The notes under the pieces are model-generated. The model made no database searches and was not told the DNA's origin. It worked only from the letters and a program-made list of their open reading frames with translations. The translations under genes were made by a program, and so were the position numbers. This document shows, piece by piece, positions 1-64,000 of a stretch of 64,000 nt of DNA. Location of the stretch: positions 1,044,575 through 1,108,574 of the forward strand of contig CP070837.1 in the NCBI GenBank assembly GCA_020341815.1. Reading direction: 5' to 3'. Positions within the stretch are counted from its first letter, which is position 1; each line of letters begins with the position of its first letter. Origin of the DNA: Candidatus Omnitrophota bacterium (GTDB lineage: Bacteria; Omnitrophota; Gorgyraeia; JAFGHF01).

Positions 1-2
1 AG

Positions 3-1121
3 AAAGCTAAACAGGATTTTCTTGATCTCTTATTGGTTTTTGCCTCGGCAAAGTTTGACCAGCAAAATCTTCTTCGGGGCATCAAATCCGTCTGTCGGGA
101 TGCAACTATAGTCGGCTGTTCAACCGCCGGAGAGATAACTACCGCCGGGCCTGCAAAAAATTCCGTGGCAATAATGGGATTTAAATCCGACTCTTTAGAA
201 TTTGCCACAGGCCTGGGCTGCGGCCTTTCCGAAGATGCCCGCGGCGCAGGACAAAAATGCGCCCAGCAGGCAATTAGAACAAGGATACGCAAGAGACATG
301 CCCTTGTCATGTTACCTGACGGCCTCTCCGGAAACGGTGCCGATGTAATCAGGGGCGCGCAGGAAGTTCTGGGGACAAGCTTTCCTATCGTGGGAGGTTC
401 CGCCGGCGATGACTACCTTTTTAAAAAAACCTACCAATATTACCAGGACAAGGTGCTTAGCGATTCGGTGGTGGGAATTCTCTTCGGAGGAGAAATCTCC
501 ATAGGCATCGGTATAAGGCACGGCTGGGCCCCTATCGGCAAGGCGCATCAAGTTACTAAAAGCCGCGGCAATGTCATCGAGGGGCTCGACGGAAAAGAGG
601 CCTTGAGGATCTACCAGGATTATTTTGGAGACGAAGCTCAGCAGTTAAAAGAACTCTCCTGGGCAAAAATCGGCACAATTTATCCTCTGGGCATGTCCAT
701 ACCGGATGAAGAGGAATATCTTATCAGATATGCCTCCCGAGCCACGCCTCAAGGCGCGCTCGTCTGCGCTGCGGAAGTGCCGCAAGGCTCCCAGGTGCGT
801 TTAATGATTGCCGATAAAGACAGGGTCTTAAATGCTGCTCGGGAAGCCGCCACAAGAGCCAAAGAAGGATTAGAAGAGGCTAAAATTTCAGCAATAATTG
901 TCTTTGATTCCATAGCCCGTAAAAGGATTTTAGGAAGGGGCGCCTCGGCAGAAATCGAAGTTATTAAAAAAACTCTGGGGAAGAACATTCCTGTAATCGG
1001 ATTTTACAGCTATGGAGAGCAGGCCCCTTTGGGGGCGGAAAGATACGCAGGCATTTCCTATTTCCACAACGAAACAGTGGTAATCCTGGCTATAGCCGAA
1101 GCCGGCCAAAAAGAAAGATAA
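3..1121 (+). CDS. FIST-domain sensory protein (5' partial, reading frame open to window edge)
   Basis: The 362-aa ORF has no in-frame stop upstream back to position 3. The Gly-rich IVGGSAGDD / GIGIRHGW pattern is typical of FIST N/C domains. It lies immediately upstream of a histidine kinase. Confidence 0.55.
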   Translation, partial: KAKQDFLDLLLVFASAKFDQQNLLRGIKSVCRDATIVGCSTAGEITTAGPAKNSVAIMGFKSDSLEFATGLGCGLSEDARGAGQKCAQQAIRTRIRKRHALVMLPDGLSGNGADVIRGAQEVLGTSFPIVGGSAGDDYLFKKTYQYYQDKVLSDSVVGILFGGEISIGIGIRHGWAPIGKAHQVTKSRGNVIEGLDGKEALRIYQDYFGDEAQQLKELSWAKIGTIYPLGMSIPDEEEYLIRYASRATPQGALVCAAEVPQGSQVRLMIADKDRVLNAAREAATRAKEGLEEAKISAIIVFDSIARKRILGRGASAEIEVIKKTLGKNIPVIGFYSYGEQAPLGAERYAGISYFHNETVVILAIAEAGQKER

Positions 1122-1125
1122 GAAA

Positions 1126-2613
1126 ATGTTCGATCTAAATATAGGCGTAATGTCCGTTATCGCCAGCATCACAATCGTCAGCGCCTTTATTTATCTGGTT
1201 ATCCTTACCGAAAGACAGAGAAGAAGCAGACAAAGCCTGCAGCGCTCTTTGGATAAGCTAAAGAAGGCCTACGATGAATTAGACGAACAGGCAAAAATTA
1301 TCGTAAAGAAGGACCTGGAGCTTAATAAAACCCAGGAAGAATTGGATAAAAAACTTAACAGTCTTTATACCTTGCATAAATTAACCAAAGCCATCAGCTC
1401 CACTTTCGATACAGAAAAATTATTTTCCCAGATTAATAAATCATTTATCTCGGAATTGGGATTTGATAAGGGCTTGATTGTCCTGATAGATAAAGGCACG
1501 AAGGAGCCGTCCTTTCCTGTGGCCGTAGGTTATCCTGCCGAAAAACAGGAAGAAATTAAAAAGTTTTTAATCCGGGAAAGTGTACTGGATAAAGTTAATC
1601 AGCCTTTATTGCTCGATACCAGCCTTTCGCTCGGCGGCGCAAAAGAAGAACTGTTTCGATTGCTTGATTTATCCTCTCTTTGTCTGGTGCCGATTATATC
1701 ACAGGAAGCCAAGCTCGGCCTGCTTATGGTAGGCACAGAACTTCCTTATGTCAGGGCCACCGAAGGCGACCTGGAAATCCTATCTATCCTTGCCGGACAG
1801 ATTGCTGCCGGCGCCGAAAACGCCAAGCTTTACGAAGAGCTCTGGCTATCGCATCAACACCTGGAGCAAAGAGTAACTCAAAGAACACAGGAGTTGGCCT
1901 CGGCCAATGAGAAGCTTAAAAAGATAGATAAATTAAAGTCGGAATTTGTCTCGGCGGTCTCCCACGAATTACGCACGCCCTTGACTTCCATTAAAGGCTA
2001 TGCCGCTATCCTGATGGCGGGAAAACTGGGGGCGGTACCTCATCCGGTCAAAGAACGTCTGAATAAAATCAATAAACATTCCGACAGCCTGACCAAGCTC
2101 GTCAATGACCTTTTGGATATCTCCAGAATCGAATCGGGCAAAGTAGGAATGAGATTACAAAAACTCCACCTAAAAGATGCGCTGGATGAAGTCCTGGACA
2201 TAATGGCGCCGCAAATAAAAGATAAAAAAATTCAGCTTTCTGTGGAAGGAATCGATAAACTCCCTGCCTGTATGGGAGATAAGGTTCAACTGACGCGAGT
2301 CCTGACCAATTTATTAGGCAATGCCATTAAGTTTACTCCCGAAGAAGGAAAAATATCCATCAAAGCCAAAAGCAACAAAGACTTCCTGCAAATAGATATC
2401 CGCGACTCCGGTATCGGCATTGCCGAGAAAAACCTGGCAAATATTTTTGAAGAGTTCTATCGTGAAGACAACGCCGTTAACCAGCAGGTAAAGGGAACGG
2501 GCCTGGGACTTTCCCTGGTTAAGCGTATCATAGAGGCGCACAAGGGTAAAATCTGGGCCAGCAGCAAACCCGGCAAAGGCGCGATCTTCAGCTTCACATT
2601 ACCTAAGGCATAA
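1126..2613 (+). CDS. sensor histidine kinase (TM, coiled coil, GAF-like region, HisKA, HATPase_c)
   Basis: N-terminal hydrophobic segment. H-box SHELRTPLTSIKGYAAIL. N/G boxes LLGNAIKFT and GTGLGLSLVKRIIEAHKGKIW. Confidence 0.88.
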   Translation: MFDLNIGVMSVIASITIVSAFIYLVILTERQRRSRQSLQRSLDKLKKAYDELDEQAKIIVKKDLELNKTQEELDKKLNSLYTLHKLTKAISSTFDTEKLFSQINKSFISELGFDKGLIVLIDKGTKEPSFPVAVGYPAEKQEEIKKFLIRESVLDKVNQPLLLDTSLSLGGAKEELFRLLDLSSLCLVPIISQEAKLGLLMVGTELPYVRATEGDLEILSILAGQIAAGAENAKLYEELWLSHQHLEQRVTQRTQELASANEKLKKIDKLKSEFVSAVSHELRTPLTSIKGYAAILMAGKLGAVPHPVKERLNKINKHSDSLTKLVNDLLDISRIESGKVGMRLQKLHLKDALDEVLDIMAPQIKDKKIQLSVEGIDKLPACMGDKVQLTRVLTNLLGNAIKFTPEEGKISIKAKSNKDFLQIDIRDSGIGIAEKNLANIFEEFYREDNAVNQQVKGTGLGLSLVKRIIEAHKGKIWASSKPGKGAIFSFTLPKA

Positions 2614-2736
2614 ATAGTCGCTGGTCGCTAGTATCTAGTATCTAGTTAAAAACTTTTTTATATAATCTTTAATATTTATAAGTGTTTTTATTGTTTTTTA
2701 TTTTACTAAATACCAGATACTAGCGACTAGATACTG
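2614..2736. repeat. palindromic intergenic element, copy 1 (inverted arms of TAGTCGC/TAGTATC heptads around an AT-rich core)
   Basis: Left arm atagtcgctggtcgctagtatctagtatctagtt (2614-2647). Right arm accagatactagcgactagatactg (2712-2736) is its near reverse complement. A near-identical copy is at 14277-14389. Confidence 0.6.
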
Positions 2737-2758
2737 TTGAGAACGGAGTGAGCAACGA

Positions 2759-3688
2759 ATGGCAAAAAAACGCATATTAATAGTTGATGACGACCCGGAT
2801 ATCTTAGACGTGCTGCGTCTGGCTATTCCGGAAGAAGAATATGAAGTAGTCGAGGCGCATGATGGACAAGAGGCCCTGGATAAGGCATATGAGCGCCCCC
2901 CGGATCTAATTATTCTGGATTATATTATTCCCAAGATAGACGGCCGCAGCGTCTGCCAGAAGCTAAAAAAAGATATCCTCTTACGCCACATGCCTATTAT
3001 TATGCTGACCGGAAAGGGTGAAGTAAAAGATAAGGTCGAAGGATTAGACGCCGGAGCAGATGATTATATCGTTAAGCCTTTCGAACCGCAGGAGCTCTTA
3101 GCGCGCATCAGGATGATTCTCAGGCGCAGCCAGATAGATTTAGATGCCGCTCCCTTAACCCGCCTTCCCGGAAACGTCTCCATCTTCAATGAAATCGACA
3201 GAAGAATTAAAAACAGGGAGAAATTCGCGGTCGGCTATATCGATATGGACAAGTTCAAAATCTTTAACGATAAATACGGCTTTACCTGGGGAGACCGCAT
3301 TATCCAGGAAAGCGCCCGTGTCATCGTAAAGACAGTGGAAGAAAAAGGCGACCCCGATGATTTCGTCGGGCATATCGGCGGGGATGACTTCGTAATAGTT
3401 ACCTCTCTTGCCACTATCGAAGAAATCTGCCGGCAAATCATCAAAGAGTTTGACGAAGTGACTAAAAAGCTCTACAACCCCCAAGACCTGAAAAAAGGCC
3501 ACATCATAGGTAAAGACAGGCAGGGAAAGACCGTTAAGGTAGGGCTGATTACTATTTCCATAGGCGTAGTTACCAATGAGCACCGCAAGTTTACCCACGT
3601 AGCCCAGGTCGCAGAAATCGGCGCCGAGCTAAAAGAATATGCCAAGACAAAAAAGAAAAGCAATTATGTGAAAGACAAGCGTAAATAG
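2759..3688 (+). CDS. response regulator with REC domain and GGDEF-like domain (motif GGDDF)
   Basis: REC hallmarks ILIVDDDPDIL and DLIILDYIIPKIDG. C-terminal GGDEF-family pattern IDMDKFKIFNDKYGFTWGDRII ... GHIGGDDFVIV. Confidence 0.8.
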   Translation: MAKKRILIVDDDPDILDVLRLAIPEEEYEVVEAHDGQEALDKAYERPPDLIILDYIIPKIDGRSVCQKLKKDILLRHMPIIMLTGKGEVKDKVEGLDAGADDYIVKPFEPQELLARIRMILRRSQIDLDAAPLTRLPGNVSIFNEIDRRIKNREKFAVGYIDMDKFKIFNDKYGFTWGDRIIQESARVIVKTVEEKGDPDDFVGHIGGDDFVIVTSLATIEEICRQIIKEFDEVTKKLYNPQDLKKGHIIGKDRQGKTVKVGLITISIGVVTNEHRKFTHVAQVAEIGAELKEYAKTKKKSNYVKDKRK

Positions 3689-3719
3689 GTTTTCAAAGCA
3701 AAACATTGGAAATTAAAAA

Positions 3720-3750
3720 GAGCCCCAAAAATCTTGGGGCTCTTTTATTA
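3720..3750. terminator. bidirectional rho-independent terminator hairpin
   Basis: An 8-bp GC-rich stem gagcccca/tggggctc with a 7-nt loop. It is flanked by an A-run upstream and a T-run downstream. It sits between the plus-strand RR gene end and the 3' end of the minus-strand tRNA-Leu. Confidence 0.6.
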
Positions 3751-3754
3751 TCTG

Positions 3755-3841
3755 GTGCGCAGGGCGAGATTTGAACTCGCACAGGGTTTCCCCCACTACC
3801 CCCTCAAAGTAGCGTGTCTACCAGTTCCACCACCTGCGCAA
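3755..3841 (-). tRNA. tRNA-Leu (anticodon GAG), type II with long variable arm, CCA encoded
   Basis: Manual fold of the reverse complement. Acceptor GCGCAGG/CCTGCGC, D-arm GTG-GAACTGGTAGA-CAC, anticodon stem CTACT/GGTAG with loop TTGAGGG, T-arm GCGAG-TTCAAAT-CTCGC, discriminator A, CCA. Confidence 0.85.
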
Positions 3842-3930
3842 ATTGCCTCAAAAAACTACAGTAAATCTTTAGCCTCCTAAAACATTTGCTAAGTTGTCAA
3901 ATTTCTTTAAAGATGTTATCGCTGGTGATA

Positions 3931-5364
3931 TCATGATTTTTGTCTTTGCCTAACTTTCCATAAAAAATACAAGTCTTGGCTACGTATTGTTTCTTCTAGA
4001 TCACTTTTTGCCATTGTCCTTTTAGTGAGCTCTGCAATGATTTTGACTAGTCCAAGTGCACTGGCGGCAGCGATAAGTCCGTCCGGAAGAAGCCCAGAAT
4101 ACATGCCAAAAGATATAGCTCCGGTCCAAGCAATGATTTCTCGTCTTACGCCTTTAATCAATGAGCGTTGAGCTGATTTTATTCTAGTATCAAGTAAACT
4201 CAATTTAGGTCTGATTATATCTTGGAAAATTGCTTGAGCATCGCGTTTTGAAAAATTTTTACCACTTTTTCTGTATTCATTAATTGCCTTATTGAGAACA
4301 TTTCGAAATAAAATAAAAGATTCTTCCTCTCCAGCTCTAAGTTTAAGAATTTCTAAAGGATCAATATCCTCAATGAATGGAACTAAACAGGTCATATATT
4401 TTTGTATTATTTGATTCCGTTGTTCAATGTTTGGATCTAATGAGATTTCTCTCAAAAAATCAATATGGAGTATTCGTTCGGTAAGAAACGATGTATTAAG
4501 ACACTGTGCTGTTGCCAATTCAAAATTGATATTTTCGTAATTTTTTTTCGCTAGGTATTCTGCATATCCAATTTTTTTAAGAGCAGTTCTGGATAAATGA
4601 ATTTCTTTACCCTTTTTAATTTTGGCAATAATATGTGGTATTTTTTTTAAGGGCACTGGCATTTTTTCCGCTACATTAACTGTGGCTCCATGTTCAAGCA
4701 ATATTTCTGGTCCATGTGCATCTACAACATATAATCCTTTCTCCATTCTTACTGAAGCTTTGATTTGATTGTTGAATCGGTCGATTAGTTTTGTTAATGC
4801 TTTTTTTAATCTTCTATCATCTTTCTGTCCAAGAGAGTGTTTTGCTAAACAGTGCGTACAAAAATAGGGGGCTGTAATAGGGACAATCTTTTCTGCTTTT
4901 ATTAGAGGGCGTAGATAATTTAAAATAAGTAGGTCTTCAGCGAAATCTTTTTGAAATTTTCTTACATCAGATAAATTTTTTTTATTAGAGTGTTCAACGT
5001 GATCAGCTAAAAAATTCCGTATATAAACTTTATCGCTATAAAAAGCTGCGAATTGTGCCAATTGTTTTACGTAAGCCATCCTACAATCAAAAACAACGCA
5101 AGGCCATCGACTACCGCCGAGCGAAAATGAAGCAGAATGAGAAAACACAGATTCTTCCCTTGGCAATTTTTTGACAGAAGTAAGTTCCAATGATTGTTTA
5201 GAAAAATCGATAATATCGATTGGTGAGGCATGTTCAATCTGAAAAAGATTCAGTTTGCCATTACGCATAAATTTTGATTTATCAATCTGTTCAAATAAAA
5301 GATTTTTCATTATTTTCCTATTTACTGATATTAAGGAAAGGGTAAATTTACTGTTTGAATCCAA
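3931..5364 (-). CDS. hypothetical protein, 477 aa, AT-rich, no domain recognisable by eye
   Basis: Long uninterrupted ORF in a markedly AT-rich segment flanked by tRNA-Leu and tRNA-Gln. No motif I can assign. Confidence 0.5.
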   Translation of the reverse strand: MDSNSKFTLSLISVNRKIMKNLLFEQIDKSKFMRNGKLNLFQIEHASPIDIIDFSKQSLELTSVKKLPREESVFSHSASFSLGGSRWPCVVFDCRMAYVKQLAQFAAFYSDKVYIRNFLADHVEHSNKKNLSDVRKFQKDFAEDLLILNYLRPLIKAEKIVPITAPYFCTHCLAKHSLGQKDDRRLKKALTKLIDRFNNQIKASVRMEKGLYVVDAHGPEILLEHGATVNVAEKMPVPLKKIPHIIAKIKKGKEIHLSRTALKKIGYAEYLAKKNYENINFELATAQCLNTSFLTERILHIDFLREISLDPNIEQRNQIIQKYMTCLVPFIEDIDPLEILKLRAGEEESFILFRNVLNKAINEYRKSGKNFSKRDAQAIFQDIIRPKLSLLDTRIKSAQRSLIKGVRREIIAWTGAISFGMYSGLLPDGLIAAASALGLVKIIAELTKRTMAKSDLEETIRSQDLYFLWKVRQRQKS

Positions 5365-5409
5365 TCCCAGAACTCTTTAGCTTTCTTAATCTCCTCAAGC
5401 ATATCCGTA

Positions 5410-5483
5410 TGGCTGCCGAGCCAGGATTCGAACCTAGACTAAATGGTCCAGAGCCATTCGTGCTACCATTACACCACTCGGCA
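5410..5483 (-). tRNA. tRNA-Gln (anticodon CTG)
   Basis: Reverse complement folds with acceptor TGCCGAG/CTCGGCA, anticodon stem AATGG/CCATT with loop CTCTGGA, T-arm with TTCGAAT loop, discriminator G, CCA encoded. Confidence 0.8.
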
Positions 5484-5500
5484 ATATTTGCTTCTATATT

Positions 5501-6802
5501 TTATAACAGCTTTAGCGCCTGCGTCAATCTTGCACTAACTCTTTCCCTGCCTAAAGCTGCCATAGTCTCAAAAAGTCCCGGGCCCACTCTTTTGCCGGTA
5601 AGGGCTACCCTGACCGGGTGTATCAAATCCCCGCTTTTGATGCCCTCTTTGGCAATCAGGTCCCGGCAGCTATCCTCAACGGTCTTTATATCAAAAGAAT
5701 CTATTTTCTCTAAGACTGCGATTAGTTTGGTAAAGATATCCTTTGTGTTTTTCTTCTTCTGCAAGAATGTCTTTGCCTCAGGCGCAAACTCAATCTTATC
5801 CACAAAGAAAAAATCAGCCAACTCGGGGAAATCCGAAAGCTTCTTAACCCTTATCTTAAACAGTTCTACAATCTCGGTGAGCTTCTTTTTATCATAATCT
5901 TTATTGATATATTTTTTCTGAATCAAAAATGGCGCTATGAGCTCGGTTAATCTCTTTGTATCCAATTGCTGAATATACTGACCGTTCATCCACTCTAATT
6001 TTTCCGGATTAAATGCGGCGGCGGTCTTGAGCACTCTCTCCAGAGTAAACTCCCTGATTATCTCTTCTTTTGAGGCGATTTCCTGACGGGCGCCCAAAGA
6101 CCAGCCCAGAAGCGCCAGAAAGTTAAATAAAGCCTCCGGCAAATACCCCTGCTCGCGGTAATAAGAAACCGGCATTGCCCCTTTGCGCTTGGAAAGGCGC
6201 GAGCGGTCAGCCGCCACAATCAAAGGTATATGGGCAAAGCGCGGCAGGCTAAACCCTAAAGCCTCATAAATAGCCATCTGCTTAGGCGTATTGGAAATAT
6301 GGTCTTCGCCGCGGATGATGTGGGTAATTTTCATATCGTGGTCGTCAATTACGCAGGCAAAATTATAGGTCGGTGTGCCGTCGGATTTCATCAATACCTG
6401 ATCCTTAAAAGAACCGGCGGCAAACTCAATCGGGCCGCGGATTATATCGTCAAACCTGAAAGGCTTCTGGGGAACGCGTAAAATAATCGCCGTTCCTTCA
6501 GAATAGGCCTTTTTCTCATCCAGGAGTTTCTGGGCATATTTTTTATAAATAGGAAAACGTTGGCTTTGAAAATGAGGCCCCTCATCCCAATGCAAGCCCA
6601 GCCATTTAAGGTCTTCTAAAATCTGATCCAGATAAACCTTCTCCGAGCGGGCCTTATCGGTGTCCTCGATCCTCAAGACAAAGACTCCCTTGTTGTGGCG
6701 GGTGAACAGCCAGTTAAATAAAGCGGTCCTTACTCCCCCGATATGCAAATATCCCGTCGGGCTGGGCGCAAAGCGCGCTCTTACTATTTCTTTATCGGCC
6801 AT
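5501..6802 (-). CDS. gltX: glutamyl-tRNA synthetase
   Basis: N-terminus RFAPSPTGYLHIGGVRTALFNW (HIGH motif) and overall class I GluRS pattern. Lies 18 nt upstream of tRNA-Gln. Confidence 0.85.
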   Translation of the reverse strand: MADKEIVRARFAPSPTGYLHIGGVRTALFNWLFTRHNKGVFVLRIEDTDKARSEKVYLDQILEDLKWLGLHWDEGPHFQSQRFPIYKKYAQKLLDEKKAYSEGTAIILRVPQKPFRFDDIIRGPIEFAAGSFKDQVLMKSDGTPTYNFACVIDDHDMKITHIIRGEDHISNTPKQMAIYEALGFSLPRFAHIPLIVAADRSRLSKRKGAMPVSYYREQGYLPEALFNFLALLGWSLGARQEIASKEEIIREFTLERVLKTAAAFNPEKLEWMNGQYIQQLDTKRLTELIAPFLIQKKYINKDYDKKKLTEIVELFKIRVKKLSDFPELADFFFVDKIEFAPEAKTFLQKKKNTKDIFTKLIAVLEKIDSFDIKTVEDSCRDLIAKEGIKSGDLIHPVRVALTGKRVGPGLFETMAALGRERVSARLTQALKLL

Positions 6803-7328
6803 GCCTGGTGCCTTCCTCCAATGCCTTTTGATTAATTTCTATCAGATGCTGCTTATCCTTGGGAGCAATCTGGCGAAAAACCGACAAGACGCTCTCGAGT
6901 TTTAAAATATTTTTATTCTTCAAATAGGCCCCCAAAGCTACCATATTAGCCACGCGCACATCACCCAAGGAAGTGGCAATCTCGGTAAAAGAGATATTGC
7001 GCACATCTATTTTATCGGGCAAGGAGCCTGTCTTAATCAGGCTTGAATTCACCAAGGCCAGGCCCCCTTTTTTCACTCTTTCTTTAAACCTATCCCAGGA
7101 AGGCTGGTTAAAGACGAAAAGTGTATCCGTTTTATCTACATAAGGAGAGGCGATTTCTTCATCGGAGATAACCACCATACAATAGGCGCATCCGCCGCGC
7201 ATGGCCGCCCCATAAGAAGGCATCCAGGTCGTCTTTTTATTTTCCTCTAGCGCCGCCTGGGCCAGCACCTTACCCAGAAGCATTATCCCCTGTCCGCCGA
7301 AGCCGGCGCAGATAATCTCTTCTCTCAC
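6792..7328 (-). CDS. 2-oxoacid:ferredoxin oxidoreductase gamma subunit
   Basis: MREEIICAGFGGQGIMLLGKVLA ... typical POR/KOR gamma N-terminus. Last gene of the por delta-alpha-beta-gamma series. Confidence 0.8.
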   Translation of the reverse strand: MREEIICAGFGGQGIMLLGKVLAQAALEENKKTTWMPSYGAAMRGGCAYCMVVISDEEIASPYVDKTDTLFVFNQPSWDRFKERVKKGGLALVNSSLIKTGSLPDKIDVRNISFTEIATSLGDVRVANMVALGAYLKNKNILKLESVLSVFRQIAPKDKQHLIEINQKALEEGTRHGR

Positions 7329-7435
7329 CCCGCTCTTCCCTTTCTTCCTAACGCCAAGGCTTTATCCCCATCCTTTTCTTCTACCACCTTCGCCCATATC
7401 TCTTATACAAAGCATAGTATTTGGAAGGGCGGGGC

Positions 7436-7609
7436 TCATTTTAATGAAAAGGGTTTATTCACGCCCAACATTTTTTTCCATATTTTATAAGCTTTTTTAT
7501 TAAAAGTATACTTTAAGTGGAAATTGACAAATTTCAAATAATCATCCATTGATAGCCATTTTGCATCAGGAATACCTTTTTTAATAATGGGTAAATTTAA
7601 TTTTTTCAT
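7436..7609 (-). CDS. small ORF (57 aa), possible partner of the adjacent nucleotidyltransferase
   Basis: Manually translated as MKKLNLPIIKKGIPDAKWLSMDDYLKFVNFHLKYTFNKKAYKIWKKMLGVNKPFSLK. Below the ORF-track cutoff. Lies in a stop-codon-rich AT-rich spacer. Weakly similar to the 61-aa ORF at 51826-52011. Confidence 0.3.
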   Translation of the reverse strand: MKKLNLPIIKKGIPDAKWLSMDDYLKFVNFHLKYTFNKKAYKIWKKMLGVNKPFSLK

Positions 7610-7619
7610 TCTGCAATCT

Positions 7620-8150
7620 TTATATGCTTTCTAATATCTCGTTGTAGATTTCTTTTGTTCCATATTTTAGACAAAGTTTCTGGAATTTTTTGCTTTTGAA
7701 ATCTACCTCATTAATTCTGATTAAATTAATGATATCCGGCAAATCTTTAATATTACGGACCTTAGGATTATATTTAATTGAATGGAGCTTGAGCGCAATT
7801 AAATTGTATAATGAAGGGACTGTGAACTTTTGTCCCGCTATATTAATTTCTTTTCCATCTTTAATGATCTCGAGTAAAGTTTCTTTGTCCACAAACATAA
7901 AATCTATATCCCATAGATTATATTTGCTACTTTTAAGCCGAGTAAATACTTTCTGGGTATAGTCTTGTTTATAGCCTGCCTCCTTCAATAAGCCCGCTAT
8001 TTTTTCAAAATCCTCTTTAGTAATCAAAAAATCAACGTCTGCAGTCTGCCGCGTGTATTTATAATAATTAACGGCAAATCCGCCAACTAAAATACAAGAG
8101 ACGCCTGCTTTTTTAGATATAGCTGAAATGAGATGAAAAACTGTAGTCAT
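7620..8150 (-). CDS. minimal nucleotidyltransferase-fold protein (DUF6036/AbiEii-like), AT-rich insert in the por operon
   Basis: N-terminal ILVGGFAVNYY ... ADVDFLI matches the hG[GS]...D.D NTase signature. Paralogous to ORF 51971-52417. Its start codon overlaps the porB stop (ATGA). Confidence 0.6.
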   Translation of the reverse strand: MTTVFHLISAISKKAGVSCILVGGFAVNYYKYTRQTADVDFLITKEDFEKIAGLLKEAGYKQDYTQKVFTRLKSSKYNLWDIDFMFVDKETLLEIIKDGKEINIAGQKFTVPSLYNLIALKLHSIKYNPKVRNIKDLPDIINLIRINEVDFKSKKFQKLCLKYGTKEIYNEILESI

Positions 8151-8875
8151 TTAAACTTCCCCAAAGGAAATGTCTTGGTCATCTCACTCCCCACCCATTG
8201 CCAGGCACCCTGAGGCGTCTTTTTCCAGCAGACAGGACAGGGAGAGAGTATCTCTACAAGCGAAAAACCTTTATTCTCAAGCTGATTTATAAAGGCCTCT
8301 TTCAGGGCCTTTTTGGTCTTGATTACCCCGCCTACAGAATCCAGGGCCACCCGCTCCAGGGACCTTACAGCCGGCAGAACAGCTAACAACTCACAAATCT
8401 TTAAAGGGTATCCCTCAAGGGCGGGATTTCGCCCCAGAGGAGTGGTAGTGGTCTTCTGCTTCAATAAGCTTGTCGGGGCCATCTGCCCACCGGTCATTCC
8501 GTAAATCGCGTTATTGATAAAAGCCACGCTTAAGTTTTCTCCGCGATTAGCCGCATGGATTGTCTCGGCAGTGCCGATAGCCGCTAAATCCCCGTCGCCC
8601 TGATAGGTAAAGACAAACCTATTCGGCTGCGTGCGCTTAATGCCCGTAGCCACTGCCAGGGCGCGGCCGTGAGCAGCCTCACAGCAGTCAAAGTTCCAGT
8701 AATCATAGGCCACTACCGCACAACCCACGGGACAGACGGCAATAGTCTTTTCCCTGATTCCCAGCTCATCAATCAGCTCACAAATCAGCCGATGTACTAT
8801 GCCGTGTCCGCAGCCTGCGCAATAATGCGTATCTACATCTCGCAATGATTCAGGACGGGTAAATATCTTTTCCAA
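8147..8875 (-). CDS. 2-oxoacid:ferredoxin oxidoreductase beta subunit (TPP-binding)
   Basis: CAGCGHG ... GDGD TPP-binding pattern typical of POR/KOR beta. Confidence 0.85.
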   Translation of the reverse strand: MEKIFTRPESLRDVDTHYCAGCGHGIVHRLICELIDELGIREKTIAVCPVGCAVVAYDYWNFDCCEAAHGRALAVATGIKRTQPNRFVFTYQGDGDLAAIGTAETIHAANRGENLSVAFINNAIYGMTGGQMAPTSLLKQKTTTTPLGRNPALEGYPLKICELLAVLPAVRSLERVALDSVGGVIKTKKALKEAFINQLENKGFSLVEILSPCPVCWKKTPQGAWQWVGSEMTKTFPLGKFK

Positions 8876-8878
8876 GAA

Positions 8879-9928
8879 TTATATCCTTTCCAAAATCTCT
8901 TCTTCCGTGGGGATGCCTCCGCCTGCGCGGCCATAAAAATCAATCCTAGCACGCCCATTAACCGCTAAGCGCACATCCTCAACCATCTGCCCGTAGGACA
9001 TCTCGGTAACAAAAAATCTTAATTTTTTCTTTTTCTTCTTAAGTAAATCCTCAAATATGCCGACGGGGAAAGGCCAGAGACTGATGGGCCGCAAAAGGCC
9101 GGCCTTCTTACCCTTCTTACGCAGACTCTGGACCGCACTGCGGGCAATACGTGCTGTGCTTCCATAAGCTACCAAAATTATCTCACTATCCTCTAAATGC
9201 ATTCCTTCGAAGCGCTGCTCTTTCTGGGTAATCTGCGCATATTGCTTCTGGAGAACCTTATTGAATTTCTCCAGGTCCCCTTCCTGCATATAAAATGACT
9301 TTACTATATTAGGAGCCTTCCCTTTACAACCCGTCAGCGCCCAGGGTTTCTTAACCTGTTTTTTACCGGATGCACTGGAAGTAATTGTAATAGGCTCCAT
9401 CATCTGCCCCAGCATCCCATCACCCAATATTATTGCGGGCGTGCGGTATTTATCGGCGAGGTCAAAGCCTAAAAATACGAGGTTGTATGCCTCCTGAACC
9501 GAAGAAGGGGCAAGCACAATACAATGATAGTCCCCATGGCCGCCTCCTTTGGTGGCCTGAAAATAATCCGACTGAGCGGGAGCGATATTACCTAAGCCCG
9601 GTCCCCCGCGCATAATGTTTACAATCAGGCACGGCAGGCGCGCCCCGGCCAGATAAGAAATCCCCTCCTGTTTAAGGCTGATTCCCGGGCCTGAAGAAGA
9701 GGTCATTGCCCGCCGGCCGCTGGCCGCAGCTCCCATTACCATGCTAATAGCGGCCAGTTCGCTTTCTGCCTGCACAAATACACGATTTGCCCGGGGCATG
9801 TTTTCAGCCATATAAGCGGTAAGCTCATTTTGGGGCGTAATCGGATAACCGGCGTAAAAATCGCATCCGGCGCGAATTGCTCCTTCAGCAATGGCTTCAT
9901 TTCCGCTTATCAGTATCTTCTCACGCAT
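8879..9928 (-). CDS. 2-oxoacid:ferredoxin oxidoreductase alpha subunit
   Basis: ISGNEAIAEGAIRAGCDFYAGYPITP N-terminus typical of POR/KOR alpha. Confidence 0.85.
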   Translation of the reverse strand: MREKILISGNEAIAEGAIRAGCDFYAGYPITPQNELTAYMAENMPRANRVFVQAESELAAISMVMGAAASGRRAMTSSSGPGISLKQEGISYLAGARLPCLIVNIMRGGPGLGNIAPAQSDYFQATKGGGHGDYHCIVLAPSSVQEAYNLVFLGFDLADKYRTPAIILGDGMLGQMMEPITITSSASGKKQVKKPWALTGCKGKAPNIVKSFYMQEGDLEKFNKVLQKQYAQITQKEQRFEGMHLEDSEIILVAYGSTARIARSAVQSLRKKGKKAGLLRPISLWPFPVGIFEDLLKKKKKKLRFFVTEMSYGQMVEDVRLAVNGRARIDFYGRAGGGIPTEEEILERI

Positions 9929-9930
9929 AC

Positions 9931-10131
9931 TTACTTATACACCTCGATACAACAATCCGGGCATATCCGGGCGCAAAGCGCACAGGCAGAACAGTCTCCC
10001 TCGGTAAAACAGACAAAGCGCACCCCGCGCTTATTTAAAGATTTACTTAAGGTAATCAGCTTTTTGGGACAACTATCTATGCAAAGACAACAACCCTTGC
10101 ATTTTTCTTTTTTTATTTTTATCTTACCCAT
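9931..10131 (-). CDS. 4Fe-4S ferredoxin-type delta subunit of 2-oxoacid:ferredoxin oxidoreductase
   Basis: Two CxxCxxCxxxCP cluster motifs in 66 aa. Immediately upstream of the alpha subunit. Confidence 0.75.
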   Translation of the reverse strand: MGKIKIKKEKCKGCCLCIDSCPKKLITLSKSLNKRGVRFVCFTEGDCSACALCARICPDCCIEVYK

Positions 10132-12019
10132 TTATCATTTTCTCGTGTTGCGCCGACAGGCCTATTTCTGCATTAAGCACGCTATTAACTATACCCTCGG
10201 CGCTCAATCCATGCTTTTCCAGAAGAAATTCCCGTTTTGCGTGGGGAATAAAGACAGAAGGAAGAGCAATCCTTATTACGCGCACCTTTTCAAGGCCTTC
10301 TCTTTCCAGAAACTCCAACACCGCCGAGCCAAACCCGCCTTCTGCGACCCCTTCCTCTACCGTAACTATCGTCTCAACTTCAATGCAGAGCCTCTTGAAC
10401 AATAACCCATCAAGCGGTTTTACAAAACGGGCATTGATTACGGTGCAATCTATGCCCTGTGAGCTTAATATCCGCGCTGCCTCCAGGGCAGGATAAACCA
10501 TGCTCCCCAAGGCCACAATCGCCAGGTCTTTACCTCGTCTCAAAACTTCAGCCTTGCCGCATTGAATCTCGGAAGGCTTATAGTCTTCAGAAAACAATTC
10601 ACCTCTTTGAGGGACTTCTCCTTTTGGATATCTGATAGCTAAAGGCCTTGACTGGCCAGAGGCAAACTCCAGCATCTTCTCTAATTCTTCTCCGTCTTTA
10701 GGAGCCAAAAGCGTTAAATTGGGAATATGCCTGAGATATGCCACATCAAAAATACCCTGATGGGTAGCGCCGTCCTCTCCGACGATACCTGCGCGGTCAA
10801 GACATAAGACTACGGGTAAGCTCTGCAGACAGACATCGTGGATAAGCTGGTCGTAAGAACGCTGTAAAAAAGTAGAATAAATAGCCACAAAGGGCCTTAA
10901 GCCTCTCCGGGCTAGCCCGGCGGCAAAACCTACGGCGTGGGCCTCGGCCATTCCCACATCATAAAACCTTTTAGGAAAACTCTGAGCAAACTTATCTAAT
11001 CCCGTGCCTTCGGCCATAGCCGCAGTAATGCCTGCAATCTTTTCGTCCTTTTGGGCCAGAGAAATTAATTTTTCGCTGAAGACTTGAGTAAAAGTTTTAT
11101 TCGTAACTTTATTGTCTCCACCGTTGGCGCTTATCCCGTGAAATTTCTCGGGGATTCGCTCAGCCTGAGAATATCCTTTGCCTTTTACGGTAACCGCATG
11201 GATAAGCACCGGTTCTTTCAACTTAAGCACATTTCTTAAAGTGCGCACCACTTCTTTAACATTATGCCCGTCGATGGGGCCGAAATAACGAAAGCCCAAT
11301 TCTTCAAAGATTATTCCCGGCACTAAAAGATTTTTTAAGCTTTCCTCTAAGCGCTTAGCAGCAGAAAACAGTTTATTCCCCAGGCGGGGAACCCTCTTCA
11401 CCAGATTTTCTATATCCTGCCTTATGCGGTTGTATATCGGCATGGTAAGTATGCGGTTAAGATAGCGGCTGAGCGCCCCCACGCTTTTGGAAATAGCCAT
11501 CTTATTATCATTGAGCACGACTACCAAATCTTTATGCAGCTGTCCGGCATGATTAAGGGCCTCAAAGGCCATTCCTCCGCCTAAGGCGGCATCGCCGATT
11601 ACCGCTACAACCTTAGAGTTTTTCTCTGTATCGGCACAGGCAAGCCCCAGGGCCGTAGAAATAGAAGTGGAGCCATGGCCAGTCGTAAACGTATCATAGA
11701 CGCTCTCCTCTTTATTGGGAAAACCGCTTATCCCCTGCCACTGCCTGAGCGTCTTTAGTCTCTCTCTGCGCCCGGTTAAAATTTTATGGGCATAGGCCTG
11801 ATGCCCCACGTCCCAGACTATTTTGTCTTTCGGGGTATCAAGGCAATAGTGCAAGGCAATAGCCAGTTCCACCGCTCCCAGGCTGGACGCCAGATGCCCG
11901 CCGGTCACAGAGACGGTTGCGATAATCTCCCGGCGAATCTCCTGGGCAAGAAGTGAAAGCTCTTTTAGGGCGAGCTTTTTTAAATCAGCGGGATTACTGA
12001 TTTGTTCTAATAAGCTCAT
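10124..12019 (-). CDS. dxs: 1-deoxy-D-xylulose-5-phosphate synthase
   Basis: ELSLLAQEIR ... GGHLASSLGAVEL ... GDGA TPP motif. Transketolase-like layout of ~630 aa. Confidence 0.9.
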   Translation of the reverse strand: MSLLEQISNPADLKKLALKELSLLAQEIRREIIATVSVTGGHLASSLGAVELAIALHYCLDTPKDKIVWDVGHQAYAHKILTGRRERLKTLRQWQGISGFPNKEESVYDTFTTGHGSTSISTALGLACADTEKNSKVVAVIGDAALGGGMAFEALNHAGQLHKDLVVVLNDNKMAISKSVGALSRYLNRILTMPIYNRIRQDIENLVKRVPRLGNKLFSAAKRLEESLKNLLVPGIIFEELGFRYFGPIDGHNVKEVVRTLRNVLKLKEPVLIHAVTVKGKGYSQAERIPEKFHGISANGGDNKVTNKTFTQVFSEKLISLAQKDEKIAGITAAMAEGTGLDKFAQSFPKRFYDVGMAEAHAVGFAAGLARRGLRPFVAIYSTFLQRSYDQLIHDVCLQSLPVVLCLDRAGIVGEDGATHQGIFDVAYLRHIPNLTLLAPKDGEELEKMLEFASGQSRPLAIRYPKGEVPQRGELFSEDYKPSEIQCGKAEVLRRGKDLAIVALGSMVYPALEAARILSSQGIDCTVINARFVKPLDGLLFKRLCIEVETIVTVEEGVAEGGFGSAVLEFLEREGLEKVRVIRIALPSVFIPHAKREFLLEKHGLSAEGIVNSVLNAEIGLSAQHEKMING

Positions 12020-12249
12020 TGTTCCTCGGCATTGTCGGTGAAGGGCTCAACCTCCCAGCCCTCATCCTTTTTGGTCAGGACCTGTATTTTCTTCTGGGCT
12101 GCCTGCAGGCTCTTATGGCAAAAGCGGGAAAGCTTTACGCCCTCTTCATATCGCTTCAATGAATCCTCTAAAGAGAGCTTACCCGACTCCAATTCCTCAA
12201 CTATTTTTTCCAACCTTTTTAAAGCCTCTTCGAATTTCATCTCCGTCAT
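12016..12249 (-). CDS. xseB: exodeoxyribonuclease VII small subunit
   Basis: 77-aa coiled-coil protein FEEALKRLEKIVEELESG. Coupled upstream of dxs and downstream of xseA. Confidence 0.8.
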   Translation of the reverse strand: MTEMKFEEALKRLEKIVEELESGKLSLEDSLKRYEEGVKLSRFCHKSLQAAQKKIQVLTKKDEGWEVEPFTDNAEEQ

Positions 12250-13472
12250 TGCCTATCATCTCCTTCGATTTTCTCTACCTTGCTGATAAATGAACCACAG
12301 GCTAACTTTGTCTCCAGTCTTTCCCCAATTTTTAGCGTCTTTACTTCTGTAACTGAATGCCTTTGAGGCAGCTTAAGTGTTATGCTGTAGCCGCGGGATA
12401 GAATATTTAGAGGGCTTAAGGCATGGAGCTTGCCGATTAAGACATTATATCTTTCCTGATAGATCTCGGCTAAGTGGGAGGCCTTAAGATCCAGAATTGA
12501 AACTAATTCATCTATGCGCAATTTGTATTGCCGGATTAAGTCGGTTGGTTCTTTAAAGACATACCGTCCTCGGAAAACCCTTAATTTTTCCTGAAGCAAT
12601 TCTATCTTGTTGCAAACGGCAATCTTTGCCCGGGAATAAAAATTATCTATCCTATCCAGAAGCTCCTGTTTGCGAGCAATAACCTGCTCGGCCGCCGCCG
12701 AGGGCGTGGGCGCACGCAGGTCAGCCACAAAATCCGATATAGTATAATCTATCTCATGCCCCACCGCGGAAATCACCGGTATCGCCGAACGAAATATCGC
12801 TCGAGCTACCGCCTCCTCATTAAACGCCCAGAGGTCTTCTAAGCTTCCGCCTCCGCGGGTAACAATCAAAACATCAACTGCGCCAAAACTGTTAAACTCA
12901 TCGATGGCCCGGGCAATCTCAAGCCCTGAGCCCTCTCCCTGCACTTTTACCGGATTTATAATTATGGAAAGATTGGCAAATCTTCTCCTTAAGACCTGCA
13001 GGATATCGCGAATAGCTGCGCCTCGAGGCGAGGTGACAATACCAATGCGCTGCGGAAGAAAAGGAAGAGGCTTTTTATGTTCTTCCTCAAAAAGGCCCTC
13101 GGCCAAAAGCCGCTCTTTAAGCTGCTGAAAGGCCAGCTGAAGCGCCCCCAGACCCTTTGGCTCGATAACGTCGGGATAAAACTGATATCTGCCGTCGCGC
13201 TCAAAGACCGAAATTCTTCCCCTGCACGTTACCTGCAGGCCGGTCTTTAGCTTAAACTTAAGAGCCTTTGCCATATTGGCAAAGATTACGCATTTTAATT
13301 GCGCCTTTTCGTCTTTAAGGGTAAAAAATACTGTCCCGGTGGAAATAGGGCTAACCCCGGAAATTTCGCCCTCTATCCAGACCTGCTGAAAGCCTTCCTC
13401 CAGCAATATCTTTACTCTGCGCGTCAACTCCGTAACTGTATAAATACGTCTTTTGGTATCTGCCTGCTTCAT
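12246..13472 (-). CDS. xseA: exodeoxyribonuclease VII large subunit
   Basis: N-terminal OB-fold region and overall XseA pattern (YTVTELTRRVKILLE ...). 4-nt overlap with xseB. Confidence 0.85.
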   Translation of the reverse strand: MKQADTKRRIYTVTELTRRVKILLEEGFQQVWIEGEISGVSPISTGTVFFTLKDEKAQLKCVIFANMAKALKFKLKTGLQVTCRGRISVFERDGRYQFYPDVIEPKGLGALQLAFQQLKERLLAEGLFEEEHKKPLPFLPQRIGIVTSPRGAAIRDILQVLRRRFANLSIIINPVKVQGEGSGLEIARAIDEFNSFGAVDVLIVTRGGGSLEDLWAFNEEAVARAIFRSAIPVISAVGHEIDYTISDFVADLRAPTPSAAAEQVIARKQELLDRIDNFYSRAKIAVCNKIELLQEKLRVFRGRYVFKEPTDLIRQYKLRIDELVSILDLKASHLAEIYQERYNVLIGKLHALSPLNILSRGYSITLKLPQRHSVTEVKTLKIGERLETKLACGSFISKVEKIEGDDRQ

Positions 13473-13482
13473 CTTTAATATC

Positions 13483-14265
13483 TTATTTTACTTTTTCCTG
13501 TATTCTCTCGATAGAGACGGCCTTGCCTGTTTTCTCATCTATATCCAGCACCACCCCGTGCAACTGTACATTTTCGCTAGCCATCTCAAAACGCACGGGC
13601 ATCTGGGTAACAAAACGGGCCAAAATCTGCTCAACTTTCCTGCCGATTACAGAGTCATAAGGCCCGGTCATCCCTAAATCTGTAATGTATGCGCTGCCGC
13701 GGGGGAGGATTTTCTCGTCCGCAGTCTGCACATGGGTGTGCGTGCCTAAAACCGCACTCACCATCCCGTCGAGAAACCAACCCAGGGCAATCTTTTCGCT
13801 GGTGGCCTCTGCGTGCATATCCACCAGGATTACAGGTGTCTTTTCTTTGAGTTCCTTGGCGGCCTCTTTTGCCCGCTTGAAAGGACAATCCAAAGTAGAC
13901 ATAAATACCCGGCCTTCTAAGTTTATCACTCCCACTTTCTTGCCTTTTTTCGTCTCGACAATACCATAACCCCTGCCGGGAGAGCCTTTGGGATAATTTG
14001 CCGGACGCAGGAGCCTCATTTCCGAATCAAGGATTTCCAGGACTTCCTTTCTCTTCCAGATATGGTCGCCGCTGGTAAGCATATTAAGGCCATATCCGAA
14101 AAGTTCCTCGGCAATCTCCGGAGTTACCCCTGAACCCCCGGCGGCATTTTCGGCGTTAGCGATGGACAAATCAATCTTGTATTTCTTTACCAGTCCCGGA
14201 AGCAGCAGATGCACAGCCTCTCTGCCGGGCTTGCCGACTATATCTCCAATGAATAGTATTCTCAT
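13483..14265 (-). CDS. YmdB-like metallophosphoesterase (TIGR00282 family)
   Basis: MRILFIGDIVGKPGR ... GDH metallophosphoesterase motifs. A ymdB-rny pairing is conserved in many bacteria. Confidence 0.75.
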   Translation of the reverse strand: MRILFIGDIVGKPGREAVHLLLPGLVKKYKIDLSIANAENAAGGSGVTPEIAEELFGYGLNMLTSGDHIWKRKEVLEILDSEMRLLRPANYPKGSPGRGYGIVETKKGKKVGVINLEGRVFMSTLDCPFKRAKEAAKELKEKTPVILVDMHAEATSEKIALGWFLDGMVSAVLGTHTHVQTADEKILPRGSAYITDLGMTGPYDSVIGRKVEQILARFVTQMPVRFEMASENVQLHGVVLDIDEKTGKAVSIERIQEKVK

Positions 14266-14276
14266 ATAAACTCCTT

Positions 14277-14389
14277 GTATCTAGTCGCTAGTATCTTGTA
14301 TCTCGTAAAACAAAAACATAAAAAGCTTTAAAATTTAAAAATTAAGAAAGCTTTTAACTAGATACTAGATACGAGCGACAAGCGACTAT
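14277..14389. repeat. palindromic intergenic element, copy 2 (inverted relative to copy 1)
   Basis: Its right arm aactagatactagatacgagcgacaagcgactat is the reverse complement of copy 1's left arm with 2 mismatches. AT-rich core. Fills the whole ymdB-rny spacer and overlaps the rny stop codon. Confidence 0.6.
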
Positions 14390-15960
14390 TTTGCGTATTC
14401 TATCGCCCTGGTCTCGCGAATCACCATAACCTTAATCTGACCCGGATACTCCAGGCCCTCTTCAATCTTTTTTCTAATCTCACCCGCCAGAACTGCGGCT
14501 TCGGCATCGCTTATCTTATTGGGCTGGACAATGACTCTCACCTCTCTGCCTGCCTGGATAGCATAGGCCTTGCCCACACCCTTGAAGGAATCGGCGATGG
14601 ATTCGAGCTTCTCCAGACGCTTCACATAGGATTCCAATGTCTCGCGCCTTGCCCCCGGACGGGTTGCGCTTACGGCATCAGCAGCCTGAACCAATACGGC
14701 CAGGAGCGATTTTGGTTCGGTGTCCTGATGATGGGCGGCGATAGAGTTTACTACAAGGTCCGACTCTCCGTATTTTTTTGCCAGCTCCGCGCCGATTCCG
14801 GCGTGGGTGCCTTCTACCTCATGGTCTACGGCCTTACCGATGTCGTGCAGAAGCCCCACTCTGCGCGCCAGGGCAAAATCTATCTTTAATTCCGAAGCCA
14901 TCACTCCTAATATATACGCCACTTCCTTGGAATGCTGTAACACATTTTGCCCGAAACTGGTCCTGTATTTAAGCCGTCCCAGGAGCTTTATCTCCTCCGG
15001 ATGCAACCTGTGCACGCCGGCGTCAAAGGCGGCGCGCTTGCCTTCGTCTCTGATAGTCGCCTCCATCTCCTGCTTAACGCGGGTTACCACTTCTTCGATG
15101 CGCGCAGGATGGATGCGCCCGTCGGTAATTAACCGCTCCAGGGTAATTCTGGCAATCTCTCTTTTTACCAAATCAAAGCCGGAAAGCGTAACCGCCTCCG
15201 GCGTATCATCGACAATCACGTCAATGCCCGTAGCAATCTCCAAAGCGCGGATATTTCTCCCCTCGCGGCCGATAATCCTGCCTTTCATTTCGTCGCTGGG
15301 AAGGCTAACCACGCTAACCGTAGACTCTACCGTATGGTCGGCGGCACATCTTTGAATAGCTGCGCTGATTATCTCCTTGGCCTTTTTCTCGGAGGCCTCC
15401 TTTGCTTCCTCTTCTACGCGCTTAATCATGGATGCAGCCTCAAGCCTGGCCTCGCCCTCCATCCTCTCCAGAAGGATTTTCTTTGCCTGTTCCGCGGTCA
15501 GCCCGGAAACCCTTTGCAGCCTCTGCTTCTCTTCCTCGATTAGATTATTGAGCTCTGCATTCTTTCCGTCGAGCTCTTTTTCGCGATAGGTTATATTTTT
15601 CTCTCTGCCCAGGACCTGTCTTTCTTTCTTGTCCAGAATATCAACCTTGCGGTCGATATTCTCTTCCTTCTGGTGCATTCTCTTTTCTAAAGCGGCGAGC
15701 TGCTGCCTTGTCTCTTTGGTCTCTTTTTCGAATTCCGCCCGCGTCCTGTAAAGCAGGTCTTTGGCCTCTAATTTCGCCTCCCGACGGATGTTCTCGGCCT
15801 CTCTGCCTGCACCCTGAATGAGCTCCTGGGCCTTGGCCTCGGCAACCCTGACTTTTCTTTCCGCGACATACTTGCGAATAAGATACCCGATAGCAAAAAA
15901 AGTCGCAGCGCACAGGGCAATAAGAGCCACTAGCTGTATAGAATTGATTTCTGTTATCAT
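14386..15960 (-). CDS. rny: ribonuclease Y
   Basis: N-terminal TM helix, long coiled coil, KH domain ([15 protein letters not shown]), HD domain (HSKEVAYI ... LLHDIGK). Confidence 0.9.
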
Positions 15961-15977
15961 GGAAGCCTCCCCTTTAA

Positions 15978-16529
15978 CTATGCAGAGATTACTCGGGTAA
16001 CGGGGATATCGTGGGAAAGCACAGGCAAGTCCTTTAAGACTTGAAAATCAAAGGCCAGACCAATGCGCGGAATGCCCAAAGGCAGCCTGGCCAGAAATTT
16101 ATCATAATAGCCCCCGCCCCGGCCCAGACGCCTGCCTTCTTTATCAAAGGCCAAGCCCGGCACCACCACTAAATCTATAGATTTATATGGTATTGGGCGG
16201 ATGTATTTGCTTTGAGGCTGGAATATGTCATAAAGCCCCGGAGCGAGTTCCTTTTCCATATCTTCTATCAGGGAAGCTATTATTTTCTTTTCTTTCCTTA
16301 ATATCACCGGTACCGCTATCCTTTTGCCGATTTTCTGGGCCTCAAGTATCATAAAGCGTGTTTCGACTTCTTCATCCGTGGCAATGTAAAACATCACGCA
16401 TTTCGCCCGCTTAAATTCGGCAAGGTTAAAAAGTCTTTTTTTAATCAAACGACTTTTGCGTAATCGCTGCTGATTGCTTTGTTTGACTAATCTGCTTCTA
16501 ATCTCCTTTCTAAACTTCCGCTTTAGCAT
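15978..16529 (-). CDS. 5-formyltetrahydrofolate cyclo-ligase
   Basis: ~180 aa with a conserved GRGGGYYD C-terminal motif. Confidence 0.7.
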
Positions 16530-18189
16530 GTCCTTTATACTTTTTGATATCGTCCCACTGAAAAGAGCCCATTACTGCCTGGGCAACATTGGTGAGGTGA
16601 TCGCCGATTTTCTCCAGGTTGTTGATAAAATCCAGGAAGATAATTCCGGAGAGCACATAACATTTTCCCTCATTAAGCCTCTGAATGTGATTCTGCCGTA
16701 ATTCAAACTGCAGCCTGTTGATGGTTTCTTCCCGCCTCAGCGCCGATGTAGCATGACGTTCGGTATCATTTTGCAGGGCCGCCTTAACGTCGTTCATCAT
16801 CGCATCTACTTCGTTATAGACAAGATGCAACTCTTTAATTGCCTGGTCGGTAAAGGGCAATTTTTCCTCCACCGCCCTCTCGGCCAACTCCTGCAAATTC
16901 TCGGCGTGGTCGCCAATCCTTTCCACATCGTTTACGGAATGCAAAAGCACCGGCAGCTTTTCTGATTCTTTGGGAGTAAGACTGCGCTGGGAGATTTCCA
17001 CTAAATATTGAGTAATCTCCTTCTGCAGGTTATCCACGGCTTCTTCCTGGCGAGAGACACGGGATAGGAGACGCGGATTACCACCAAAGAAACCTCTCAT
17101 TGCACAGGATAGGGCGTCCTGCGCAAGCCGGGTCATTCTGACTAATTCTTTCGTTGCCTGGTCTAATGCCACAGGCGGAGTGTCCAGAAGATGCTTCTCT
17201 AAAAATTTAGGCTCTGCGGGCATCTCTTCTATTTCGCCGGGAATTACCCAGTAACAAATCTTCTCCAGCAATCCTATGAATGGCAAAAAGATCACAGCGT
17301 TGACCAATTTAAAGGATACATGGGCATTGGCAATCAGGCGCAATATATTATTCCCCGGAGTGATAAGCTCAATAAATCTGACAAACCAGCCGTTATAAAC
17401 AAAGATAAGCATATAAGCAACACCCAGAAGATTAAACAAGGTATGCGCCCAGGCTGCCCGACGGGCAGTAAGGTTAGTGCCGATACTGGCAACTTGAGCG
17501 GTTATGGTCGTGCCGATATCGGCCCCCAGGATTAAACTAACGCAAGCCGGAAAAGTCAACAGGCCATTAAAGGCCATAGCCATTACCAATCCGATAGTGG
17601 CACTGGATGATTGAATTATCGCAGTAATTATTGCCCCGGCTAAAATTCCCAATAAGGGATTTGCGCTAAAATTAATCAAGGCCTGCCTGGTAAGGGGATT
17701 GTCTTTCAGCGGACCCAAGACCTGCTTCATAATAAAAAGGCCTAAAAAAAGAAGCCCAAAGCCTAACAGCGCCTGGCCCCAAAATTTCCAGCTCCTTCTT
17801 TTAGCTAATATAAACAGGGCAAATCCCAGGCCGATTGCCGGAAGGGCATACTGGTCAATTTTAAAAGCGATAATCTGTGCGGTTATGGTTGTGCCGATAT
17901 TGGCGCCCATAATCACGCCGATAGCCTGCTTAAGAGCCAGAAGCCCGGCATTGACAAACCCTACCACCATTACGGTGGTGGCGGAGGAGCTCTGAATTAT
18001 TCCCGTAACTATCGCTCCCGTGAGCACCCCGACCAAGGCCTTATCGGTCAGGAATTTTAAAATCTGGCGCAGTTTGGTGCCGGCTAACTTCTGAAAGGCC
18101 TCAGAGAGCAATTTCATCCCGAAGAGAAATAGCCCCAATCCGCCTACTATTCCAAAAATAATCTCTTTCATAATAAAATTATTATACAA
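16510..18189 (-). CDS. Na+/phosphate cotransporter family protein with PhoU-like C-terminal domain
   Basis: Duplicated QSSSATT / QSSSATIG transporter signature. Cytoplasmic PhoU-like C-terminus. Confidence 0.8.
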   Translation of the reverse strand: MYNNFIMKEIIFGIVGGLGLFLFGMKLLSEAFQKLAGTKLRQILKFLTDKALVGVLTGAIVTGIIQSSSATTVMVVGFVNAGLLALKQAIGVIMGANIGTTITAQIIAFKIDQYALPAIGLGFALFILAKRRSWKFWGQALLGFGLLFLGLFIMKQVLGPLKDNPLTRQALINFSANPLLGILAGAIITAIIQSSSATIGLVMAMAFNGLLTFPACVSLILGADIGTTITAQVASIGTNLTARRAAWAHTLFNLLGVAYMLIFVYNGWFVRFIELITPGNNILRLIANAHVSFKLVNAVIFLPFIGLLEKICYWVIPGEIEEMPAEPKFLEKHLLDTPPVALDQATKELVRMTRLAQDALSCAMRGFFGGNPRLLSRVSRQEEAVDNLQKEITQYLVEISQRSLTPKESEKLPVLLHSVNDVERIGDHAENLQELAERAVEEKLPFTDQAIKELHLVYNEVDAMMNDVKAALQNDTERHATSALRREETINRLQFELRQNHIQRLNEGKCYVLSGIIFLDFINNLEKIGDHLTNVAQAVMGSFQWDDIKKYKGHAKAEV

Positions 18190-18211
18190 TACTTAGATAA
18201 AATAATCAAGG

Positions 18212-18415
18212 TTAGCGGCTGCTACGCATCTTAACAATCATCAGTTCTTTCTTAATCTCATCCAGCTGCTTGAACACCTCATTCTGATTAAGCAGGATTT
18301 TATCGAGCTTTTGCATAATCTTATCGGAAGTCCTTTCCTCCTCCTGACACAAGCCAAATTGCAGCCACAAGGCAAATATCAATATGACCGCTATTAAAAC
18401 AAAAACTGGCTTCAT
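18212..18415 (-). CDS. small membrane protein (likely start MKPVFVLIAVIL)
   Basis: Single TM helix followed by a charged coiled tail. No homology recognised. Confidence 0.3.
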   Translation of the reverse strand: MKPVFVLIAVILIFALWLQFGLCQEEERTSDKIMQKLDKILLNQNEVFKQLDEIKKELMIVKMRSSR

Positions 18416-18429
18416 CTTTCCCTCCTTTT

Positions 18430-19425
18430 CTATATTCTCCATTTTTCAATCAATTCCTCTGAAGCAGGATTTACTAAAATAGACTTCTCTTCCTCATAAC
18501 CCTTGCGCCAATAATCAACCTGAACCTCTTTTTCTGACTTTGCCTTGCTGTAACGCGCGATAAGCCCTGCGGCTGTTTCTATTGTCTCCTCGGTAAAAAC
18601 GCTGCTGCCTGTCCGTAAAAGCCCTATCGGCCCGGCGAAACTATGCATCTTAAGCAACGTATCCCCTTTTTCGGCCAAATCCAATAAGAGCTTATTTTCT
18701 CCTTCATTCCGGCCGATGATACATTTAACCGCATTCAAGCGGAAATGCCTGCCCACCTTAAGCAACTGGATATCGCTAAGCCCAAATTTGCCTGAGGCGA
18801 TTAAATCCTTAAACTTTCTGGAGAATTCCTTCTCGGTAAGAAGACATCCTCCGGCGGGGGCAGAGTATTCCTTTATATTTAACTCATCGGCAAGGGCCAA
18901 TTGCCCCTTGCGTGAACGGCCTGAGAAATCAAACAGCTTCTCTCTATCCACCCAGCCTTTCTCCTCGGGGAGGGTAAGCTTTAACAATTTTGCCGAAAGC
19001 GGACGCAAAAGTATCCCCTTAACACCTGCATCGCGCTCAATGATATTCAGGGAATCTTTTCTTTGTGACATCGGGCGCTGACCCAGGACTTCACCGGAGA
19101 TGAGGAAATGAAATCCTCGCTTCTGCATATAGCGCTTTGCCTCTTTCAGCATAAGTATGCGGCAGTCTATGCAGGGATTCATATTCTCTCCATAGCCATA
19201 GCGGGGCTTCTTGACCATTTCTAAATGGGCGGAGGAAATATCCAGAATATGCAATTGTATCCCCAGCGGTGCAGGCAAATGCCCTGCCCTTTTGCACTCC
19301 GACAAAAAGGCATTGGCAAAATAGACGGCCTCTACCTCTATGCCCTGATCTAAAATCACCTTTGCCGCCAGCGTGCTATCCAGACCTCCGGAGAACAATG
19401 CTAAGGCCTTAATTTTTCCAGCCAT
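18430..19425 (-). CDS. PP-loop ATP pyrophosphatase family protein, MnmA/ThiI-like tRNA thiolation enzyme
   Basis: PP-loop ALFSGGLDST. NPCIDCR resembles the MnmA NPDILCN catalytic-cysteine region. Confidence 0.5.
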   Translation of the reverse strand: MAGKIKALALFSGGLDSTLAAKVILDQGIEVEAVYFANAFLSECKRAGHLPAPLGIQLHILDISSAHLEMVKKPRYGYGENMNPCIDCRILMLKEAKRYMQKRGFHFLISGEVLGQRPMSQRKDSLNIIERDAGVKGILLRPLSAKLLKLTLPEEKGWVDREKLFDFSGRSRKGQLALADELNIKEYSAPAGGCLLTEKEFSRKFKDLIASGKFGLSDIQLLKVGRHFRLNAVKCIIGRNEGENKLLLDLAEKGDTLLKMHSFAGPIGLLRTGSSVFTEETIETAAGLIARYSKAKSEKEVQVDYWRKGYEEEKSILVNPASEELIEKWRI

Positions 19426-20768
19426 TCTTTTATCTTCCTCTCATAACCGATAGGTGTAGGGATATAGTATTTCTTCTCTGCGGGTAAGTATTCCTGGGGC
19501 ACAAAATGGTTTTTGTAATCATGGGCGTATTTGTAATCCTGGCCATGCCCCAATCGCTCTGCGCCCGGGTATGTCCCTACCCTTAAATGCTTGGGCACCT
19601 CAAGCGTCTTTTTCTGCTTCACATCGCGCAAGGCCTTTTCTATTCCCAGATAGGCGGCATTGCTTTTGGGTGCGCAGGCAATATAAACTGCGGCCTGGGC
19701 CAGGGGAATTCGCGCCTCGGGCATACCGACAAATTCAGAAATTTGTAACGCCGCATTAGCCACGACTAATGCTTGAGGGTCGGCATTACCCACGTCCTCC
19801 GCCGCGCAGATACATATCCTGCGCGCAATAAAGCGGGGGTCTTCTCCGGCATAAATCATCTTTGCCAGCCAATAAAGAGCAGCATCGGGGTCGGAGCCAC
19901 GCATACTTTTAATAAAAGCGGAAATCGTATCGTAATGGGCACTGCCTGCCTTATCATAAACAACTGCCTTCTTCTGAATAGATTCCTCGGCAACCTTTAA
20001 CGTAAAGTTTATTCTGCCCTCTTTATCGGGCTTAGTGGTAAGCGCCCCCAGCTCCAGGGCATTAAGCGCCCGGCGGGCGTCACCGTCTGAGGCCCCGGCC
20101 AGATATTTCAAGGCGGCGGCTTCCATTTTGATGGGCAATTTTCCTAAGCCCCGTTCTTTATTCTTTAAAGCGGCATTTAAAATGGCAAGGACCTCTTCCT
20201 GCTTTAAGGGGTTTAAGGAAAAGACGATGGAACGCGAAAGAAGCGCCGCTACTATAGAAAAAAACGGGTTGTGCACCGTGGCTCCGATAAGCACAACATT
20301 AGCCTCTTCCACGTCCGGCAAAACAACATCCTGCTGGGCCTTGTTAAAGCGGTGGATTTCATCGATAAAAAGCGTCGTCCTTTTCCGGAGAGTATTTTTT
20401 CGCTGTCTGGCCTGTGAAATTATCCTGCGCAGCTCATCCACATTGGAGGTGGTGGCATTTATTCTTTCGAAGTGGGAGCTGGTGGCATTGCTGACGATAT
20501 GGGCAAGGCAGGTCTTTCCTGTTCCCGGCGGGCCGTAAAGAATTAAAGAGCTGATCCTGTCTGCTGTGATTGCCCGGGTAAGAAGCTTATCCGGCCCTAA
20601 GATGTGCCTCTGCCCCACAAAGTCCTTTAGATTTTGCGGACGCATACGCACAGCCAGCGGCATAAGCTTATTATTTTTTGTCTTGTTAGGTTTCTTTTCG
20701 AACAGGTCCATTGAGCTCATAAAAAAATCCCCGCGCACGCCGTGCGAGTTTGATAATTTTGAACCCAT
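19401..20768 (-). CDS. rarA: replication-associated recombination protein A (AAA+ ATPase)
   Basis: Walker A GPPGTGKT. MgsA/RarA C-terminal pattern. The true start is probably the internal Met at about 20720 (MSSMDLFEK). Confidence 0.85.
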   Translation of the reverse strand: MGSKLSNSHGVRGDFFMSSMDLFEKKPNKTKNNKLMPLAVRMRPQNLKDFVGQRHILGPDKLLTRAITADRISSLILYGPPGTGKTCLAHIVSNATSSHFERINATTSNVDELRRIISQARQRKNTLRKRTTLFIDEIHRFNKAQQDVVLPDVEEANVVLIGATVHNPFFSIVAALLSRSIVFSLNPLKQEEVLAILNAALKNKERGLGKLPIKMEAAALKYLAGASDGDARRALNALELGALTTKPDKEGRINFTLKVAEESIQKKAVVYDKAGSAHYDTISAFIKSMRGSDPDAALYWLAKMIYAGEDPRFIARRICICAAEDVGNADPQALVVANAALQISEFVGMPEARIPLAQAAVYIACAPKSNAAYLGIEKALRDVKQKKTLEVPKHLRVGTYPGAERLGHGQDYKYAHDYKNHFVPQEYLPAEKKYYIPTPIGYERKIKEWLEKLRP

Positions 20769-20938
20769 TTTTATAGGTGGGTACCCTCACAGATACGTTA
20801 AGCCGCATCTAGATTCAGGTTCCCTATAAGATGGTGTTGGCTCAAAAGTTACCAAATCAGCACGCGCATGGCAGGGAATCTATTTAAAGTATATCATACC
20901 CCGCTGGCAAATACAAGTTGTCTTTCTGAGGCTCTCAA

Positions 20939-23047
20939 TCATCGCACCTGGCTTTTGAGTTCTTTATTTAAAGCCTGGCGGACCTCCAGATGAAGCTTAT
21001 CCACTTCCTGCGCAGTCAGAGTCCGCTCCTTGCTGCAATATTTTATAGAAAAGCTCAAGCCCCGAGAGCCTGAAGGAATCTGTTCCCCGAAATACTGGTC
21101 AAAAAGCGTAACTTTCGTTACCAGTTCCCTGCCAATGTTGTTGATTATCGAAACAATCTGTTCTGCGTTAACCTCCTGCGGTACAATTAAAGAGACATCC
21201 CTTTCTATCGAAGGAAATCTCACCAACGGCACAAATCTCTTCTCCCGGCGAATACGCGAGAGAAGCTTGCTCAATTGCAGACTGCAGACATAAACCGCAG
21301 TATTTATATCAAATCTTTCCAAAACCTCTTTCTTTACTTCTCCCAAAAAGCCGAAAGCGGAGCTCTTTTCTCCAGAAAACACAAGAGCCGATGAGCGGCC
21401 TGAAACAAAAACGGGAAAGTCTTCTTCGGCAAAACGAAAATCTTCTATGCCCAGTTTCCTCAGGAGAGTCTCTACAATGCCTTTAAGGTCGAAAAAGCAA
21501 TATTCGCCCGACTTCTTCATCCAGTTATCGTCTTTTTTACCGGCAATACCGATGCAGAGCTCGGTAGATTCAGGCCTGCCGCTTTCCTTAATATAGACAC
21601 GGCTCAACTCAAAAAGCTTTAGATTCGTATTCTTGCGGTTAATGTTGGTAACTATACTGTTTAACATCCCCACAAGCAGACTGGGGCGCAAAATCTCCTG
21701 CTCATAACTCAAAGGATTTTTTATTGTCAATGTCTCATAAGGCGCACCTAATTTCCTCAAGGCCTGACGGCTGATTAAGCTGTAAGTCATAATCTCATTA
21801 AGTCCGAGAGATGCCAGAATCTCACGCACGGCATTATAGGTCGTCTCACTGGTAAGCTCAAGGCCTCCCGCGGAAGAAAGATTCGGCGCTAATCGGGCCA
21901 GGCTCAAAGGAATATTATCATAACCATACAGGCGGGTAACCTCCTCGATTAAATCTGCCTCCCGACTGATATCATTGCGAAAACTGGGAACGGCTACCGT
22001 AATAGCTTCCTTAGACCTGCGGACAATTGCAAATTGCAGTTTGCGCAAGGCCTCTTTAATATAGGCCGGGGAAATCTCCACCCCCAAGGCCTCGGCTACT
22101 TTTGCATAACGCAGGCGGACTTTATTTATTTGGCCCGGTTTTACGGCTTTAGTTTTAGCTCGCCCCCGCGCAGCAACCGGGCGCTTATCGATAAGCTTTC
22201 CGATAAGCACTTTCCGGGACCTGCCTTTACTCGGACGGGCCAATTTTTTTATTAGTTCTATGGCCCGTAAGGCGCCTTCCGAGACACCGGCCCAATCCAC
22301 GCCTCTTTCGAAACGATAGGAAGACTGCGAGGCCAGCCCTAACTTCCGTGAAGTGTTGTGGATATTTAAGGCGTCGAAAAAGGCACTTTCCAATAGAATG
22401 CTTGTGGTGGTCTCGCTAACCTCGCTATTTTTCCCTCCCATAATCCCGGCTATGGCCCGAGGGCTTGCTTTATCCGCAATCACCAAAACGCTGCGGTCCA
22501 GATTTCTTTGCAAGCCGTCGATTGTAACTATTTGCTCGCTCTCCTCAGCAGGCCTGACAATTATCCTGCGGCCTTCCAGCTTATCCAAATCAAAGGCGTG
22601 CAAGGGCTGGCCGAATTCCAAAAGACAGAAGTTGGTAATATCTACGATATTATTTACCGCGCGGATACCCATCGCCTCAAGACGCTGAATCAACCAGGCA
22701 GGAGAAGGACGGACTTCGATATTCTTGATTACGCATCCTATATATCTTCGGCAGAGGTCCTTTTCCTGAATTTGAATGGGCACGCTCAAGACGGACCTGC
22801 CGCGGGAAGAAGTGCTTTTGGGGATTTTAAGTTTTTTGTCTGTGATTGCCGCTACCTCCCTGGCAATACCTATAATGCTTAAGCAATCCGTACGGTTAGG
22901 CGTAACCTCAATTTCCATAATTGTGTCGGCCTCATGCTTTGTCATAGAGGTTACCTCCAGTCCCGCCATGGTCAGCTTATCCGCCAGAGACTGGGGTGAA
23001 ATTCTGATATCTACATAATCTTTAAGCCAATTGAATGAAACGCGCAT
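20939..23047 (-). CDS. pheT: phenylalanine--tRNA ligase beta subunit
   Basis: MRVSFNWLKDYVDI N-terminus, B3/4 and B5 domains, ~700 aa. Confidence 0.9.
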   Translation of the reverse strand: MRVSFNWLKDYVDIRISPQSLADKLTMAGLEVTSMTKHEADTIMEIEVTPNRTDCLSIIGIAREVAAITDKKLKIPKSTSSRGRSVLSVPIQIQEKDLCRRYIGCVIKNIEVRPSPAWLIQRLEAMGIRAVNNIVDITNFCLLEFGQPLHAFDLDKLEGRRIIVRPAEESEQIVTIDGLQRNLDRSVLVIADKASPRAIAGIMGGKNSEVSETTTSILLESAFFDALNIHNTSRKLGLASQSSYRFERGVDWAGVSEGALRAIELIKKLARPSKGRSRKVLIGKLIDKRPVAARGRAKTKAVKPGQINKVRLRYAKVAEALGVEISPAYIKEALRKLQFAIVRRSKEAITVAVPSFRNDISREADLIEEVTRLYGYDNIPLSLARLAPNLSSAGGLELTSETTYNAVREILASLGLNEIMTYSLISRQALRKLGAPYETLTIKNPLSYEQEILRPSLLVGMLNSIVTNINRKNTNLKLFELSRVYIKESGRPESTELCIGIAGKKDDNWMKKSGEYCFFDLKGIVETLLRKLGIEDFRFAEEDFPVFVSGRSSALVFSGEKSSAFGFLGEVKKEVLERFDINTAVYVCSLQLSKLLSRIRREKRFVPLVRFPSIERDVSLIVPQEVNAEQIVSIINNIGRELVTKVTLFDQYFGEQIPSGSRGLSFSIKYCSKERTLTAQEVDKLHLEVRQALNKELKSQVR

Positions 23048-23063
23048 AGAAGTTCCCTTTTGG

Positions 23064-24086
23064 TTAAAACTGTTTAAGAAATCTTACGTCATTTTCAAAA
23101 AATAAACGGATATCGGTAATGCCGTATTTTAACATCGCTATTCTTTCTACGCCCATGCCAAAGGCAAAACCGCGCCAGAGCTCACTATCATATTTGACCG
23201 CGCTGAATACATTCGGGTCAACCAATCCCGCACCCAGTATCTCCAGCCACCCCTTAAACGAACAGACCCGGCAGCCGCTTCCTGCGCAGATAATGCAGGA
23301 GATATCTATCTCGGCGCTGGGTTCGGTGAAAGGGAAAAAGTGGGGCCGGAAGCGCATTTGAGTTTCCTGCCCGAACATCTCGCGCACAAAAACAGAAAGC
23401 GTCCCTTTCAAATCGGCAAAGGTTATATTTTTATCCACCGCCAGGCCTTCTATCTGGTGAAACATAAAGGAATGACTGGCATCGGTAGCATCGGGACGAA
23501 ATACCTTGCCCGGGGCAACAATCTTTAAAGGGGGCTTCTCCTTCTCCATTACCCTTATCTGTACGGGCGAGGTCTGGCTGCGCAGGAGCTTGCCGTTATC
23601 CAGATAAAAAGTATGGAATGTCTCCCGAGAGGGATGGCCTTCGGGGATATTTAAAGCCGTAAAGTTATAATAGTCTGTTTCTATTTCCGGGCCATCCACT
23701 ACCTTAAAGCCTAAATTCATAAATATCTGGCTGATTTGCCGCATTGTTTGCGTAACGGGGTGAATACTGCCTAATTCCTGATGTATGCCCGGCATGGTAA
23801 TATCAATCTTTAGCCGCTCTTTCTCTTTTTTCTTGCGCAACAAATCATGCCTGCTGCGCAATTCCTGTTCCAATTTTCTCTTTAGAAGATTTGCCGACTT
23901 TCCCGCTTCCGGCCTGTATTTTAAAGGGACCTTAGGGATGCTCTTAAGCAATTGCGTAAGCAAGCCTTTTCTCCCCAGGTACTTAGCCTTCAAGTTCTGC
24001 AGCTCTTCCTCGTTCACAATCTTTTCTATCTGGATGAGAGCTTCTTTTTCTATCTTTTCTATTTTTTTGCGCATATTTTTGTACAT
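23064..24086 (-). CDS. pheS: phenylalanine--tRNA ligase alpha subunit
   Basis: Class II aaRS motifs (FRPHFFPFTEPS, GAGLV). Upstream of pheT. Confidence 0.9.
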   Translation of the reverse strand: MYKNMRKKIEKIEKEALIQIEKIVNEEELQNLKAKYLGRKGLLTQLLKSIPKVPLKYRPEAGKSANLLKRKLEQELRSRHDLLRKKKEKERLKIDITMPGIHQELGSIHPVTQTMRQISQIFMNLGFKVVDGPEIETDYYNFTALNIPEGHPSRETFHTFYLDNGKLLRSQTSPVQIRVMEKEKPPLKIVAPGKVFRPDATDASHSFMFHQIEGLAVDKNITFADLKGTLSVFVREMFGQETQMRFRPHFFPFTEPSAEIDISCIICAGSGCRVCSFKGWLEILGAGLVDPNVFSAVKYDSELWRGFAFGMGVERIAMLKYGITDIRLFFENDVRFLKQF

Positions 24087-24088
24087 TT

Positions 24089-24580
24089 TTATCTAAACCT
24101 TCCCGTAATCAAGTGAATAATGGCCAAAGCAAAAGCTATAGCCGACAAAATTATGCTCATTTTAATCTTTTCGGCGTCCAGGGGATGCTCAACAGCTTCT
24201 CCTTCCTGAACTATGCTAATCTTCTCGGCGTGGATATCGGTATCGCCTCCGTGCTCAGGGCACCAGCGCCGAAAGGTTCCTTTCACGGAAATTATATCTC
24301 CCTTAAAAGCGTAACTGCCCTTATATTTAATTTTTTCAACCAGCTCTTTAGGGCAGATTATTCCCATGACACCGCTTTCATCGCTTACATTTATCCAGGC
24401 AAAGTCTTTACGAACCATTACATCTCCGATTACCTCTCCTTTGTAAACTATCTCTTTTCCGTCGTATTGCTGGGGGCTTTTTACAAGCTCCTCTGCGGTA
24501 ACCGCTGCAGCCTGGACATCATAAATTGACAGCTGAAAATAAACGCTAAACAATAAAATCAAAATGATAAATATTCTCAT
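24089..24580 (-). CDS. hypothetical membrane-anchored exported protein (start at MRIFIILILLF, ATGA-coupled to trkH stop)
   Basis: N-terminal signal/TM, C-terminal TM. Central beta-rich region resembling an OB-fold periplasmic domain. Confidence 0.45.
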   Translation of the reverse strand: MRIFIILILLFSVYFQLSIYDVQAAAVTAEELVKSPQQYDGKEIVYKGEVIGDVMVRKDFAWINVSDESGVMGIICPKELVEKIKYKGSYAFKGDIISVKGTFRRWCPEHGGDTDIHAEKISIVQEGEAVEHPLDAEKIKMSIILSAIAFALAIIHLITGRFR

Positions 24581-26079
24581 TTTCCTCTTACCAGAGCAAT
24601 GATTGTGCCCAAAAGAGCAAATACCGAGACGAATTCCAGTCTCCCCGCCCACATCTGAAATATATAGGTAATCTTTAAAGCCGCCGGCATCGAAGGTCGA
24701 GTAATCCCGCAGGAAAGCCCGACATTGGCCCCGGCGGAGACCGATTCAAACAGGGCCAATTTTAATGGGTAGCCTAAAGCGATGCCCGCCAATGTCCCCA
24801 AGAGATACAAAAAGATATAGGCAAGGGTAATTAAGGCAACCTGCCTGAGGAGCTTTTCCCCTAATACTATATCCTTAATGTGGTGTATTTTATCCATTAC
24901 TACGGCGCTGCGCGGAAGCATAGTCCTTTTGATATCTTCCAGTAGCGCCCTAAAAATTACCCCTATACGCAGTATCTTAATTCCTCCGGCGGTAGAGCAG
25001 GCGCCTGCGCCCATAGCCATACACAAGATAACCCCCATTAAAGACAAAGCCCGCCACTCCCCTACAAACTGCAGGGGATGGATAGTCATGTAACCGGTGC
25101 CCGTATGGGCGGAAATTACCTGATAAAATCCTTTGCGGAACAAGCTGGATACCCCCGGATAAGACCCTGCGGAGGCAAGGCCGAATGCGGTTAATCCAAA
25201 TAATAACATTATAGAAATAAAGAAACTCACCGTCTCGATATTGCGAAAAATCTCCTTCCGCTTGCCCGCCCAAAGGGCATAATGCAGGCGAAAATTGAGG
25301 CTGCCCAGAAGCATCAGGGAAATAGTAATCAGCTCAAAAGTAAAATTATGGTAATAGAGAATATTCTGCGACTGGGGCGCAAAGCCGCCGGTATCCCATG
25401 CCGCCATAGCCACCCATAGCCCGTGAAAAAAAGATTTAACCGCGGGCACGCCGGAAGAAAATGCCGTCACAGATAAGGCCAACGTCCCCACCAAAAGATA
25501 AACCAGGCTCACCAGCCAGATAAAACGGGCGGTCTGCACCACATTAGGCAGGACCTTCTCGTCCCTGGCCTCACCCACATAAACAGGAAGGGCACTGCCT
25601 GCCCCGCGCACCAGAAAGGTAATAGCAACAATCATTATCCCCTGCCCGCCGATATACATGGTCAAATGCCGCCACATATTATGGGCAAAAGAGAGGTGAT
25701 CCAAGTCCTGTACCAGAGTCAAGCCCGTGGTGGCAAATCCGCTCATGGCATCAAAACAGGCATCTAAGTATCCTCCCCAATGTCTGCTTAAGTAAAGAGG
25801 AACTGCCCCGAAGAACATCGCCAGGAGCCACGATAAAGACACTATCACCATTCCGTGTTTCCAGGTTGGCTCTTTGTGGGTAAAACAGATGAGTATCAGG
25901 ACGTAGCCTGCACTCAGGCAAAAAGAGGCGGCAATTACAAAGTCCAAGGCGGCGGCATGTTCGCCAAGACACACAGCAACCAAAAGCGGAATTAACATTA
26001 AAAGGCCCAAGCCCAAAATTACCCTGCCGCTGTATTGCCCGATAATCTTGATATCCTGAAGCTGCGGCCGCAGAATCAT
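24577..26079 (-). CDS. trkH: Trk-type K+ transporter membrane subunit
   Basis: Multiple TM segments. GGIKILRIGVIFRAL-type selectivity-filter-like repeats. The ATG at 26079 overlaps the stop of the upstream small ORF. Confidence 0.85.
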   Translation of the reverse strand: MILRPQLQDIKIIGQYSGRVILGLGLLMLIPLLVAVCLGEHAAALDFVIAASFCLSAGYVLILICFTHKEPTWKHGMVIVSLSWLLAMFFGAVPLYLSRHWGGYLDACFDAMSGFATTGLTLVQDLDHLSFAHNMWRHLTMYIGGQGIMIVAITFLVRGAGSALPVYVGEARDEKVLPNVVQTARFIWLVSLVYLLVGTLALSVTAFSSGVPAVKSFFHGLWVAMAAWDTGGFAPQSQNILYYHNFTFELITISLMLLGSLNFRLHYALWAGKRKEIFRNIETVSFFISIMLLFGLTAFGLASAGSYPGVSSLFRKGFYQVISAHTGTGYMTIHPLQFVGEWRALSLMGVILCMAMGAGACSTAGGIKILRIGVIFRALLEDIKRTMLPRSAVVMDKIHHIKDIVLGEKLLRQVALITLAYIFLYLLGTLAGIALGYPLKLALFESVSAGANVGLSCGITRPSMPAALKITYIFQMWAGRLEFVSVFALLGTIIALVRGK

Positions 26080-26204
26080 CTCCAACCCCCGCTAATAAGC
26101 CAGGATATCCCCAGGGCACAGAGCATAATAAAAACGGTCATCATAATCTCCGTACTAATACCTAAGAAAACCAGCCATATCTTGACAAAATTTTTTCCAA
26201 TCAT
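26076..26204 (-). CDS. 42-aa hydrophobic peptide between trkA and trkH
   Basis: Manually translated as MIGKNFVKIWLVFLGISTEIMMTVFIMLCALGISWLISGGWR. Its ATG overlaps the trkA stop (ATGA) and its TGA overlaps the trkH ATG (ATGA). Confidence 0.45.
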   Translation of the reverse strand: MIGKNFVKIWLVFLGISTEIMMTVFIMLCALGISWLISGGWR

Positions 26205-26872
26205 TTAGGGACCTTGCCAATTAAGACATCTAAAAGTTCCTGTTCATTTTCAATAGCGGTTAAGGCAATAATGTCGTCGTTGGCCTGTAAGAGCGTCTCG
26301 CCGTGAGGAATAATCACATCTTCCCCCCTGATGAGGGAAACCAATACCGAGGCCCGGGGAAGCTTTATCTCTCTCACCGGTTTGTTTACGCAAGGAGAAT
26401 TACTGGTTAAATCCACCCTGACCAAAGCCAGTTTTCCCCGCTTGAAAGTCATCAGGGTAACCAGGTCTTCCAGAGAGACTTCTTCTTCGATGATTTTGGC
26501 AATGATAGAGGTGGAATCCACCGCTACATCTACGCCAATCTCATTAAAGGTGTGGGCATTTTTAGGGTCATTTACCCTGGCCACTGTGCGCTTGACCTTG
26601 GAGGACTGCTTTGCCAGCTGGCAAACCATCAAATTGGCCTCATCGCTTCCGGTTACCGCAGCTACCACATCAGCGCGATTTATGCCGGCATCTTCCAGAT
26701 AACGGGAATTACAACCATCCCCGTTAATTAAGAGGACATTGCCCAGGTCTCTGGCAATCTCATCGCAGGTTGCCGCATCCTTCTCGATTAAACTGACCGT
26801 ATGATGCGCCTCGGAAAGCTCTTTAGCCAGATAAAATCCGACTTTACCTCCGCCAACTATGACAATATACAT
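26201..26872 (-). CDS. trkA: Trk K+ uptake NAD-binding subunit (TrkA-N/TrkA-C)
   Basis: Rossmann motif IVIVGGGKVG, C-terminal TrkA-C domain. Confidence 0.85.
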   Translation of the reverse strand: MYIVIVGGGKVGFYLAKELSEAHHTVSLIEKDAATCDEIARDLGNVLLINGDGCNSRYLEDAGINRADVVAAVTGSDEANLMVCQLAKQSSKVKRTVARVNDPKNAHTFNEIGVDVAVDSTSIIAKIIEEEVSLEDLVTLMTFKRGKLALVRVDLTSNSPCVNKPVREIKLPRASVLVSLIRGEDVIIPHGETLLQANDDIIALTAIENEQELLDVLIGKVPK

Positions 26873-26887
26873 TTTATCCTTCCTATC

Positions 26888-27223
26888 TTATTCATACCGC
26901 CTCAAGGCCTTTATGCCTGTTGAGGTATTTATCCTAACAGAGGAAGCCATTGAGTCTCCTGTATCTACTAAAACTATTGCGTAAGTTGCACCCCCTTTTC
27001 TTATTCTTAAAGGAGAAACCGATGTCTCTGCCAACTCACAAGCTATCTTCACTGCCTGACCTCCATAACGCACTCTCAGGCCTATATCCATAAACTCTAC
27101 GTCGAGCTCTGCCATGGCGGAACCATCGCCAGCGCCGCCTAAATAATATAACGCAAATGCCTCTTGCGCACTTACTGCCAATAGAAAGAAAAGCAGGATT
27201 AGAGTTAATTTATAACGCTTCAT
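26888..27223 (-). CDS. small secreted hypothetical protein (signal peptide MKRYKLTLILLFFLLAVSAQEAFA)
   Basis: Signal peptide plus Gly-rich mature part. Part of a cassette between the two trkA genes. Confidence 0.4.
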   Translation of the reverse strand: MKRYKLTLILLFFLLAVSAQEAFALYYLGGAGDGSAMAELDVEFMDIGLRVRYGGQAVKIACELAETSVSPLRIRKGGATYAIVLVDTGDSMASSVRINTSTGIKALRRYE

Positions 27224-27249
27224 TTTAAACAATTCCTTAATGGTAATAC

Positions 27250-28848
27250 CTATGGAGCGGTGCTGGCGCAACGGCCGCCGACCTCAAAGTTCCGAGGCGT
27301 GAAGGCGTGGGCAGCGCTGTGGCGGGCTGAAACACGGGCATACGCCGCACTACTGAGCCAATCGCCGCCGCGGAAGCCGGCACCTTGAGCATCTGTGCCT
27401 GGCCAATCAGCGTTGGTAGCAAAGCCGGTTGAACTTAAACTTCCGTCTCCGTGCGAACCAGCAAAGTCTGATACAGTTACCCCTGTTTGTGAATCCATTA
27501 CGCACACCGGGGTTTCAAATAAGTTTCCTGAGAGCTCCATTACTCCATAATATCCTGCGCCGGCTTCCTCTCTGGTGTCATCAGAATCAGTAAGGCTTCC
27601 GCATCTTAAAGGACCTTGAACCGAACCATGGTTACCATAAACGCAATTTGCTGCATTAGAAGGCACTTCGTTTGTCTGGCCGGAATTACTTATGCCTGTT
27701 GCCTGGGTAATACTGGTTGAACCCCAAGCATATTCACGGGCTACCACGGCTTGGCCGCCTCTTGCGGCTTTCTCAAATTCCAGTTCACTAAAAGGTCTTA
27801 AAGCTGCCCAGTCAGCATAAGCCGCCGTATCCCTCCAGGATAAGTAATTTGCGGCAATCTCTTCTCCGTCTGTAGATTCGTTAAAAATTCCGTCACCGTC
27901 AAGGTCGCAGCCAAAGGTGATAGGGCCTGAAGGAATAGAGGCAGGCGCTCTTATTCCATTTCTATAATAAGGGATGCCGGTATTGGGCATTACAAAGCTA
28001 CCTGCAGCTTGTGAGGCAGTGCGGCTATTCTGCTGGGTTCTGGTCAGGGTGTTTAGGAATTCTTTGTATTGACCTTGGGAAATCTCATACTTCATAATGT
28101 AAAAGGCATTATAGCCGGTAGGATAACTTGCTCCTAACTGGGTTCGCGCAGCAGGAAGATTACCGGCATAAGCCGATTCATTCACCCAGGTAATATCACC
28201 GGCAGTGCCTGTTCCATTATTGACATTGGAAATATAAGGAGCGTTAGAGGTAATTAAAGCCGGATCCCGGGGGTTTGTTGCATCAGCTGCATCAAAAAAA
28301 TGGCTGTTTGAGCTACCGGTTCTATTGGTACCATCTCCCACATAAAAATTACAGGTGGGGATATAAACCATTTCAATAGCAAAGACTTTAATTTTAACAA
28401 TATTGCTATCGGCAACGCCATCTGTTCCATAGGCCCACCTGATTTCAGCATCATTCCAGTCCACTGAACCTGAACCCGCTGCGGAGCGATAGATAAAAAC
28501 CCCTCTATATACGCCGAAAGTTGCGGCAAAATCCATTTGCGAGCCTGCGGGAGCAACATTGCCGGTATTTAAAAGACTGCAATGTCCCCAATCCGACCAA
28601 TTGCCGTCAGAATAAGCAGAATACTTAGCAAATAACCATACTGCATCCCAGTTAGCTGTGGGGCTGGGCGATCCTGTTATGCGCCAGGAATTGTCCCATG
28701 AGACATCAAATTTCATATCATAGGTATCATTGGTCGTATCCTTATCTTCCAAAGAAATATTCTCCAGAACTACATTGCTTGCAAAAGAAACTGCGGGAAT
28801 GGCTATAATAAAAATAAAAATTATTAAAAATTGCATTTTTTGTCTCAT
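27250..28848 (-). CDS. secreted formylglycine-generating-enzyme (FGE/SUMF1) domain protein
   Basis: Signal peptide. C-terminal FGE-sulfatase motifs YIMKYEISQGQYKEF, WRDTAAYADWA, RGGDWLSSAAYARVSARHS. Confidence 0.75.
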   Translation of the reverse strand: MRQKMQFLIIFIFIIAIPAVSFASNVVLENISLEDKDTTNDTYDMKFDVSWDNSWRITGSPSPTANWDAVWLFAKYSAYSDGNWSDWGHCSLLNTGNVAPAGSQMDFAATFGVYRGVFIYRSAAGSGSVDWNDAEIRWAYGTDGVADSNIVKIKVFAIEMVYIPTCNFYVGDGTNRTGSSNSHFFDAADATNPRDPALITSNAPYISNVNNGTGTAGDITWVNESAYAGNLPAARTQLGASYPTGYNAFYIMKYEISQGQYKEFLNTLTRTQQNSRTASQAAGSFVMPNTGIPYYRNGIRAPASIPSGPITFGCDLDGDGIFNESTDGEEIAANYLSWRDTAAYADWAALRPFSELEFEKAARGGQAVVAREYAWGSTSITQATGISNSGQTNEVPSNAANCVYGNHGSVQGPLRCGSLTDSDDTREEAGAGYYGVMELSGNLFETPVCVMDSQTGVTVSDFAGSHGDGSLSSTGFATNADWPGTDAQGAGFRGGDWLSSAAYARVSARHSAAHAFTPRNFEVGGRCASTAP

Positions 28849-28860
28849 GTTCTATTTCTG

Positions 28861-29268
28861 TTAAGGTCCTACATCCGTCCTGAGCCAGATTAGCCCATCG
28901 ATATCTTCAAGGTCTGCTTCATCTTCGTCTGAACCTACCAGCTGTATAACCAGACCGCCGGTTGCCTTTATAATTCCTGCCACCTCTAAGTTCGCCGTCG
29001 GCTGCAGCGTCCCGATACCTACATTACCCTCTATTACCAAATCGGCGTCTTGAGAGATTTCGTTGGGATCAAGGCTACCGCCTGCATCCCAGGGATATGT
29101 AGCGGCGTTATAATAGCCATCTCCTATGGCCATTCTTTGGGCACGCATCTGGCGATATATCCCGTATGGTGCGGGGTAATAGGTGGTCAGGGTGATTTCC
29201 TCGGCAAAGGATGCGGTGGGAAAAATAGCAGCCAAACCAATTATAAGCATTGCACTGATTTTAGGCAT
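28861..29268 (-). CDS. small secreted hypothetical protein with NVGIGT..P.A.LEVAG motif
   Basis: Signal peptide MPKISAMLIIGLAAIFPTASFA. The start overlaps the trkA-2 stop by 1 nt (TAATG). Confidence 0.45.
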   Translation of the reverse strand: MPKISAMLIIGLAAIFPTASFAEEITLTTYYPAPYGIYRQMRAQRMAIGDGYYNAATYPWDAGGSLDPNEISQDADLVIEGNVGIGTLQPTANLEVAGIIKATGGLVIQLVGSDEDEADLEDIDGLIWLRTDVGP

Positions 29269-29993
29269 TACTTTTCTCCTCGATTATTTTTTCCATTCAA
29301 GCCTAAAACTTTCCTTATTTTATTCAGGCTTTCTGTCTTTATTATGGCAATCAAGATATCTCCCTGTTCAACCTTATCTTTTAAGCGAGGGATAAAAAGC
29401 TCTTTGCTCCGGCTCTGCTCGGCATGAGTGGGGAAATTATGCGTTGGCCCGATTGCCTTCTTTTTTATAACGGCCGTTATTATCAGTTCTCCCGGTAAAT
29501 TCAATTCTTCAATTGCTTTACCTGCAATGTTGCTGCTTACCTCAATCTCTATTGCGTCAAGGCGGCTATCTTCAAGAAGAAGACTGCTGGATCTGCCCTC
29601 AAGAAGCTTATTTCTAATTACAGAGGCTAAAAGCGTAGTGCTGTTAACTACATCAATGCCCAATTCCTGATAAATATGCGTATACTGGATGTCATTAATC
29701 CTGGTGATAACCTTGGGGATATGGAAGATCTTTTTGGCTACCTGCCCGGACATAATATTGGCATTATCATTGTCGGTAACGGTGCAAAAAGCGTTGGCCT
29801 GCTCGACACCGGCTTCCTTAAGCAAATCCACATCGAAACCGTCACCCGTCAAAGTCACACCGTTAAAATCGGCTCCCAGGCGCTGAAAGGAATTTACATC
29901 CTTGTCCACAACGACCACATTATGCCCTGCGTCTGCAAGAAGCCGGGCAAGCTCGCTGCCGACCCTACCGCATCCGATAATAATGATATACAT
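29268..29993 (-). CDS. second TrkA-family NAD-binding protein
   Basis: MYIIIIGCGRVGSELA Rossmann motif plus TrkA-C-like C-terminus. Confidence 0.8.
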   Translation of the reverse strand: MYIIIIGCGRVGSELARLLADAGHNVVVVDKDVNSFQRLGADFNGVTLTGDGFDVDLLKEAGVEQANAFCTVTDNDNANIMSGQVAKKIFHIPKVITRINDIQYTHIYQELGIDVVNSTTLLASVIRNKLLEGRSSSLLLEDSRLDAIEIEVSSNIAGKAIEELNLPGELIITAVIKKKAIGPTHNFPTHAEQSRSKELFIPRLKDKVEQGDILIAIIKTESLNKIRKVLGLNGKNNRGEK

Positions 29994-29995
29994 TT

Positions 29996-30349
29996 TTATC
30001 CCTTCATTACTGTTTCAACAACGTAATCAAAGGCCGCCTTATCGTTAACCGCCAGATCGGCCAAAACCTTCCTGTTCAGATTGACTTTTGCTTTTTTCAA
30101 TCCGGCGATAAATTTATTGTAAGAAAGGCCCTTTTCTTTCAAGCGGGCATTTATCCGGGCAATCCAGAGACTGCGCATATCTCTTTTCTTGACCTTTCTA
30201 TCCCGGTAGCTGTAAGCAAGACTGCGTCTTAACGTCTCCTTGGCTGTGCGCAAAAGCTTGCTGCGTCCGCCGCGGGCGCCCTTGACCTTTTTAAAAAGTC
30301 TTTTCTTTTTCCTTCTTCTCGCTGGTGCATATTTTACTCGAACCATCAC
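29996..30349 (-). CDS. rplT: 50S ribosomal protein L20
   Basis: MVRVKYAPARRRKKKRLFK ... characteristic L20 sequence. Confidence 0.9.
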   Translation of the reverse strand: MMVRVKYAPARRRKKKRLFKKVKGARGGRSKLLRTAKETLRRSLAYSYRDRKVKKRDMRSLWIARINARLKEKGLSYNKFIAGLKKAKVNLNRKVLADLAVNDKAAFDYVVETVMKG

Positions 30350-30355
30350 TCCTCC

Positions 30356-30550
30356 TTAATATGACAATAACGCCTTGATTGCTTTTTTATCGGTTGTGGA
30401 AACTAAGCCTGCTTTCCTCAACTGCCTTTTTCTCTTCCTTGATTTTTTGGCCAATAAATGGCCGCGGCCTGCACGCTGCCTCTTGAGCTTGCCTTTTTTG
30501 GTAAGTCTGAATCTTTTGGCTAGACCTTTTTTGGTTTTAATTTTAGGCAT
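30356..30550 (-). CDS. rpmI: 50S ribosomal protein L35 (start at internal MPKIKTKKG)
   Basis: [31 protein letters not shown] matches the L35 consensus. The track ORF is extended upstream. Confidence 0.85.
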
Positions 30551-30569
30551 TGATACTCCTCTCTGATGT

Positions 30570-31076
30570 TTATTTGGGCGCAAAGACCGTATTGATAAAC
30601 CGGCCTTCGGTAATCGGACCACGCTCAACCTGGCCTACGCCGGCTATATCTTTAATAAACTTATCCACCAGGCGCCTGCCCATCTCCTGATGGGCCATTT
30701 CCCGGCCGCGGAATCTTAAAGTAACTTTAACTTTATCTCCCCGGCTCAGGAAACGCTCGGTATGCTTAAGTTTTACCTGGTAATCATGCTCCTCAATCTT
30801 TGGCCCTAATTTTATTTCCTTCACGCGTATCTTTTTCTGATGCTTTTTGGCCAGCTTTTCTTTTTTCTCCTGTTCATATTTATATTTGCTGTAATCCATA
30901 ATGCGGCAGACCGAAGGCTTGGCCTGAGGGGCAACTTCCACCAAATCCAATCCGTCTTCTTGCGCCTGCCTTAGGCCTTCTTCAACAGAAGTAACCCCCA
31001 ATTGTTCGCCGTTTTTACCGATAAGCCTAATTTTATCGGCCCTGATTCTGTTATTTGTTCTAGCATGCTTAAAAAT
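30570..31076 (-). CDS. infC: translation initiation factor IF-3, predicted AUU start codon
   Basis: Frame is open upstream of the track ORF start to a stop at 31083-31085. The N-terminus ...[24 protein letters not shown] matches IF3. The only plausible start is an ATT at 31074-31076, 9 nt after a GAGGGGGTGAAGG SD. infC is classically AUU-initiated. Confidence 0.8.
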
Positions 31077-31139
31077 GTTCCTTCACCCCCTCATACAGTT
31101 CGTAGTTATGAGTTCGTTGTTCATTGACTCTGTTTTTGC

Positions 31140-32852
31140 TTAAATTTTTTGTTCGATTTCTTTTAAAACTCTTTTCACAAACTCATCAATATCCATTATG
31201 CCCTGTTCTCCTCCGGCACGGGTCCTTACCGCCAATTTTCTCTGGGCTGCCTCCCGCTCTCCGACAATCAACATATAAGGAATCTTCTCCATTTGGGCGG
31301 TACGGATGCGCTTCTGCATCAATTCCGAGCGACTATCTAACTGCACGCGAATCTGATGGTCTTTCAAAATCTGCTCTATTTCCCGGGCAAAGCCCTCTTG
31401 CTTATCGGTAATAGGAATAATCACAGCCTGAACAGGCGCCAGCCACAGGGGCATTGCCCCGGCGTAATTCTCAATGAGCGCGCCGATAAAGCGCTCAAGG
31501 CTGCCCAGGATTACCCGGTGCAGCATCACCGGCCGGTATTCCTTGCCGTCTTTTCCTATATAATTGAGGTCGAACCTTTCCGGAAGGGCAAAATCGCACT
31601 GAATAGTTGCGCACTGCCACAGGCGCCCCAGGGCGTCTTTCAATTTTATATCTATCTTCGGGCCGTAAAAGGCGCCCTCGCCTTCATTGATATCATATTT
31701 TATTCCCTTCGCCGATAATGCCTGTTTTAAGGCATCGGTTGCTTTCTGCCAGTCGTCTTCCGTGCCGATATATTTGTGCGGACGGGTGCTTAACTCAACG
31801 GAAAACTCAGAAAACCCAAAATCCTTTAATGCCTGCTGGACGAAATCTATTACTGCGCCTATCTCTTCATTTAATTGCTCAGGCAGGCAAAAGATATGGG
31901 CATCGTCCTGCGTAAAACCTCTGGCGCGCAAGAGCCCATGCAAGACGCCGGACTTTTCATGACGGTAAACAGTGCCCAATTCAAAATATCTTATCGGTAA
32001 ATCGCGCCAACTGCGCGTTGTCGACTTATAAATCAACATATGCCCCGGGCAATTCATCGGCTTGATGGCGTATTCCTGGCCCTCTATCTTGAAGATATAC
32101 ATACTCTTTTTATAATAGGCATAATGCCCGGAGCGAACCCAGATATCGCTCTTTAGAATATGGGGGCCGATAGCCAGCTGATAACCTCTTTTCAAATGCT
32201 CTTTTTTCTCATAATCCTCAATAATTGTGCGCAGCATTGCCCCTTTGGGATGATAAAGTATAAGCCCTGGGCCAATCCCTTCAGGAAAACTAAAGAAACC
32301 CAACCTTGGCCCTAAAATCCTGTGGTCGCGCTTTTTCCCCTCTTCTTTAAGATGTAAATAGGTATCCAGTTCCTTTTTGGTAAAGAAGCAGCTGCCATAG
32401 ATGCGTTGAAGCATGGGATTATTTTCATTGCCCCGCCAATAGGCCCCGGCCACAGAAAGCAATTTGAAAAATTTAATCTCGCCGCAGGAGGCAACGTGCG
32501 GCCCGCGGCAGAGGTCAACGAACTTTCCGCTGCGATAGACCGATACTTCTTTTTCGGTGATATCCTGAATGAGCTCTAACTTAAACGGCTCACGCAGCTT
32601 CTTAAAAAGCTTGCGTGCTTCAGCTTTAGTTAAGACCTCTTTTTTAAACTTATAATCCTTATTGATAATCTGCTGCATCTTTTTTTCGATTTTACTCAAA
32701 TCTTCCGGGGTAAAAGGTTTTTCCCGGGCAAAATCATAGTAAAAGCCGTCGGCGATTGCCGGGCCAATGCCCAATTTGGTCTGGGGATAAAGCTCCTTTA
32801 CCGCCGCCGCCAATACATGGCTACAACTATGTCTTAAGGTCTCTAAATCCAT
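31140..32852 (-). CDS. thrS: threonine--tRNA ligase (no N-terminal TGS extension)
   Basis: Class II motifs, editing-domain HxxxH pattern (SCSHVLAAAV), anticodon-binding C-terminus. Upstream of infC. Confidence 0.9.
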   Translation of the reverse strand: MDLETLRHSCSHVLAAAVKELYPQTKLGIGPAIADGFYYDFAREKPFTPEDLSKIEKKMQQIINKDYKFKKEVLTKAEARKLFKKLREPFKLELIQDITEKEVSVYRSGKFVDLCRGPHVASCGEIKFFKLLSVAGAYWRGNENNPMLQRIYGSCFFTKKELDTYLHLKEEGKKRDHRILGPRLGFFSFPEGIGPGLILYHPKGAMLRTIIEDYEKKEHLKRGYQLAIGPHILKSDIWVRSGHYAYYKKSMYIFKIEGQEYAIKPMNCPGHMLIYKSTTRSWRDLPIRYFELGTVYRHEKSGVLHGLLRARGFTQDDAHIFCLPEQLNEEIGAVIDFVQQALKDFGFSEFSVELSTRPHKYIGTEDDWQKATDALKQALSAKGIKYDINEGEGAFYGPKIDIKLKDALGRLWQCATIQCDFALPERFDLNYIGKDGKEYRPVMLHRVILGSLERFIGALIENYAGAMPLWLAPVQAVIIPITDKQEGFAREIEQILKDHQIRVQLDSRSELMQKRIRTAQMEKIPYMLIVGEREAAQRKLAVRTRAGGEQGIMDIDEFVKRVLKEIEQKI

Positions 32853-32921
32853 TTTAGTTTAATGGTGGGCCGCCAACAATAATCTGGCGAGCCTCACCAG
32901 TAATTTTTCTTTGAAAATTAC

Positions 32922-32998
32922 TGGTGGGCGGTACAGGATTCGAACCTGTGACCTTTTGCATGTCAAGCAAACGCGCTAACCAACTGCGCCAACCGCCC
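32922..32998 (-). tRNA. tRNA-Val (anticodon GAC)
   Basis: Reverse complement GGGCGGTTGGCGCAGTTGGTTAGCGCGTTTGCTTGACATGCAAAAGGTCACAGGTTCGAATCCTGTACCGCCCACCA folds as a cloverleaf with loop TTGACAT. Confidence 0.85.
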
Positions 32999-33006
32999 TA
33001 TTGTTC

Positions 33007-33094
33007 TGGTGCCGAGAGTGGGAGTCGAACCCACACGGAGCTAAGCTCCAATGGATTTTAAGTCCATATCGTCTACCAGTTCCGACATCTCGGC
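33007..33094 (-). tRNA. tRNA-Leu (anticodon TAA), type II
   Basis: Acceptor GCCGAGA/TCTCGGC, anticodon stem ATGGA/TCCAT with loop CTTAAAA, long variable arm, T-arm GTGGG-TTCGACT-CCCAC, CCA encoded. Confidence 0.85.
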
Positions 33095-33096
33095 AA

Positions 33097-33771
33097 TCAA
33101 TTATTTTCACCAAAAACAGTTTTACTCTTCTGCCAACCTCTATAAGAAACGATGCATTCCTGAGCTAATTTCATTTTTCTTTTTAACCCAAGAGCATGTT
33201 TATAATAACATTTTTTCGCAATCTCTCTCGCTGCCATCTTACCATATTTTAATACCCATTTAGTTTTAGTAGTACGTTCTTTGTGAATTTTACCATGAAC
33301 TCTTAATAGTAATGTTATCGCACCATCTAACCATTTGACAAATTTTTCGGAACCAGAATAGATCCTTAAGCTCCATTGTTCTCTATTATTAGTTGGGTGT
33401 ATCCATCGACGTATAGAACCATCGCCATCGATTAAACCTCTTAAAAAATCAATAAAGTGTTGGTTGGGTACTTCTATTGCACCCAAAGTTAATGATTTAT
33501 TTTGCGTGAGCCCAATAGATAATAGAAAATCATAGAATCTAACATTCGAAAATTGAATTTGATAAGCTTGATTAATTTTATTTTTATTTTTAGTACCGAC
33601 CTTATTAATCAATCCAAGTGTATTTTTAAGTTCTTTAAGAAATATAAAATCCTTTGAAGTAATATTTATATGCCTTCCATCGCAACTTAAACTTCCATCG
33701 CTGGTAATTAACCCCACTAAATACCAAAGATTTGTTCCTTTGATTTTTAAATCTTTTCGTTTATGTGGCAT
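33097..33771 (-). CDS. free-standing double-motif LAGLIDADG homing endonuclease
   Basis: Two LAGLIDADG motifs, LVGLITSDGSL and LRGLIDGDGSI, about 100 aa apart. AT-rich. Bounded by intact tRNA genes 3 and 9 nt away. Confidence 0.8.
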   Translation of the reverse strand: MPHKRKDLKIKGTNLWYLVGLITSDGSLSCDGRHINITSKDFIFLKELKNTLGLINKVGTKNKNKINQAYQIQFSNVRFYDFLLSIGLTQNKSLTLGAIEVPNQHFIDFLRGLIDGDGSIRRWIHPTNNREQWSLRIYSGSEKFVKWLDGAITLLLRVHGKIHKERTTKTKWVLKYGKMAAREIAKKCYYKHALGLKRKMKLAQECIVSYRGWQKSKTVFGENN

Positions 33772-33780
33772 TTATCAATC

Positions 33781-33855
33781 TGGAGGCGGCTGTCGGATTC
33801 GAACCGACGAATAAGGGTTTTGCAGACCCCCGCCTTCCCACTTGGCTAAGCCGCC
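33781..33855 (-). tRNA. tRNA-Cys (anticodon GCA)
   Basis: Acceptor GGCGGCT/AGCCGCC, discriminator U, anticodon stem GGGGT/ACCCT with loop CTGCAAA, T-arm GTCGG-TTCGAAT-CCGAC. Confidence 0.8.
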
Positions 33856-34496
33856 CTTTCTATTCTCTCAAGCAAAACTCTGGAAAGATGCGTTTTGGTT
33901 TTTGCTTTTATTTCCTGCTTATATCCGTTGCTATCGGCAAGCAGAACATCGATGCCTTTTTTCCCGAAGGGAAGTTTATTTATTTTCATCTGCGTTGCCA
34001 CAATCAAATCCAGATTTTTCTCTTTTAATTTATCCTGCGCATTTTTCTGCAGGTTTTCTGTTTCCAGGGCAAAGCCGACCAGCATCTTCTTCCCTTTTTT
34101 ACCGCCGAGGCTCTTCAAGATATCGGGATTCTGCTTTAATTTCAGCTCTATTTCCTTTTTATTGCCTCTTTTGATTTTCTTCTTCGCTGTTTTCTTGACA
34201 TAGAAATCACAAACAGCCGCTGTCATTATCAGGCAATCGCACCAGCCAAATACTTTCTCAAGCTCTTTTTTCATCTGGCGCGCCGTAACTACATCTATCA
34301 AGCGCACGCCTTGCGGCCTCAATAATGAAGTCGGCCCGCTAATCAGAATGACCCGATGTCCTCTTTTTACGGCTTCTTTTGCGATTTCATAACCAAGAAA
34401 GCCCGTAGAATAATTAGAGATAAATCGCACCGGATCTATAGGCTCACGCGTCGGCCCGGCAGTTATCAGGATATTGAGCCTTTTTTTTAGCTTCAC
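33846..34496 (-). CDS. coaB: phosphopantothenate--cysteine ligase (stand-alone CoaB domain)
   Basis: ILITAGPTREPIDPVRFISNYSTG motif of Dfp C-terminal (CoaB) domains. The last 3 codons overlap the tRNA-Cys 5' end. Confidence 0.8.
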   Translation of the reverse strand: MKLKKRLNILITAGPTREPIDPVRFISNYSTGFLGYEIAKEAVKRGHRVILISGPTSLLRPQGVRLIDVVTARQMKKELEKVFGWCDCLIMTAAVCDFYVKKTAKKKIKRGNKKEIELKLKQNPDILKSLGGKKGKKMLVGFALETENLQKNAQDKLKEKNLDLIVATQMKINKLPFGKKGIDVLLADSNGYKQEIKAKTKTHLSRVLLERIERAA

Positions 34497-35035
34497 TTTA
34501 AGTTCTTTATCGCTTCTTTGACTATCTCAGCTACATCGGCAAGATGCCCCATTCCCCTGCCGCCGCAAACTAAATGCCCCACTTTAGGACCGACAAAACG
34601 ATAGCCCAGCTTCTTCAAGCGAGCGATATTCTCCGATGTTATTTTATGCTTGAACATCTTCTCGTTCATCGCACAAGCGATTACTACCGGCGCGCGCGTA
34701 GAAAGCGCAAGGCATGTTAATGCATCATCCGCAATGCCGCAGGCAAGCTTTGCCACTACATTCGCCGTGGCCGGGGCAATCAACACCAAGTCCGCCTTTT
34801 CCGCCAGAGAGATATGCGCCGGGCTCGCGTGCTCTGCGGGCGTAAATAAATCGCAGATTACCTTATTTGCACTTAAGGCCTGAAGCGCAAGAGGCGTAAT
34901 AAACTCCTGAGCCTCTTTTGTCATTACTACGGTGACATTGATATGGCGCTTCCTTAAGCCATTGATTATCTCGCAAGCCTTATAGGCGGCAATACTGCCG
35001 GTTACTCCTAATATCACTTCTTTCTGTCTGGGCAT
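34493..35035 (-). CDS. coaC: phosphopantothenoylcysteine decarboxylase (stand-alone CoaC flavoprotein)
   Basis: ILGVTGSIAAYKA flavoprotein motif. 4-nt overlap with coaB. Confidence 0.8.
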   Translation of the reverse strand: MPRQKEVILGVTGSIAAYKACEIINGLRKRHINVTVVMTKEAQEFITPLALQALSANKVICDLFTPAEHASPAHISLAEKADLVLIAPATANVVAKLACGIADDALTCLALSTRAPVVIACAMNEKMFKHKITSENIARLKKLGYRFVGPKVGHLVCGGRGMGHLADVAEIVKEAIKNLK

Positions 35036-35037
35036 TT

Positions 35038-35235
35038 TTATTTCTTCGCCGTCTCAAGCTTAACCTTGCCTTCAGCAATTTCTTTTAAGGCAACGCTGGA
35101 AATCTTCTCGCTATCGGATTCCACCAATTTAGGGGCGCCGGCATTAAGCTGTGCGGCGCGCCTGGAAGCTAAGGCCACCAATTTATAGATACTATTTGTC
35201 TTGCTTAATAAATCCTGAACCGGAACATAGGACAT
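35038..35235 (-). CDS. rpoZ: DNA-directed RNA polymerase subunit omega
   Basis: 65 aa. KLVALASRRAAQL motif. Position after gmk. Confidence 0.8.
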   Translation of the reverse strand: MSYVPVQDLLSKTNSIYKLVALASRRAAQLNAGAPKLVESDSEKISSVALKEIAEGKVKLETAKK

Positions 35236-35237
35236 TT

Positions 35238-35819
35238 TTATTTCTTCTTCCTTTCTTGCCGAATAATCTCTTTTAGTTGTTTAAGGGCTCTGGCGATTTC
35301 ATCATTCAAAACCGCGTAGTTGTATTTCCTTACAAAACGCATCTCGTGCCTGGCAAATTTCAGACGTCGGGCGATCTCTGCCTTGCTTTCCGTTGATCTT
35401 CGCCTGAGGCGTCCCTCCAATACCTTAAAAGAAGGCGGAAGGATAAAGATAAGCACAGCATCGCGCTTTTTGCGCTTAATCTTCATCGCCCCCTGCACAT
35501 CGATATTTAAAAGAACATCGTCTCCGCGCCCGGTGTGCTTCTCTATAAAATCACAGGGTGTGCCGTAGTAATTATTCAACACTCTGGCCCACTCCAGAAA
35601 CTCCTGCCTGTTTCTCCTCTTTATAAATTCTCTCGGAGAAACAAAAAAGTAATCCCTGCCTTCACGCTCTTTACCCCGGCGCCTGCGCGTAGTTACAGAA
35701 ATCGAACGCACCAGTTTTCTTTTGCCTCGCAGGCTGCGGATAAGCTCACGGCAAAGAGTAGTTTTACCTGAACCGGAAGGCGCAGATACTACAAAAAGCT
35801 TACCCCTTTTTTTGCCCAT
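35238..35819 (-). CDS. gmk: guanylate kinase
   Basis: P-loop SAPSGSGKTTL and GMP-binding region. Confidence 0.9.
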   Translation of the reverse strand: MGKKRGKLFVVSAPSGSGKTTLCRELIRSLRGKRKLVRSISVTTRRRRGKEREGRDYFFVSPREFIKRRNRQEFLEWARVLNNYYGTPCDFIEKHTGRGDDVLLNIDVQGAMKIKRKKRDAVLIFILPPSFKVLEGRLRRRSTESKAEIARRLKFARHEMRFVRKYNYAVLNDEIARALKQLKEIIRQERKKK

Positions 35820-35828
35820 GCTAATTAA

Positions 35829-36068
35829 TTAGCCCGCTTCTTCAATACGCTGGGTGAGGGTCTGCGGCTGAATAGCCGAAAGAAATACATGCCCGCTATC
35901 GGTAACCACTATTGCCCTTGTGCGACGGCCGTTGGTTACATCTATGAGCCTGTGATTTTTCCGTGCTTCCTCTCTCAGCCGCTTCATCGGAGCAGCCGTT
36001 GCATTGGCAACCGCCACTATGCGATGAGCCGCCACTCCATTATCAAACCCCAAACTAATTACTTTCAT
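35829..36068 (-). CDS. DUF370 (RemA/YlzA-like) protein
   Basis: 79 aa. Conserved position between yicC and gmk, as in the Bacillus yloC-ylzA-gmk arrangement. Confidence 0.7.
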   Translation of the reverse strand: MKVISLGFDNGVAAHRIVAVANATAAPMKRLREEARKNHRLIDVTNGRRTRAIVVTDSGHVFLSAIQPQTLTQRIEEAG

Positions 36069-36943
36069 TCTACGTTCTGCAATTGTTCGCGCATCTTTTC
36101 AATCTGGCTTTTAATCTTGATTACCCATCGCGAGATACGAAAATCGCTGGCCTTGGCACCGATAGTATTGGCCTCGCGAAATAACTCCTGGGCAATGAAG
36201 TCCAGTTCCTTGCCTGCCTCTTTTTGATTGCGCAGGGCCGTACGAAATGCCTTAAGGTGACTCTTAATACGTGTAACCTCTTCGCTGACATCGCTATTAC
36301 GCACAAATAAGGCCACCTCTTCTGCCACTCTGTCGTGATTGGGTTTTTTTATTCCGGAAAAGCTCCTTAATTTCCGGAAAAGCTCTTTTCTATATTTTTC
36401 GATTGCCTTAGGCAATTGGCTCTCAATATTTCCCAGATAATACCGAATTCGTCTGAGCCTTTTCAATAAATCACGTAATAGTCTTTTTCCTTCGGCCTGG
36501 CGCATCTGATCTAATTTATACAAGGCGCGCTCTATTGCCTTTTTAAGAAAAGGCCAAAGCTGGGCTGTTTTTTCTTTCTTCTGCTCATAAGTAATCACTT
36601 CCGGCAAAGAGATGATTTGACTTAACCCCAAATCATCTTTTAATTTCAATTCCCTTTTTAATTTCAAAAGCTCGTGATGATATCTCCTGGCTAAATGCAA
36701 ATCCAGCGAAAATAGGCTTTGCGCCTTTTCCTTGCTTTCCCATGTCACAAATAGATTGATTCTGCCTCTTCTGATTTTCTTTTTGACATAATCCCGCACT
36801 TTGTCATCAAAAATCGAAAGATGGTTAGGCAGGCGGCTGACAATATCGAAATATTTATGGTTTAAACTGCGCATCTCCACTGTAATTGTGCCCACCCGGC
36901 TCACCAGTCGCCCCTTGCCGTAACCGGTCATACTCTTTATCAT
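36065..36943 (-). CDS. yicC: YicC family stress-induced protein
   Basis: MIKSMTGYGKG N-terminus and ~290 aa length typical of YicC/YloC. Confidence 0.8.
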   Translation of the reverse strand: MIKSMTGYGKGRLVSRVGTITVEMRSLNHKYFDIVSRLPNHLSIFDDKVRDYVKKKIRRGRINLFVTWESKEKAQSLFSLDLHLARRYHHELLKLKRELKLKDDLGLSQIISLPEVITYEQKKEKTAQLWPFLKKAIERALYKLDQMRQAEGKRLLRDLLKRLRRIRYYLGNIESQLPKAIEKYRKELFRKLRSFSGIKKPNHDRVAEEVALFVRNSDVSEEVTRIKSHLKAFRTALRNQKEAGKELDFIAQELFREANTIGAKASDFRISRWVIKIKSQIEKMREQLQNVE

Positions 36944-36960
36944 AAAGAATTCTCTCTTTC

Positions 36961-37464
36961 TTATGTCCAGACCTTTTGCTTGGTCTTATTTACCTCAATA
37001 GTCTTGGTTGGATACAAATCGACAATGATTTCCTCAGGCTTAAACCAGAGCTTGATCTCTCTTTCGGCCTCCCCTTTATCCCGTGAGGTATGGATTACGT
37101 TTTCGTAAACCCCCTTAGTGGTAATCCGCCCGTAGGCCCCGCGTATGGAAACCGGATCGGCCTCTTCGGGATTGGTCAGGCCTGCCAATTGGCGCACTTT
37201 ATTAATAGCGTCTTCCCCCCAATACACCATAGCCATTACCTTGCGCCTTTGATGCAATTCCCCGCGAATATATCTAATCAATTCTTCAAAAAACGGTTTG
37301 TCTTTCATGTGGCTATAGTGCTCCTGGGCTAACTCACGGGTCACCCGGGTTATCTTGGCCGCAACAATTTCCAGCTTGGTTTCCGAAAGCCGGGTCAAAA
37401 TGTTGCCCGTAAGCGACTTTTTCAGGCCATCCGGTTTAATCAATACTAATGTCTGCTCTACCAT
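36961..37464 (-). CDS. ndk: nucleoside diphosphate kinase
   Basis: ERTLVLIKPDG-like N-terminus and NxxHGSD-like active-site region (NVIHTS). Confidence 0.8.
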   Translation of the reverse strand: MVEQTLVLIKPDGLKKSLTGNILTRLSETKLEIVAAKITRVTRELAQEHYSHMKDKPFFEELIRYIRGELHQRRKVMAMVYWGEDAINKVRQLAGLTNPEEADPVSIRGAYGRITTKGVYENVIHTSRDKGEAEREIKLWFKPEEIIVDLYPTKTIEVNKTKQKVWT

Positions 37465-37559
37465 TTTATCCTTCTTTCATAAAAATTTGACTTCGTATGC
37501 TTTCCCTAACTTATTGATTTTAAAATGTTAACACTGTAAAGAAATGTTTACTAAAGAAA

Positions 37560-38402
37560 TTATTTAACTCTTTTTAAAAGTTTTGTTAACCTTTCCATAT
37601 CATTTGACGAATAATATTCCAATATTATCTTACCTCTTTTGCGTCCGGCCACAATTTTAACCTTTGTTCCTAAGGTTCTCTGCAATTCTTCTTCCAAGGC
37701 AACTATATGAGGATTGCGGGTGAGCTGTTTTTTGTGTCCTGTGCCGCCTACCTTTTTCGTTACCAGATTCTCCAATTCACGCACAGACAGCTGCTGCGTA
37801 ACCGTACGCCTAAATACCCGATCTTGTTCGGGAAGGCTTTTGAGGCCTAAGATCGTGCGGGCATGCCCCATGGAAATCGTTCCCTTGCGTAAAGCAAGTT
37901 TTATCTCTTCTGGCAACTTCAATAAACGCAATGTGTTAGAGATGGAGCTGGGATTCTTGCCCACCAGTTGAGCAATCTTTTCCTGAGTAAAACCAAACTT
38001 TAAAATAAGCTGTTCATAGGCCTGGGCCTCTTCCAGAGGATTCAATTCCTCTCTCTGGATATTTTCAATAAGGGCTAATTGCAGGGCCTCGGCATCTTCC
38101 GCATCTCTAATTACAACGGGCAGTTGCGCAAAACCTAATTCTTTTGCCGCGCGCATTCTTCTTTCACCGGCAATCAATTCATAACCATCCCCCTTAGGGC
38201 GCACTACCACAGGCTGGATTACTCCTTTTTCCTTAATAGAAGCCATGAGCTCCTGCGCCTTTTGAGGATTTCTCTCCTGACGGGGCTGAAAAGGACTAAA
38301 ACTAATCTTATTGATATCTACAGTAACTACATTAGCGCCGGGTTTAACCGGTTTTTCTGGCATTAAGGCGCTCAAGCCCCTGCCTAATACTTTCTTCTGC
38401 AT
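37560..38402 (-). CDS. parB: chromosome partitioning protein ParB
   Basis: LGRGLSAL N-terminal motif. ParB box IQPVVVRP ... GERRMRAAKELG. HTH. Confidence 0.85.
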   Translation of the reverse strand: MQKKVLGRGLSALMPEKPVKPGANVVTVDINKISFSPFQPRQERNPQKAQELMASIKEKGVIQPVVVRPKGDGYELIAGERRMRAAKELGFAQLPVVIRDAEDAEALQLALIENIQREELNPLEEAQAYEQLILKFGFTQEKIAQLVGKNPSSISNTLRLLKLPEEIKLALRKGTISMGHARTILGLKSLPEQDRVFRRTVTQQLSVRELENLVTKKVGGTGHKKQLTRNPHIVALEEELQRTLGTKVKIVAGRKRGKIILEYYSSNDMERLTKLLKRVK

Positions 38403-39168
38403 TTATAGCCTCCTTACCCAGTATTTCCTGGCAAAGCTCTAAATATTTCTGCGCCCCAGGGGAGTTACGATCGTATAAAGCAATGGGTTTACCGAACCCG
38501 GGCGCCTCACTTAAGCGAATATTGCGCGGGATTATTGTATCATAAACCTTGTGCTTGAAGTAGGTTCTGGCCTCAACTATTACTTCATTGGTAAGATTGG
38601 TGCGATAATCAGCCATGGTCAAAAGCACACCCTCAATCTCTAACTCAGGATTTAGATTGTCCTTTACCAGGCTCATAGTATGCGCCAGCTGGCCTAACCC
38701 TTCCAAGGCAAAATATTCACATTGGATAGGAATAATTATGGAGTCGGAAGCAGTAAGGGCATTAATGGTAAGCAAGCCTAAGGAGGGCGGGCAATCAATA
38801 ATTATACAATCGAACTCGTCTTTGACTACCTCCAACGCCCTTTTTAAGCGATACTCCCGGCTCATTACCCCTACAAGCTCTACTTCTGCGCCTGTAAGAT
38901 TGATATTTGAAGGAGCCAAAAAAAGACTGCCGATTGCTGTAGGCAAAATAACTTCGGCGATGCTTGCCTGCTCCAGCATAACATTATATATGCTGGATGC
39001 AATGCCCTGTTTATCTACGCCTACGCCGCTGGTGGCATTACCTTGAGGGTCGATGTCTACTAACAAGACTCTCTTGCCGGCCAAAGCCAAGTAGGCACAA
39101 ATATTAATAGCAGAGGTGGTCTTGCCTGTCCCGCCTTTTTGATTGCATACAGCAATTATTCTACCCAT
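38344..39168 (-). CDS. parA: chromosome partitioning ATPase ParA/Soj
   Basis: Deviant Walker A CNQKGGTGKTT. 59-nt overlap with the annotated parB start. Confidence 0.85.
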   Translation of the reverse strand: MGRIIAVCNQKGGTGKTTSAINICAYLALAGKRVLLVDIDPQGNATSGVGVDKQGIASSIYNVMLEQASIAEVILPTAIGSLFLAPSNINLTGAEVELVGVMSREYRLKRALEVVKDEFDCIIIDCPPSLGLLTINALTASDSIIIPIQCEYFALEGLGQLAHTMSLVKDNLNPELEIEGVLLTMADYRTNLTNEVIVEARTYFKHKVYDTIIPRNIRLSEAPGFGKPIALYDRNSPGAQKYLELCQEILGKEAINAEESIRQGLERLNARKTG

Positions 39169-39190
39169 GTTTCCACGTGAAATGTTTGAG

Positions 39191-39364
39191 TTACTTTAAA
39201 GTAACCTTTACCCGGGCCTGCTTTGCGCCCTTCATGCCAAAAAGCCCTTTGTTTTCCTCGGAAAGGACTTCAATCTTAACCTGGCTTCTGGAAACTCCTA
39301 ATTTTTTCAAGGCAATCTTAATTGCCTCCTGGGGTGTTCGTCCTTCTACCTCAATACTCTTCAT
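39191..39364 (-). CDS. 57-aa Jag_N-like small ORF between yidC and parA
   Basis: Manually translated as MKSIEVEGRTPQEAIKIALKKLGVSRSQVKIEVLSEENKGLFGMKGAKQARVKVTLK. Resembles the N-terminal domain of Jag/KhpB, which normally follows yidC. Below the track cutoff. Confidence 0.4.
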   Translation of the reverse strand: MKSIEVEGRTPQEAIKIALKKLGVSRSQVKIEVLSEENKGLFGMKGAKQARVKVTLK

Positions 39365-39368
39365 ATCG

Positions 39369-41129
39369 TTATATACTAACCGCTTTCTGTTTTTTTCTGA
39401 TTAAAAGCTGCTGTAAGGCCGTAGCCACATTAAAAGTAAACCAATAAAGCACTACGCCCGAAGGAAGACTGGCAAAGATCCAGGTCAAGAATACAGGCAT
39501 CAAGTAGGCCATCATCTTTGCCTGCTCCTGCTGGGCGCCGCCCGCAGTGCCCATGCCTGTAAGCTTCTGCTGCACAAACATACTTATCCCCATAAGGATA
39601 GGTAAGACATAATAAGGGTCCTTTGCAGAAAGGTCCGTTATCCAGCCTATAAAGGGCGCGCCACGTAACTCTATGCTATTATACAAGATACCGTAAAGGG
39701 CAAAGAAAACCGGCATCTGCAGTAAGAGGGGTAAACAACCGCTCTGGCAGCTACTTAATGGATTTACACCCCTTCTGCGATAAAGACCCATAATCTCCTT
39801 ATTCAGTTTTTGGGGATTGTCTTTAAATTTCTCGCGCAGTTCATCCATCTCCGGCTGGATAGATTTCATCTGTTGCTGCATCTTCTGCATTGATTCAAAA
39901 CTGTGGTGGGTAAGGGGATAGAAGAGTATCTTGGTAACCAAACATAATAGAATAATCCCCCAGCCAAAGTTATTTGTCCAGCCGGAAAAGAAAAGCAGGA
40001 TGCGATACATAAACCGGGCAATAGTGCCAAAAAAGCCATAATCTATTGATTTCTCAAGGCTTACGCCAATTTCTTTCAGCCGTTCTCTCTTTTTAGGCCC
40101 CAGATAAAGCCTGAAATTATACGGCTCGCCTGGATCTTTCCCGGACACAGCCAGAGCTGCTTTTTGCTCGCCGGCCTTATTTTTTTCTACTATTACTGCA
40201 TCCGCCGGCTGCAAGGGGATAAGGGCAGTCAAAAAATATTTATTCTCTAAACCGGCCCAGAGTATCTCTCCTTTTTGCCTATGTTCCCGACGGACAAAAA
40301 GATTATTTTCGCTGCGCGAATATTTTTCCGTCTGGGTCCAGGCCTGGCGGCCATTATAAAAACAGCTTACCGGCCCCTGATATCCGTACATCCTGCCTCG
40401 CTGCAGACGGGGCATACCTACATCCGGACCGCAGGATAAAAGAAAATCCGCCTTTTTCCAGCCGCGGAGTGAAATATCTAACCCTATGCTATAATTAGAG
40501 TTGGAGAAGCTGTAAACCTTCTTTATCTTTCGTCCCCGAGAATCGGTATATATAAACTCCAATTGGCCGCTGGGATTGTCGTTACTCAACCTCAAGCCCT
40601 CTTCAGGGCAGCGATATAAAGCGCTATTCAACTCGGAACTCGCCTCTTCGTCGTCCGGAAAGATTATTGCCGGGCTGAAATCGCCGTCAAGCGTAGATGG
40701 CAGAGAGACTAACTGGGCCATCTGCGGCTTTTGTTCTAAGCGCTTAAGCAAGAGCTCTAATTTATTCCTTTCGCGCTGGGAAATCCGTCCTGCGCTAAGC
40801 TGTTTCCGGACAGTCCTGATATCTATTTTTTCCTCGGGATATCGCTTGAGCTCACAGCTCTTAATCCTTGCGCCGCTTTCGGTTATGACTAATCTTACCA
40901 GGTCTGTCTCTACCACGAAATCTCTGGCCGAGCTTATTATCCCGGGGCTGACAGCGCTTTCCGGCATCCGGCCTGAAGGCTGCGCAGGGCGATAAGGTGC
41001 AATGGTCTCTTTTGTTTGCCCGGGAACAACCTCCTGCTCTGCAGGGGGATATTTCCGAGCCATCATATAGTTGTAACTCATTATTACCAATAATGATAGG
41101 AATAAAGCAAGCGCAGTCCTTTTGCCCAT
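39369..41129 (-). CDS. yidC: membrane protein insertase YidC
   Basis: Large periplasmic domain plus conserved C-terminal 5-TM core (GWGIIL ... NPL ... P). Confidence 0.9.
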   Translation of the reverse strand: MGKRTALALFLSLLVIMSYNYMMARKYPPAEQEVVPGQTKETIAPYRPAQPSGRMPESAVSPGIISSARDFVVETDLVRLVITESGARIKSCELKRYPEEKIDIRTVRKQLSAGRISQRERNKLELLLKRLEQKPQMAQLVSLPSTLDGDFSPAIIFPDDEEASSELNSALYRCPEEGLRLSNDNPSGQLEFIYTDSRGRKIKKVYSFSNSNYSIGLDISLRGWKKADFLLSCGPDVGMPRLQRGRMYGYQGPVSCFYNGRQAWTQTEKYSRSENNLFVRREHRQKGEILWAGLENKYFLTALIPLQPADAVIVEKNKAGEQKAALAVSGKDPGEPYNFRLYLGPKKRERLKEIGVSLEKSIDYGFFGTIARFMYRILLFFSGWTNNFGWGIILLCLVTKILFYPLTHHSFESMQKMQQQMKSIQPEMDELREKFKDNPQKLNKEIMGLYRRRGVNPLSSCQSGCLPLLLQMPVFFALYGILYNSIELRGAPFIGWITDLSAKDPYYVLPILMGISMFVQQKLTGMGTAGGAQQEQAKMMAYLMPVFLTWIFASLPSGVVLYWFTFNVATALQQLLIRKKQKAVSI

Positions 41130-41286
41130 AAATTACATCTCCTCAATAAACACTGGACTTATAGAGCACAAAGTGCGAGATAAGTCCATCTTCTTTAGTT
41201 GTTCCTCGTAGTTTGTGTGAATTAATCCCGAAGCTTAAGGGGAAATTGTCGAAGAGAATTTCCCCTTGTTTAAGCAAGGGATAAGC

Positions 41287-41529
41287 TCATGCTTCATTTA
41301 CCGGATCAAAAAAGCCCCTCCGGCTAAATGGATGGCAACGCAACAGGCGCCCCAGAGACATCCTCAAACCCCGCCACAAGCCTTTTTTTTCCACAGCCTC
41401 CCGGGCATAAGCAGAACAGCTGGGATAGAATCTACATCTTGGTAACATCAAGCAAGATATAGAGTTACGATAAAAATCGATGGCAGAGATAACAGCCTTC
41501 TTAAGCACCTTTTGAATTATGCCTGGCAT
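41287..41529 (-). CDS. yidD: membrane protein insertion efficiency factor YidD
   Basis: Conserved FYPSCSAYA motif. 80 aa. Confidence 0.8.
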   Translation of the reverse strand: MPGIIQKVLKKAVISAIDFYRNSISCLMLPRCRFYPSCSAYAREAVEKKGLWRGLRMSLGRLLRCHPFSRRGFFDPVNEA

Positions 41530-41987
41530 TTTAATAATTTTGCTTTCTGCGCAAGAGAGAGAAGCTCCGCGGTTATTTCTCCAAAACCCGTAGTCTTTTT
41601 AATATTACGGGCTACTATTACTATATCATAACCCTGCAAAAAGCGCATTTTGTTCAGACGATAAGCCTCCCGCAGGCGCCGCTGGATATAATGTCGTCGG
41701 ACGCTTAACCTGAACCTCTTTTTAGTGACCGATAAGCCCATCCGGCTAAGCTTCAGCTTATTGGGCATAAAGAATAAAGTCAAAAGGGGCCCACTTTGTC
41801 TGCGGCCCCGCATATAGACTTCTCTAAACTGACGGTTGCGCCGGAGCTTCTGTTGTTTGCTCTGGTCTGGCTTCACCCCGCTCTTCTTTTCATCCCTTAG
41901 CTCATAAGCACTTTTTTGCAGAGTAGAACTGCCACGAAGCCTCTCTGTGCCATTTGCCTTAGGGGTTTTAGGAAGGGCGGGGTTCAT
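41517..41987 (-). CDS. rnpA: ribonuclease P protein component
   Basis: Basic protein with [10 protein letters not shown] ... LTLFF region matching RnpA. ATG overlaps the rpmH stop (ATGA). Confidence 0.75.
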
Positions 41988-42121
41988 GGAGTAAGCGTCT
42001 TTTTGCCTTTTCGGCGCCGGCGGGCAATAACAGCCCTGCCGGAAGCCCCTGACATCCGTCGGCGAAATCCATGTTTCCTTTTTTTCTTAAGATTGGTCTT
42101 TACCCTAAGCGTCTTCTTCAT
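41984..42121 (-). CDS. rpmH: 50S ribosomal protein L34 (45 aa, absent from ORF track)
   Basis: Manually translated as [45 protein letters not shown], matching the L34 consensus. Canonical position upstream of rnpA, adjacent to the origin. Confidence 0.85.
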
Positions 42122-42230
42122 ATTTATTAGAGGCAATTATAACATAAAGATTTTTTAAGTCAAGTAAAATCTGCCCAAAGGGTAAAAAATATCCGGCTCC
42201 TTATTTCTTGTGAATTTTTAAAAAAATCTC

Positions 42231-42259
42231 TTGCCAAGGCCTCAAGGCTCTGCTATAAT
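42231..42259 (+). promoter_or_regulatory. sigma70-type dnaA promoter (TTGCCA-17-TATAAT) followed by a DnaA box
   Basis: -35 TTGCCA at 42231-42236, 17-bp spacer, -10 TATAAT at 42254-42259. DnaA box tgtggataa at 42286-42294, within a near-palindrome ttatcctgtggataa. Confidence 0.55.
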
Positions 42260-42316
42260 TACAAAACTGAACACAGTTTTATCCTGTGGATAACTTGTGA
42301 ATAAACAGGGGAGAGG

Positions 42317-43690
42317 ATGGAAGGCTTAGCAGAACAGCTTTGGAGGCAAATCCTGGACACAGCCAAGGAAACTTTAGGCGAACAAAGCTTCGAGACCTGG
42401 TTTCGCCCTATAAGAGTGCAGGATTTCTCAGAGAATACACTGACCCTGGAGCTGCCAAATAAGTTTTTCCAGACCTGGATAAAAGAGCACTATCTGGGAT
42501 TGATTAAACAGGCCTTAAGCTCCGCTATTCAGAAAGATGATGTAGAGGTGCAGCTGGTGTTGACGCAGGCAGAACCGCTTTCTTCGCCGGAGAAAAAAGA
42601 AGAGCCCAAACCAAGGCGGTGGTTTTTTCGCAAACCTCCTCAGCCGCAACAAGAGACTCAATCCGCTGATTCCTTCAAGGTAGATGCCCGCTACAGCTTT
42701 GAGAATTTTGTGGTAGGCCCGAGTAACCGATTTGCCCACGCCGCCTCTATGGCGGTGGGAGAGTCTCCGGCCCGCTCTTACAATCCCTTGTTTATCTACG
42801 GAGGGGTGGGGTTAGGAAAAACACACCTGATGCAGGCCATCGGCGGGCACATCCTGAAAAACAACCCCCGGCTTAAAGTAACTTATATCTCCAGCGAAAA
42901 GTTTACCAATCAACTAATCAGCGCTATTCAGCACCGCACCACTACGAACTTCAGGGAAAAATACCGCCATGTGGATATCCTGTTAATCGACGATATCCAT
43001 TTTATCGGCGGCAAAGAGGCCACCCAGGAAGAGTTTTTCCATACTTTCAATGCTCTTTACGACGCCCATAAACAGATTGTCCTTTCCAGCGACCGGCCCC
43101 CGAAAGATATCCCCACCTTGGAAGAAAGGCTGGTTTCCCGTTTTGAATGGGGCCTGGTTACCGACATCCAGCCTCCGGATTTAGAAACCCGCATCGCCAT
43201 CCTGAAGAAAAAACTCGAACAGAATAAAATCGATGTGCCCGACGATGTTATCTTTTTCATCGCCGACAAAGTCCGGCTGAATATCCGTGAGCTGGAAGGG
43301 GCGCTGATTCGGGTGGTGGCCTACTCCTCTTTAACCAATGAAAAAATTACCCTGGATTTGGCCCGCTCCGTCTTAAAAGACATGCTGCTGGAAGACAAAA
43401 AACTCTCTGTTGAAGCTATTCAGAAAAAAGTGGCTGCCCATTTCGATATCCGTATCCTGGATTTAAAAGCGAAAAAGAGAAATCGGGCGGTAGTTTACCC
43501 CCGTCAGATTGCCATGTATCTCACCCGTACTCTTACTGATTTTTCCTTACCGGAAATAGGCGAATATTTCGGGGGCAGAGACCATACTACAGTCCTCTAT
43601 GCTTACGACAAGATCCAGAGGGATTCAAAAAAGGACTCGAACTTACAAGACCTGCTTGACAGATTGGTAATGGATATAAGAAGTGATTAA
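42317..43690 (+). CDS. dnaA: chromosomal replication initiator DnaA
   Basis: AAA+ Walker A GGVGLGKTHL. Box VII and the C-terminal DNA-binding signature (YPRQIAMYL ... GGRDHTTV). Confidence 0.95.
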   Translation: MEGLAEQLWRQILDTAKETLGEQSFETWFRPIRVQDFSENTLTLELPNKFFQTWIKEHYLGLIKQALSSAIQKDDVEVQLVLTQAEPLSSPEKKEEPKPRRWFFRKPPQPQQETQSADSFKVDARYSFENFVVGPSNRFAHAASMAVGESPARSYNPLFIYGGVGLGKTHLMQAIGGHILKNNPRLKVTYISSEKFTNQLISAIQHRTTTNFREKYRHVDILLIDDIHFIGGKEATQEEFFHTFNALYDAHKQIVLSSDRPPKDIPTLEERLVSRFEWGLVTDIQPPDLETRIAILKKKLEQNKIDVPDDVIFFIADKVRLNIRELEGALIRVVAYSSLTNEKITLDLARSVLKDMLLEDKKLSVEAIQKKVAAHFDIRILDLKAKKRNRAVVYPRQIAMYLTRTLTDFSLPEIGEYFGGRDHTTVLYAYDKIQRDSKKDSNLQDLLDRLVMDIRSD

Positions 43691-43720
43691 GCCATCCGTG
43701 ACTTAGTCCCGAGACGAGTC

Positions 43721-43812
43721 TGTGGATAAGATGTGGATAGAATACCAGACTTATCCACAAGGTTTTAAGTTTGTTATTCTTTACATTTATTGAAGTAACG
43801 AAGTTATCCACA
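43721..43812. promoter_or_regulatory. DnaA-box cluster (oriC segment) between dnaA and dnaN
   Basis: tgtggataa (43721-29), tgtggatag (43733-41), ttatccaca (43751-59), ttatccaca (43804-12). AT-rich stretch between them. Confidence 0.7.
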
Positions 43813-43881
43813 GTTTCCTCAAGACTTACTATTACGACTACTTATTTTTCTATCTAAAAGAGAATATAAGGAGAACAAAAA

Positions 43882-44975
43882 ATGAAAATAAAAACATCTA
43901 AAGAATCTTTATTAAAAGCGGTTCAGACGCTCCAAAGTGTTATTTCCACAAAAAGCACTCTCCCTGTTCTCTCTAATTTTCTCTTAGAGGCCCAGAAGGA
44001 TAAAATTCTTATGGCTGCCACAGACCTGGACGTAGGCATTTCGCTTGATTTTTCTCCCATAGAAATAAATGAGGAAGGCAGTATTACTGTTCCGGCCAAG
44101 AAATTTCTGGATATTATTAAGGATTTACCCGCAGGGGATATAACTGTAACCGTGAGGAAGAATAATTCTATTTCCATTGAATCGCAAAAATGCTTCTTCA
44201 GGTTGATGGGCCTGCCTAAAGACGAGTTTCCTAAATTGCCGAAACTTCACGAAAAAGAAAGTATCAGTCTGGATCAGCGATTGTTGAAGAATATGCTTAA
44301 CCTTACCTCTTTTGCGGTTTCTCGCGATGAGACCAGATACATACTGACCGGCGTCCTTTTTTTGGTTGAAGGTAAAAGAGTAAGATTTGTAGCTACCGAC
44401 GGAAGAAGATTGGCTTTAATCGAAAAAGAAATGAACGAGGCCCAGCGCTTTAAGAAAGAAGTTATCGTTCCTATTAAGGCGATTCAGGAATTAACGCGCA
44501 ACTTAAAAGACGAGGGCGTGGTAAAAATAGTTTTCGGAGAAAATCAGATTTCTTTTCAATTCGATAATATAACGCTTATTTCCCGTCTTATCGAGGGGCA
44601 ATTTCCTAACTATGAACAGGTAATCCCCAAAGGAGGCAAGGATAAGGTTGTTATTGACCGGGAGAGATTTCTCTGGGCCGCAAAAAGGGTTGCTATTTTA
44701 ACTTCTGCCGATTCACAGTCGATAAAATTAGATTTATTTAAGGATAAATTAATCTTTTCTAAAAACAGTCCGGATATGGGTGAAGCCCGGGAAGAAATAG
44801 ATATCGAGCATAGGGGGGGAGAGTTTTCCGTAGGTTTTAACCCGCAATATTTAATCGATGCCTTAAAGACGCTTAAGGATCAGGATATCAGTTTGGAATT
44901 GACGGGTTCGGAAAGCCCGGGTATAATCAGGGCCCAGGGCAGTTATGTTTATATAGTTTTACCGATGCAACTAGC

Positions 44976-44979
<4 letters not shown>
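43882..44979 (+). CDS. dnaN: DNA polymerase III beta sliding clamp
   Basis: Three-domain ~365 aa protein. The N-terminus MKIKTSKESLLKAVQTLQSVI is typical of DnaN. Confidence 0.9.
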
Positions 44980-49387
<4,408 letters not shown>

Positions 49388-49389
49388 CT

Positions 49390-51822
49390 ATGTATACAAA
49401 AGGCGAAAAGATAGTACCCGTTTATATCGAAAATGAAATGAAGGATTCCTATGTTTCCTATGCCATGAGCGTAATCGTGGGACGGGCGCTTCCCGATGTG
49501 CGCGACGGCCTCAAGCCCGTGCACCGACGGATTCTTTATGCGATGAAAGAGCTGCACCTGGAGCACAGCAAGCCTTATAAGAAATGCGCGCGTATAGTTG
49601 GAGACACCCTTGGCCGTTTTCACCCGCATGGTGACACGGCGGTATTTGATGCCCTGGTGCGTATGGTTCAGGATTTTTCCTTAAGGTATCCTTTAGTTGA
49701 CGGTCAGGGGAATTTTGGCTCAATCGACGGGGATGCTGCGGCGGCTATGCGTTATGTTGAAGCACGCTTAAGCTCGATTACCGATTGGATGCTTAAAGAC
49801 CTGGAAAAAGAAACCGTCAACTTTGTGCCCAATTTCGACGAATCTATGACCGAGCCCTCGGTCCTGCCGGCGGTTTTGCCAAATCTTCTGGTAAACGGCT
49901 CAAGCGGCATAGCCGTGGGTATGGCTACCAATATCCCGCCGCATAATCTGGGTGAGATAATTGAGGGAGTTAAGCTGGTTATCGATGAGCCCGATTGCGA
50001 GATAAAAGAATTGATGCGCCTGATTAAAGGCCCGGACTTTCCCACCGGCGGATTTATCTGCGGGCGGGAAGGGATAAAGCATGCCTACACCTCAGGGCGC
50101 GGGCGGCTTAAGGTGCGCGCCAAGGCCAATATCGAACAGCAGAAAAGCGGCAAAGAGGCCATTGTAATTTCCGAGATACCCTACCAGGTAAATAAAACAA
50201 ACGTAATCAACTCTATCGCCAAGCTGGTGCAGGACAGAAAGATAGACGGCATCAGCGACTTAAGAGACGAGTCAGATAAAGACGGAATGCGTATTGTGGT
50301 AGAGCTGCGCCGGGGGGCAATAGCCCAGGTGGTGCTTAATCATTTATTTAAGCAGACCCAGATGGAAGAGACCTTTGGCGTAATTCTGCTTGCCCTGGTG
50401 GACAACCAGCCGCGCATTCTCAACCTGAAGCAACTGCTTGAGCTTTATATCGAGCATCGCAAAGAGATAATTATCCGCCGCACCACCTTTGACCTGCGCC
50501 GGGCGGAGGAACGGGCGCATATCTTAGAGGGTTTGAAGATTGCCCTTTCGCATCTGGATAAAGTTATTAAAACTATTAGAGAGTCCAAGACGCCCCAGAT
50601 TGCCAAAGAGCAATTGATGAAGAAGTTTTCTTTAAGTGAAAGACAGGCCCAGGCGATTCTGGAGATGCAGCTTCAGAGGCTGACCGCTCTTGAGCGCGAT
50701 AAAATCGACCAGGAATATCTGGAGCTGATTAAAAAGATTGAGCAGCTCAAAAGCATCTTGGCCAGCGAAAAAAAGGTCTTGGGGATTATCAAGGATGAGC
50801 TGGATGAGCTGAAGAAGAAATTCGGCGACGACAGAAGAACGCAGGTTGTGGGCGAGGCCGAGGATCTGGAAATAGAAGACTTGATTGCCGAGGAAGATGT
50901 TATTATTACCATTACTCATTCCGGCTATATAAAGCGCCTTCCGGTAAGCGCATACAAGCGGCAGCGCCGGGGCGGAAGAGGCGTAACCGCAATGGGGACG
51001 AAAGAGGAGGATTTTGCCGAGCATCTTTTCCTTGCCTCAACGCATGAATATATTCTTTTCTTCACTAATAAAGGAAAAGTCTATTGGCTAAAAGTGCATG
51101 AGATTCCTCAAGGAGGACGCCTTTCCAAGGGTAAGGCAATCGTCAATCTTCTGCAGGTGGAGTCGGGTGAGAAAATCTCCGCGCACGTCCCGGTAAAAGA
51201 GTTCGACCCCAAGAAATACCTTGTTTTGGTTACCAAACAGGGTTTGATTAAAAAGACCTGCCTGGATGCCTTCAGTAATCCGCGCCGCGCGGGTATCGTA
51301 GCTATTTCCCTTGAGTCCGGAGATGAATTGATTGCAGCCACCCTTACCGACGGAAAACACGAAGTCTTTCTGGCCAGCCGCCAGGGCAAGGCCCTGCGCT
51401 TTAAGGAAAGCGATGTGCGCGATATGGGTAGAACTGCCAAGGGCGTGCGGGCAATAAAATTGCGCAAGAACGATGAGGTAATCGGGATGGAAATCGTCAG
51501 GCCCGAGGCCACGCTGCTTACGGTAACCTCAGGCGGTTTTGGCAAGAGGACCCCGTTTAAGGACTACAGGCTGCAGTCCCGCGCCGGACAAGGAGTTATC
51601 AATATTAAAGTGACCAGTAAAAATGGCGAGGTCGTCGGCCTCAAATCCGTTAACGATAAAGATGAAGTAATGATTATCACTCAAAACGGGATGGTAGTGC
51701 GCTGTCCCGTCAAGGATATTCGCACCGTGGGCAGAAATACTCAAGGCGTGCGGATAATCCGCCTGGGGCAAAAAGATAAGGTTTCATCGATTGCCTCGGT
51801 AGTAAAGAAGGAAGAAGAATAG
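49390..51822 (+). CDS. gyrA: DNA gyrase subunit A
   Basis: Catalytic-Tyr region [12 protein letters not shown]-terminal beta-pinwheel repeats. 810 aa. Confidence 0.95.
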
Positions 51823-51825
51823 ATT

Positions 51826-52011
51826 ATGAAAGGAATTCTCAAATTAAACAAACACAATAAAGATAAAGAAATAGACTTTGAATTAAATTATCTTAAGTCA
51901 TTATCCTTTCAGCAGAGGCTGCAAATGTGTTTGCAAAAGTCTAAAGAAATGAAGGAGCTTTTAAAGAAAAGTGGGCACAGAAAGACTTTTGAAATTATTA
52001 AAAGGACATAA
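51826..52011 (+). CDS. small ORF (61 aa), putative partner of the downstream nucleotidyltransferase
   Basis: AT-rich. Overlaps the NTase start by 41 nt in another frame. Weak similarity to the 57-aa ORF at 7436-7609 (shared ...D/N-YLK-x-h-x-F segment). Confidence 0.3.
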   Translation: MKGILKLNKHNKDKEIDFELNYLKSLSFQQRLQMCLQKSKEMKELLKKSGHRKTFEIIKRT

Positions 52012-52417
52012 GGTAGATTTCGTAATTATCGGCGCTACCGCCTTTCCTCTCTACGGCTATGCGCGTGCTACATTGGATATAGATATTTTTATTCGCCCCG
52101 AGGAAAATAATGCCAAAAAGACCTGGCGGGCTTTAAGGAAATTCGGGTATGATTTAAGCGATGTAACTATAGAAGATTTAATGAGTAAAAAATTATTAAT
52201 TCGTCAATACAACGTAGAAACAGACATTCACCCTTTTGTAAAAGGCATCACTTTTAAAAGGGTATGGAAGAACAAACTGCGGGCAAAATTTGGCCATACC
52301 TTTGTATATTTCGCTGCGCTTGAGGATTTGATCAAGATGAAGAAGGCTGCGGCGCGGCCTCAGGATTTAGAAGATCTTAAATATTTAAACAGATTAGCCA
52401 AAAAACATAAAAGCTAA
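51971..52417 (+). CDS. minimal nucleotidyltransferase-fold protein, paralogue of ORF 7620-8150
   Basis: VDFVIIGATAFPLYGYARATLDIDIFI NTase signature. AT-rich. Ends 1 nt before tRNA-Glu. Confidence 0.6.
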   Translation: MGTERLLKLLKGHKVDFVIIGATAFPLYGYARATLDIDIFIRPEENNAKKTWRALRKFGYDLSDVTIEDLMSKKLLIRQYNVETDIHPFVKGITFKRVWKNKLRAKFGHTFVYFAALEDLIKMKKAAARPQDLEDLKYLNRLAKKHKS

Positions 52418-52418
52418 C

Positions 52419-52496
52419 GACCCCATCGTCTAGCCCGGCCTAGGACAAGAGCTTTTCAAGCTCTCGACACCGGTTCGAATCCGGTTGGGGTCGCCA
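52419..52496 (+). tRNA. tRNA-Glu (anticodon TTC)
   Basis: Acceptor GACCCCA/TGGGGTC, D-arm GTCT-AGCCCGGCCTA-GGAC, anticodon stem AGAGC/GCTCT with loop TTTTCAA, T-arm ACCGG-TTCGAAT-CCGGT, discriminator G, CCA. Confidence 0.85.
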
Positions 52497-52545
52497 TCAA
52501 TTCGGACACTCTTGTAACTTAAACAGTTATAAGAGGTTAAATAAA
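52482..52545. repeat. left direct repeat (putative attL) spanning the tRNA-Glu 3' end plus 49 bp
   Basis: 64 bp. Matches 63801-63865 with ~5 mismatches and 1 indel: cggttg(c)gggtcgccatc[a/g]attc[g/a]gacactcttgtaactta..cagttataagaggttaaataaa. Confidence 0.7.
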
Positions 52546-52710
52546 GTAAGGGGAGTTGAAGTACTTCAAAAAAGGAGTATTTTGGCTTCCTTTTTTATTT
52601 TATCTCAAAAGCATAGTTCAATTTTTGAATTCAGCTTTAAGCAAAGCATAATTCAAAATTTGAACTCTCATATATTAAATAAATAGATACTTAAATAGAA
52701 GACTTAAACT

Positions 52711-53190
52711 ATGAGAACCATTTACCCATTTGGCTGGATAGACAGAGACCTTAAAGAATTAGGATTTTTAAAGGAAATGTCTCCTACAGCGGCAAAGCTT
52801 TATATTCTTTATATCCTGGCCGGTGGCGCAAATGGCAGAAGCTGTTACAGCGCTAAGGCCTTAAACGAAGCAACCGGCCTGGCAAACGCCACAATATGCA
52901 AAGCAAGACAGGAGCTTCAAGATATGGGTCTTATTGCAGTAGAGAAGGAAATGATACCGGGTCGCAAGAACAAGAAGCCAAAGATATGGGTAGAGCTCCA
53001 GGATCTTCCGGTTGACAGGATGGAGGTTAAACAACGCAGAAACACCGCCCATAAAGAACTTACCACTAAGAGAATCAGGAAAAGGAGATCGGAATTCATT
53101 GAACAGCCGAGACTTCTTTGTGAAAGGCCATATATGGCTCCAGATTGGCTGAAACAAGGTGTAAAACGAGCAAGGAGGCCTTATGTTTAG
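52711..53190 (+). CDS. winged-helix DNA-binding protein (regulator or replication-initiator-like)
   Basis: Predicted HTH around SAKALNEATGLANATICKARQELQDMGLI. Basic C-terminal tail. Preceded by paired inverted-repeat sites. Confidence 0.5.
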   Translation: MRTIYPFGWIDRDLKELGFLKEMSPTAAKLYILYILAGGANGRSCYSAKALNEATGLANATICKARQELQDMGLIAVEKEMIPGRKNKKPKIWVELQDLPVDRMEVKQRRNTAHKELTTKRIRKRRSEFIEQPRLLCERPYMAPDWLKQGVKRARRPYV

Positions 53191-53407
53191 CCTGCGCCGC
53201 TGGCTCAAATATACCCTAAATCCCCCAGAATATATTTGGATAAAGGCCATTTTGCTCAAAGAAACCCGCAAAGCCATCTTAATTGAGTTCGATGGCAAGC
53301 AAATCTGGCTCCCGAAGGTCTGGATTTTACGTATCAAACGAATTCAATGCAACCCTACCATAAGCATCAAAATATCCCAGTATCACTGGGCCAAGAAGCT
53401 CGGGTAA
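53183..53407 (+). CDS. hypothetical small protein (74 aa)
   Basis: Overlaps the previous gene by 8 nt. No recognised motif. Confidence 0.35.
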   Translation: MFSLRRWLKYTLNPPEYIWIKAILLKETRKAILIEFDGKQIWLPKVWILRIKRIQCNPTISIKISQYHWAKKLG

Positions 53408-53541
53408 TTTCTGTATTCAGCCTCGTTTTTTTCATGTATTCCCCTTTACAACCCTCTCAAAAGCATTTATAATAGTAAGCCAACTAGACGCTAAATGCTA
53501 GCAAAAGGGCTTATTTTACCGGTCCAAGAAGTATTTAATAC

Positions 53542-53571
53542 TTGAAAACAGAGCTTTTTCAGGAGTATAAT
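53542..53571 (+). promoter_or_regulatory. sigma70-type promoter for the methyltransferase operon, with a 15-bp palindrome over the -35 box
   Basis: TTGAAA (53542-47), 17-bp spacer, TATAAT (53566-71). Palindrome aagtatttaatactt at 53529-53543. Confidence 0.5.
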
Positions 53572-53610
53572 ATATAGCTGTCGAATGTCTATATAAAGCT
53601 GGAGAAATGT

Positions 53611-54669
53611 ATGCCTTGCAATTTTAGCGTTATTGATTTATTTTCTGGATGTGGCGGACTGTCGTACGGCTTTGTTAGGTCGGGGTATAATGTCTTGCTG
53701 GGTATAGATAATGATCCGGTAGCCCTCAAAACTTTCAAGCTCAACCATTCCGGATCGGATACTATAATAGCTGATATTGCAGGCATTTCCGGACAGGATA
53801 TCCTGAAAGCTGTGGGCAGAAGACAAATAGACGTTGTTATAGGCGGACCGCCATGTCAGGGATTTTCGCTTTCTGGCCCCAGAAAATTTAGTGATCCCAG
53901 AAACAAATTATACCTTTCTTTTATAAGGCTGGTTAAAGAACTGAAGCCTAGGGCATTTCTGATTGAGAATGTTCCCGGCATTATGAGTCTCTACAAAGGA
54001 CAGATAAAAGACGAAATTATTGGCAGATTTTCGAAAATGGGTTATAAAGTGAGTTGCAGTAAGCTGAATTCGGCAGACTACGGCGTTCCCCAACTGAGAA
54101 ACAGGGTTTTTTTTGTGGGAATATATAAGGCGAAAGAGTACTTTAAGTTCCCCCCTCCAGTGTTAAATAAAGAATGTTATATTGTTGCCGAAGAAGCCAT
54201 CGGCGATCTGCCAGGTTTGGAGGATCGTATCGGCACAGATCCAGCCCCTTATCCCGGAAACGGCGAACTCACGAGATATCAGAAATATATGAGGCAAGGT
54301 TCTCAGTATATACATAATCATATCGGAACGCGCCATGCCGAAATGACAAAGCGCGTTATATCTCTCGTTCCGGAAGGATGTAATTATAAAAGTCTGCCGC
54401 CGGAATATGCCAATACCAGAAATTTTCATGTTGCATGGACAAGGTTCCACAGCAAAAAGCCGGCACCGACCGTTGACACTGGCCATAGACACCACTTCCA
54501 TTATTTATATGACAGGGTTCCTACTGTCAGAGAATGCGCAAGGCTGCAATCTTTTCCGGACATTTTTATTTTCATCGGAAATAAATCACAACAATATTCC
54601 CAGGCAGGAAATGCAGTTCCTCCATTCACGGCACAAGCTATTGCGGAAGAAATGAGGCATTATTTATGA
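53611..54669 (+). CDS. DNA (cytosine-5)-methyltransferase, copy 1
   Basis: Motif I DLFSGCGGLSYGF, motif IV GGPPCQGFS, motif VI ENVPG, motif VIII QLRNRVFFVG, motif X GNAVPPF. Confidence 0.9.
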   Translation: MPCNFSVIDLFSGCGGLSYGFVRSGYNVLLGIDNDPVALKTFKLNHSGSDTIIADIAGISGQDILKAVGRRQIDVVIGGPPCQGFSLSGPRKFSDPRNKLYLSFIRLVKELKPRAFLIENVPGIMSLYKGQIKDEIIGRFSKMGYKVSCSKLNSADYGVPQLRNRVFFVGIYKAKEYFKFPPPVLNKECYIVAEEAIGDLPGLEDRIGTDPAPYPGNGELTRYQKYMRQGSQYIHNHIGTRHAEMTKRVISLVPEGCNYKSLPPEYANTRNFHVAWTRFHSKKPAPTVDTGHRHHFHYLYDRVPTVRECARLQSFPDIFIFIGNKSQQYSQAGNAVPPFTAQAIAEEMRHYL

Positions 54670-56081
54670 GATACCAGATACCAGAAGAATATTATTGTAG
54701 GTTGCACCACATACGTCCGAGGTTTAAAAATAATATAGAAAATGTTCTTATTTATATGGCTACCGAGATATCTAAAATTCGAAGAAAGAGCAAAAGAGAA
54801 TTCGATAAAGAAGTTAATAAAGCAATTAAAAAATTCCCAGGGAATGCAACGAAAAAGATTAAGACAATCAACAATTGGCGCACAGAAATCTCCTCTCTGT
54901 TTGGTTTTATCCGCACCAGCAGATCAAAAGATAAGTCGTGGCCAGCACTGAGGGCGACAGAGCTGGCGGATAAACAGGATTTGGTGCATTCGTTCAAGCT
55001 TTTTCTGTACCATTTTCAGTATCCCGGAGGACATCTCAAGCCTCACGAAAATGCTGAAGTTATCAGGCAAGGTATCAAATTCAGACCGGCACCTTTTATT
55101 TTGAAATTACTGCATAGCGCTGAAAAAAATGAAAAGACCAGGAAAGGTATCACCAAGCCCGAGCTGACCCACTGTGTTTTCAATGACCTGAGAGTCACGC
55201 GTGACGGGGAAGGTCCGGAATCCGTATGGGAGCGCATTAAAGAAAACAGGAAGAAAAAGGTTCAATATGACTGCAGGGGGGATGTTATACGTTATGCCGG
55301 AGATATTCTCGACTATATGGTAACGGCTAACTTACTTACTCCCCACGGGCAGAAATATTTTATAAATACCCTGGAGAAAAACGCGGTGCAGAAATTTATG
55401 GAGTCAAAAGATTGGTTTAGCAAGTATGACCGTTATATAGATAAAAGAAATGTTACCTTAGCGCAGATAAATAGTCTTCAGGAAGCATGGTTTGAATATG
55501 TAAATATGCCCAGGGAAGAGATATTCGAAACGGATGCTTTGGCTTTTATCGCCAGAGACGAGACAGAATATGCGAAGTTGCGAAAACAGATCGTAAGCAG
55601 TTTTATGGAAAAGCTCGAAGAGCCTAGTGAAATTGGCACGAAGGAAATAGGGGATGTGGGCGAAAATCTTGTGCACGGGCACGAATGTATGAGGATTAAA
55701 TTGCGCGAGCGTACAGACTTAATACATCTTATTCGGTGCATACCGGATCATCTCGCTGCCGGTTACGATATCAGATCTGTCGAGGCAGATGCTACATACA
55801 GATATATAGAGGTTAAAACTACCATAAGCAACAGCGAAATTGATTTTACCAGAATTCATCTGACGCCTGTGGAATGGACTGCGGCAGACACTCTTAAAAG
55901 CAGATACTTTGTCTACAGACTGCTCTTAAGCAAGAGGTCAAGAAAATTATTTCTGCTTCGCGATCCGGTGGGCCAGTACAAACAAGAAAAACTATCAATG
56001 ACGCCGCGCAACGGGGCAGATATTGTTTTCAGCCCTGCAAGATGCGGTGAATATACGGAGCTTCTGGAGTGGAGAGATTAA
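54666..56081 (+). CDS. protein with C-terminal DUF3883 (restriction-endonuclease-like fold) domain and uncharacterised N-terminal region
   Basis: C-terminal GENLVHGHE ... GYDIRSVEADATYRYIEVKTT ... IHLTPVEWTAA ... YFVYRLL matches the DUF3883 pattern. ATGA-coupled to the upstream MTase and overlaps the downstream MTase. Confidence 0.6.
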   Translation: MRYQIPEEYYCRLHHIRPRFKNNIENVLIYMATEISKIRRKSKREFDKEVNKAIKKFPGNATKKIKTINNWRTEISSLFGFIRTSRSKDKSWPALRATELADKQDLVHSFKLFLYHFQYPGGHLKPHENAEVIRQGIKFRPAPFILKLLHSAEKNEKTRKGITKPELTHCVFNDLRVTRDGEGPESVWERIKENRKKKVQYDCRGDVIRYAGDILDYMVTANLLTPHGQKYFINTLEKNAVQKFMESKDWFSKYDRYIDKRNVTLAQINSLQEAWFEYVNMPREEIFETDALAFIARDETEYAKLRKQIVSSFMEKLEEPSEIGTKEIGDVGENLVHGHECMRIKLRERTDLIHLIRCIPDHLAAGYDIRSVEADATYRYIEVKTTISNSEIDFTRIHLTPVEWTAADTLKSRYFVYRLLLSKRSRKLFLLRDPVGQYKQEKLSMTPRNGADIVFSPARCGEYTELLEWRD

Positions 56082-57484
56082 GAATAGCTTCGCTTTTCTG
56101 TGGTTGCGGCGGCACGGACGCGGGAATGCTCGGGGGGTTTACTTTCCTCGGCAGTAAATATGAAAAGCATCCTGTACAAATCGTTTACGCGAACGACATA
56201 GATGCCTCCGCAGCCAGAATATACGATGCAAATTTTAAACACAAATGCCTGGTGAAAGATATCCGGAAGATAAAAGCAGCAGAAATACCGGATCATGACA
56301 TATTGGCCGGCGGATTTCCCTGCCAGTCGTTTTCCATAGTTGCGCAGAATCCGCCTCGTCTGGGATATAGAGATGAAAACGGCCGGTTATTCTTTGAAAT
56401 GTGTAGGATTTTGCGTAATAAAAAACCGTTAGCCTTTGTTGCCGAAAACGTCAAAGGTATTTTATCGGCAAACAATAAACATGCTTTTCCTCTTATAATA
56501 AAAGAGTTTGAAAAATGTGGATACATAGTTTCCTGGTGTCTCCTGAACGCGGCTAATTATGGCATTCCGCAGCGAAGGGAACGTGTTTTTATTGTCGGAA
56601 TAAGAAAAAATATAGGCAGGAAGTTTTATCCTCCGGATTCTACCCACAGGCCGGAAAGCGATCTCTTGGCCGAAAGAAAATGGGTATCATTAAAAAGAGT
56701 TGTCTTTCCGCATGCCAAGGTGCCGAAGAAATATTTTTTTTCCGACAGGGCGCATAAGGGTCTTCATAATTCCAATCCCGCAATGAATAAAGGCCGGGCG
56801 CAGGATCCCGAGAAAGTTTGTAATACTGTGGGAGCGCACCTTGCTAAAGTCAGCCTTAACAGCACGGATCCCGTTTTAAAGATAAATGGTCGTTTCAGGC
56901 GCTTCGCGCCCAGAGAAGTGGCCAGAATTCAGTCTTTCCCTGATACTTTCAGGCTGCCGGGACCGGACACGGCTAAATACAAGGCTCTGGGGAACGCAAT
57001 TCCGCCGGTGTTGATGTGGCATATGACAGAAAGACTGCTCGAGATATTGGTTAAAGGTCCGGCCGAAGATGCAAGGACCGGCCGGGAAAAAAGAAGCTAT
57101 AATATGGCGCGAATTTGTTCAAAAAACACATTAATAGAACGTATTCTTGATGAAGCATTAAAGTCCTTAGGCTTGGAATATAAAAGAAATGTCAAAGGGC
57201 TTCCCGGAAAACCAGATATAGTTTTTGAGAAAAATCGTCTGGCGGTTTTCTGTGACAGCACGTTTTGGCACGGCAGACATTATCCCGAATGCGTAGAACG
57301 GATTAACACAAATAAAAGTTTCTGGAAAAACAAGATATTGAGAAACATGGAACGAGATAAAAAGACAACCAAAGAATTAAGATATCTAGGCTGGAAAGTG
57401 CTTCGTTTTTGGGATACCGATATAGAGAACAGAATGCAAGCCGTGATAGGAAAAATAGAAAAAATATTGGGTGCCCAGAAATGA
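56069..57484 (+). CDS. DNA (cytosine-5)-methyltransferase, copy 2, fused to a C-terminal Vsr-like very-short-patch-repair endonuclease domain
   Basis: MTase motifs FCGCGGTDAGM, GGFPCQSFS, ENVKG, QRRERVFIVG, GNAIPPV. C-terminal ~130 aa PDIVFEKNRLAVFCDSTFWHGRHYPE ... FW.NK ... RD ... LGWKVLRFWDTD matches the Vsr signature. Confidence 0.8.
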   Translation: MERLRIASLFCGCGGTDAGMLGGFTFLGSKYEKHPVQIVYANDIDASAARIYDANFKHKCLVKDIRKIKAAEIPDHDILAGGFPCQSFSIVAQNPPRLGYRDENGRLFFEMCRILRNKKPLAFVAENVKGILSANNKHAFPLIIKEFEKCGYIVSWCLLNAANYGIPQRRERVFIVGIRKNIGRKFYPPDSTHRPESDLLAERKWVSLKRVVFPHAKVPKKYFFSDRAHKGLHNSNPAMNKGRAQDPEKVCNTVGAHLAKVSLNSTDPVLKINGRFRRFAPREVARIQSFPDTFRLPGPDTAKYKALGNAIPPVLMWHMTERLLEILVKGPAEDARTGREKRSYNMARICSKNTLIERILDEALKSLGLEYKRNVKGLPGKPDIVFEKNRLAVFCDSTFWHGRHYPECVERINTNKSFWKNKILRNMERDKKTTKELRYLGWKVLRFWDTDIENRMQAVIGKIEKILGAQK

Positions 57485-57999
57485 TATATGAAAGCCGCAC
57501 ACTAGGAGAGTCGCCATTTGATTTTGATATTAGCTGGCCCTTTCCGGAAGGACAGAGAAAGTTGCTTGAAGCAGCCGTAACTAAAATAAAAATAGAATCA
57601 GCATCCCAAATTGATAAATTTGAAGAATCTTTCAATGAGGAGATTGCGCAGCATGGTTATATGTGGGACAAGAAAGATAAAAGCACATGTTCTCTCTGGC
57701 GGCCCGATTTCAGAATGTCTGTTGATTTCTATAACGCAAAGGAAAAAATTGCAGTTGAAATTGAAAAGACAGAGGTTAAAAGAATTATCCACGACGTATT
57801 AAAGCTAGTGAACGGCTCCTTAACCTTTGTGCCCAAAGTGAGATATGGAGTAATTATTCATCCGCACACATATAAACGCACATCAGGTAAAGAGAGTGTA
57901 TTTGCATCACGGGTTGTAAGCGAAGTTTCCTTCTATTTCAGGCGTTTGATCGGAAACACCTTATTAAATGATGTTCTTTTTATAGTTTATAATTTTTGA
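57481..57999 (+). CDS. hypothetical protein (172 aa), candidate PD-(D/E)xK nuclease
   Basis: Likely start MIYESRTLGE is ATGA-coupled to the MTase-Vsr stop. RPDFRMSVDF ... IAVEIEKTEVK is weakly PD-ExK-like. Confidence 0.4.
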   Translation: MIYESRTLGESPFDFDISWPFPEGQRKLLEAAVTKIKIESASQIDKFEESFNEEIAQHGYMWDKKDKSTCSLWRPDFRMSVDFYNAKEKIAVEIEKTEVKRIIHDVLKLVNGSLTFVPKVRYGVIIHPHTYKRTSGKESVFASRVVSEVSFYFRRLIGNTLLNDVLFIVYNF

Positions 58000-58148
58000 G
58001 CTGGTTTAAGGTTTTTCTTCGTCGGTAGAGTTTTCATGTTTCTTTGACTCGAATTCCCCGATAGAAAAGTGTTATGTTCCCAGAATTGCTGCACTTTATC
58101 TAGACGGCAAGAGGAAAACTTGGTTGTATAGGAATAAAGGCAAATATC

Positions 58149-58436
58149 TTGATTGGACGCGATTTTGGAATAACTTCTCGTTTTTTAATTAGAGGATTGA
58201 ATATAAAGAAGCTCCTGGCTCTGGCAATTCTAATCTGCCTAATATCCCTAACTGTTTTTGGCCAAGAAAAGAATTACCAAATGAAAACAGGCATATTAAA
58301 GACTTATGGAGAACCATTTTGGAAAGGCGAAGGCAAGCAGCGAGAAGTTTGGTATTACCCACGCCAAAGAATGTTTATTTATTTTGAAGGAGATAGAGCT
58401 ATTGAGATTGATGTAATTGCAGGGGAGAAGACATAA
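58149..58436 (+). CDS. small exported or lipoprotein-like hypothetical protein
   Basis: Hydrophobic N-terminus LLALAILICLISLTVFG. 95 aa. Confidence 0.4.
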   Translation: MIGRDFGITSRFLIRGLNIKKLLALAILICLISLTVFGQEKNYQMKTGILKTYGEPFWKGEGKQREVWYYPRQRMFIYFEGDRAIEIDVIAGEKT

Positions 58437-58439
58437 CGA

Positions 58440-59099
58440 ATGGAAATAATAAAACAAACATATTGTGCGGTTTTAAATAGCTTAAACCAAAATGCTAAAG
58501 ATAACTTTGATTATTTTTGTTCTGAAATTCAAAGAGTTGCAAACGAATATGGGATAGCGAATAAAGTCACTAAACTTGAACTTATCTGCAAAGGGAACCT
58601 TTATCGAAATATAGCAATAAGCTCCGGAAGAGTAAATATAAAAAATAATAATGATAAAACCTACAACTTCTGGGCTTCCTGTTCATTGTTTGTTACTAGG
58701 AAAGAAAGAATTACTGCAATAGTGCAACATGAATTGATGCATATTAAAGATATGGAGGATAAAGAATTTAAATTTGATAAAGAACTGTGGGACGGGTTGC
58801 TTGAAGACAAAATAATAGCCACATCGATTAGGCATATTTGGGACATCTATATAGATTCACGGATTGCGAGAACGAGTAAAATTGGTATTTCTAAACAAGA
58901 TAGGCTCGATGGGATCCTGCGTCTCGCTTTAAATAAGAATTTTCAATTAAGACATTGCATTTGGGAAATTGAAGATGATTTTGATTATCTTTGGAATATT
59001 GAGAAAATAGATTTTCCGACTATCATTGATAAAGCTAAAGAATTAAAAGAGAAAGTAGCGAATAAAGGTATGGCCCACCCGTCCGAAGAAACTTTATGA
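58440..59099 (+). CDS. HExxH-motif putative metallopeptidase
   Basis: HELMH motif (IVQHELMHIKD). 219 aa. AT-rich. Confidence 0.45.
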   Translation: MEIIKQTYCAVLNSLNQNAKDNFDYFCSEIQRVANEYGIANKVTKLELICKGNLYRNIAISSGRVNIKNNNDKTYNFWASCSLFVTRKERITAIVQHELMHIKDMEDKEFKFDKELWDGLLEDKIIATSIRHIWDIYIDSRIARTSKIGISKQDRLDGILRLALNKNFQLRHCIWEIEDDFDYLWNIEKIDFPTIIDKAKELKEKVANKGMAHPSEETL

Positions 59100-59328
59100 A
59101 ACTCAACGCTAAAGTAAAGATCTGGATGATCTTAGCCCCTTTGTGATAATGGCGACAATAGCCACAAAGGCTTTTTGCTATCCAGCAGAGGTTGAGGATA
59201 TGAGCGGAGAAAAATGCGTAGGATAATCTTTCGCCATAGTGGCCAAAAAATGCTATCCCTATGCAAAGGGGATAATGGATAAATAGCAGTTATTCTCATT
59301 TTTATAAAGTTTATGGAGTAAAAGGAAG

Positions 59329-59889
59329 ATGATTGACAGAAGTTTTGTTGATTATTGGAGCGAAAGATACGATAAGAATGCTCTGAAGAGAGATAAAAAG
59401 CTAGAGAAGAGAATTAGAGGAAAACTAAAGAAACTTTTTCCCGATGGGAAGGTAAAATACATTTTGAAAGACACGTTATTCGACATCGTTAACTGGAAAG
59501 CTCCGAGAAAGAAAAAATTAGCCAAAGATAATAAAAAAGAATATGTCTTTGAATTAACCAAGGCAAATTTTAAGGGGCATAGAGAACAGCTAAAGATAGA
59601 GGGACTAACATTACTGAAGGGTGTTGAGTATCGGGTTGCGAGTGCAATTCTTCATTTCTGTTTTCCCAAAAAATATACCGTAATGGACTATCGGACTTGG
59701 GAGTGTTTACAGAAAGAAAAAGAACTTCCTAAGGATTGCAACATTAAAGATGATTTTGAGCATTGGCAGAAATATTTAAAAATCTGTAGAAAAATAGCCA
59801 AAAGATGTAATGTCCCATTAAGAAAACTTGATAAGGCACTCTGGCAATACCATAAGGAATTGGAATGTAAAAAGAAGCTCAGGAAATGA
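59329..59889 (+). CDS. hypothetical protein (186 aa, Lys-rich)
   Basis: ORF with a plausible SD (aaaaggaag 8 nt before the ATG). No recognised domain. Confidence 0.4.
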   Translation: MIDRSFVDYWSERYDKNALKRDKKLEKRIRGKLKKLFPDGKVKYILKDTLFDIVNWKAPRKKKLAKDNKKEYVFELTKANFKGHREQLKIEGLTLLKGVEYRVASAILHFCFPKKYTVMDYRTWECLQKEKELPKDCNIKDDFEHWQKYLKICRKIAKRCNVPLRKLDKALWQYHKELECKKKLRK

Positions 59890-59963
59890 TAGCAGGGAGA
59901 AAAAATAAATCCGCCCCCCTGCTTTTTACTATTTCTATAACTTATTGAAGATAGTCCATACTA

Positions 59964-61130
59964 TCATTCTGGCCAAGCACTTAATTTCTGGTTGCCATGG
60001 AAAGAAAATAACTGAACATGACCACAATAGCCGCAGGTAAAGATTTTCATTGAATGAGTTCCAACGTATTTGAAGCCAAACTGCATCATGTCATTTGGGT
60101 CGCGATCAGCAATTAGTTTGTATTTACCAATCCCGCAAACTCTACATAATCGTTCAATATCGGGATCAAGCCGATCAGCACCCTCATCAATAATAGATAA
60201 GGTATTATCCACTTCTGCGAGAAGTTCGGAGGCATCCCTAAGGCAGTTTTTTTCATCTTCTACTATACATTTTTTAAGAAGTGAATTAGCCAATCGCATT
60301 AAACGACTGCTTGGGAACTTCTTTTCTAGATTAAAGTCCGGTCTATCAAAATACCAGAGAGGAAGAATAGGTGTGTCTGAAACCATTGCCCATAAGACCT
60401 TCCCCAAACAAAATACATCAAATGATGGTTTTACATCTTCTATCCGCATCCCTATTGCCCAACCGGGCATCCAATCCCGACTTCCTACATTCTCCCAGGT
60501 GCCAGAGATTCTGGTATGTCTTTGGTCTGTAAAGAATATCAGCCCAAAATCTCCAAGAATTAAATTATCGCTGGAATCAAGAAAAATATTTTGAGGCTTA
60601 ATATCTCTATGTACATTATTTTTTTCATGTAATTTGGCAATACCTTCCACAAGTGGCCTAAATGCTCTAAGGGCTTTAGCAAAATCACCGGTAAATTTAT
60701 TTAAATGTTTAGCCATCGTTTCTTTTGGGTAAAATTGAGACACAAACCATTTTGAATCTGGATCAGCATCTATAATTTTTAAAAGATTGGGATGTGAAAT
60801 GTTAGACATCGCTTTAATTTCACGCTCAATTCTTTTTTCGGCTAATCCGGCATTTCTTGCGTCTTGGGGACTATGCAATACTTTTAAAGCGCCGTGGTTT
60901 GAAGGATCTTCCATTTTAACAAGATGGACTATAGCATCCTTGAATAATTCAAATTGATTCTTCTTGATATCTTCTATTGCAACCACAGGCCCCATATATT
61001 TAACTGCTTTTTCAATGTTTGTCCGAATTTTGGTTATATTAAATTTATCGTTATCAATAACGCGATAAACCTTTCCTTGCCCGCCCTCTCCTTTATGCTC
61101 AATAATACGCCATCGGTTTGAATATTCCAT
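59964..61130 (-). CDS. eukaryotic-like Ser/Thr protein kinase with C-terminal zinc-ribbon
   Basis: Gly loop GEGGQGKVYRV, catalytic loop HRDIKPQNIFLD, DFG, C-terminal CRVCG ... CGYCGH. Confidence 0.85.
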   Translation of the reverse strand: MEYSNRWRIIEHKGEGGQGKVYRVIDNDKFNITKIRTNIEKAVKYMGPVVAIEDIKKNQFELFKDAIVHLVKMEDPSNHGALKVLHSPQDARNAGLAEKRIEREIKAMSNISHPNLLKIIDADPDSKWFVSQFYPKETMAKHLNKFTGDFAKALRAFRPLVEGIAKLHEKNNVHRDIKPQNIFLDSSDNLILGDFGLIFFTDQRHTRISGTWENVGSRDWMPGWAIGMRIEDVKPSFDVFCLGKVLWAMVSDTPILPLWYFDRPDFNLEKKFPSSRLMRLANSLLKKCIVEDEKNCLRDASELLAEVDNTLSIIDEGADRLDPDIERLCRVCGIGKYKLIADRDPNDMMQFGFKYVGTHSMKIFTCGYCGHVQLFSFHGNQKLSAWPE

Positions 61131-61282
61131 TTAAGACCTCCTGCTTTAGGTTTCTAGGCTTCTTCTGCCTTTCTTGAGGTTTGAGAAGCAGTTATTTTAC
61201 AACTTCCGTTACTAATTATAATCCTTAAAACAATGGATCTCAAGCAAAATCTGCCCAGAGAGAAAATTTTTTAAAATTTCTC

Positions 61283-61311
61283 TTGACAGATGCCCAAGCA
61301 TATGCTATTAT
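61283..61311 (+). promoter_or_regulatory. sigma70 promoter (TTGACA-17-TATTAT) with a palindromic operator in the spacer, driving a leaderless HTH gene
   Basis: -35 TTGACA at 61283-88, spacer gatgcccaagcatatgc, -10 TATTAT at 61306-11. The ATG at 61319 is ~7 nt downstream of the -10. The ORF-track start at 61283 is the TTG of the -35 box. Confidence 0.55.
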
Positions 61312-61318
61312 TAAAACG

Positions 61319-61498
61319 ATGACAGAAAAGGAGATTCTTGCAAAGATAGAAGATTACATGAGGAAGAATAATCTCCGGCAGTACGAATTGGCAAAAAAGT
61401 TAGGCGTTCCAGAGTCGACACTTAATAGGTGGCTTAAAGAGAAAACAAATATCTCAAATGCCTACCTGGCCATTTTAAAAAGAGAAGGGATTATTTAA
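61319..61498 (+). CDS. small HTH (XRE/cI-like) transcriptional regulator, probably leaderless
   Basis: HTH LRQYELAKKLGVPESTLNRWL. Start revised from the track's TTG to the ATG at 61319. Confidence 0.6.
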   Translation: MTEKEILAKIEDYMRKNNLRQYELAKKLGVPESTLNRWLKEKTNISNAYLAILKREGII

Positions 61499-61631
61499 AA
61501 AATTTTTAAGGAAAATATTAGCATATGCCAAAGCAAGCGTTAATAGAAAAGAGAGCAAAGCAAGGCAAAGAAATTTTTTTGCCCAATAAATTAGCATATG
61601 CCAAAGCAAATAAAGGAAAGGAGAGAGAGCT

Positions 61632-61838
61632 ATGTCAGAGCTGGCAAGGAAGATAGGGGATAATATCCGCCATTATCGCACGGAGAAGAAGCTGACGCAG
61701 GCGCAACTGGCCAAGAAGGCCAAGTTGAGCCGCGGTTATATCTGCAGAATTGAGCATGGCAGGGTTAATATGTATTTAACGACTCTTTTTGAACTTGCCA
61801 AGGTCCTTGGGGTTAGCTGCCGGGATCTGGTTAAATAA
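61632..61838 (+). CDS. XRE-family HTH transcriptional regulator
   Basis: LTQAQLAKKAKLSRGYICRIEHG HTH. Strong SD aggaaaggagag. Two copies of attagcatatgccaaagcaa upstream. Confidence 0.8.
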   Translation: MSELARKIGDNIRHYRTEKKLTQAQLAKKAKLSRGYICRIEHGRVNMYLTTLFELAKVLGVSCRDLVK

Positions 61839-61853
61839 AAAGGAGAGCCTGAT

Positions 61854-61988
61854 ATGGAGAGCAAAGAGAAGCCGGTCGCGGGAGAAAGGATTAATCAGTT
61901 TATTATCGAGTGCTTATTTAATAAGTACTTCGAGGAGCAGAAGGATAAAGAAGTAGTCGTCAAGAAGGAAGAAGTCGCAGCCCAATGA
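61854..61988 (+). CDS. 44-aa acidic small ORF translationally coupled to the serine recombinase (possible recombination directionality factor)
   Basis: Manually translated as MESKEKPVAGERINQFIIECLFNKYFEEQKDKEVVVKKEEVAAQ. SD aaaggagag. TGA overlaps the recombinase ATG (ATGA). Confidence 0.35.
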   Translation: MESKEKPVAGERINQFIIECLFNKYFEEQKDKEVVVKKEEVAAQ

Positions 61989-63622
61989 AACAGGCAATTG
62001 CCTATTTAAGAAAATCAACAGACTTACAAGAAGCCTCTTTGGAGCAGCAGAGGGAGAAAATCCTCCTGTTTGCAGAAGAGCATTCTATTAAAGTGATTGA
62101 GTTCTTTGCCGAGGAGGCCTGCGGCGAGAATGTCGAAGGCCGGCCGCAATTCCGCAGGATGATAGATTGCTGTAAAGGACAGGATAACTTTCAATACGTG
62201 TTTGTATATGATATCTCCCGATGGGGCAGATTTGAGAATCCGAAGGAAGCTGTATATTGGGAAGTAGAAATAGAGAAGGCAGGCAAAAAGCTTGTTTTTG
62301 TTTCGGAAGGTTTTAAGGAAGACAATATAGGCACCTCAATTACAAATTTTGTAAAGAGCGCAGAGGCCTCAGAATATCTAAAGAATATCCGGCGGCAGAC
62401 GACAAGGGGCATGATTTACAACGCAAAGCAGGGCTTTTGGATGGGCGGCAGGCCTCCTTATGGATATGACCGGGCTATTGTTGAAAACGGAAAGATAATC
62501 GGGGTTTTGCCGCAAGGGAAGCAGAAGGGCATAAAAGATCAGAAAATAAAGCTTGTTATAAATAAGCAGCAGGCCAAGGTGATAAGGATAATATATATCA
62601 TGTTTGCGAAGCAAGGCCTGTCGGTGCGCTCTATAGCTACTTACTTAAATCAAAGCCGATATTCTCCTCCAAGGGGCCGGATGTGGACAAAATCAGCCCT
62701 CTGGCGGATGTTACATAATGAGGTTTATATCGGGATGTTAGTGTATAACCGGGAAAATAAACACAAGAGGCACGGCAGACATAAATATAACCCTAAAGAC
62801 AAATGGATAATTGTAGAGAATGCCCACCAGCCGATAATTCCTCTGGAGCTTTGGGAAATGGCCCAGGCAAGGACAAATCAGGCCTTTGCAGGCGGAAGGT
62901 TTGTGTCCAGAGGAAACAGGCCGCGGAGCAATTATCTTTTATCAGGACTTATAAAATGCGGGAAATGCGGCTCTAACTTTCATGGCAGCCGCTATCATAG
63001 AAAACATTCCATAACCAGAGTATATTGCTGCGGCGGTTATAATATGTATGGTAACAATGTCTGCGCCAGATGGGAAGTGAATGCCGGTGAGCTCGAAGAC
63101 TTTGTCTTAAAATATATACAGGGCAAAATAGATAATCCTATATGGCGCAAGGAGTTAAGACAGGAACTCTTGAAGATGGTTAAAATTGCAGAAGGCAAAT
63201 CAGGCGGCAGGCTGCACGAGCTTGACAAAGAAATCAAAGAAGTGTCTCTAAAGATAGAGAACTGGAAAAGAGCCATTGAAAAAGGCGTAGAATTGGATAA
63301 TGCCGTCAGTATTATCAATAAATATGTATTTCAGAGGCAGCAATTATATCAGGAAAAGGGCAGGCTGTCGGCAAAAGTGCATAACGGCAGCGCCGATAAG
63401 GCCGTAGAGAAGATGCTGTCTTATCTGGACGACTTCAAAGACATATTGAGCTATGGCGAGCCGGAAAGGAAAAAGGACTTTATCAGGCTGTTTGTTAAGG
63501 GTGTTATGATGAATCCTGAGACGAGAGAAGCCAAAATAACCCTTTACAGGCGGCCGAAATCTGGTATAATATTAGGACCTGAAAAGTGCGAGTTGACAGA
63601 AGAAATAGTCTATCAGAATTGA
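61985..63622 (+). CDS. large serine recombinase (integrase)
   Basis: N-terminal resolvase catalytic domain AIAYLRKSTDLQ (Ser nucleophile). Recombinase domain. C-terminal zinc-ribbon CGKCG ... CCGG ... C and coiled coil. Confidence 0.85.
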   Translation: MKQAIAYLRKSTDLQEASLEQQREKILLFAEEHSIKVIEFFAEEACGENVEGRPQFRRMIDCCKGQDNFQYVFVYDISRWGRFENPKEAVYWEVEIEKAGKKLVFVSEGFKEDNIGTSITNFVKSAEASEYLKNIRRQTTRGMIYNAKQGFWMGGRPPYGYDRAIVENGKIIGVLPQGKQKGIKDQKIKLVINKQQAKVIRIIYIMFAKQGLSVRSIATYLNQSRYSPPRGRMWTKSALWRMLHNEVYIGMLVYNRENKHKRHGRHKYNPKDKWIIVENAHQPIIPLELWEMAQARTNQAFAGGRFVSRGNRPRSNYLLSGLIKCGKCGSNFHGSRYHRKHSITRVYCCGGYNMYGNNVCARWEVNAGELEDFVLKYIQGKIDNPIWRKELRQELLKMVKIAEGKSGGRLHELDKEIKEVSLKIENWKRAIEKGVELDNAVSIINKYVFQRQQLYQEKGRLSAKVHNGSADKAVEKMLSYLDDFKDILSYGEPERKKDFIRLFVKGVMMNPETREAKITLYRRPKSGIILGPEKCELTEEIVYQN

Positions 63623-63756
63623 AAGAGACCCCTTGGGGTCGCCAGATTATATACTTCTTTAGTTCCCAACCGGAACAAAAGAGGGGTTTGGGGAGAAAAA
63701 AGTGTTTTTTCTCCCCAAGGGCAACTTCTTCTTTGCGTAAGGAAAGAAAAATATTA

Positions 63757-63790
63757 AAAAGAAAACCATCAGGGTTTTCTTTTTAAGGAG
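63757..63790 (+). terminator. rho-independent terminator after the recombinase region
   Basis: gaaaacc-atca-gggttttc hairpin followed by ttttt. Preceded by a 12-bp-stem hairpin ggggagaaaaaa/ttttttctcccc at about 63698-63724. Confidence 0.5.
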
Positions 63791-63800
63791 CGAAGCGACC

Positions 63801-63865
63801 CGGTTGCGGGTCGCCATCGATTCAGACACTCTTGTAACTTACGCAGTTATAAGAGGTTAAATAAA
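63801..63865. repeat. right direct repeat (putative attR) containing a degenerate tRNA-Glu 3'-end remnant
   Basis: Matches 52482-52545. The upstream gcgacccggttgcgggtcgcca looks like a deletion derivative of the tRNA T-arm/acceptor end. Confidence 0.7.
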
Positions 63866-63897
63866 TTGTTTCTAGCCTAGAAAGAGGAGGGCGGACG

Positions 63898-64000
63898 TGG
63901 ATAAAAGTCGATTAGCAGTTTTTATTGATTATGAGAATATTTACATAGGCATGAAGAAACAATTTTCAGCAATTCCGAATCCGGATAAAATAGTAGCTCT
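63898..64000 (+). CDS. NYN/LabA-like domain protein (3' partial, continues beyond the window)
   Basis: Begins VDKSRLAVFIDYENIYIGMKK, a typical NYN-domain N-terminus, after an SD agaggagg. Confidence 0.5.

What the first reader, a model, noticed from the sequence alone, without database searches (positions are those of the whole stretch)
56069..57484. Cytosine-5 methyltransferase fused in one polypeptide to a Vsr-like mismatch endonuclease
In E. coli, dcm and vsr are separate overlapping genes. Here the Vsr signature (FCDSTFWHG, FW.NK, RD, GWKVLRFWD) forms the C-terminal 130 aa of a complete ten-motif C5-MTase. A single protein would both create 5mC and repair the T:G mismatches that 5mC deamination generates. 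That is a self-correcting methylation module, unusual enough to deserve verification.
Basis: partly seen in the sequence, partly recalled or inferred. Interest (0 to 1): 0.6.

Follow-up and report, generated by a model that had tools for sequence, protein, structure and literature searches.

The report
Cytosine methylase fused to Vsr nickase
One gene of a restriction-modification cassette really does encode a DNA cytosine methylase joined to a Vsr-type T:G mismatch nickase, but this is a recurrent, database-visible variant of the well-known methylase/vsr gene pairing rather than a new kind of system.

Summary
ORF 56069..57484 (+, GTG start, 471 aa) is one uninterrupted reading frame. It holds a complete C5 DNA methyltransferase (aa 5-323) and a Vsr endonuclease domain (aa 338-450) that scores above NCBIfam's curated vsr cut-off. 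The Vsr catalytic and DNA-wedge residues are all present; the E. coli zinc ligands are not.

The fusion is not a sequencing artefact. Forty-four other protein clusters (51-73% identical) from independent assemblies share the architecture, and both active sites are invariant in them.

The gene is the second methylase (M2) of a four-gene, translationally coupled, BpuJI-family M1-R-M2 restriction-modification cassette. The cassette lies in a low-GC island beside tRNA-Glu.

Related cassettes have no vsr, vsr upstream, vsr as a separate gene abutting M2, or the fusion. The fusion most likely arose by loss of the M2 stop codon.

Reverse-order Vsr::methylase fusions also occur in at least nine other clusters. 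I found no paper describing such fusions and no biochemistry.

Verdict: real and probably functional, but an evolutionary variant of the dcm/vsr theme. Interest is modest (0.3).

The parts
53611..54669 (+). M1: first C5 cytosine DNA methyltransferase of the cassette (352 aa). Its stop overlaps the R start by 4 nt.
   Evidence: Pfam DNA_methylase E 5.9e-71, NCBIfam dcm 210.7 bits. The same position is held by a methylase in L001-L007 and in about 58 GTDB loci. Two 11-of-12 sigma-70-like sites lie at 53445-53473 and 53542-53571, just upstream (consensus matches only).
54666..56081 (+). R: BpuJI-family restriction endonuclease (471 aa). N-terminal recognition domain plus C-terminal NOV_C nuclease domain.
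   Evidence: Pfam BpuJI_N E 1.6e-100 and NOV_C E 1.4e-10. It is only distantly like the solved R.BpuJI N-domain 2vla (E 1.2e-16), so its site need not be CCCGT. The M1-R-M2 gene order is as described for BpuJI (PMC1874659).
56069..57484 (+). M2::Vsr, the finding: a single 471-aa ORF with a GTG start that overlaps the R stop by 13 nt.
   Evidence: P0001 is 100% identical in NCBI nr, named 'DNA mismatch endonuclease Vsr', from a Candidatus Omnitrophota MAG.
56081..57037 (+). C5 methyltransferase domain (aa 5-323). The catalytic Cys85 codon is at 56321-56323.
   Evidence: Pfam and NCBIfam matches. P84-C85, E126-N127-V128, R170 and R172 are invariant in 45 fused sequences, and G308/A310/P312/P313 with N309 nearly invariant. 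The AF2 model matches M.HaeIII and M.HhaI (Foldseek E about 1e-24). PDB sequence hits to HaeIII and HhaI.
57038..57079 (+). Short linker (aa 324-337) between the end of the methylase C-terminal helix and the Vsr N-terminal helix.
   Evidence: The AF2 model has pLDDT 48-54 for aa 331-350; both domains are mostly above 85; pTM 0.69. Linker length varies by about 5 residues between fused subgroups.
57080..57481 (+). Vsr endonuclease domain (aa 338-471). Asp383 is at 57215-57217, His401 at 57269-57271 and Asp430 at 57356-57358.
   Evidence: TIGR00632 120.4 bits, above the 97.85 cut-off. 1cw0 E 8.4e-20. Catalytic and wedge residues conserved. E. coli zinc ligands C66, H71, C73 and C117 align with T398, R403, P406 and T450. 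This is the Zn-less 'FCDSxFWHG' subfamily, also common among stand-alone Vsr proteins.
57481..57999 (+). Fourth coupled gene (172 aa; its ATG overlaps the M2::Vsr TGA as ATGA): a BglII/BamHI-fold nuclease-like protein of Pfam family PF26497 Halo_RE. Role unknown.
   Evidence: AF2 pLDDT 90.5. Foldseek best hits are BglII 1d2i (TM 0.62) and OkrAI. The same gene follows the closest fused homologue in L093. It is not conserved after the fusion gene in L001, L002, L004 or L005.

Best explanation
The gene encodes a bifunctional protein that is the second methylase (M2) of a BpuJI-family restriction-modification cassette (M1-R-M2, asymmetric site).

Proposed roles:
- The N-terminal domain methylates cytosine C5 on one strand of the recognition site. 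This protects host DNA from the cassette's endonuclease.
- The C-terminal Vsr domain nicks 5' of the T in T:G mismatches left by deamination of the 5-methylcytosines the cassette creates. This starts very-short-patch repair, which host polymerase and ligase complete.

Proposed origin: an M2 gene directly followed by a separate vsr gene, an arrangement that still exists in relatives, lost the M2 stop codon.

Proposed benefit: mainly genetic. The mobile cassette carries its own antidote to the mutational cost of 5mC, and the repair function is co-inherited and co-expressed 1:1 with the methylase.

What is shown: the architecture, its conservation, intact active sites in both domains, and the series of gene arrangements. 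What is inferred: both enzymatic activities, the mismatch context, and the selective benefit.
For: Architecture and domain scores are.

The Vsr catalytic Asp/His/Asp, the Phe-Trp...Trp wedge and the N-terminal Met/Ile helix are conserved against E. coli Vsr 1cw0. The residues are invariant or nearly so across 45 fused proteins at 51-73% identity, as are the methylase PC, ENV and RxR motifs. Their roles are as described in PMC3384342.

Every fused homologue whose context I read sits in the same M1-R-M2::Vsr cassette: L001, L002, L004, L005 and L093.

Related cassettes show the other states:
- No vsr: L006.
- vsr upstream of M1: L003, L018, L021, L064, L074.
- Separate vsr abutting M2: L016 (1-nt gap, same Zn-less Vsr type), L067 (a complete Ruminococcus genome, 10-nt gap) and L068.

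In an NJ tree the fused Vsr domains fall essentially in one clade inside the Zn-less stand-alone Vsr subfamily.

Linkage of vsr genes to C5 methylase genes is established (PMC12907096; PMC6116569).
Against: - No activity has been measured for this protein or any fused relative, and I found no paper on such fusions.
- The structural zinc site of E. coli Vsr is absent. Many proteins annotated as stand-alone Vsr share this loss, but I do not know of a biochemically tested Zn-less Vsr.
- The Vsr N-terminus, which in E. coli mediates stimulation by MutL (reference cited in PMC2292703), is tethered here.
- One Vsr domain serves two methylases acting on different strands, so it may not cover both mismatch contexts.
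- The recognition site is unknown.
- The NJ trees have no support values. Unfused M2 proteins are nested among fused ones, so the number of fusion and loss events is unresolved.
Confidence: 0.75

Rival explanations
1. Mechanistic coupling. The fusion exists because the methylase domain acts as the sequence reader for the nickase. C5 methylases bind especially tightly to a mismatched or flipped target base. The methylase domain would therefore find T:G or U:G at its own target position and hand the site to the tethered Vsr domain. This would give site-directed repair and avoid the methylase blocking access of repair enzymes.
For: - The linker is short and the fused state persists over 51-73% divergence.
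- Fusions of Vsr to C5 methylases arose repeatedly and in both domain orders. That hints at more than co-expression.
- Published work holds that HhaI and HpaII methylases bind DNA mismatches and block repair (Yang et al. 1995, listed as reference 8 in PMC3804486). Methylases can themselves deaminate target C to U (PMC3804486).
Against: - Most BpuJI-type cassettes work with a separate vsr or none.
- Unfused M2 proteins are nested among fused ones in the tree, so the tether is dispensable.
- AlphaFold gives no confident inter-domain packing: pTM 0.69 and a low-confidence linker.
- From the known HhaI and Vsr DNA complexes (my own knowledge), both domains wrap the same few base pairs. They could only act in turn, not together.
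Confidence: 0.15
2. The Vsr-fold domain is not a repair enzyme here. It would be a nuclease used for restriction or for addiction: cutting or nicking DNA when methylation is missing, which penalises loss of the cassette.
For: - Vsr-fold nucleases have been recruited as cleavage domains in the AbaSI/PvuRts1I family enzymes (PMC4081097, listed) and in EDxHD homing endonucleases (PMC3384342).
- In Caulobacter a Vsr-like protein damages DNA when its partner methylase is deleted and so stabilises the methylase gene (PMC12907096).
Against: - The domain scores above the curated cut-off of the vsr family proper.
- It keeps the mismatch-wedge residues and the N-terminal helix of E. coli Vsr.
- Its closest relatives are ordinary 125-166 aa stand-alone Vsr proteins.
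- The cassette already has a dedicated endonuclease with its own nuclease domain.
Confidence: 0.07
3. Artefact: a sequencing or assembly frameshift merged two neighbouring genes, M2 and vsr, in this metagenome-assembled genome.
For: The source is a MAG. Relatives with separate abutting M2 and vsr genes exist, so a single-base error could mimic a fusion.
Against: Forty-four other clusters from independent samples have the same continuous ORF. Residues across the junction are conserved (R336, T337, E340, R342, S343). Five contexts were read directly.
Confidence: 0.02

Closest known systems
E. coli dcm-vsr (very-short-patch repair module)
   Same: A C5 cytosine methylase is genetically coupled to a Vsr endonuclease that corrects the T:G products of 5mC deamination. 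The Vsr domain aligns to E. coli Vsr over 117 residues with all catalytic and wedge residues conserved.
   Different: In E. coli the two are separate polypeptides from overlapping genes, and Dcm is a solitary methylase. Here they form one polypeptide, and the methylase belongs to a restriction-modification system. The zinc-binding Cys/His of E. coli Vsr are missing.
BpuJI Type IIS restriction-modification system of Bacillus pumilus (bpuJIM1-bpuJIR-bpuJIM2; PMC1874659)
   Same: The gene order is the same: 5mC methylase, then an endonuclease with a BpuJI_N recognition domain and a C-terminal nuclease domain, then a second 5mC methylase.
   Different: The published description mentions no Vsr (0 occurrences). 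The window's endonuclease is only distantly related to R.BpuJI itself (E 1.2e-16 to 2vla), so specificity may differ from CCCGT. M2 carries the Vsr domain, and a fourth BglII-fold gene is coupled downstream.
Restriction-modification systems with a separate vsr ('V') gene, such as the Neisseria gonorrhoeae NgoAXIII and NgoAXIV Vsr endonucleases (PMC6116569), and BpuJI-type cassettes L003, L016 and L067 found here
   Same: A mobile 5mC restriction-modification cassette brings its own Vsr. L016 has the same Zn-less Vsr type placed immediately after M2.
   Different: The stop codon between M2 and vsr is gone in the window's lineage.
Reverse-order Vsr::C5-methylase fusion proteins in public protein collections (P0265, P0270, P0289, P0317, P0370, P0387, P0388 and others)
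   Same: Vsr and a C5 methylase share one polypeptide.
   Different: Vsr is N-terminal in those proteins. They are different methylase lineages, and their contexts were not examined. Within the 150 closest Vsr clusters, the methylase-first order was seen only for the BpuJI-M2 clade (P0034).

Membership tests
C5 cytosine DNA methyltransferase (Pfam PF00145 / TIGR00675) | Profile match above the curated cut-off over the whole catalytic domain | tested here: met
   PF00145 238.8 bits (cut-off 22), model positions 2-322 of 324. TIGR00675 257.2 bits (cut-off 100.65)..
C5 cytosine DNA methyltransferase (Pfam PF00145 / TIGR00675) | Conserved motifs: I (FxGxG), IV (PCQ, catalytic Cys), VI (ENV), VIII (QxRxR), IX and X (GN..P) | tested here: met
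   FCGCGG, GFPCQSFS, ENV, QRRERVF, REVARIQSFPD and GNAIPP are in the translation. PC, ENV and RxR are invariant in 45 sequences, and G308/A310/P312/P313 of motif X are invariant with N309 nearly so.
C5 cytosine DNA methyltransferase (Pfam PF00145 / TIGR00675) | Methyl transfer to C5 of a specific cytosine | not testable with these tools
   Needs expression followed by bisulfite, EM-seq or SMRT analysis.
Vsr very-short-patch repair endonuclease (TIGR00632 / PF03852) | Profile match above the curated cut-off | tested here: met
   TIGR00632 120.4 bits against cut-off 97.85, model positions 6-118 of 119. PF03852 75.7 bits against 27..
Vsr very-short-patch repair endonuclease (TIGR00632 / PF03852) | Catalytic Asp51, His69 and Asp97 (E. 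coli numbering) | tested here: met
   D383, H401 and D430 align with them and are invariant in 45 fused proteins.
Vsr very-short-patch repair endonuclease (TIGR00632 / PF03852) | Mismatch wedge Phe67/Trp68/Trp86 and N-terminal helix Met14/Ile17 | tested here: met
   F399, W400, W419, M346 and I349.
Vsr very-short-patch repair endonuclease (TIGR00632 / PF03852) | Structural zinc site Cys66/His71/Cys73/Cys117 of E. coli Vsr | tested here: not met
   These positions align with T398, R403, P406 and T450. The same loss is seen in many proteins named stand-alone Vsr, such as P0123 of Enterocloster citroniae. It therefore marks a subfamily rather than exclusion from the family.
Vsr very-short-patch repair endonuclease (TIGR00632 / PF03852) | Nicking 5' of T in a T:G mismatch within the partner methylase's sequence context | not testable with these tools
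   Needs a biochemical assay on heteroduplex oligonucleotides.
BpuJI-family Type IIS restriction-modification system | Endonuclease with a BpuJI_N recognition domain plus a C-terminal nuclease domain, flanked by two 5mC methylase genes | tested here: met
   BpuJI_N E 1.6e-100 and NOV_C E 1.4e-10, with methylases on both sides. The gene order is as in PMC1874659 and recurs in about 58 GTDB loci.
BpuJI-family Type IIS restriction-modification system | Recognition of 5'-CCCGT | tested here: inconclusive
   Similarity to the solved BpuJI recognition domain is only distant (E 1.2e-16). CCCGT is not avoided in the window: 89 sites against 74 +/- 8.6 expected.

The most novel reading that the evidence does not exclude
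The covalent link is functional, not just genetic. The methylase domain, which should bind a mismatched target base more tightly than a paired one, would serve as the sequence-specific mismatch sensor and deliver the Zn-less Vsr domain to its own target site. That would make a single-polypeptide 'write and proofread' enzyme. Its repair specificity would be set by the methylase's target-recognition domain rather than by Vsr. Such a protein would be a compact, reprogrammable T:G/U:G nickase.
Probability: 0.15. Interest if true: 0.55.

Novelty: new variant of a known kind. Interest (0 to 1): 0.3.

Why it matters
The locus gives a clean natural series for one restriction-modification family: no vsr, vsr upstream, vsr abutting M2, and vsr fused to M2. 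The series shows how a mobile 5mC system takes on the repair function that offsets its own mutagenic cost.

The fused proteins are ready-made material for two questions. Does tethering Vsr to a methylase change repair specificity or efficiency? Are Zn-less Vsr enzymes active?

The locus does not reveal a new biochemical principle. The pairing of 5mC methylases with Vsr is textbook knowledge, and the fusion already sits in public databases under automatic names.

Tried and rejected
1. Frameshift or assembly artefact: rejected, because 44 independent fused clusters exist and five contexts were read directly.

2. Literature search for methylase-Vsr fusions (papers read): nothing describes them. 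This library lacks most subscription journals and REBASE, so the absence is weak evidence.

3. Word-index homologue search with the Vsr domain alone: it returned only stand-alone Vsr proteins and missed the fused clade. That is an index limitation. The exhaustive representative search was needed.

4. Avoidance of CCCGT in the window: none seen. The test is uninformative because the endonuclease is only distantly like BpuJI.

6. Fixed inter-domain docking: the AF2 linker has low confidence and pTM is 0.69. PAE is not available, so no interface can be claimed.

7. The stand-alone Vsr of L003 as the source of the fused domain: rejected. It is the zinc type and only 33% identical.

8. The downstream BglII-fold gene as an obligatory partner of the fusion: rejected. 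It is absent after the fusion gene in L001, L002, L004 and L005.
Full report
**Observation.** The window has a single ORF at 56069..57484 on the + strand (GTG start, TGA stop, 471 aa).
- Pfam places a C5 DNA methylase domain at aa 5-323 (E 1.3e-70, almost the full model) and a Vsr domain at aa 339-405 (E 2.6e-21).
- NCBIfam places dcm TIGR00675 at aa 6-323 (257 bits). It places vsr TIGR00632 at aa 338-450 (120.4 bits, above the curated cut-off of 97.85, model positions 6-118 of 119).
- A GGAG lies 8 nt before the GTG, and homologues start MERLK/MERLR. The start at 56069 is therefore better supported than the one in the NCBI record of the identical protein (P0001, 466 aa, 'MAG: DNA mismatch endonuclease Vsr [Candidatus Omnitrophota bacterium]').

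**Is the fusion real?** A search with the whole protein returned 44 further clusters of 453-494 aa carrying both Pfam domains. They are 51-73% identical and come from different samples and sources. Named ones come from Spirochaetota, Elusimicrobiota and Candidatus Omnitrophus magneticus.

In the 45-sequence alignment both active sites are invariant:
- On the methylase side: P84-C85, E126-N127-V128, R170 and R172, together with G308, A310, P312 and P313 of motif X (N309 is nearly invariant).
- On the Vsr side: M346, I349, D383, H401, W419 and D430, with F399 and W400 nearly invariant.
- Junction residues R336, T337, E340, R342 and S343 are also conserved.

A frameshift or assembly artefact is therefore excluded as far as comparison can exclude it.

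**The Vsr domain.** It aligns to E. coli Vsr (1cw0) at E 8.4e-20 over 117 residues.
- The essential Asp51, the general-base His69 and Asp97 are kept. Their roles are summarised in PMC3384342.
- Also kept are the Phe67/Trp68/Trp86 wedge and Met14/Ile17 of the N-terminal helix.
- The four zinc ligands of E. coli Vsr (Cys66, His71, Cys73, Cys117) align with Thr, Arg, Pro and Thr.
- This 'FCDSxFWHG' pattern is not special to the fusion. It is shared by many 125-166 aa stand-alone proteins 43-56% identical to the domain, some named very short patch repair endonuclease (Enterocloster citroniae, Lachnospiraceae).

The domain is thus a member of a common Zn-less Vsr subfamily. I know of no biochemical test of that subfamily.

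**Structure.** An AlphaFold2 model built on the 45-sequence alignment has mean pLDDT 85.7. Both domains are confident, the linker and Vsr N-terminal helix (aa 331-350) are poorly defined, and pTM is 0.69. The methylase part superposes on M.HaeIII and M.HhaI. No fixed domain interface can be claimed.

**Context, which changes the reading.** The gene is the third of four genes whose ends overlap:
- M1, 53611..54669, a C5 methylase.
- R, 54666..56081, with BpuJI_N (E 1.6e-100) plus NOV_C.
- M2::Vsr, 56069..57484.
- A 172-aa ORF, 57481..57999.

An endonuclease flanked by two 5mC methylases is the arrangement described for the BpuJI Type IIS system (PMC1874659). The window's endonuclease is only distantly like BpuJI itself (E 1.2e-16 to 2vla). 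I therefore treat the recognition site as unknown, and the lack of CCCGT avoidance says little.

The cassette lies in a low-GC block that begins after tRNA-Glu (52419..52496) and ends near a large serine recombinase (61985..63622). A PD-T4-6/mad6-like protein kinase lies in between. This is probably an integrative defence island.

**Comparative series.** All five fused homologues whose contexts I read are in the same M1-R-M2::Vsr cassette (L001, L002, L004, L005, L093). A scan of GTDB species-representative genomes found about 58 cassettes of this type. They span Bacillota, Bacteroidota, Spirochaetota, Saccharibacteria, Campylobacterota and an archaeon. Most have no vsr within 4 kb. The arrangements seen were:
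- vsr upstream of M1: L018, L021, L064 and L074 in that scan, and L003, whose Vsr is the zinc type and only 33% identical to the fused domain.
- A separate vsr directly after M2: L016 (1-nt gap, Zn-less type), L067 (a complete Ruminococcus genome, 10-nt gap, zinc type) and L068.
- None in that set is fused.

In a neighbour-joining tree the fused Vsr domains form essentially one clade inside the Zn-less subfamily. In the methylase tree some unfused M2 proteins are nested among fused ones. The simplest account is one fusion by loss of the M2 stop codon in an L016-like ancestor, spread with the cassette, and occasional loss of the domain. The trees have no support values, so the number of events is open.

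**How unusual is it?** An exhaustive search of 1.84 billion representatives with the Vsr domain found 9575 relatives. Among the 150 best clusters:
- One is the methylase-first fusion (P0034, standing for the whole BpuJI-M2 clade).
- At least nine full-length clusters are fusions in the opposite order, Vsr then C5 methylase.
- Single clusters show Vsr fused to NUDIX, DUF4420 or an AAA ATPase.

Vsr-methylase fusion is therefore a recurrent event that is visible in public data and named automatically. Four full-text searches found no paper that describes it. The library omits much of the older restriction-enzyme literature and REBASE.

**Mechanism.** The best-supported reading (confidence 0.75) is the ordinary one. 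M2 methylates one strand of the site. The Vsr domain nicks 5' of T at the T:G mismatches that 5mC deamination produces. Host polymerase and ligase finish the repair. Fusion secures co-inheritance and 1:1 expression in a horizontally mobile cassette.

Three rivals remain:
- Functional hand-off, in which the methylase domain finds the mismatch (0.15). Methylases are reported to bind mismatches at the target base and to block repair (Yang et al. 1995, cited in PMC3804486). Against it, the tether is dispensable in most relatives.
- A restriction or addiction role for the Vsr-fold nuclease (0.07). There are precedents in AbaSI-type enzymes, in homing endonucleases and in Caulobacter VsrA. Against it stand the family-level score and the conserved mismatch wedge.
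- An artefact (0.02).

**The fourth gene.** ORF 57481..57999 belongs to Pfam PF26497 (Halo_RE).
- Its model (pLDDT 90.5) is closest to BglII and the BamHI isoschizomer OkrAI.
- It has invariant acidic and lysine residues: D82, E93, E95, K96, E98 and K100.
- It follows the closest fused homologue too (L093).
- Elsewhere it sits with C5 methylases, an HhH-GPD glycosylase and an EcoRII-C endonuclease (L010, L094, L095), or with no methylase nearby (L008, L011).
- Its role is unexplained.

**Verdict.** The feature is a variant arrangement of a known partnership, and it is already frequent in sequence databases. Interest 0.3; novelty: new variant of a known kind.

Noticed in passing
window 57481..57999 (+): A 172-aa gene overlaps the M2::Vsr stop as ATGA. 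It belongs to Pfam PF26497 Halo_RE, and its AF2 model is closest to BglII and OkrAI. It has no obvious methylase of its own. It recurs next to 5mC systems that also carry a deamination-repair enzyme (Vsr here and in L093; an HhH-GPD glycosylase in L010, L094 and L095).
   Followed up: partly
window 52419..63622: A low-GC block (0.34-0.46) starts right after tRNA-Glu (52419..52496). It holds an HTH protein (52711..53190), the restriction-modification cassette, several ORFs with no family match, a Ser/Thr kinase matching PADLOC mad6/PD-T4-6 (59964..61130, - strand) and a large serine recombinase (61985..63622). This is probably an integrative defence island.
   Followed up: partly
window 45281..49387 (+): gyrB is 1368 aa long and contains an intein with a LAGLIDADG homing-endonuclease domain (Pfam Intein_splicing plus LAGLIDADG_3). 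It lies between dnaN (43882..44979) and gyrA (49390..51822). GC skew changes sign near 43-44 kb, so this is probably the replication origin region.
   Followed up: no
window 56069 versus 56084: The public annotation of the identical protein (P0001, 466 aa) starts at an ATA five codons into the ORF. Homologue N-termini (MERLK...) and a GGAG 8 nt upstream support the GTG at 56069.
   Followed up: yes
L003 553..960; L067 4965..5390; L016 4971..5411: BpuJI-type cassettes have recruited Vsr at least twice from different subfamilies. The zinc type ('HGCFWH'/'NGCFWH') occurs in L003 (upstream) and L067 (downstream). The Zn-less type ('FCDSxF[WF]HG') occurs in L016 and in all fusions.
   Followed up: partly
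L005 429..1516: In one fused-type cassette (GCA_000972885.1) the M1 methylase is called as two fragments (93 and 285 aa), possibly a frameshifted or decaying M1. The locus sits beside DUF3854/DUF927 and Gp3-like genes, which suggests a mobile element.
   Followed up: no
P0286, P0378, P0333 (representative proteins): Vsr domains are also fused to a NUDIX hydrolase, to a DUF4420 PD-(D/E)XK domain and to an AAA_15 ATPase in other lineages. P0243 appears to hold two Vsr repeats.
   Followed up: no

Follow-up and report, generated by a model that had tools for sequence, protein, structure and literature searches.

A stand-alone zinc-ribbon Ser/Thr kinase and a predicted leaderless HTH switch on a serine-recombinase island of Candidatus Omnitrophota are probably two independent modules

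Leaderless repressor mRNAs are known from Cro/cI-type switches, such as that of lambda cI transcribed from P_RM, and the excision of ICEs is under ImmR-type control. With respect to kinase-based defence, PD-T4-6, attributed to Vassallo et al. 2022, is said to be a single-gene Ser/Thr-kinase system from E. coli. In Staphylococcus epidermidis, one Ser/Thr kinase, Stk2, by itself provides an abortive-infection defence; its gene is located in SCCmec, an element with large serine recombinases, restriction-modification and other defences alongside, and tandem cassette arrays (PMC11470126). We analyzed a 64-kb stretch of Candidatus Omnitrophota DNA (64,000 nucleotides, hereafter the window), in which a kinase gene and a small HTH gene are transcribed away from each other. 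An earlier note on this DNA had read the pair as a prophage immunity switch, with a cI-like leaderless repressor controlling the kinase.

The locus lies inside an island, as that note had it. Judged by its borders, this is a mobile island of ~11.1 kb (52497–63644), inserted at the 3' end of a tRNA-Glu gene and within ~10 kb of dnaA/gyrA. Its ends and neighboring cargo were:

52419–52545, forward strand: tRNA-Glu (52419–52496) and island left end (from 52497, TCAATTCGGACACTC...), a putative attL.
53611–57484, forward strand: neighboring cargo, namely a C5-methyltransferase, a BpuJI-type restriction endonuclease and a C5-methyltransferase-Vsr fusion.
63629–63644, forward strand: island right end CCCCTTGGGGTCGCCA, which mimics the tRNA-Glu 3' end; putative attR half.
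63808–63865, forward strand: second left-end copy, 93% identical to the tRNA 3' end together with the island left end.

Backbone homology to related elements ended at 63645, and in one of these elements (L092) the right-end sequence co-varied with that genome's own tRNA-Glu. The second left-end copy is probably the start of a second, tandem island, at ~63818. A 58-bp direct repeat flanked the island; such a repeat is unusual for a serine recombinase. Rfam recognized only the tRNA on the island, and the remaining scanned ORFs were restriction-modification genes or gave no Pfam or PADLOC match. The term prophage found no support, because no phage structural genes were present and the viral collections searched contained no relative of the kinase and none of the recombinase. 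The island resembles SCC-type and other serine-recombinase islands in its Resolvase, Recombinase and Zn_ribbon_recom domains, its variable, defence-rich cargo, its apparent tandem array and its location near dnaA/gyrA. It differs from them in the target, a tRNA-Glu 3' end mimicked by the island end, in having one recombinase, in the conserved HTH and three-site control region 5' of the recombinase gene, and in its host, Candidatus Omnitrophota.

The kinase is part of the cargo of this island:

59964–61130, reverse strand: solo Hanks-type Ser/Thr kinase, 388 aa.
61137–61142, reverse strand: kinase Shine-Dalgarno AGGAGG, 6 nt 5' of the ATG, read from the sequence.
61215–61243, reverse strand: P_kin, predicted kinase promoter, TTGAGA-17-TATAAT (11/12), from promoter scans; its position implies a leader of ~78 nt.

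Pfam Pkinase (PF00069) matched with 96.9 bits (gathering cut-off 31.7), placing the protein among the Hanks-type kinases. Its motifs were GEGGQG (14–19), HRDIKPQN (174–181) and DFG (194–196) in the core, and CRVC (329–332) and CGYC (366–369) in the ribbon, in agreement with the complete kinase and C-terminal CxxC...CxxC ribbon described earlier. An alignment of 27 sequences showed as invariant G16, G17, Q18 and G19 of the G-loop, Lys83, Glu104, Asp176, Asn181 and Asp194; the four ribbon cysteines of the family did not vary either. Every catalytic residue is present, including the Lys whose loss the earlier note had named as an argument against its own reading, so that this argument falls away. 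Where an APE motif is expected, the conserved sequence was PxW, in the window MPGWA; this is atypical for Hanks kinases. A helical insert of ~55 aa lay in the N-lobe between the G-loop and beta3, and the core was followed by a helical linker with invariant Cys288 and Cys296 and by a C-terminal 4-Cys (2x CxxCG) zinc ribbon (AlphaFold2 model, pLDDT 82). Pfam and the sequence gave no sensor domain and no hydrophobic or transmembrane segment typical of signaling kinases, and no phosphatase partner was found beside the gene. By these features, the protein is a Hanks kinase that is cytoplasmic and catalytically competent, and it is predicted to need no partner gene.

By description, the kinase is like Stk2 in being stand-alone, cytoplasmic, partnerless and cargo of a serine-recombinase element, beside restriction-modification genes and in an apparent tandem array. 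It differs in the family's own C-terminal Zn-ribbon domain and N-lobe insert, and its island targets tRNA-Glu, not rlmH. A staphylococcal locus (L008) considered as Stk2 proved to be Stk1. Like PD-T4-6, the window kinase would be a one-gene system, and PADLOC profiles of PD-T4-6 matched it with E values from 4e-27 (best 4.1e-27) to 1e-9. However, most of these profiles matched only the generic core (~69–256), with scores no better than Pfam Pkinase, and the C-terminal domain is not shared. The best match was to MAD6 of the methylation-associated defence system MADS (PADLOC 2.8e-29, residues 3–309; NCBIfam 80 bits). It ran through the N-lobe insert, with a PADLOC score no higher than that of generic Pkinase, and the MAD6 profiles are 612–659 positions long, compared with 388 aa for the window kinase. 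Identity with MAD6 (NF047741) was rejected, at 80.2 bits against an equivalog cut-off of 460, and PADLOC detected no mad1–mad8 cluster on the island, only a weak mad1 match of the HTH protein HTH1 described below. The Stk1/PknB PASTA kinases (NF033483) were rejected too, at 63.4 bits against 450 and with neither PASTA domains nor a hydrophobic segment in the window protein. PknG-type kinases are similar in combining a Hanks kinase with two CxxCG knuckles in an accessory metal-binding domain, but PknG has an N-terminal rubredoxin and TPR, whereas here the ribbon is C-terminal and there is no TPR domain.

The C-terminal domain gave 502 representative matches. In all of the 150 listed it was located at the C-terminal end of the protein; these were mostly kinases of about 390 aa, and among them the domain was found in the kinase family only. 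On these matches, the kinase belongs to what appears to be a large, uncharacterized family with a C-terminal domain private to it. Foldseek with the model of this domain found nothing significant (best E 0.44, to generic zinc ribbons, e.g., Rpp21, ribosomal L44e and ZPR1), and PDB sequence and Foldseek searches with the full kinase returned only generic kinases, e.g., PknB/Stk1 and Aurora. Family members of 500–620 aa had N-terminal extensions without any Pfam domain. The family was nowhere described in the literature searched. Phage and plasmid BLAST collections gave distant kinase-core matches only (≤32% identity), and a scan of genome contigs with the kinase alignment and generic motifs (VHRDIKPxN) recovered only unrelated kinases (≤36% identity; L007–L086). 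Members came from Omnitrophota, NC10, KSB1, Planctomycetota and further uncultured lineages and made up at least 500 clusters at 50% identity.

To compare neighborhoods, we used 74 distinct kinase groups, the kinase locus of the window and 73 further distinct loci. No neighboring family occurred in more than 3 of the 74 groups, no Pfam family was matched by more than one of 230 neighboring ORFs, and the flanks of the first seven loci had neither a conserved ORF nor conserved DNA in common. An HTH partner was not conserved at any of the 73 other loci. The neighbors often comprised HsdM, ParE, HicAB, PIN, reverse transcriptase, AAA_15/AAA_21 ATPases, DUF4238, transposases and integrases.

The most likely role of the kinase would be a single-gene defence against phages or other mobile elements, acting by phosphorylation. 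We favor this role because of the analogy with Stk2 and because related islands carry restriction-modification, toxin-antitoxin and nuclease genes; by such associations an anti-phage function is plausible. The family-specific Zn-ribbon domain would then control or target the kinase. Alternatively, the kinase could be a selfish or accessory signaling or toxin-like gene, e.g., a modulator of host physiology to the advantage of the element, an addiction module without antidote or a horizontally moving regulatory kinase. Many kinase loci lay amid housekeeping genes, several without mobile or defence neighbors (L005, L087), and no profile of a validated defence kinase matched above its curated cut-off. 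PD-T4-6 profiles are known to flag housekeeping PknB/PASTA kinases as well, with a mild phenotype only (PMC11514479). Against this non-defence role stand the patchy distribution of kinase relatives across phyla at 52–62% identity, with a different context at every locus, and the many toxin-antitoxin, restriction-modification, reverse-transcriptase and transposase genes among the neighbors. The position of the kinase as cargo, where related islands carry restriction-modification, PLD nuclease and toxin-antitoxin genes, and the lack of a phosphatase partner and of a sensor or transmembrane domain also speak against it, and we consider it rather unlikely.

On the other side of the kinase promoter, the forward strand encoded the recombination genes of the island and their control region:

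61283–61311, forward strand: P1, backbone promoter, TTGACA-17-TATTAT with a TG extension, from promoter scans.
61290–61307, reverse strand: O1, putative operator TAGCATATGCTTGGGCAT, within the P1 spacer, inverted relative to O2 and O3.
61319–61498, forward strand: HTH1, 59-aa Cro/XRE-type HTH protein, conserved first gene of the recombinase operon.
61519–61536, forward strand: O2, putative operator TAGCATATGCCAAAGCAA, with an A/T tract on its 5' side.
61592–61609, forward strand: O3, putative operator TAGCATATGCCAAAGCAA, 73 bp past O2, with an A/T tract on its 5' side.
61632–61838, forward strand: HTH2, 68-aa canonical XRE HTH protein, an extra gene.
61854–61988, forward strand: 44-aa ORF, conserved, motif ERINQFIIEC.F.KYFEE, with a stop codon that overlaps the start codon of the recombinase gene.
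61985–63622, forward strand: large serine recombinase, 545 aa, with Resolvase, Recombinase and Zn_ribbon_recom domains.

The three recombinase domains scored 72.0 (Resolvase), 91.5 (Recombinase) and 48.7 bits (Zn_ribbon_recom), all above their cut-offs, which assigns the protein to the large serine recombinases. Three related elements (L091, L092 and L093) had recombinases with 75–82% identity, each preceded by a 59-aa HTH gene and a small NQFIIEC ORF. HTH1 was 63–86% identical to the 59-aa proteins in the equivalent position. The cargo was different in each and none had the kinase: L091 carried an AlwI-type restriction-modification system, a PLD nuclease and a DUF5677 protein, L092 two proteins of 578 and 1688 aa without assigned function, and L093 ParD/PemK and an NYN-domain protein. 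Homology to these elements (BLASTN) covered only 61262–61608, 61882–61970 and 61984–63645 of the window. It began at about 61262, ~25 bp 5' of the P1 -35 box and just past P_kin, leaving P_kin outside the conserved backbone. By this comparison, the HTH switch is a backbone part of the serine-recombinase operon. Its conservation with the same layout but other cargo, and no kinase, points to a control of island integration and excision.

HTH2 scored 47.8 bits against Pfam HTH_3 (cut-off 23), as expected for the XRE/Cro-C1 group, and was missing from all three related elements. An 88% copy was found elsewhere on the same MAG contig, and a 78% homologue in L214, with an HTH gene on one side and an Xis-like gene plus tyrosine integrase on the other. 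Judged from these occurrences, HTH2 is an optional second regulator of recombination-type modules. It also matched the PADLOC Control_protein profile (2.3e-11). We rejected a restriction-modification C-protein because of the genomic context: HTH2 is 5.5 kb away from the endonuclease gene, as part of the recombinase operon, and the homologue is found in an integrase module. The product of the 44-aa ORF may serve as a directionality factor or an accessory factor of recombination. On the forward strand between HTH1 and the recombinase there was no sigma70-like promoter of at least 9/12, and we detected no convincing terminator between HTH1 and HTH2.

P1 (TTGACA at 61283–61288, TATTAT at 61306–61311) matched 11 of 12 consensus positions. 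Such matches numbered 8 in the 64-kb window, compared with 1.4 expected from shuffles, and were found also 5' of dnaA, rnpA and the first methyltransferase gene, a further one being P_kin. The promoter is thus where the earlier note had placed it, and the palindrome reported in its spacer was recovered as AGCATATGCT. The ORF list started HTH1 at TTG 61283, which coincides with the -35 box; we set the start to ATG 61319 because the homologues indicate it, giving 59 aa. This places the ATG exactly 7 nt (taaaacg) past the -10 box, close to the earlier estimate. HTH1 had no Shine-Dalgarno, whereas other genes of the region have GGAGG. The P1 hexamers and the 7-nt spacing were kept in all three related elements (TTGACA-17-TAnnnT-7 nt-ATG), while the surrounding bases vary. 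At the level of sequence only, all four loci had the 7-nt spacing and none a Shine-Dalgarno. This spacing predicts a leaderless HTH1 mRNA, or one with a leader of 1 nt.

HTH1 matched Pfam HTH_3 (PF01381) with 35.7 bits (cut-off 23), in line with the XRE/Cro-C1 group. The label cI-like was inexact, since HTH1 is a 59-aa single-domain Cro/XRE type without a C-terminal dimerization or peptidase domain. We rejected a lambda cI-type repressor for HTH2 (68 aa) as well, as both proteins are single-domain, without a C-terminal oligomerization or S24 autocleavage domain. The control region resembles the Cro/cI switches of phages and mobile elements in its small HTH gene at a predicted transcription start, with a putative operator in its own promoter, and in three related sites 5' of the recombination genes of the element. 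It differs in the size and missing C-terminal domain of HTH1, in two of the three window sites lying 3' of the regulator gene, and in the element not being a phage. It also lacks a divergent cro-like partner in the window, because the divergent gene is unrelated cargo.

The two further repeats noted earlier before the next XRE gene correspond to O2 and O3, with attagcatatgccaaagcaa at 61517–61536 and at 61590–61609. The exact AGCATATGC occurred three times in the window, always inside 61297–61601. The pattern TAGCAY-N8-GCAW was found exactly three times in the 64 kb (0.51 expected) and exactly three times, in the order (-,+,+), in each of L091, L092 and L093; the other ~210 loci gave only 5 stray matches. 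In L092 both O1 and O3 had the GCATGTGC variant. Together with the conservation of the control region in three related elements, this supports as probable the part of the earlier reading that saw here a leaderless HTH gene and repeated operators, acting as a switch of the repressor type.

O2 and O3 might instead have arisen as degenerate copies of the 5' half of P1. They could then serve the recombinase gene as weak promoters or UP-like elements, act as antisense promoters against HTH1, or be accessory sites used by the recombinase or by the product of the small ORF. Aligned in direct register, P1, O2 and O3 have in common an A/T tract, a hexamer (TTGACA or TTAGCA) and the stretch ATGCC.AAGCA (family D1). 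On the minus strand, O2 is overlapped by a weak promoter match (TTGGCA-18-AAAAAT, 9/12). However, no acceptable -10 box followed TTAGCA at 16–18 nt in any of the four loci, and no convincing second sigma70 promoter was found at O2/O3. The 18-bp motif also lies within the spacer of a strong promoter, a classic repressor position, and the variant common to O1 and O3 in L092 speaks against this alternative as well. We consider such an origin and use of O2 and O3 improbable.

We regard it as likely, from these comparisons, that two independent modules abut at about 61250–61260, a recombinase-control backbone and a self-promoted kinase cargo. That the switch controls the kinase, as the earlier note proposed, does not agree with its retention without any kinase in the three related elements, where homology stops short of P_kin, or with the 73 other kinase loci without an HTH neighbor. 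O1 was ~60 bp from the kinase -35 box and did not overlap it, and no TAGCAY-N8-GCAW site was present within 61131–61260. An immunity-type switch of HTH1 and/or HTH2 with the divergent kinase as main output, repressed until a phage signal, is therefore very improbable. In its favor, P1 and P_kin are divergent and back to back, with 39 bp between their -35 boxes; of the four islands compared, only that of the window has HTH2 and the kinase; and HTH1 and the kinase have weak PADLOC matches to mad1 and mad6 of one MADS system. Besides the above, the position of the HTH2 homologue in an integrase module, the MAD6 score far below its cut-off and the absence of the other MADS genes speak against it. 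A local link between HTH2 and the kinase, in this one island, is possible, and divergent P1 and P_kin could influence each other via supercoiling or RNA polymerase crowding.

In the model of two independent modules, one operon would run from P1 through HTH1, HTH2 and the 44-aa ORF to the large serine recombinase, with the HTH1 mRNA beginning at the AUG or 1 nt before it. HTH1 would bind the TAGCAY-N8-GCAW sites. The location of O1 inside the P1 spacer suggests negative autoregulation, and O2 and O3, 3' of HTH1, may act as roadblocks or looping partners. The outcome would be a low recombinase expression and a stably integrated island. The kinase would be transcribed away from the backbone from its own strong sigma70-type promoter, with a 78-nt leader and a Shine-Dalgarno.

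More tentatively, the ~390-aa Zn-ribbon kinases could be an unrecognized, widespread single-gene anti-phage system, in which a phage component is sensed by the C-terminal helical/Zn-ribbon domain, whereupon the kinase, expressed constitutively, is set free to phosphorylate host or phage targets. With it would come an Omnitrophota family of tRNA-Glu-targeting serine-recombinase defence islands near the replication origin, under a leaderless-HTH, three-operator switch. This wider picture is possible, and we hold it with some doubt.

Divergent neighbors within an island need not form one system, and a tempting annotation is corrected here. Both objects come from a poorly studied phylum, and neither upsets current understanding. 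The compact control region of the recombinase, with a probably leaderless HTH gene and three sites, is together with the likely att sequences a possible integration tool. Few kinase-based immunity genes are known, and the kinase family, if defensive, would form a separate branch among them.

The window, from a Candidatus Omnitrophota MAG, contained a replication-origin region (rnpA, dnaA, dnaN, an intein-containing gyrB, and gyrA), with the cumulative GC-skew minimum at ~43–44 kb. Owing to this intein, which carried a LAGLIDADG homing-endonuclease domain, the gyrB ORF was 1368 aa long (45281–49387). In the genome of L092, one of three sister elements with a related recombinase (L091, L092 and L093), an intein was instead in gyrA (L092 1–1449). 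From the tRNA-Glu gene to ~63.6 kb the GC content went down to 0.34–0.46 and the gene types were typical island cargo, including several ORFs without family assignment. The features recognized were:

52419–52496: tRNA-Glu, with the 3′ end CCGGTTGGGGTCGCCA (52481–52496)
52711–53190: first ORF of the island, 159 aa
53611–57484: C5-methyltransferase, BpuJI-type endonuclease, C5-methyltransferase-Vsr fusion
59329–59889: 186-aa ORF, convergent with the kinase
59964–61130 (−): Hanks-type kinase, 388 aa
61243–61215 (−): predicted kinase promoter, TTGAGA-17-TATAAT
61283–61311 (+): promoter P1, TTGACA-17-TATTAT
61290–61307 (−), 61519–61536 (+), 61592–61609 (+): putative operators O1, O2 and O3, TAGCAY-N8-GCAW
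61319–61498 (+): HTH1, 59-aa Cro/XRE-type protein
61632–61838 (+): HTH2, 68-aa XRE-type protein
61854–61988 (+): 44-aa ORF
61985–63622 (+): large serine recombinase, 545 aa
63629–63644: tRNA-Glu 3′-end mimic, CCCCTTGGGGTCGCCA
63808–63865: 58-bp copy of the tRNA 3′ end plus the island left end

A DUF6036/DUF2204 nucleotidyltransferase gene (51971–52417) lay between gyrA and the island, ending 1 nt before the tRNA-Glu; L092 had none at the equivalent position. The first ORF of the island gave weak PHROGs matches (E 6e-6 to 4e-4) to phage replication-initiator, O-like and DnaD-like N-terminal winged-helix domains. At 53611–57484 the BpuJI-type restriction endonuclease (N-terminal domain match, E = 1.6e-100) was encoded between two C5-cytosine methyltransferases, the second of which was a fusion with Vsr mismatch endonuclease and DUF559-like domains, and two 11/12 promoter matches were found upstream, at 53445 and 53542.

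The mimic of the tRNA-Glu 3′ end directly followed the recombinase stop codon, and such a mimic was also found after the recombinase in all three sister elements. In L092 it read GGGGACGCCA, matching the tRNA-Glu of its own genome, so that the two co-varied. The sequence just past the tRNA (TCAATTCGGACACTC..., from 52497) recurred with 93% identity at 63808–63865, 165 bp beyond the island, where a degenerate remnant of the tRNA 3′ end precedes it. It was present in L092 as well, behind a partial tRNA-Glu copy (features at L092 1458–1533 and 3789–3865). In the simplest reading, an ~11.1-kb element (52497–63644) appears to have integrated at the tRNA-Glu 3′ end, and the repeated end suggests a second, related element in tandem from ~63818. 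The same MAG contig encoded a second recombinase (78% identity) and a second HTH2 (88%), which would be part of the tandem element. In L091, a ~40-bp right-end sequence was duplicated 1.3 kb downstream (11628–11660 and 12981–13022), with an AAA_14/DUF4143 ATPase gene between the copies, a layout resembling the addition of a single-gene cassette at the att site.

Recombinase homologues with 70–82% identity were common in metagenomes, and three of them, those of L091, L092 and L093, were examined with their context. In each, the recombinase was preceded by a 59-aa HTH protein, 63–86% identical to HTH1 and with the N-terminus MT(E/D)(K/R), and by a small ORF carrying ERINQFIIEC.F.KYFEE. The small ORF (44–62 aa; L091 9766–9936, L092 9800–9988, L093 3615–3758) was directly upstream of the recombinase in all four loci, with INQFI.EC.F.KYFEE invariant, and its stop codon in the window overlapped the recombinase ATG. 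Its product had no family assignment; a role as directionality or accessory factor is possible. Short hairpin-forming repeats, GAGATTGCTTCG...CGCAATGAC, similar to small MITE or REP elements, were found between genes in the sister elements (L092 9960–9990; L093 3500–3545 and 3760–3800).

The cargo upstream was unrelated in each sister element, and none had a kinase. L091 carried an AlwI-type restriction-modification system, a PLD nuclease, an S24 repressor and DUF5677, L092 two large proteins without assigned function, and L093 ParD/PemK and a NYN-domain protein. By BLASTN, homology to these loci covered window positions 61262–61608, 61882–61970 and 61984–63645, and nothing more nearby. In the multiple alignment, similarity started ~25 bp upstream of the P1 −35 box, leaving the kinase promoter outside the conserved block. 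The pairing of kinase and HTH1 is a junction of cargo and backbone.

P1 matched the consensus at 11/12 positions and had a TG extension. Eight such 11/12 sites were observed in the 64-kb window, against 1.4 expected from shuffles, and they were sensibly placed, for example before dnaA, rnpA and the first methyltransferase; the kinase promoter was one of the eight. The HTH1 ATG followed the −10 box by 7 nt and had no Shine-Dalgarno sequence, while GGAGG-type sites were present at the kinase, HTH2 and the small ORF. In all four loci the P1 hexamers and the exact 7-nt gap were kept and the adjacent bases varied, which is why the HTH1 mRNA is probably leaderless or has a 1-nt leader. AGCATATGC occurred in three exact copies in the window, all inside 61297–61601. 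The broader TAGCAY-N8-GCAW site had exactly three occurrences in the window, where 0.51 were expected, and exactly three in each sister element. Their order was constant, a (−) site in the promoter spacer being followed by two (+) sites in the gap between the HTH gene and the gene after it. The other ~210 loci compared gave five stray matches. The promoter, start codon spacing and repeats described in the earlier note are thus all present.

HTH2, which had a ribosome-binding site of its own, was missing from the sister elements and appeared to have been inserted after O3 and ahead of the small ORF. Besides the copy on the same contig, its closest relative was a 78% homologue in locus L214, located with a small HTH gene on one side and, on the other, a Xis-like HTH_17 gene and then a tyrosine integrase. 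From this setting, HTH2 also belongs to a regulator class of integration modules. It matched a PADLOC “control protein”, a role that its position does not fit.

The kinase scored 96.9 bits to Pfam Pkinase. Compared with 26 homologues (52–62% identity), the G-loop, Lys83, Glu104, HRDIKPxN (Asp176, Asn181) and DFG (Asp194) were invariant, as were the ribbon cysteines C329/C332/C366/C369, each pair forming CxxCG. The gene is thus complete with its ribbon, as had been proposed, and the catalytic Lys, whose absence would have spoken against activity, is present. In this family the APE motif was replaced by a conserved PxW (MPGWA in the window kinase; residues 220–225). Two cysteines outside the ribbon (C288 and C296, in KCIVE..E..C) and the C-terminal W386 were also invariant. 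The fold was predicted with confidence (AlphaFold2 pLDDT 82; C-terminal domain 88): a normal kinase core, in which two helices are inserted between beta2 and beta3 and the activation loop is disordered, leads into a helical linker and then a Zn ribbon of three strands. The Foldseek matches of the full protein were all generic kinases, and the C-terminal domain had no significant match.

The family was large, with 843 proteins at E ≤ 1e-5 in the first search. The best 120 of these had 52–64% identity to the window kinase and mostly 380–410 aa; named sources included NC10, KSB1, Planctomycetota and Omnitrophota. Among 1.84 billion proteins, the C-terminal 134 residues matched 502 cluster representatives. 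In all 150 matches listed, the domain was at the C-terminal end, in kinases of ~390 aa, fragments, or proteins with N-terminal extensions; ten longer family members scanned had no Pfam domain in the extension. Searches of viral and plasmid collections gave no relative. No curated family claimed the kinase (MAD6 cut-off 460, kinase 80 bits; PknB cut-off 450, kinase 63 bits). The PADLOC PD-T4-6 and mad6 matches (E ~1e-27 to 1e-29) were not above the generic Pkinase score, the former mostly confined to the kinase core and the latter reaching residues 3–309. PD-T4-6 profiles are known also to pick up housekeeping PknB-type kinases, whose phage phenotype was only mild (PMC11514479).

Exact-protein look-ups gave nine kinase loci in seven distinct contexts. 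The neighbours differed at each (e.g., transposases, DprA, SRP/rimM genes, a reverse transcriptase, a HicB-like gene), and no flanking ORFs or DNA common to these loci were found. A metagenome scan with the family-specific motif ENVGSRDWMP added 80 loci, leaving 74 groups, window included, after removal of near-identical copies (flanks of at least 800 bp upstream in 44, downstream in 43). Each neighbor protein family was present in at most three groups, and each Pfam family was matched by at most one of the 230 ORFs within 1.2 kb of the kinase in the 73 non-window groups. Neighbours included HsdM, ParE, HicB, PIN, Phd, RVT_1, AAA_15, AAA_21, DUF4238, DUF5677, transposases and an integrase; housekeeping genes were also common. 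The kinase family is thus a self-contained single gene, of which an HTH regulator is not a part. The convergent 186-aa ORF matched phrog_24538 (E = 4.6e-12) and was absent beside the homologues in the first seven loci, compared directly. The 74-bp gap between its stop codon and that of the kinase held a GC-rich hairpin followed by a T-run.

The earlier note had read kinase and repressor as a prophage immunity switch controlling an abortive-infection-type kinase. This reading is borne out in part. The conserved, probably leaderless repressor switch stands; what it would govern is the island recombinase rather than the kinase, as it is conserved in the three kinase-free sister elements. Neither another (+) promoter of at least 9/12 nor a terminator was found between HTH1 and the recombinase, so P1 would drive HTH1, HTH2, the 44-aa ORF and the recombinase as a single operon. 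The position and conservation of the sites suggest that HTH1, which is a minimal Cro-type protein, would occupy O1 within its own promoter spacer and shut out RNA polymerase; a roadblock or loop would come in addition from its binding at O2 and O3. Recombinase levels would thus be kept low and the island integrated.

The kinase would be expressed from its own strong predicted promoter, and its control would therefore have to be post-translational. By analogy with Stk2, a single-gene abortive-infection kinase inside SCCmec, its private C-terminal domain may hold it inactive until a trigger is met. SCCmec, too, depends on large serine recombinases for its movement, and it occurs in tandem with other defence cassettes (PMC11470126). 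Association makes a defence role for the kinase possible, and we propose it tentatively, as somewhat less than probable. Kinase and switch are each akin to something already known. As targets for experiments, the kinase family and the compact control region of the recombinase are reasonable but unsurprising.
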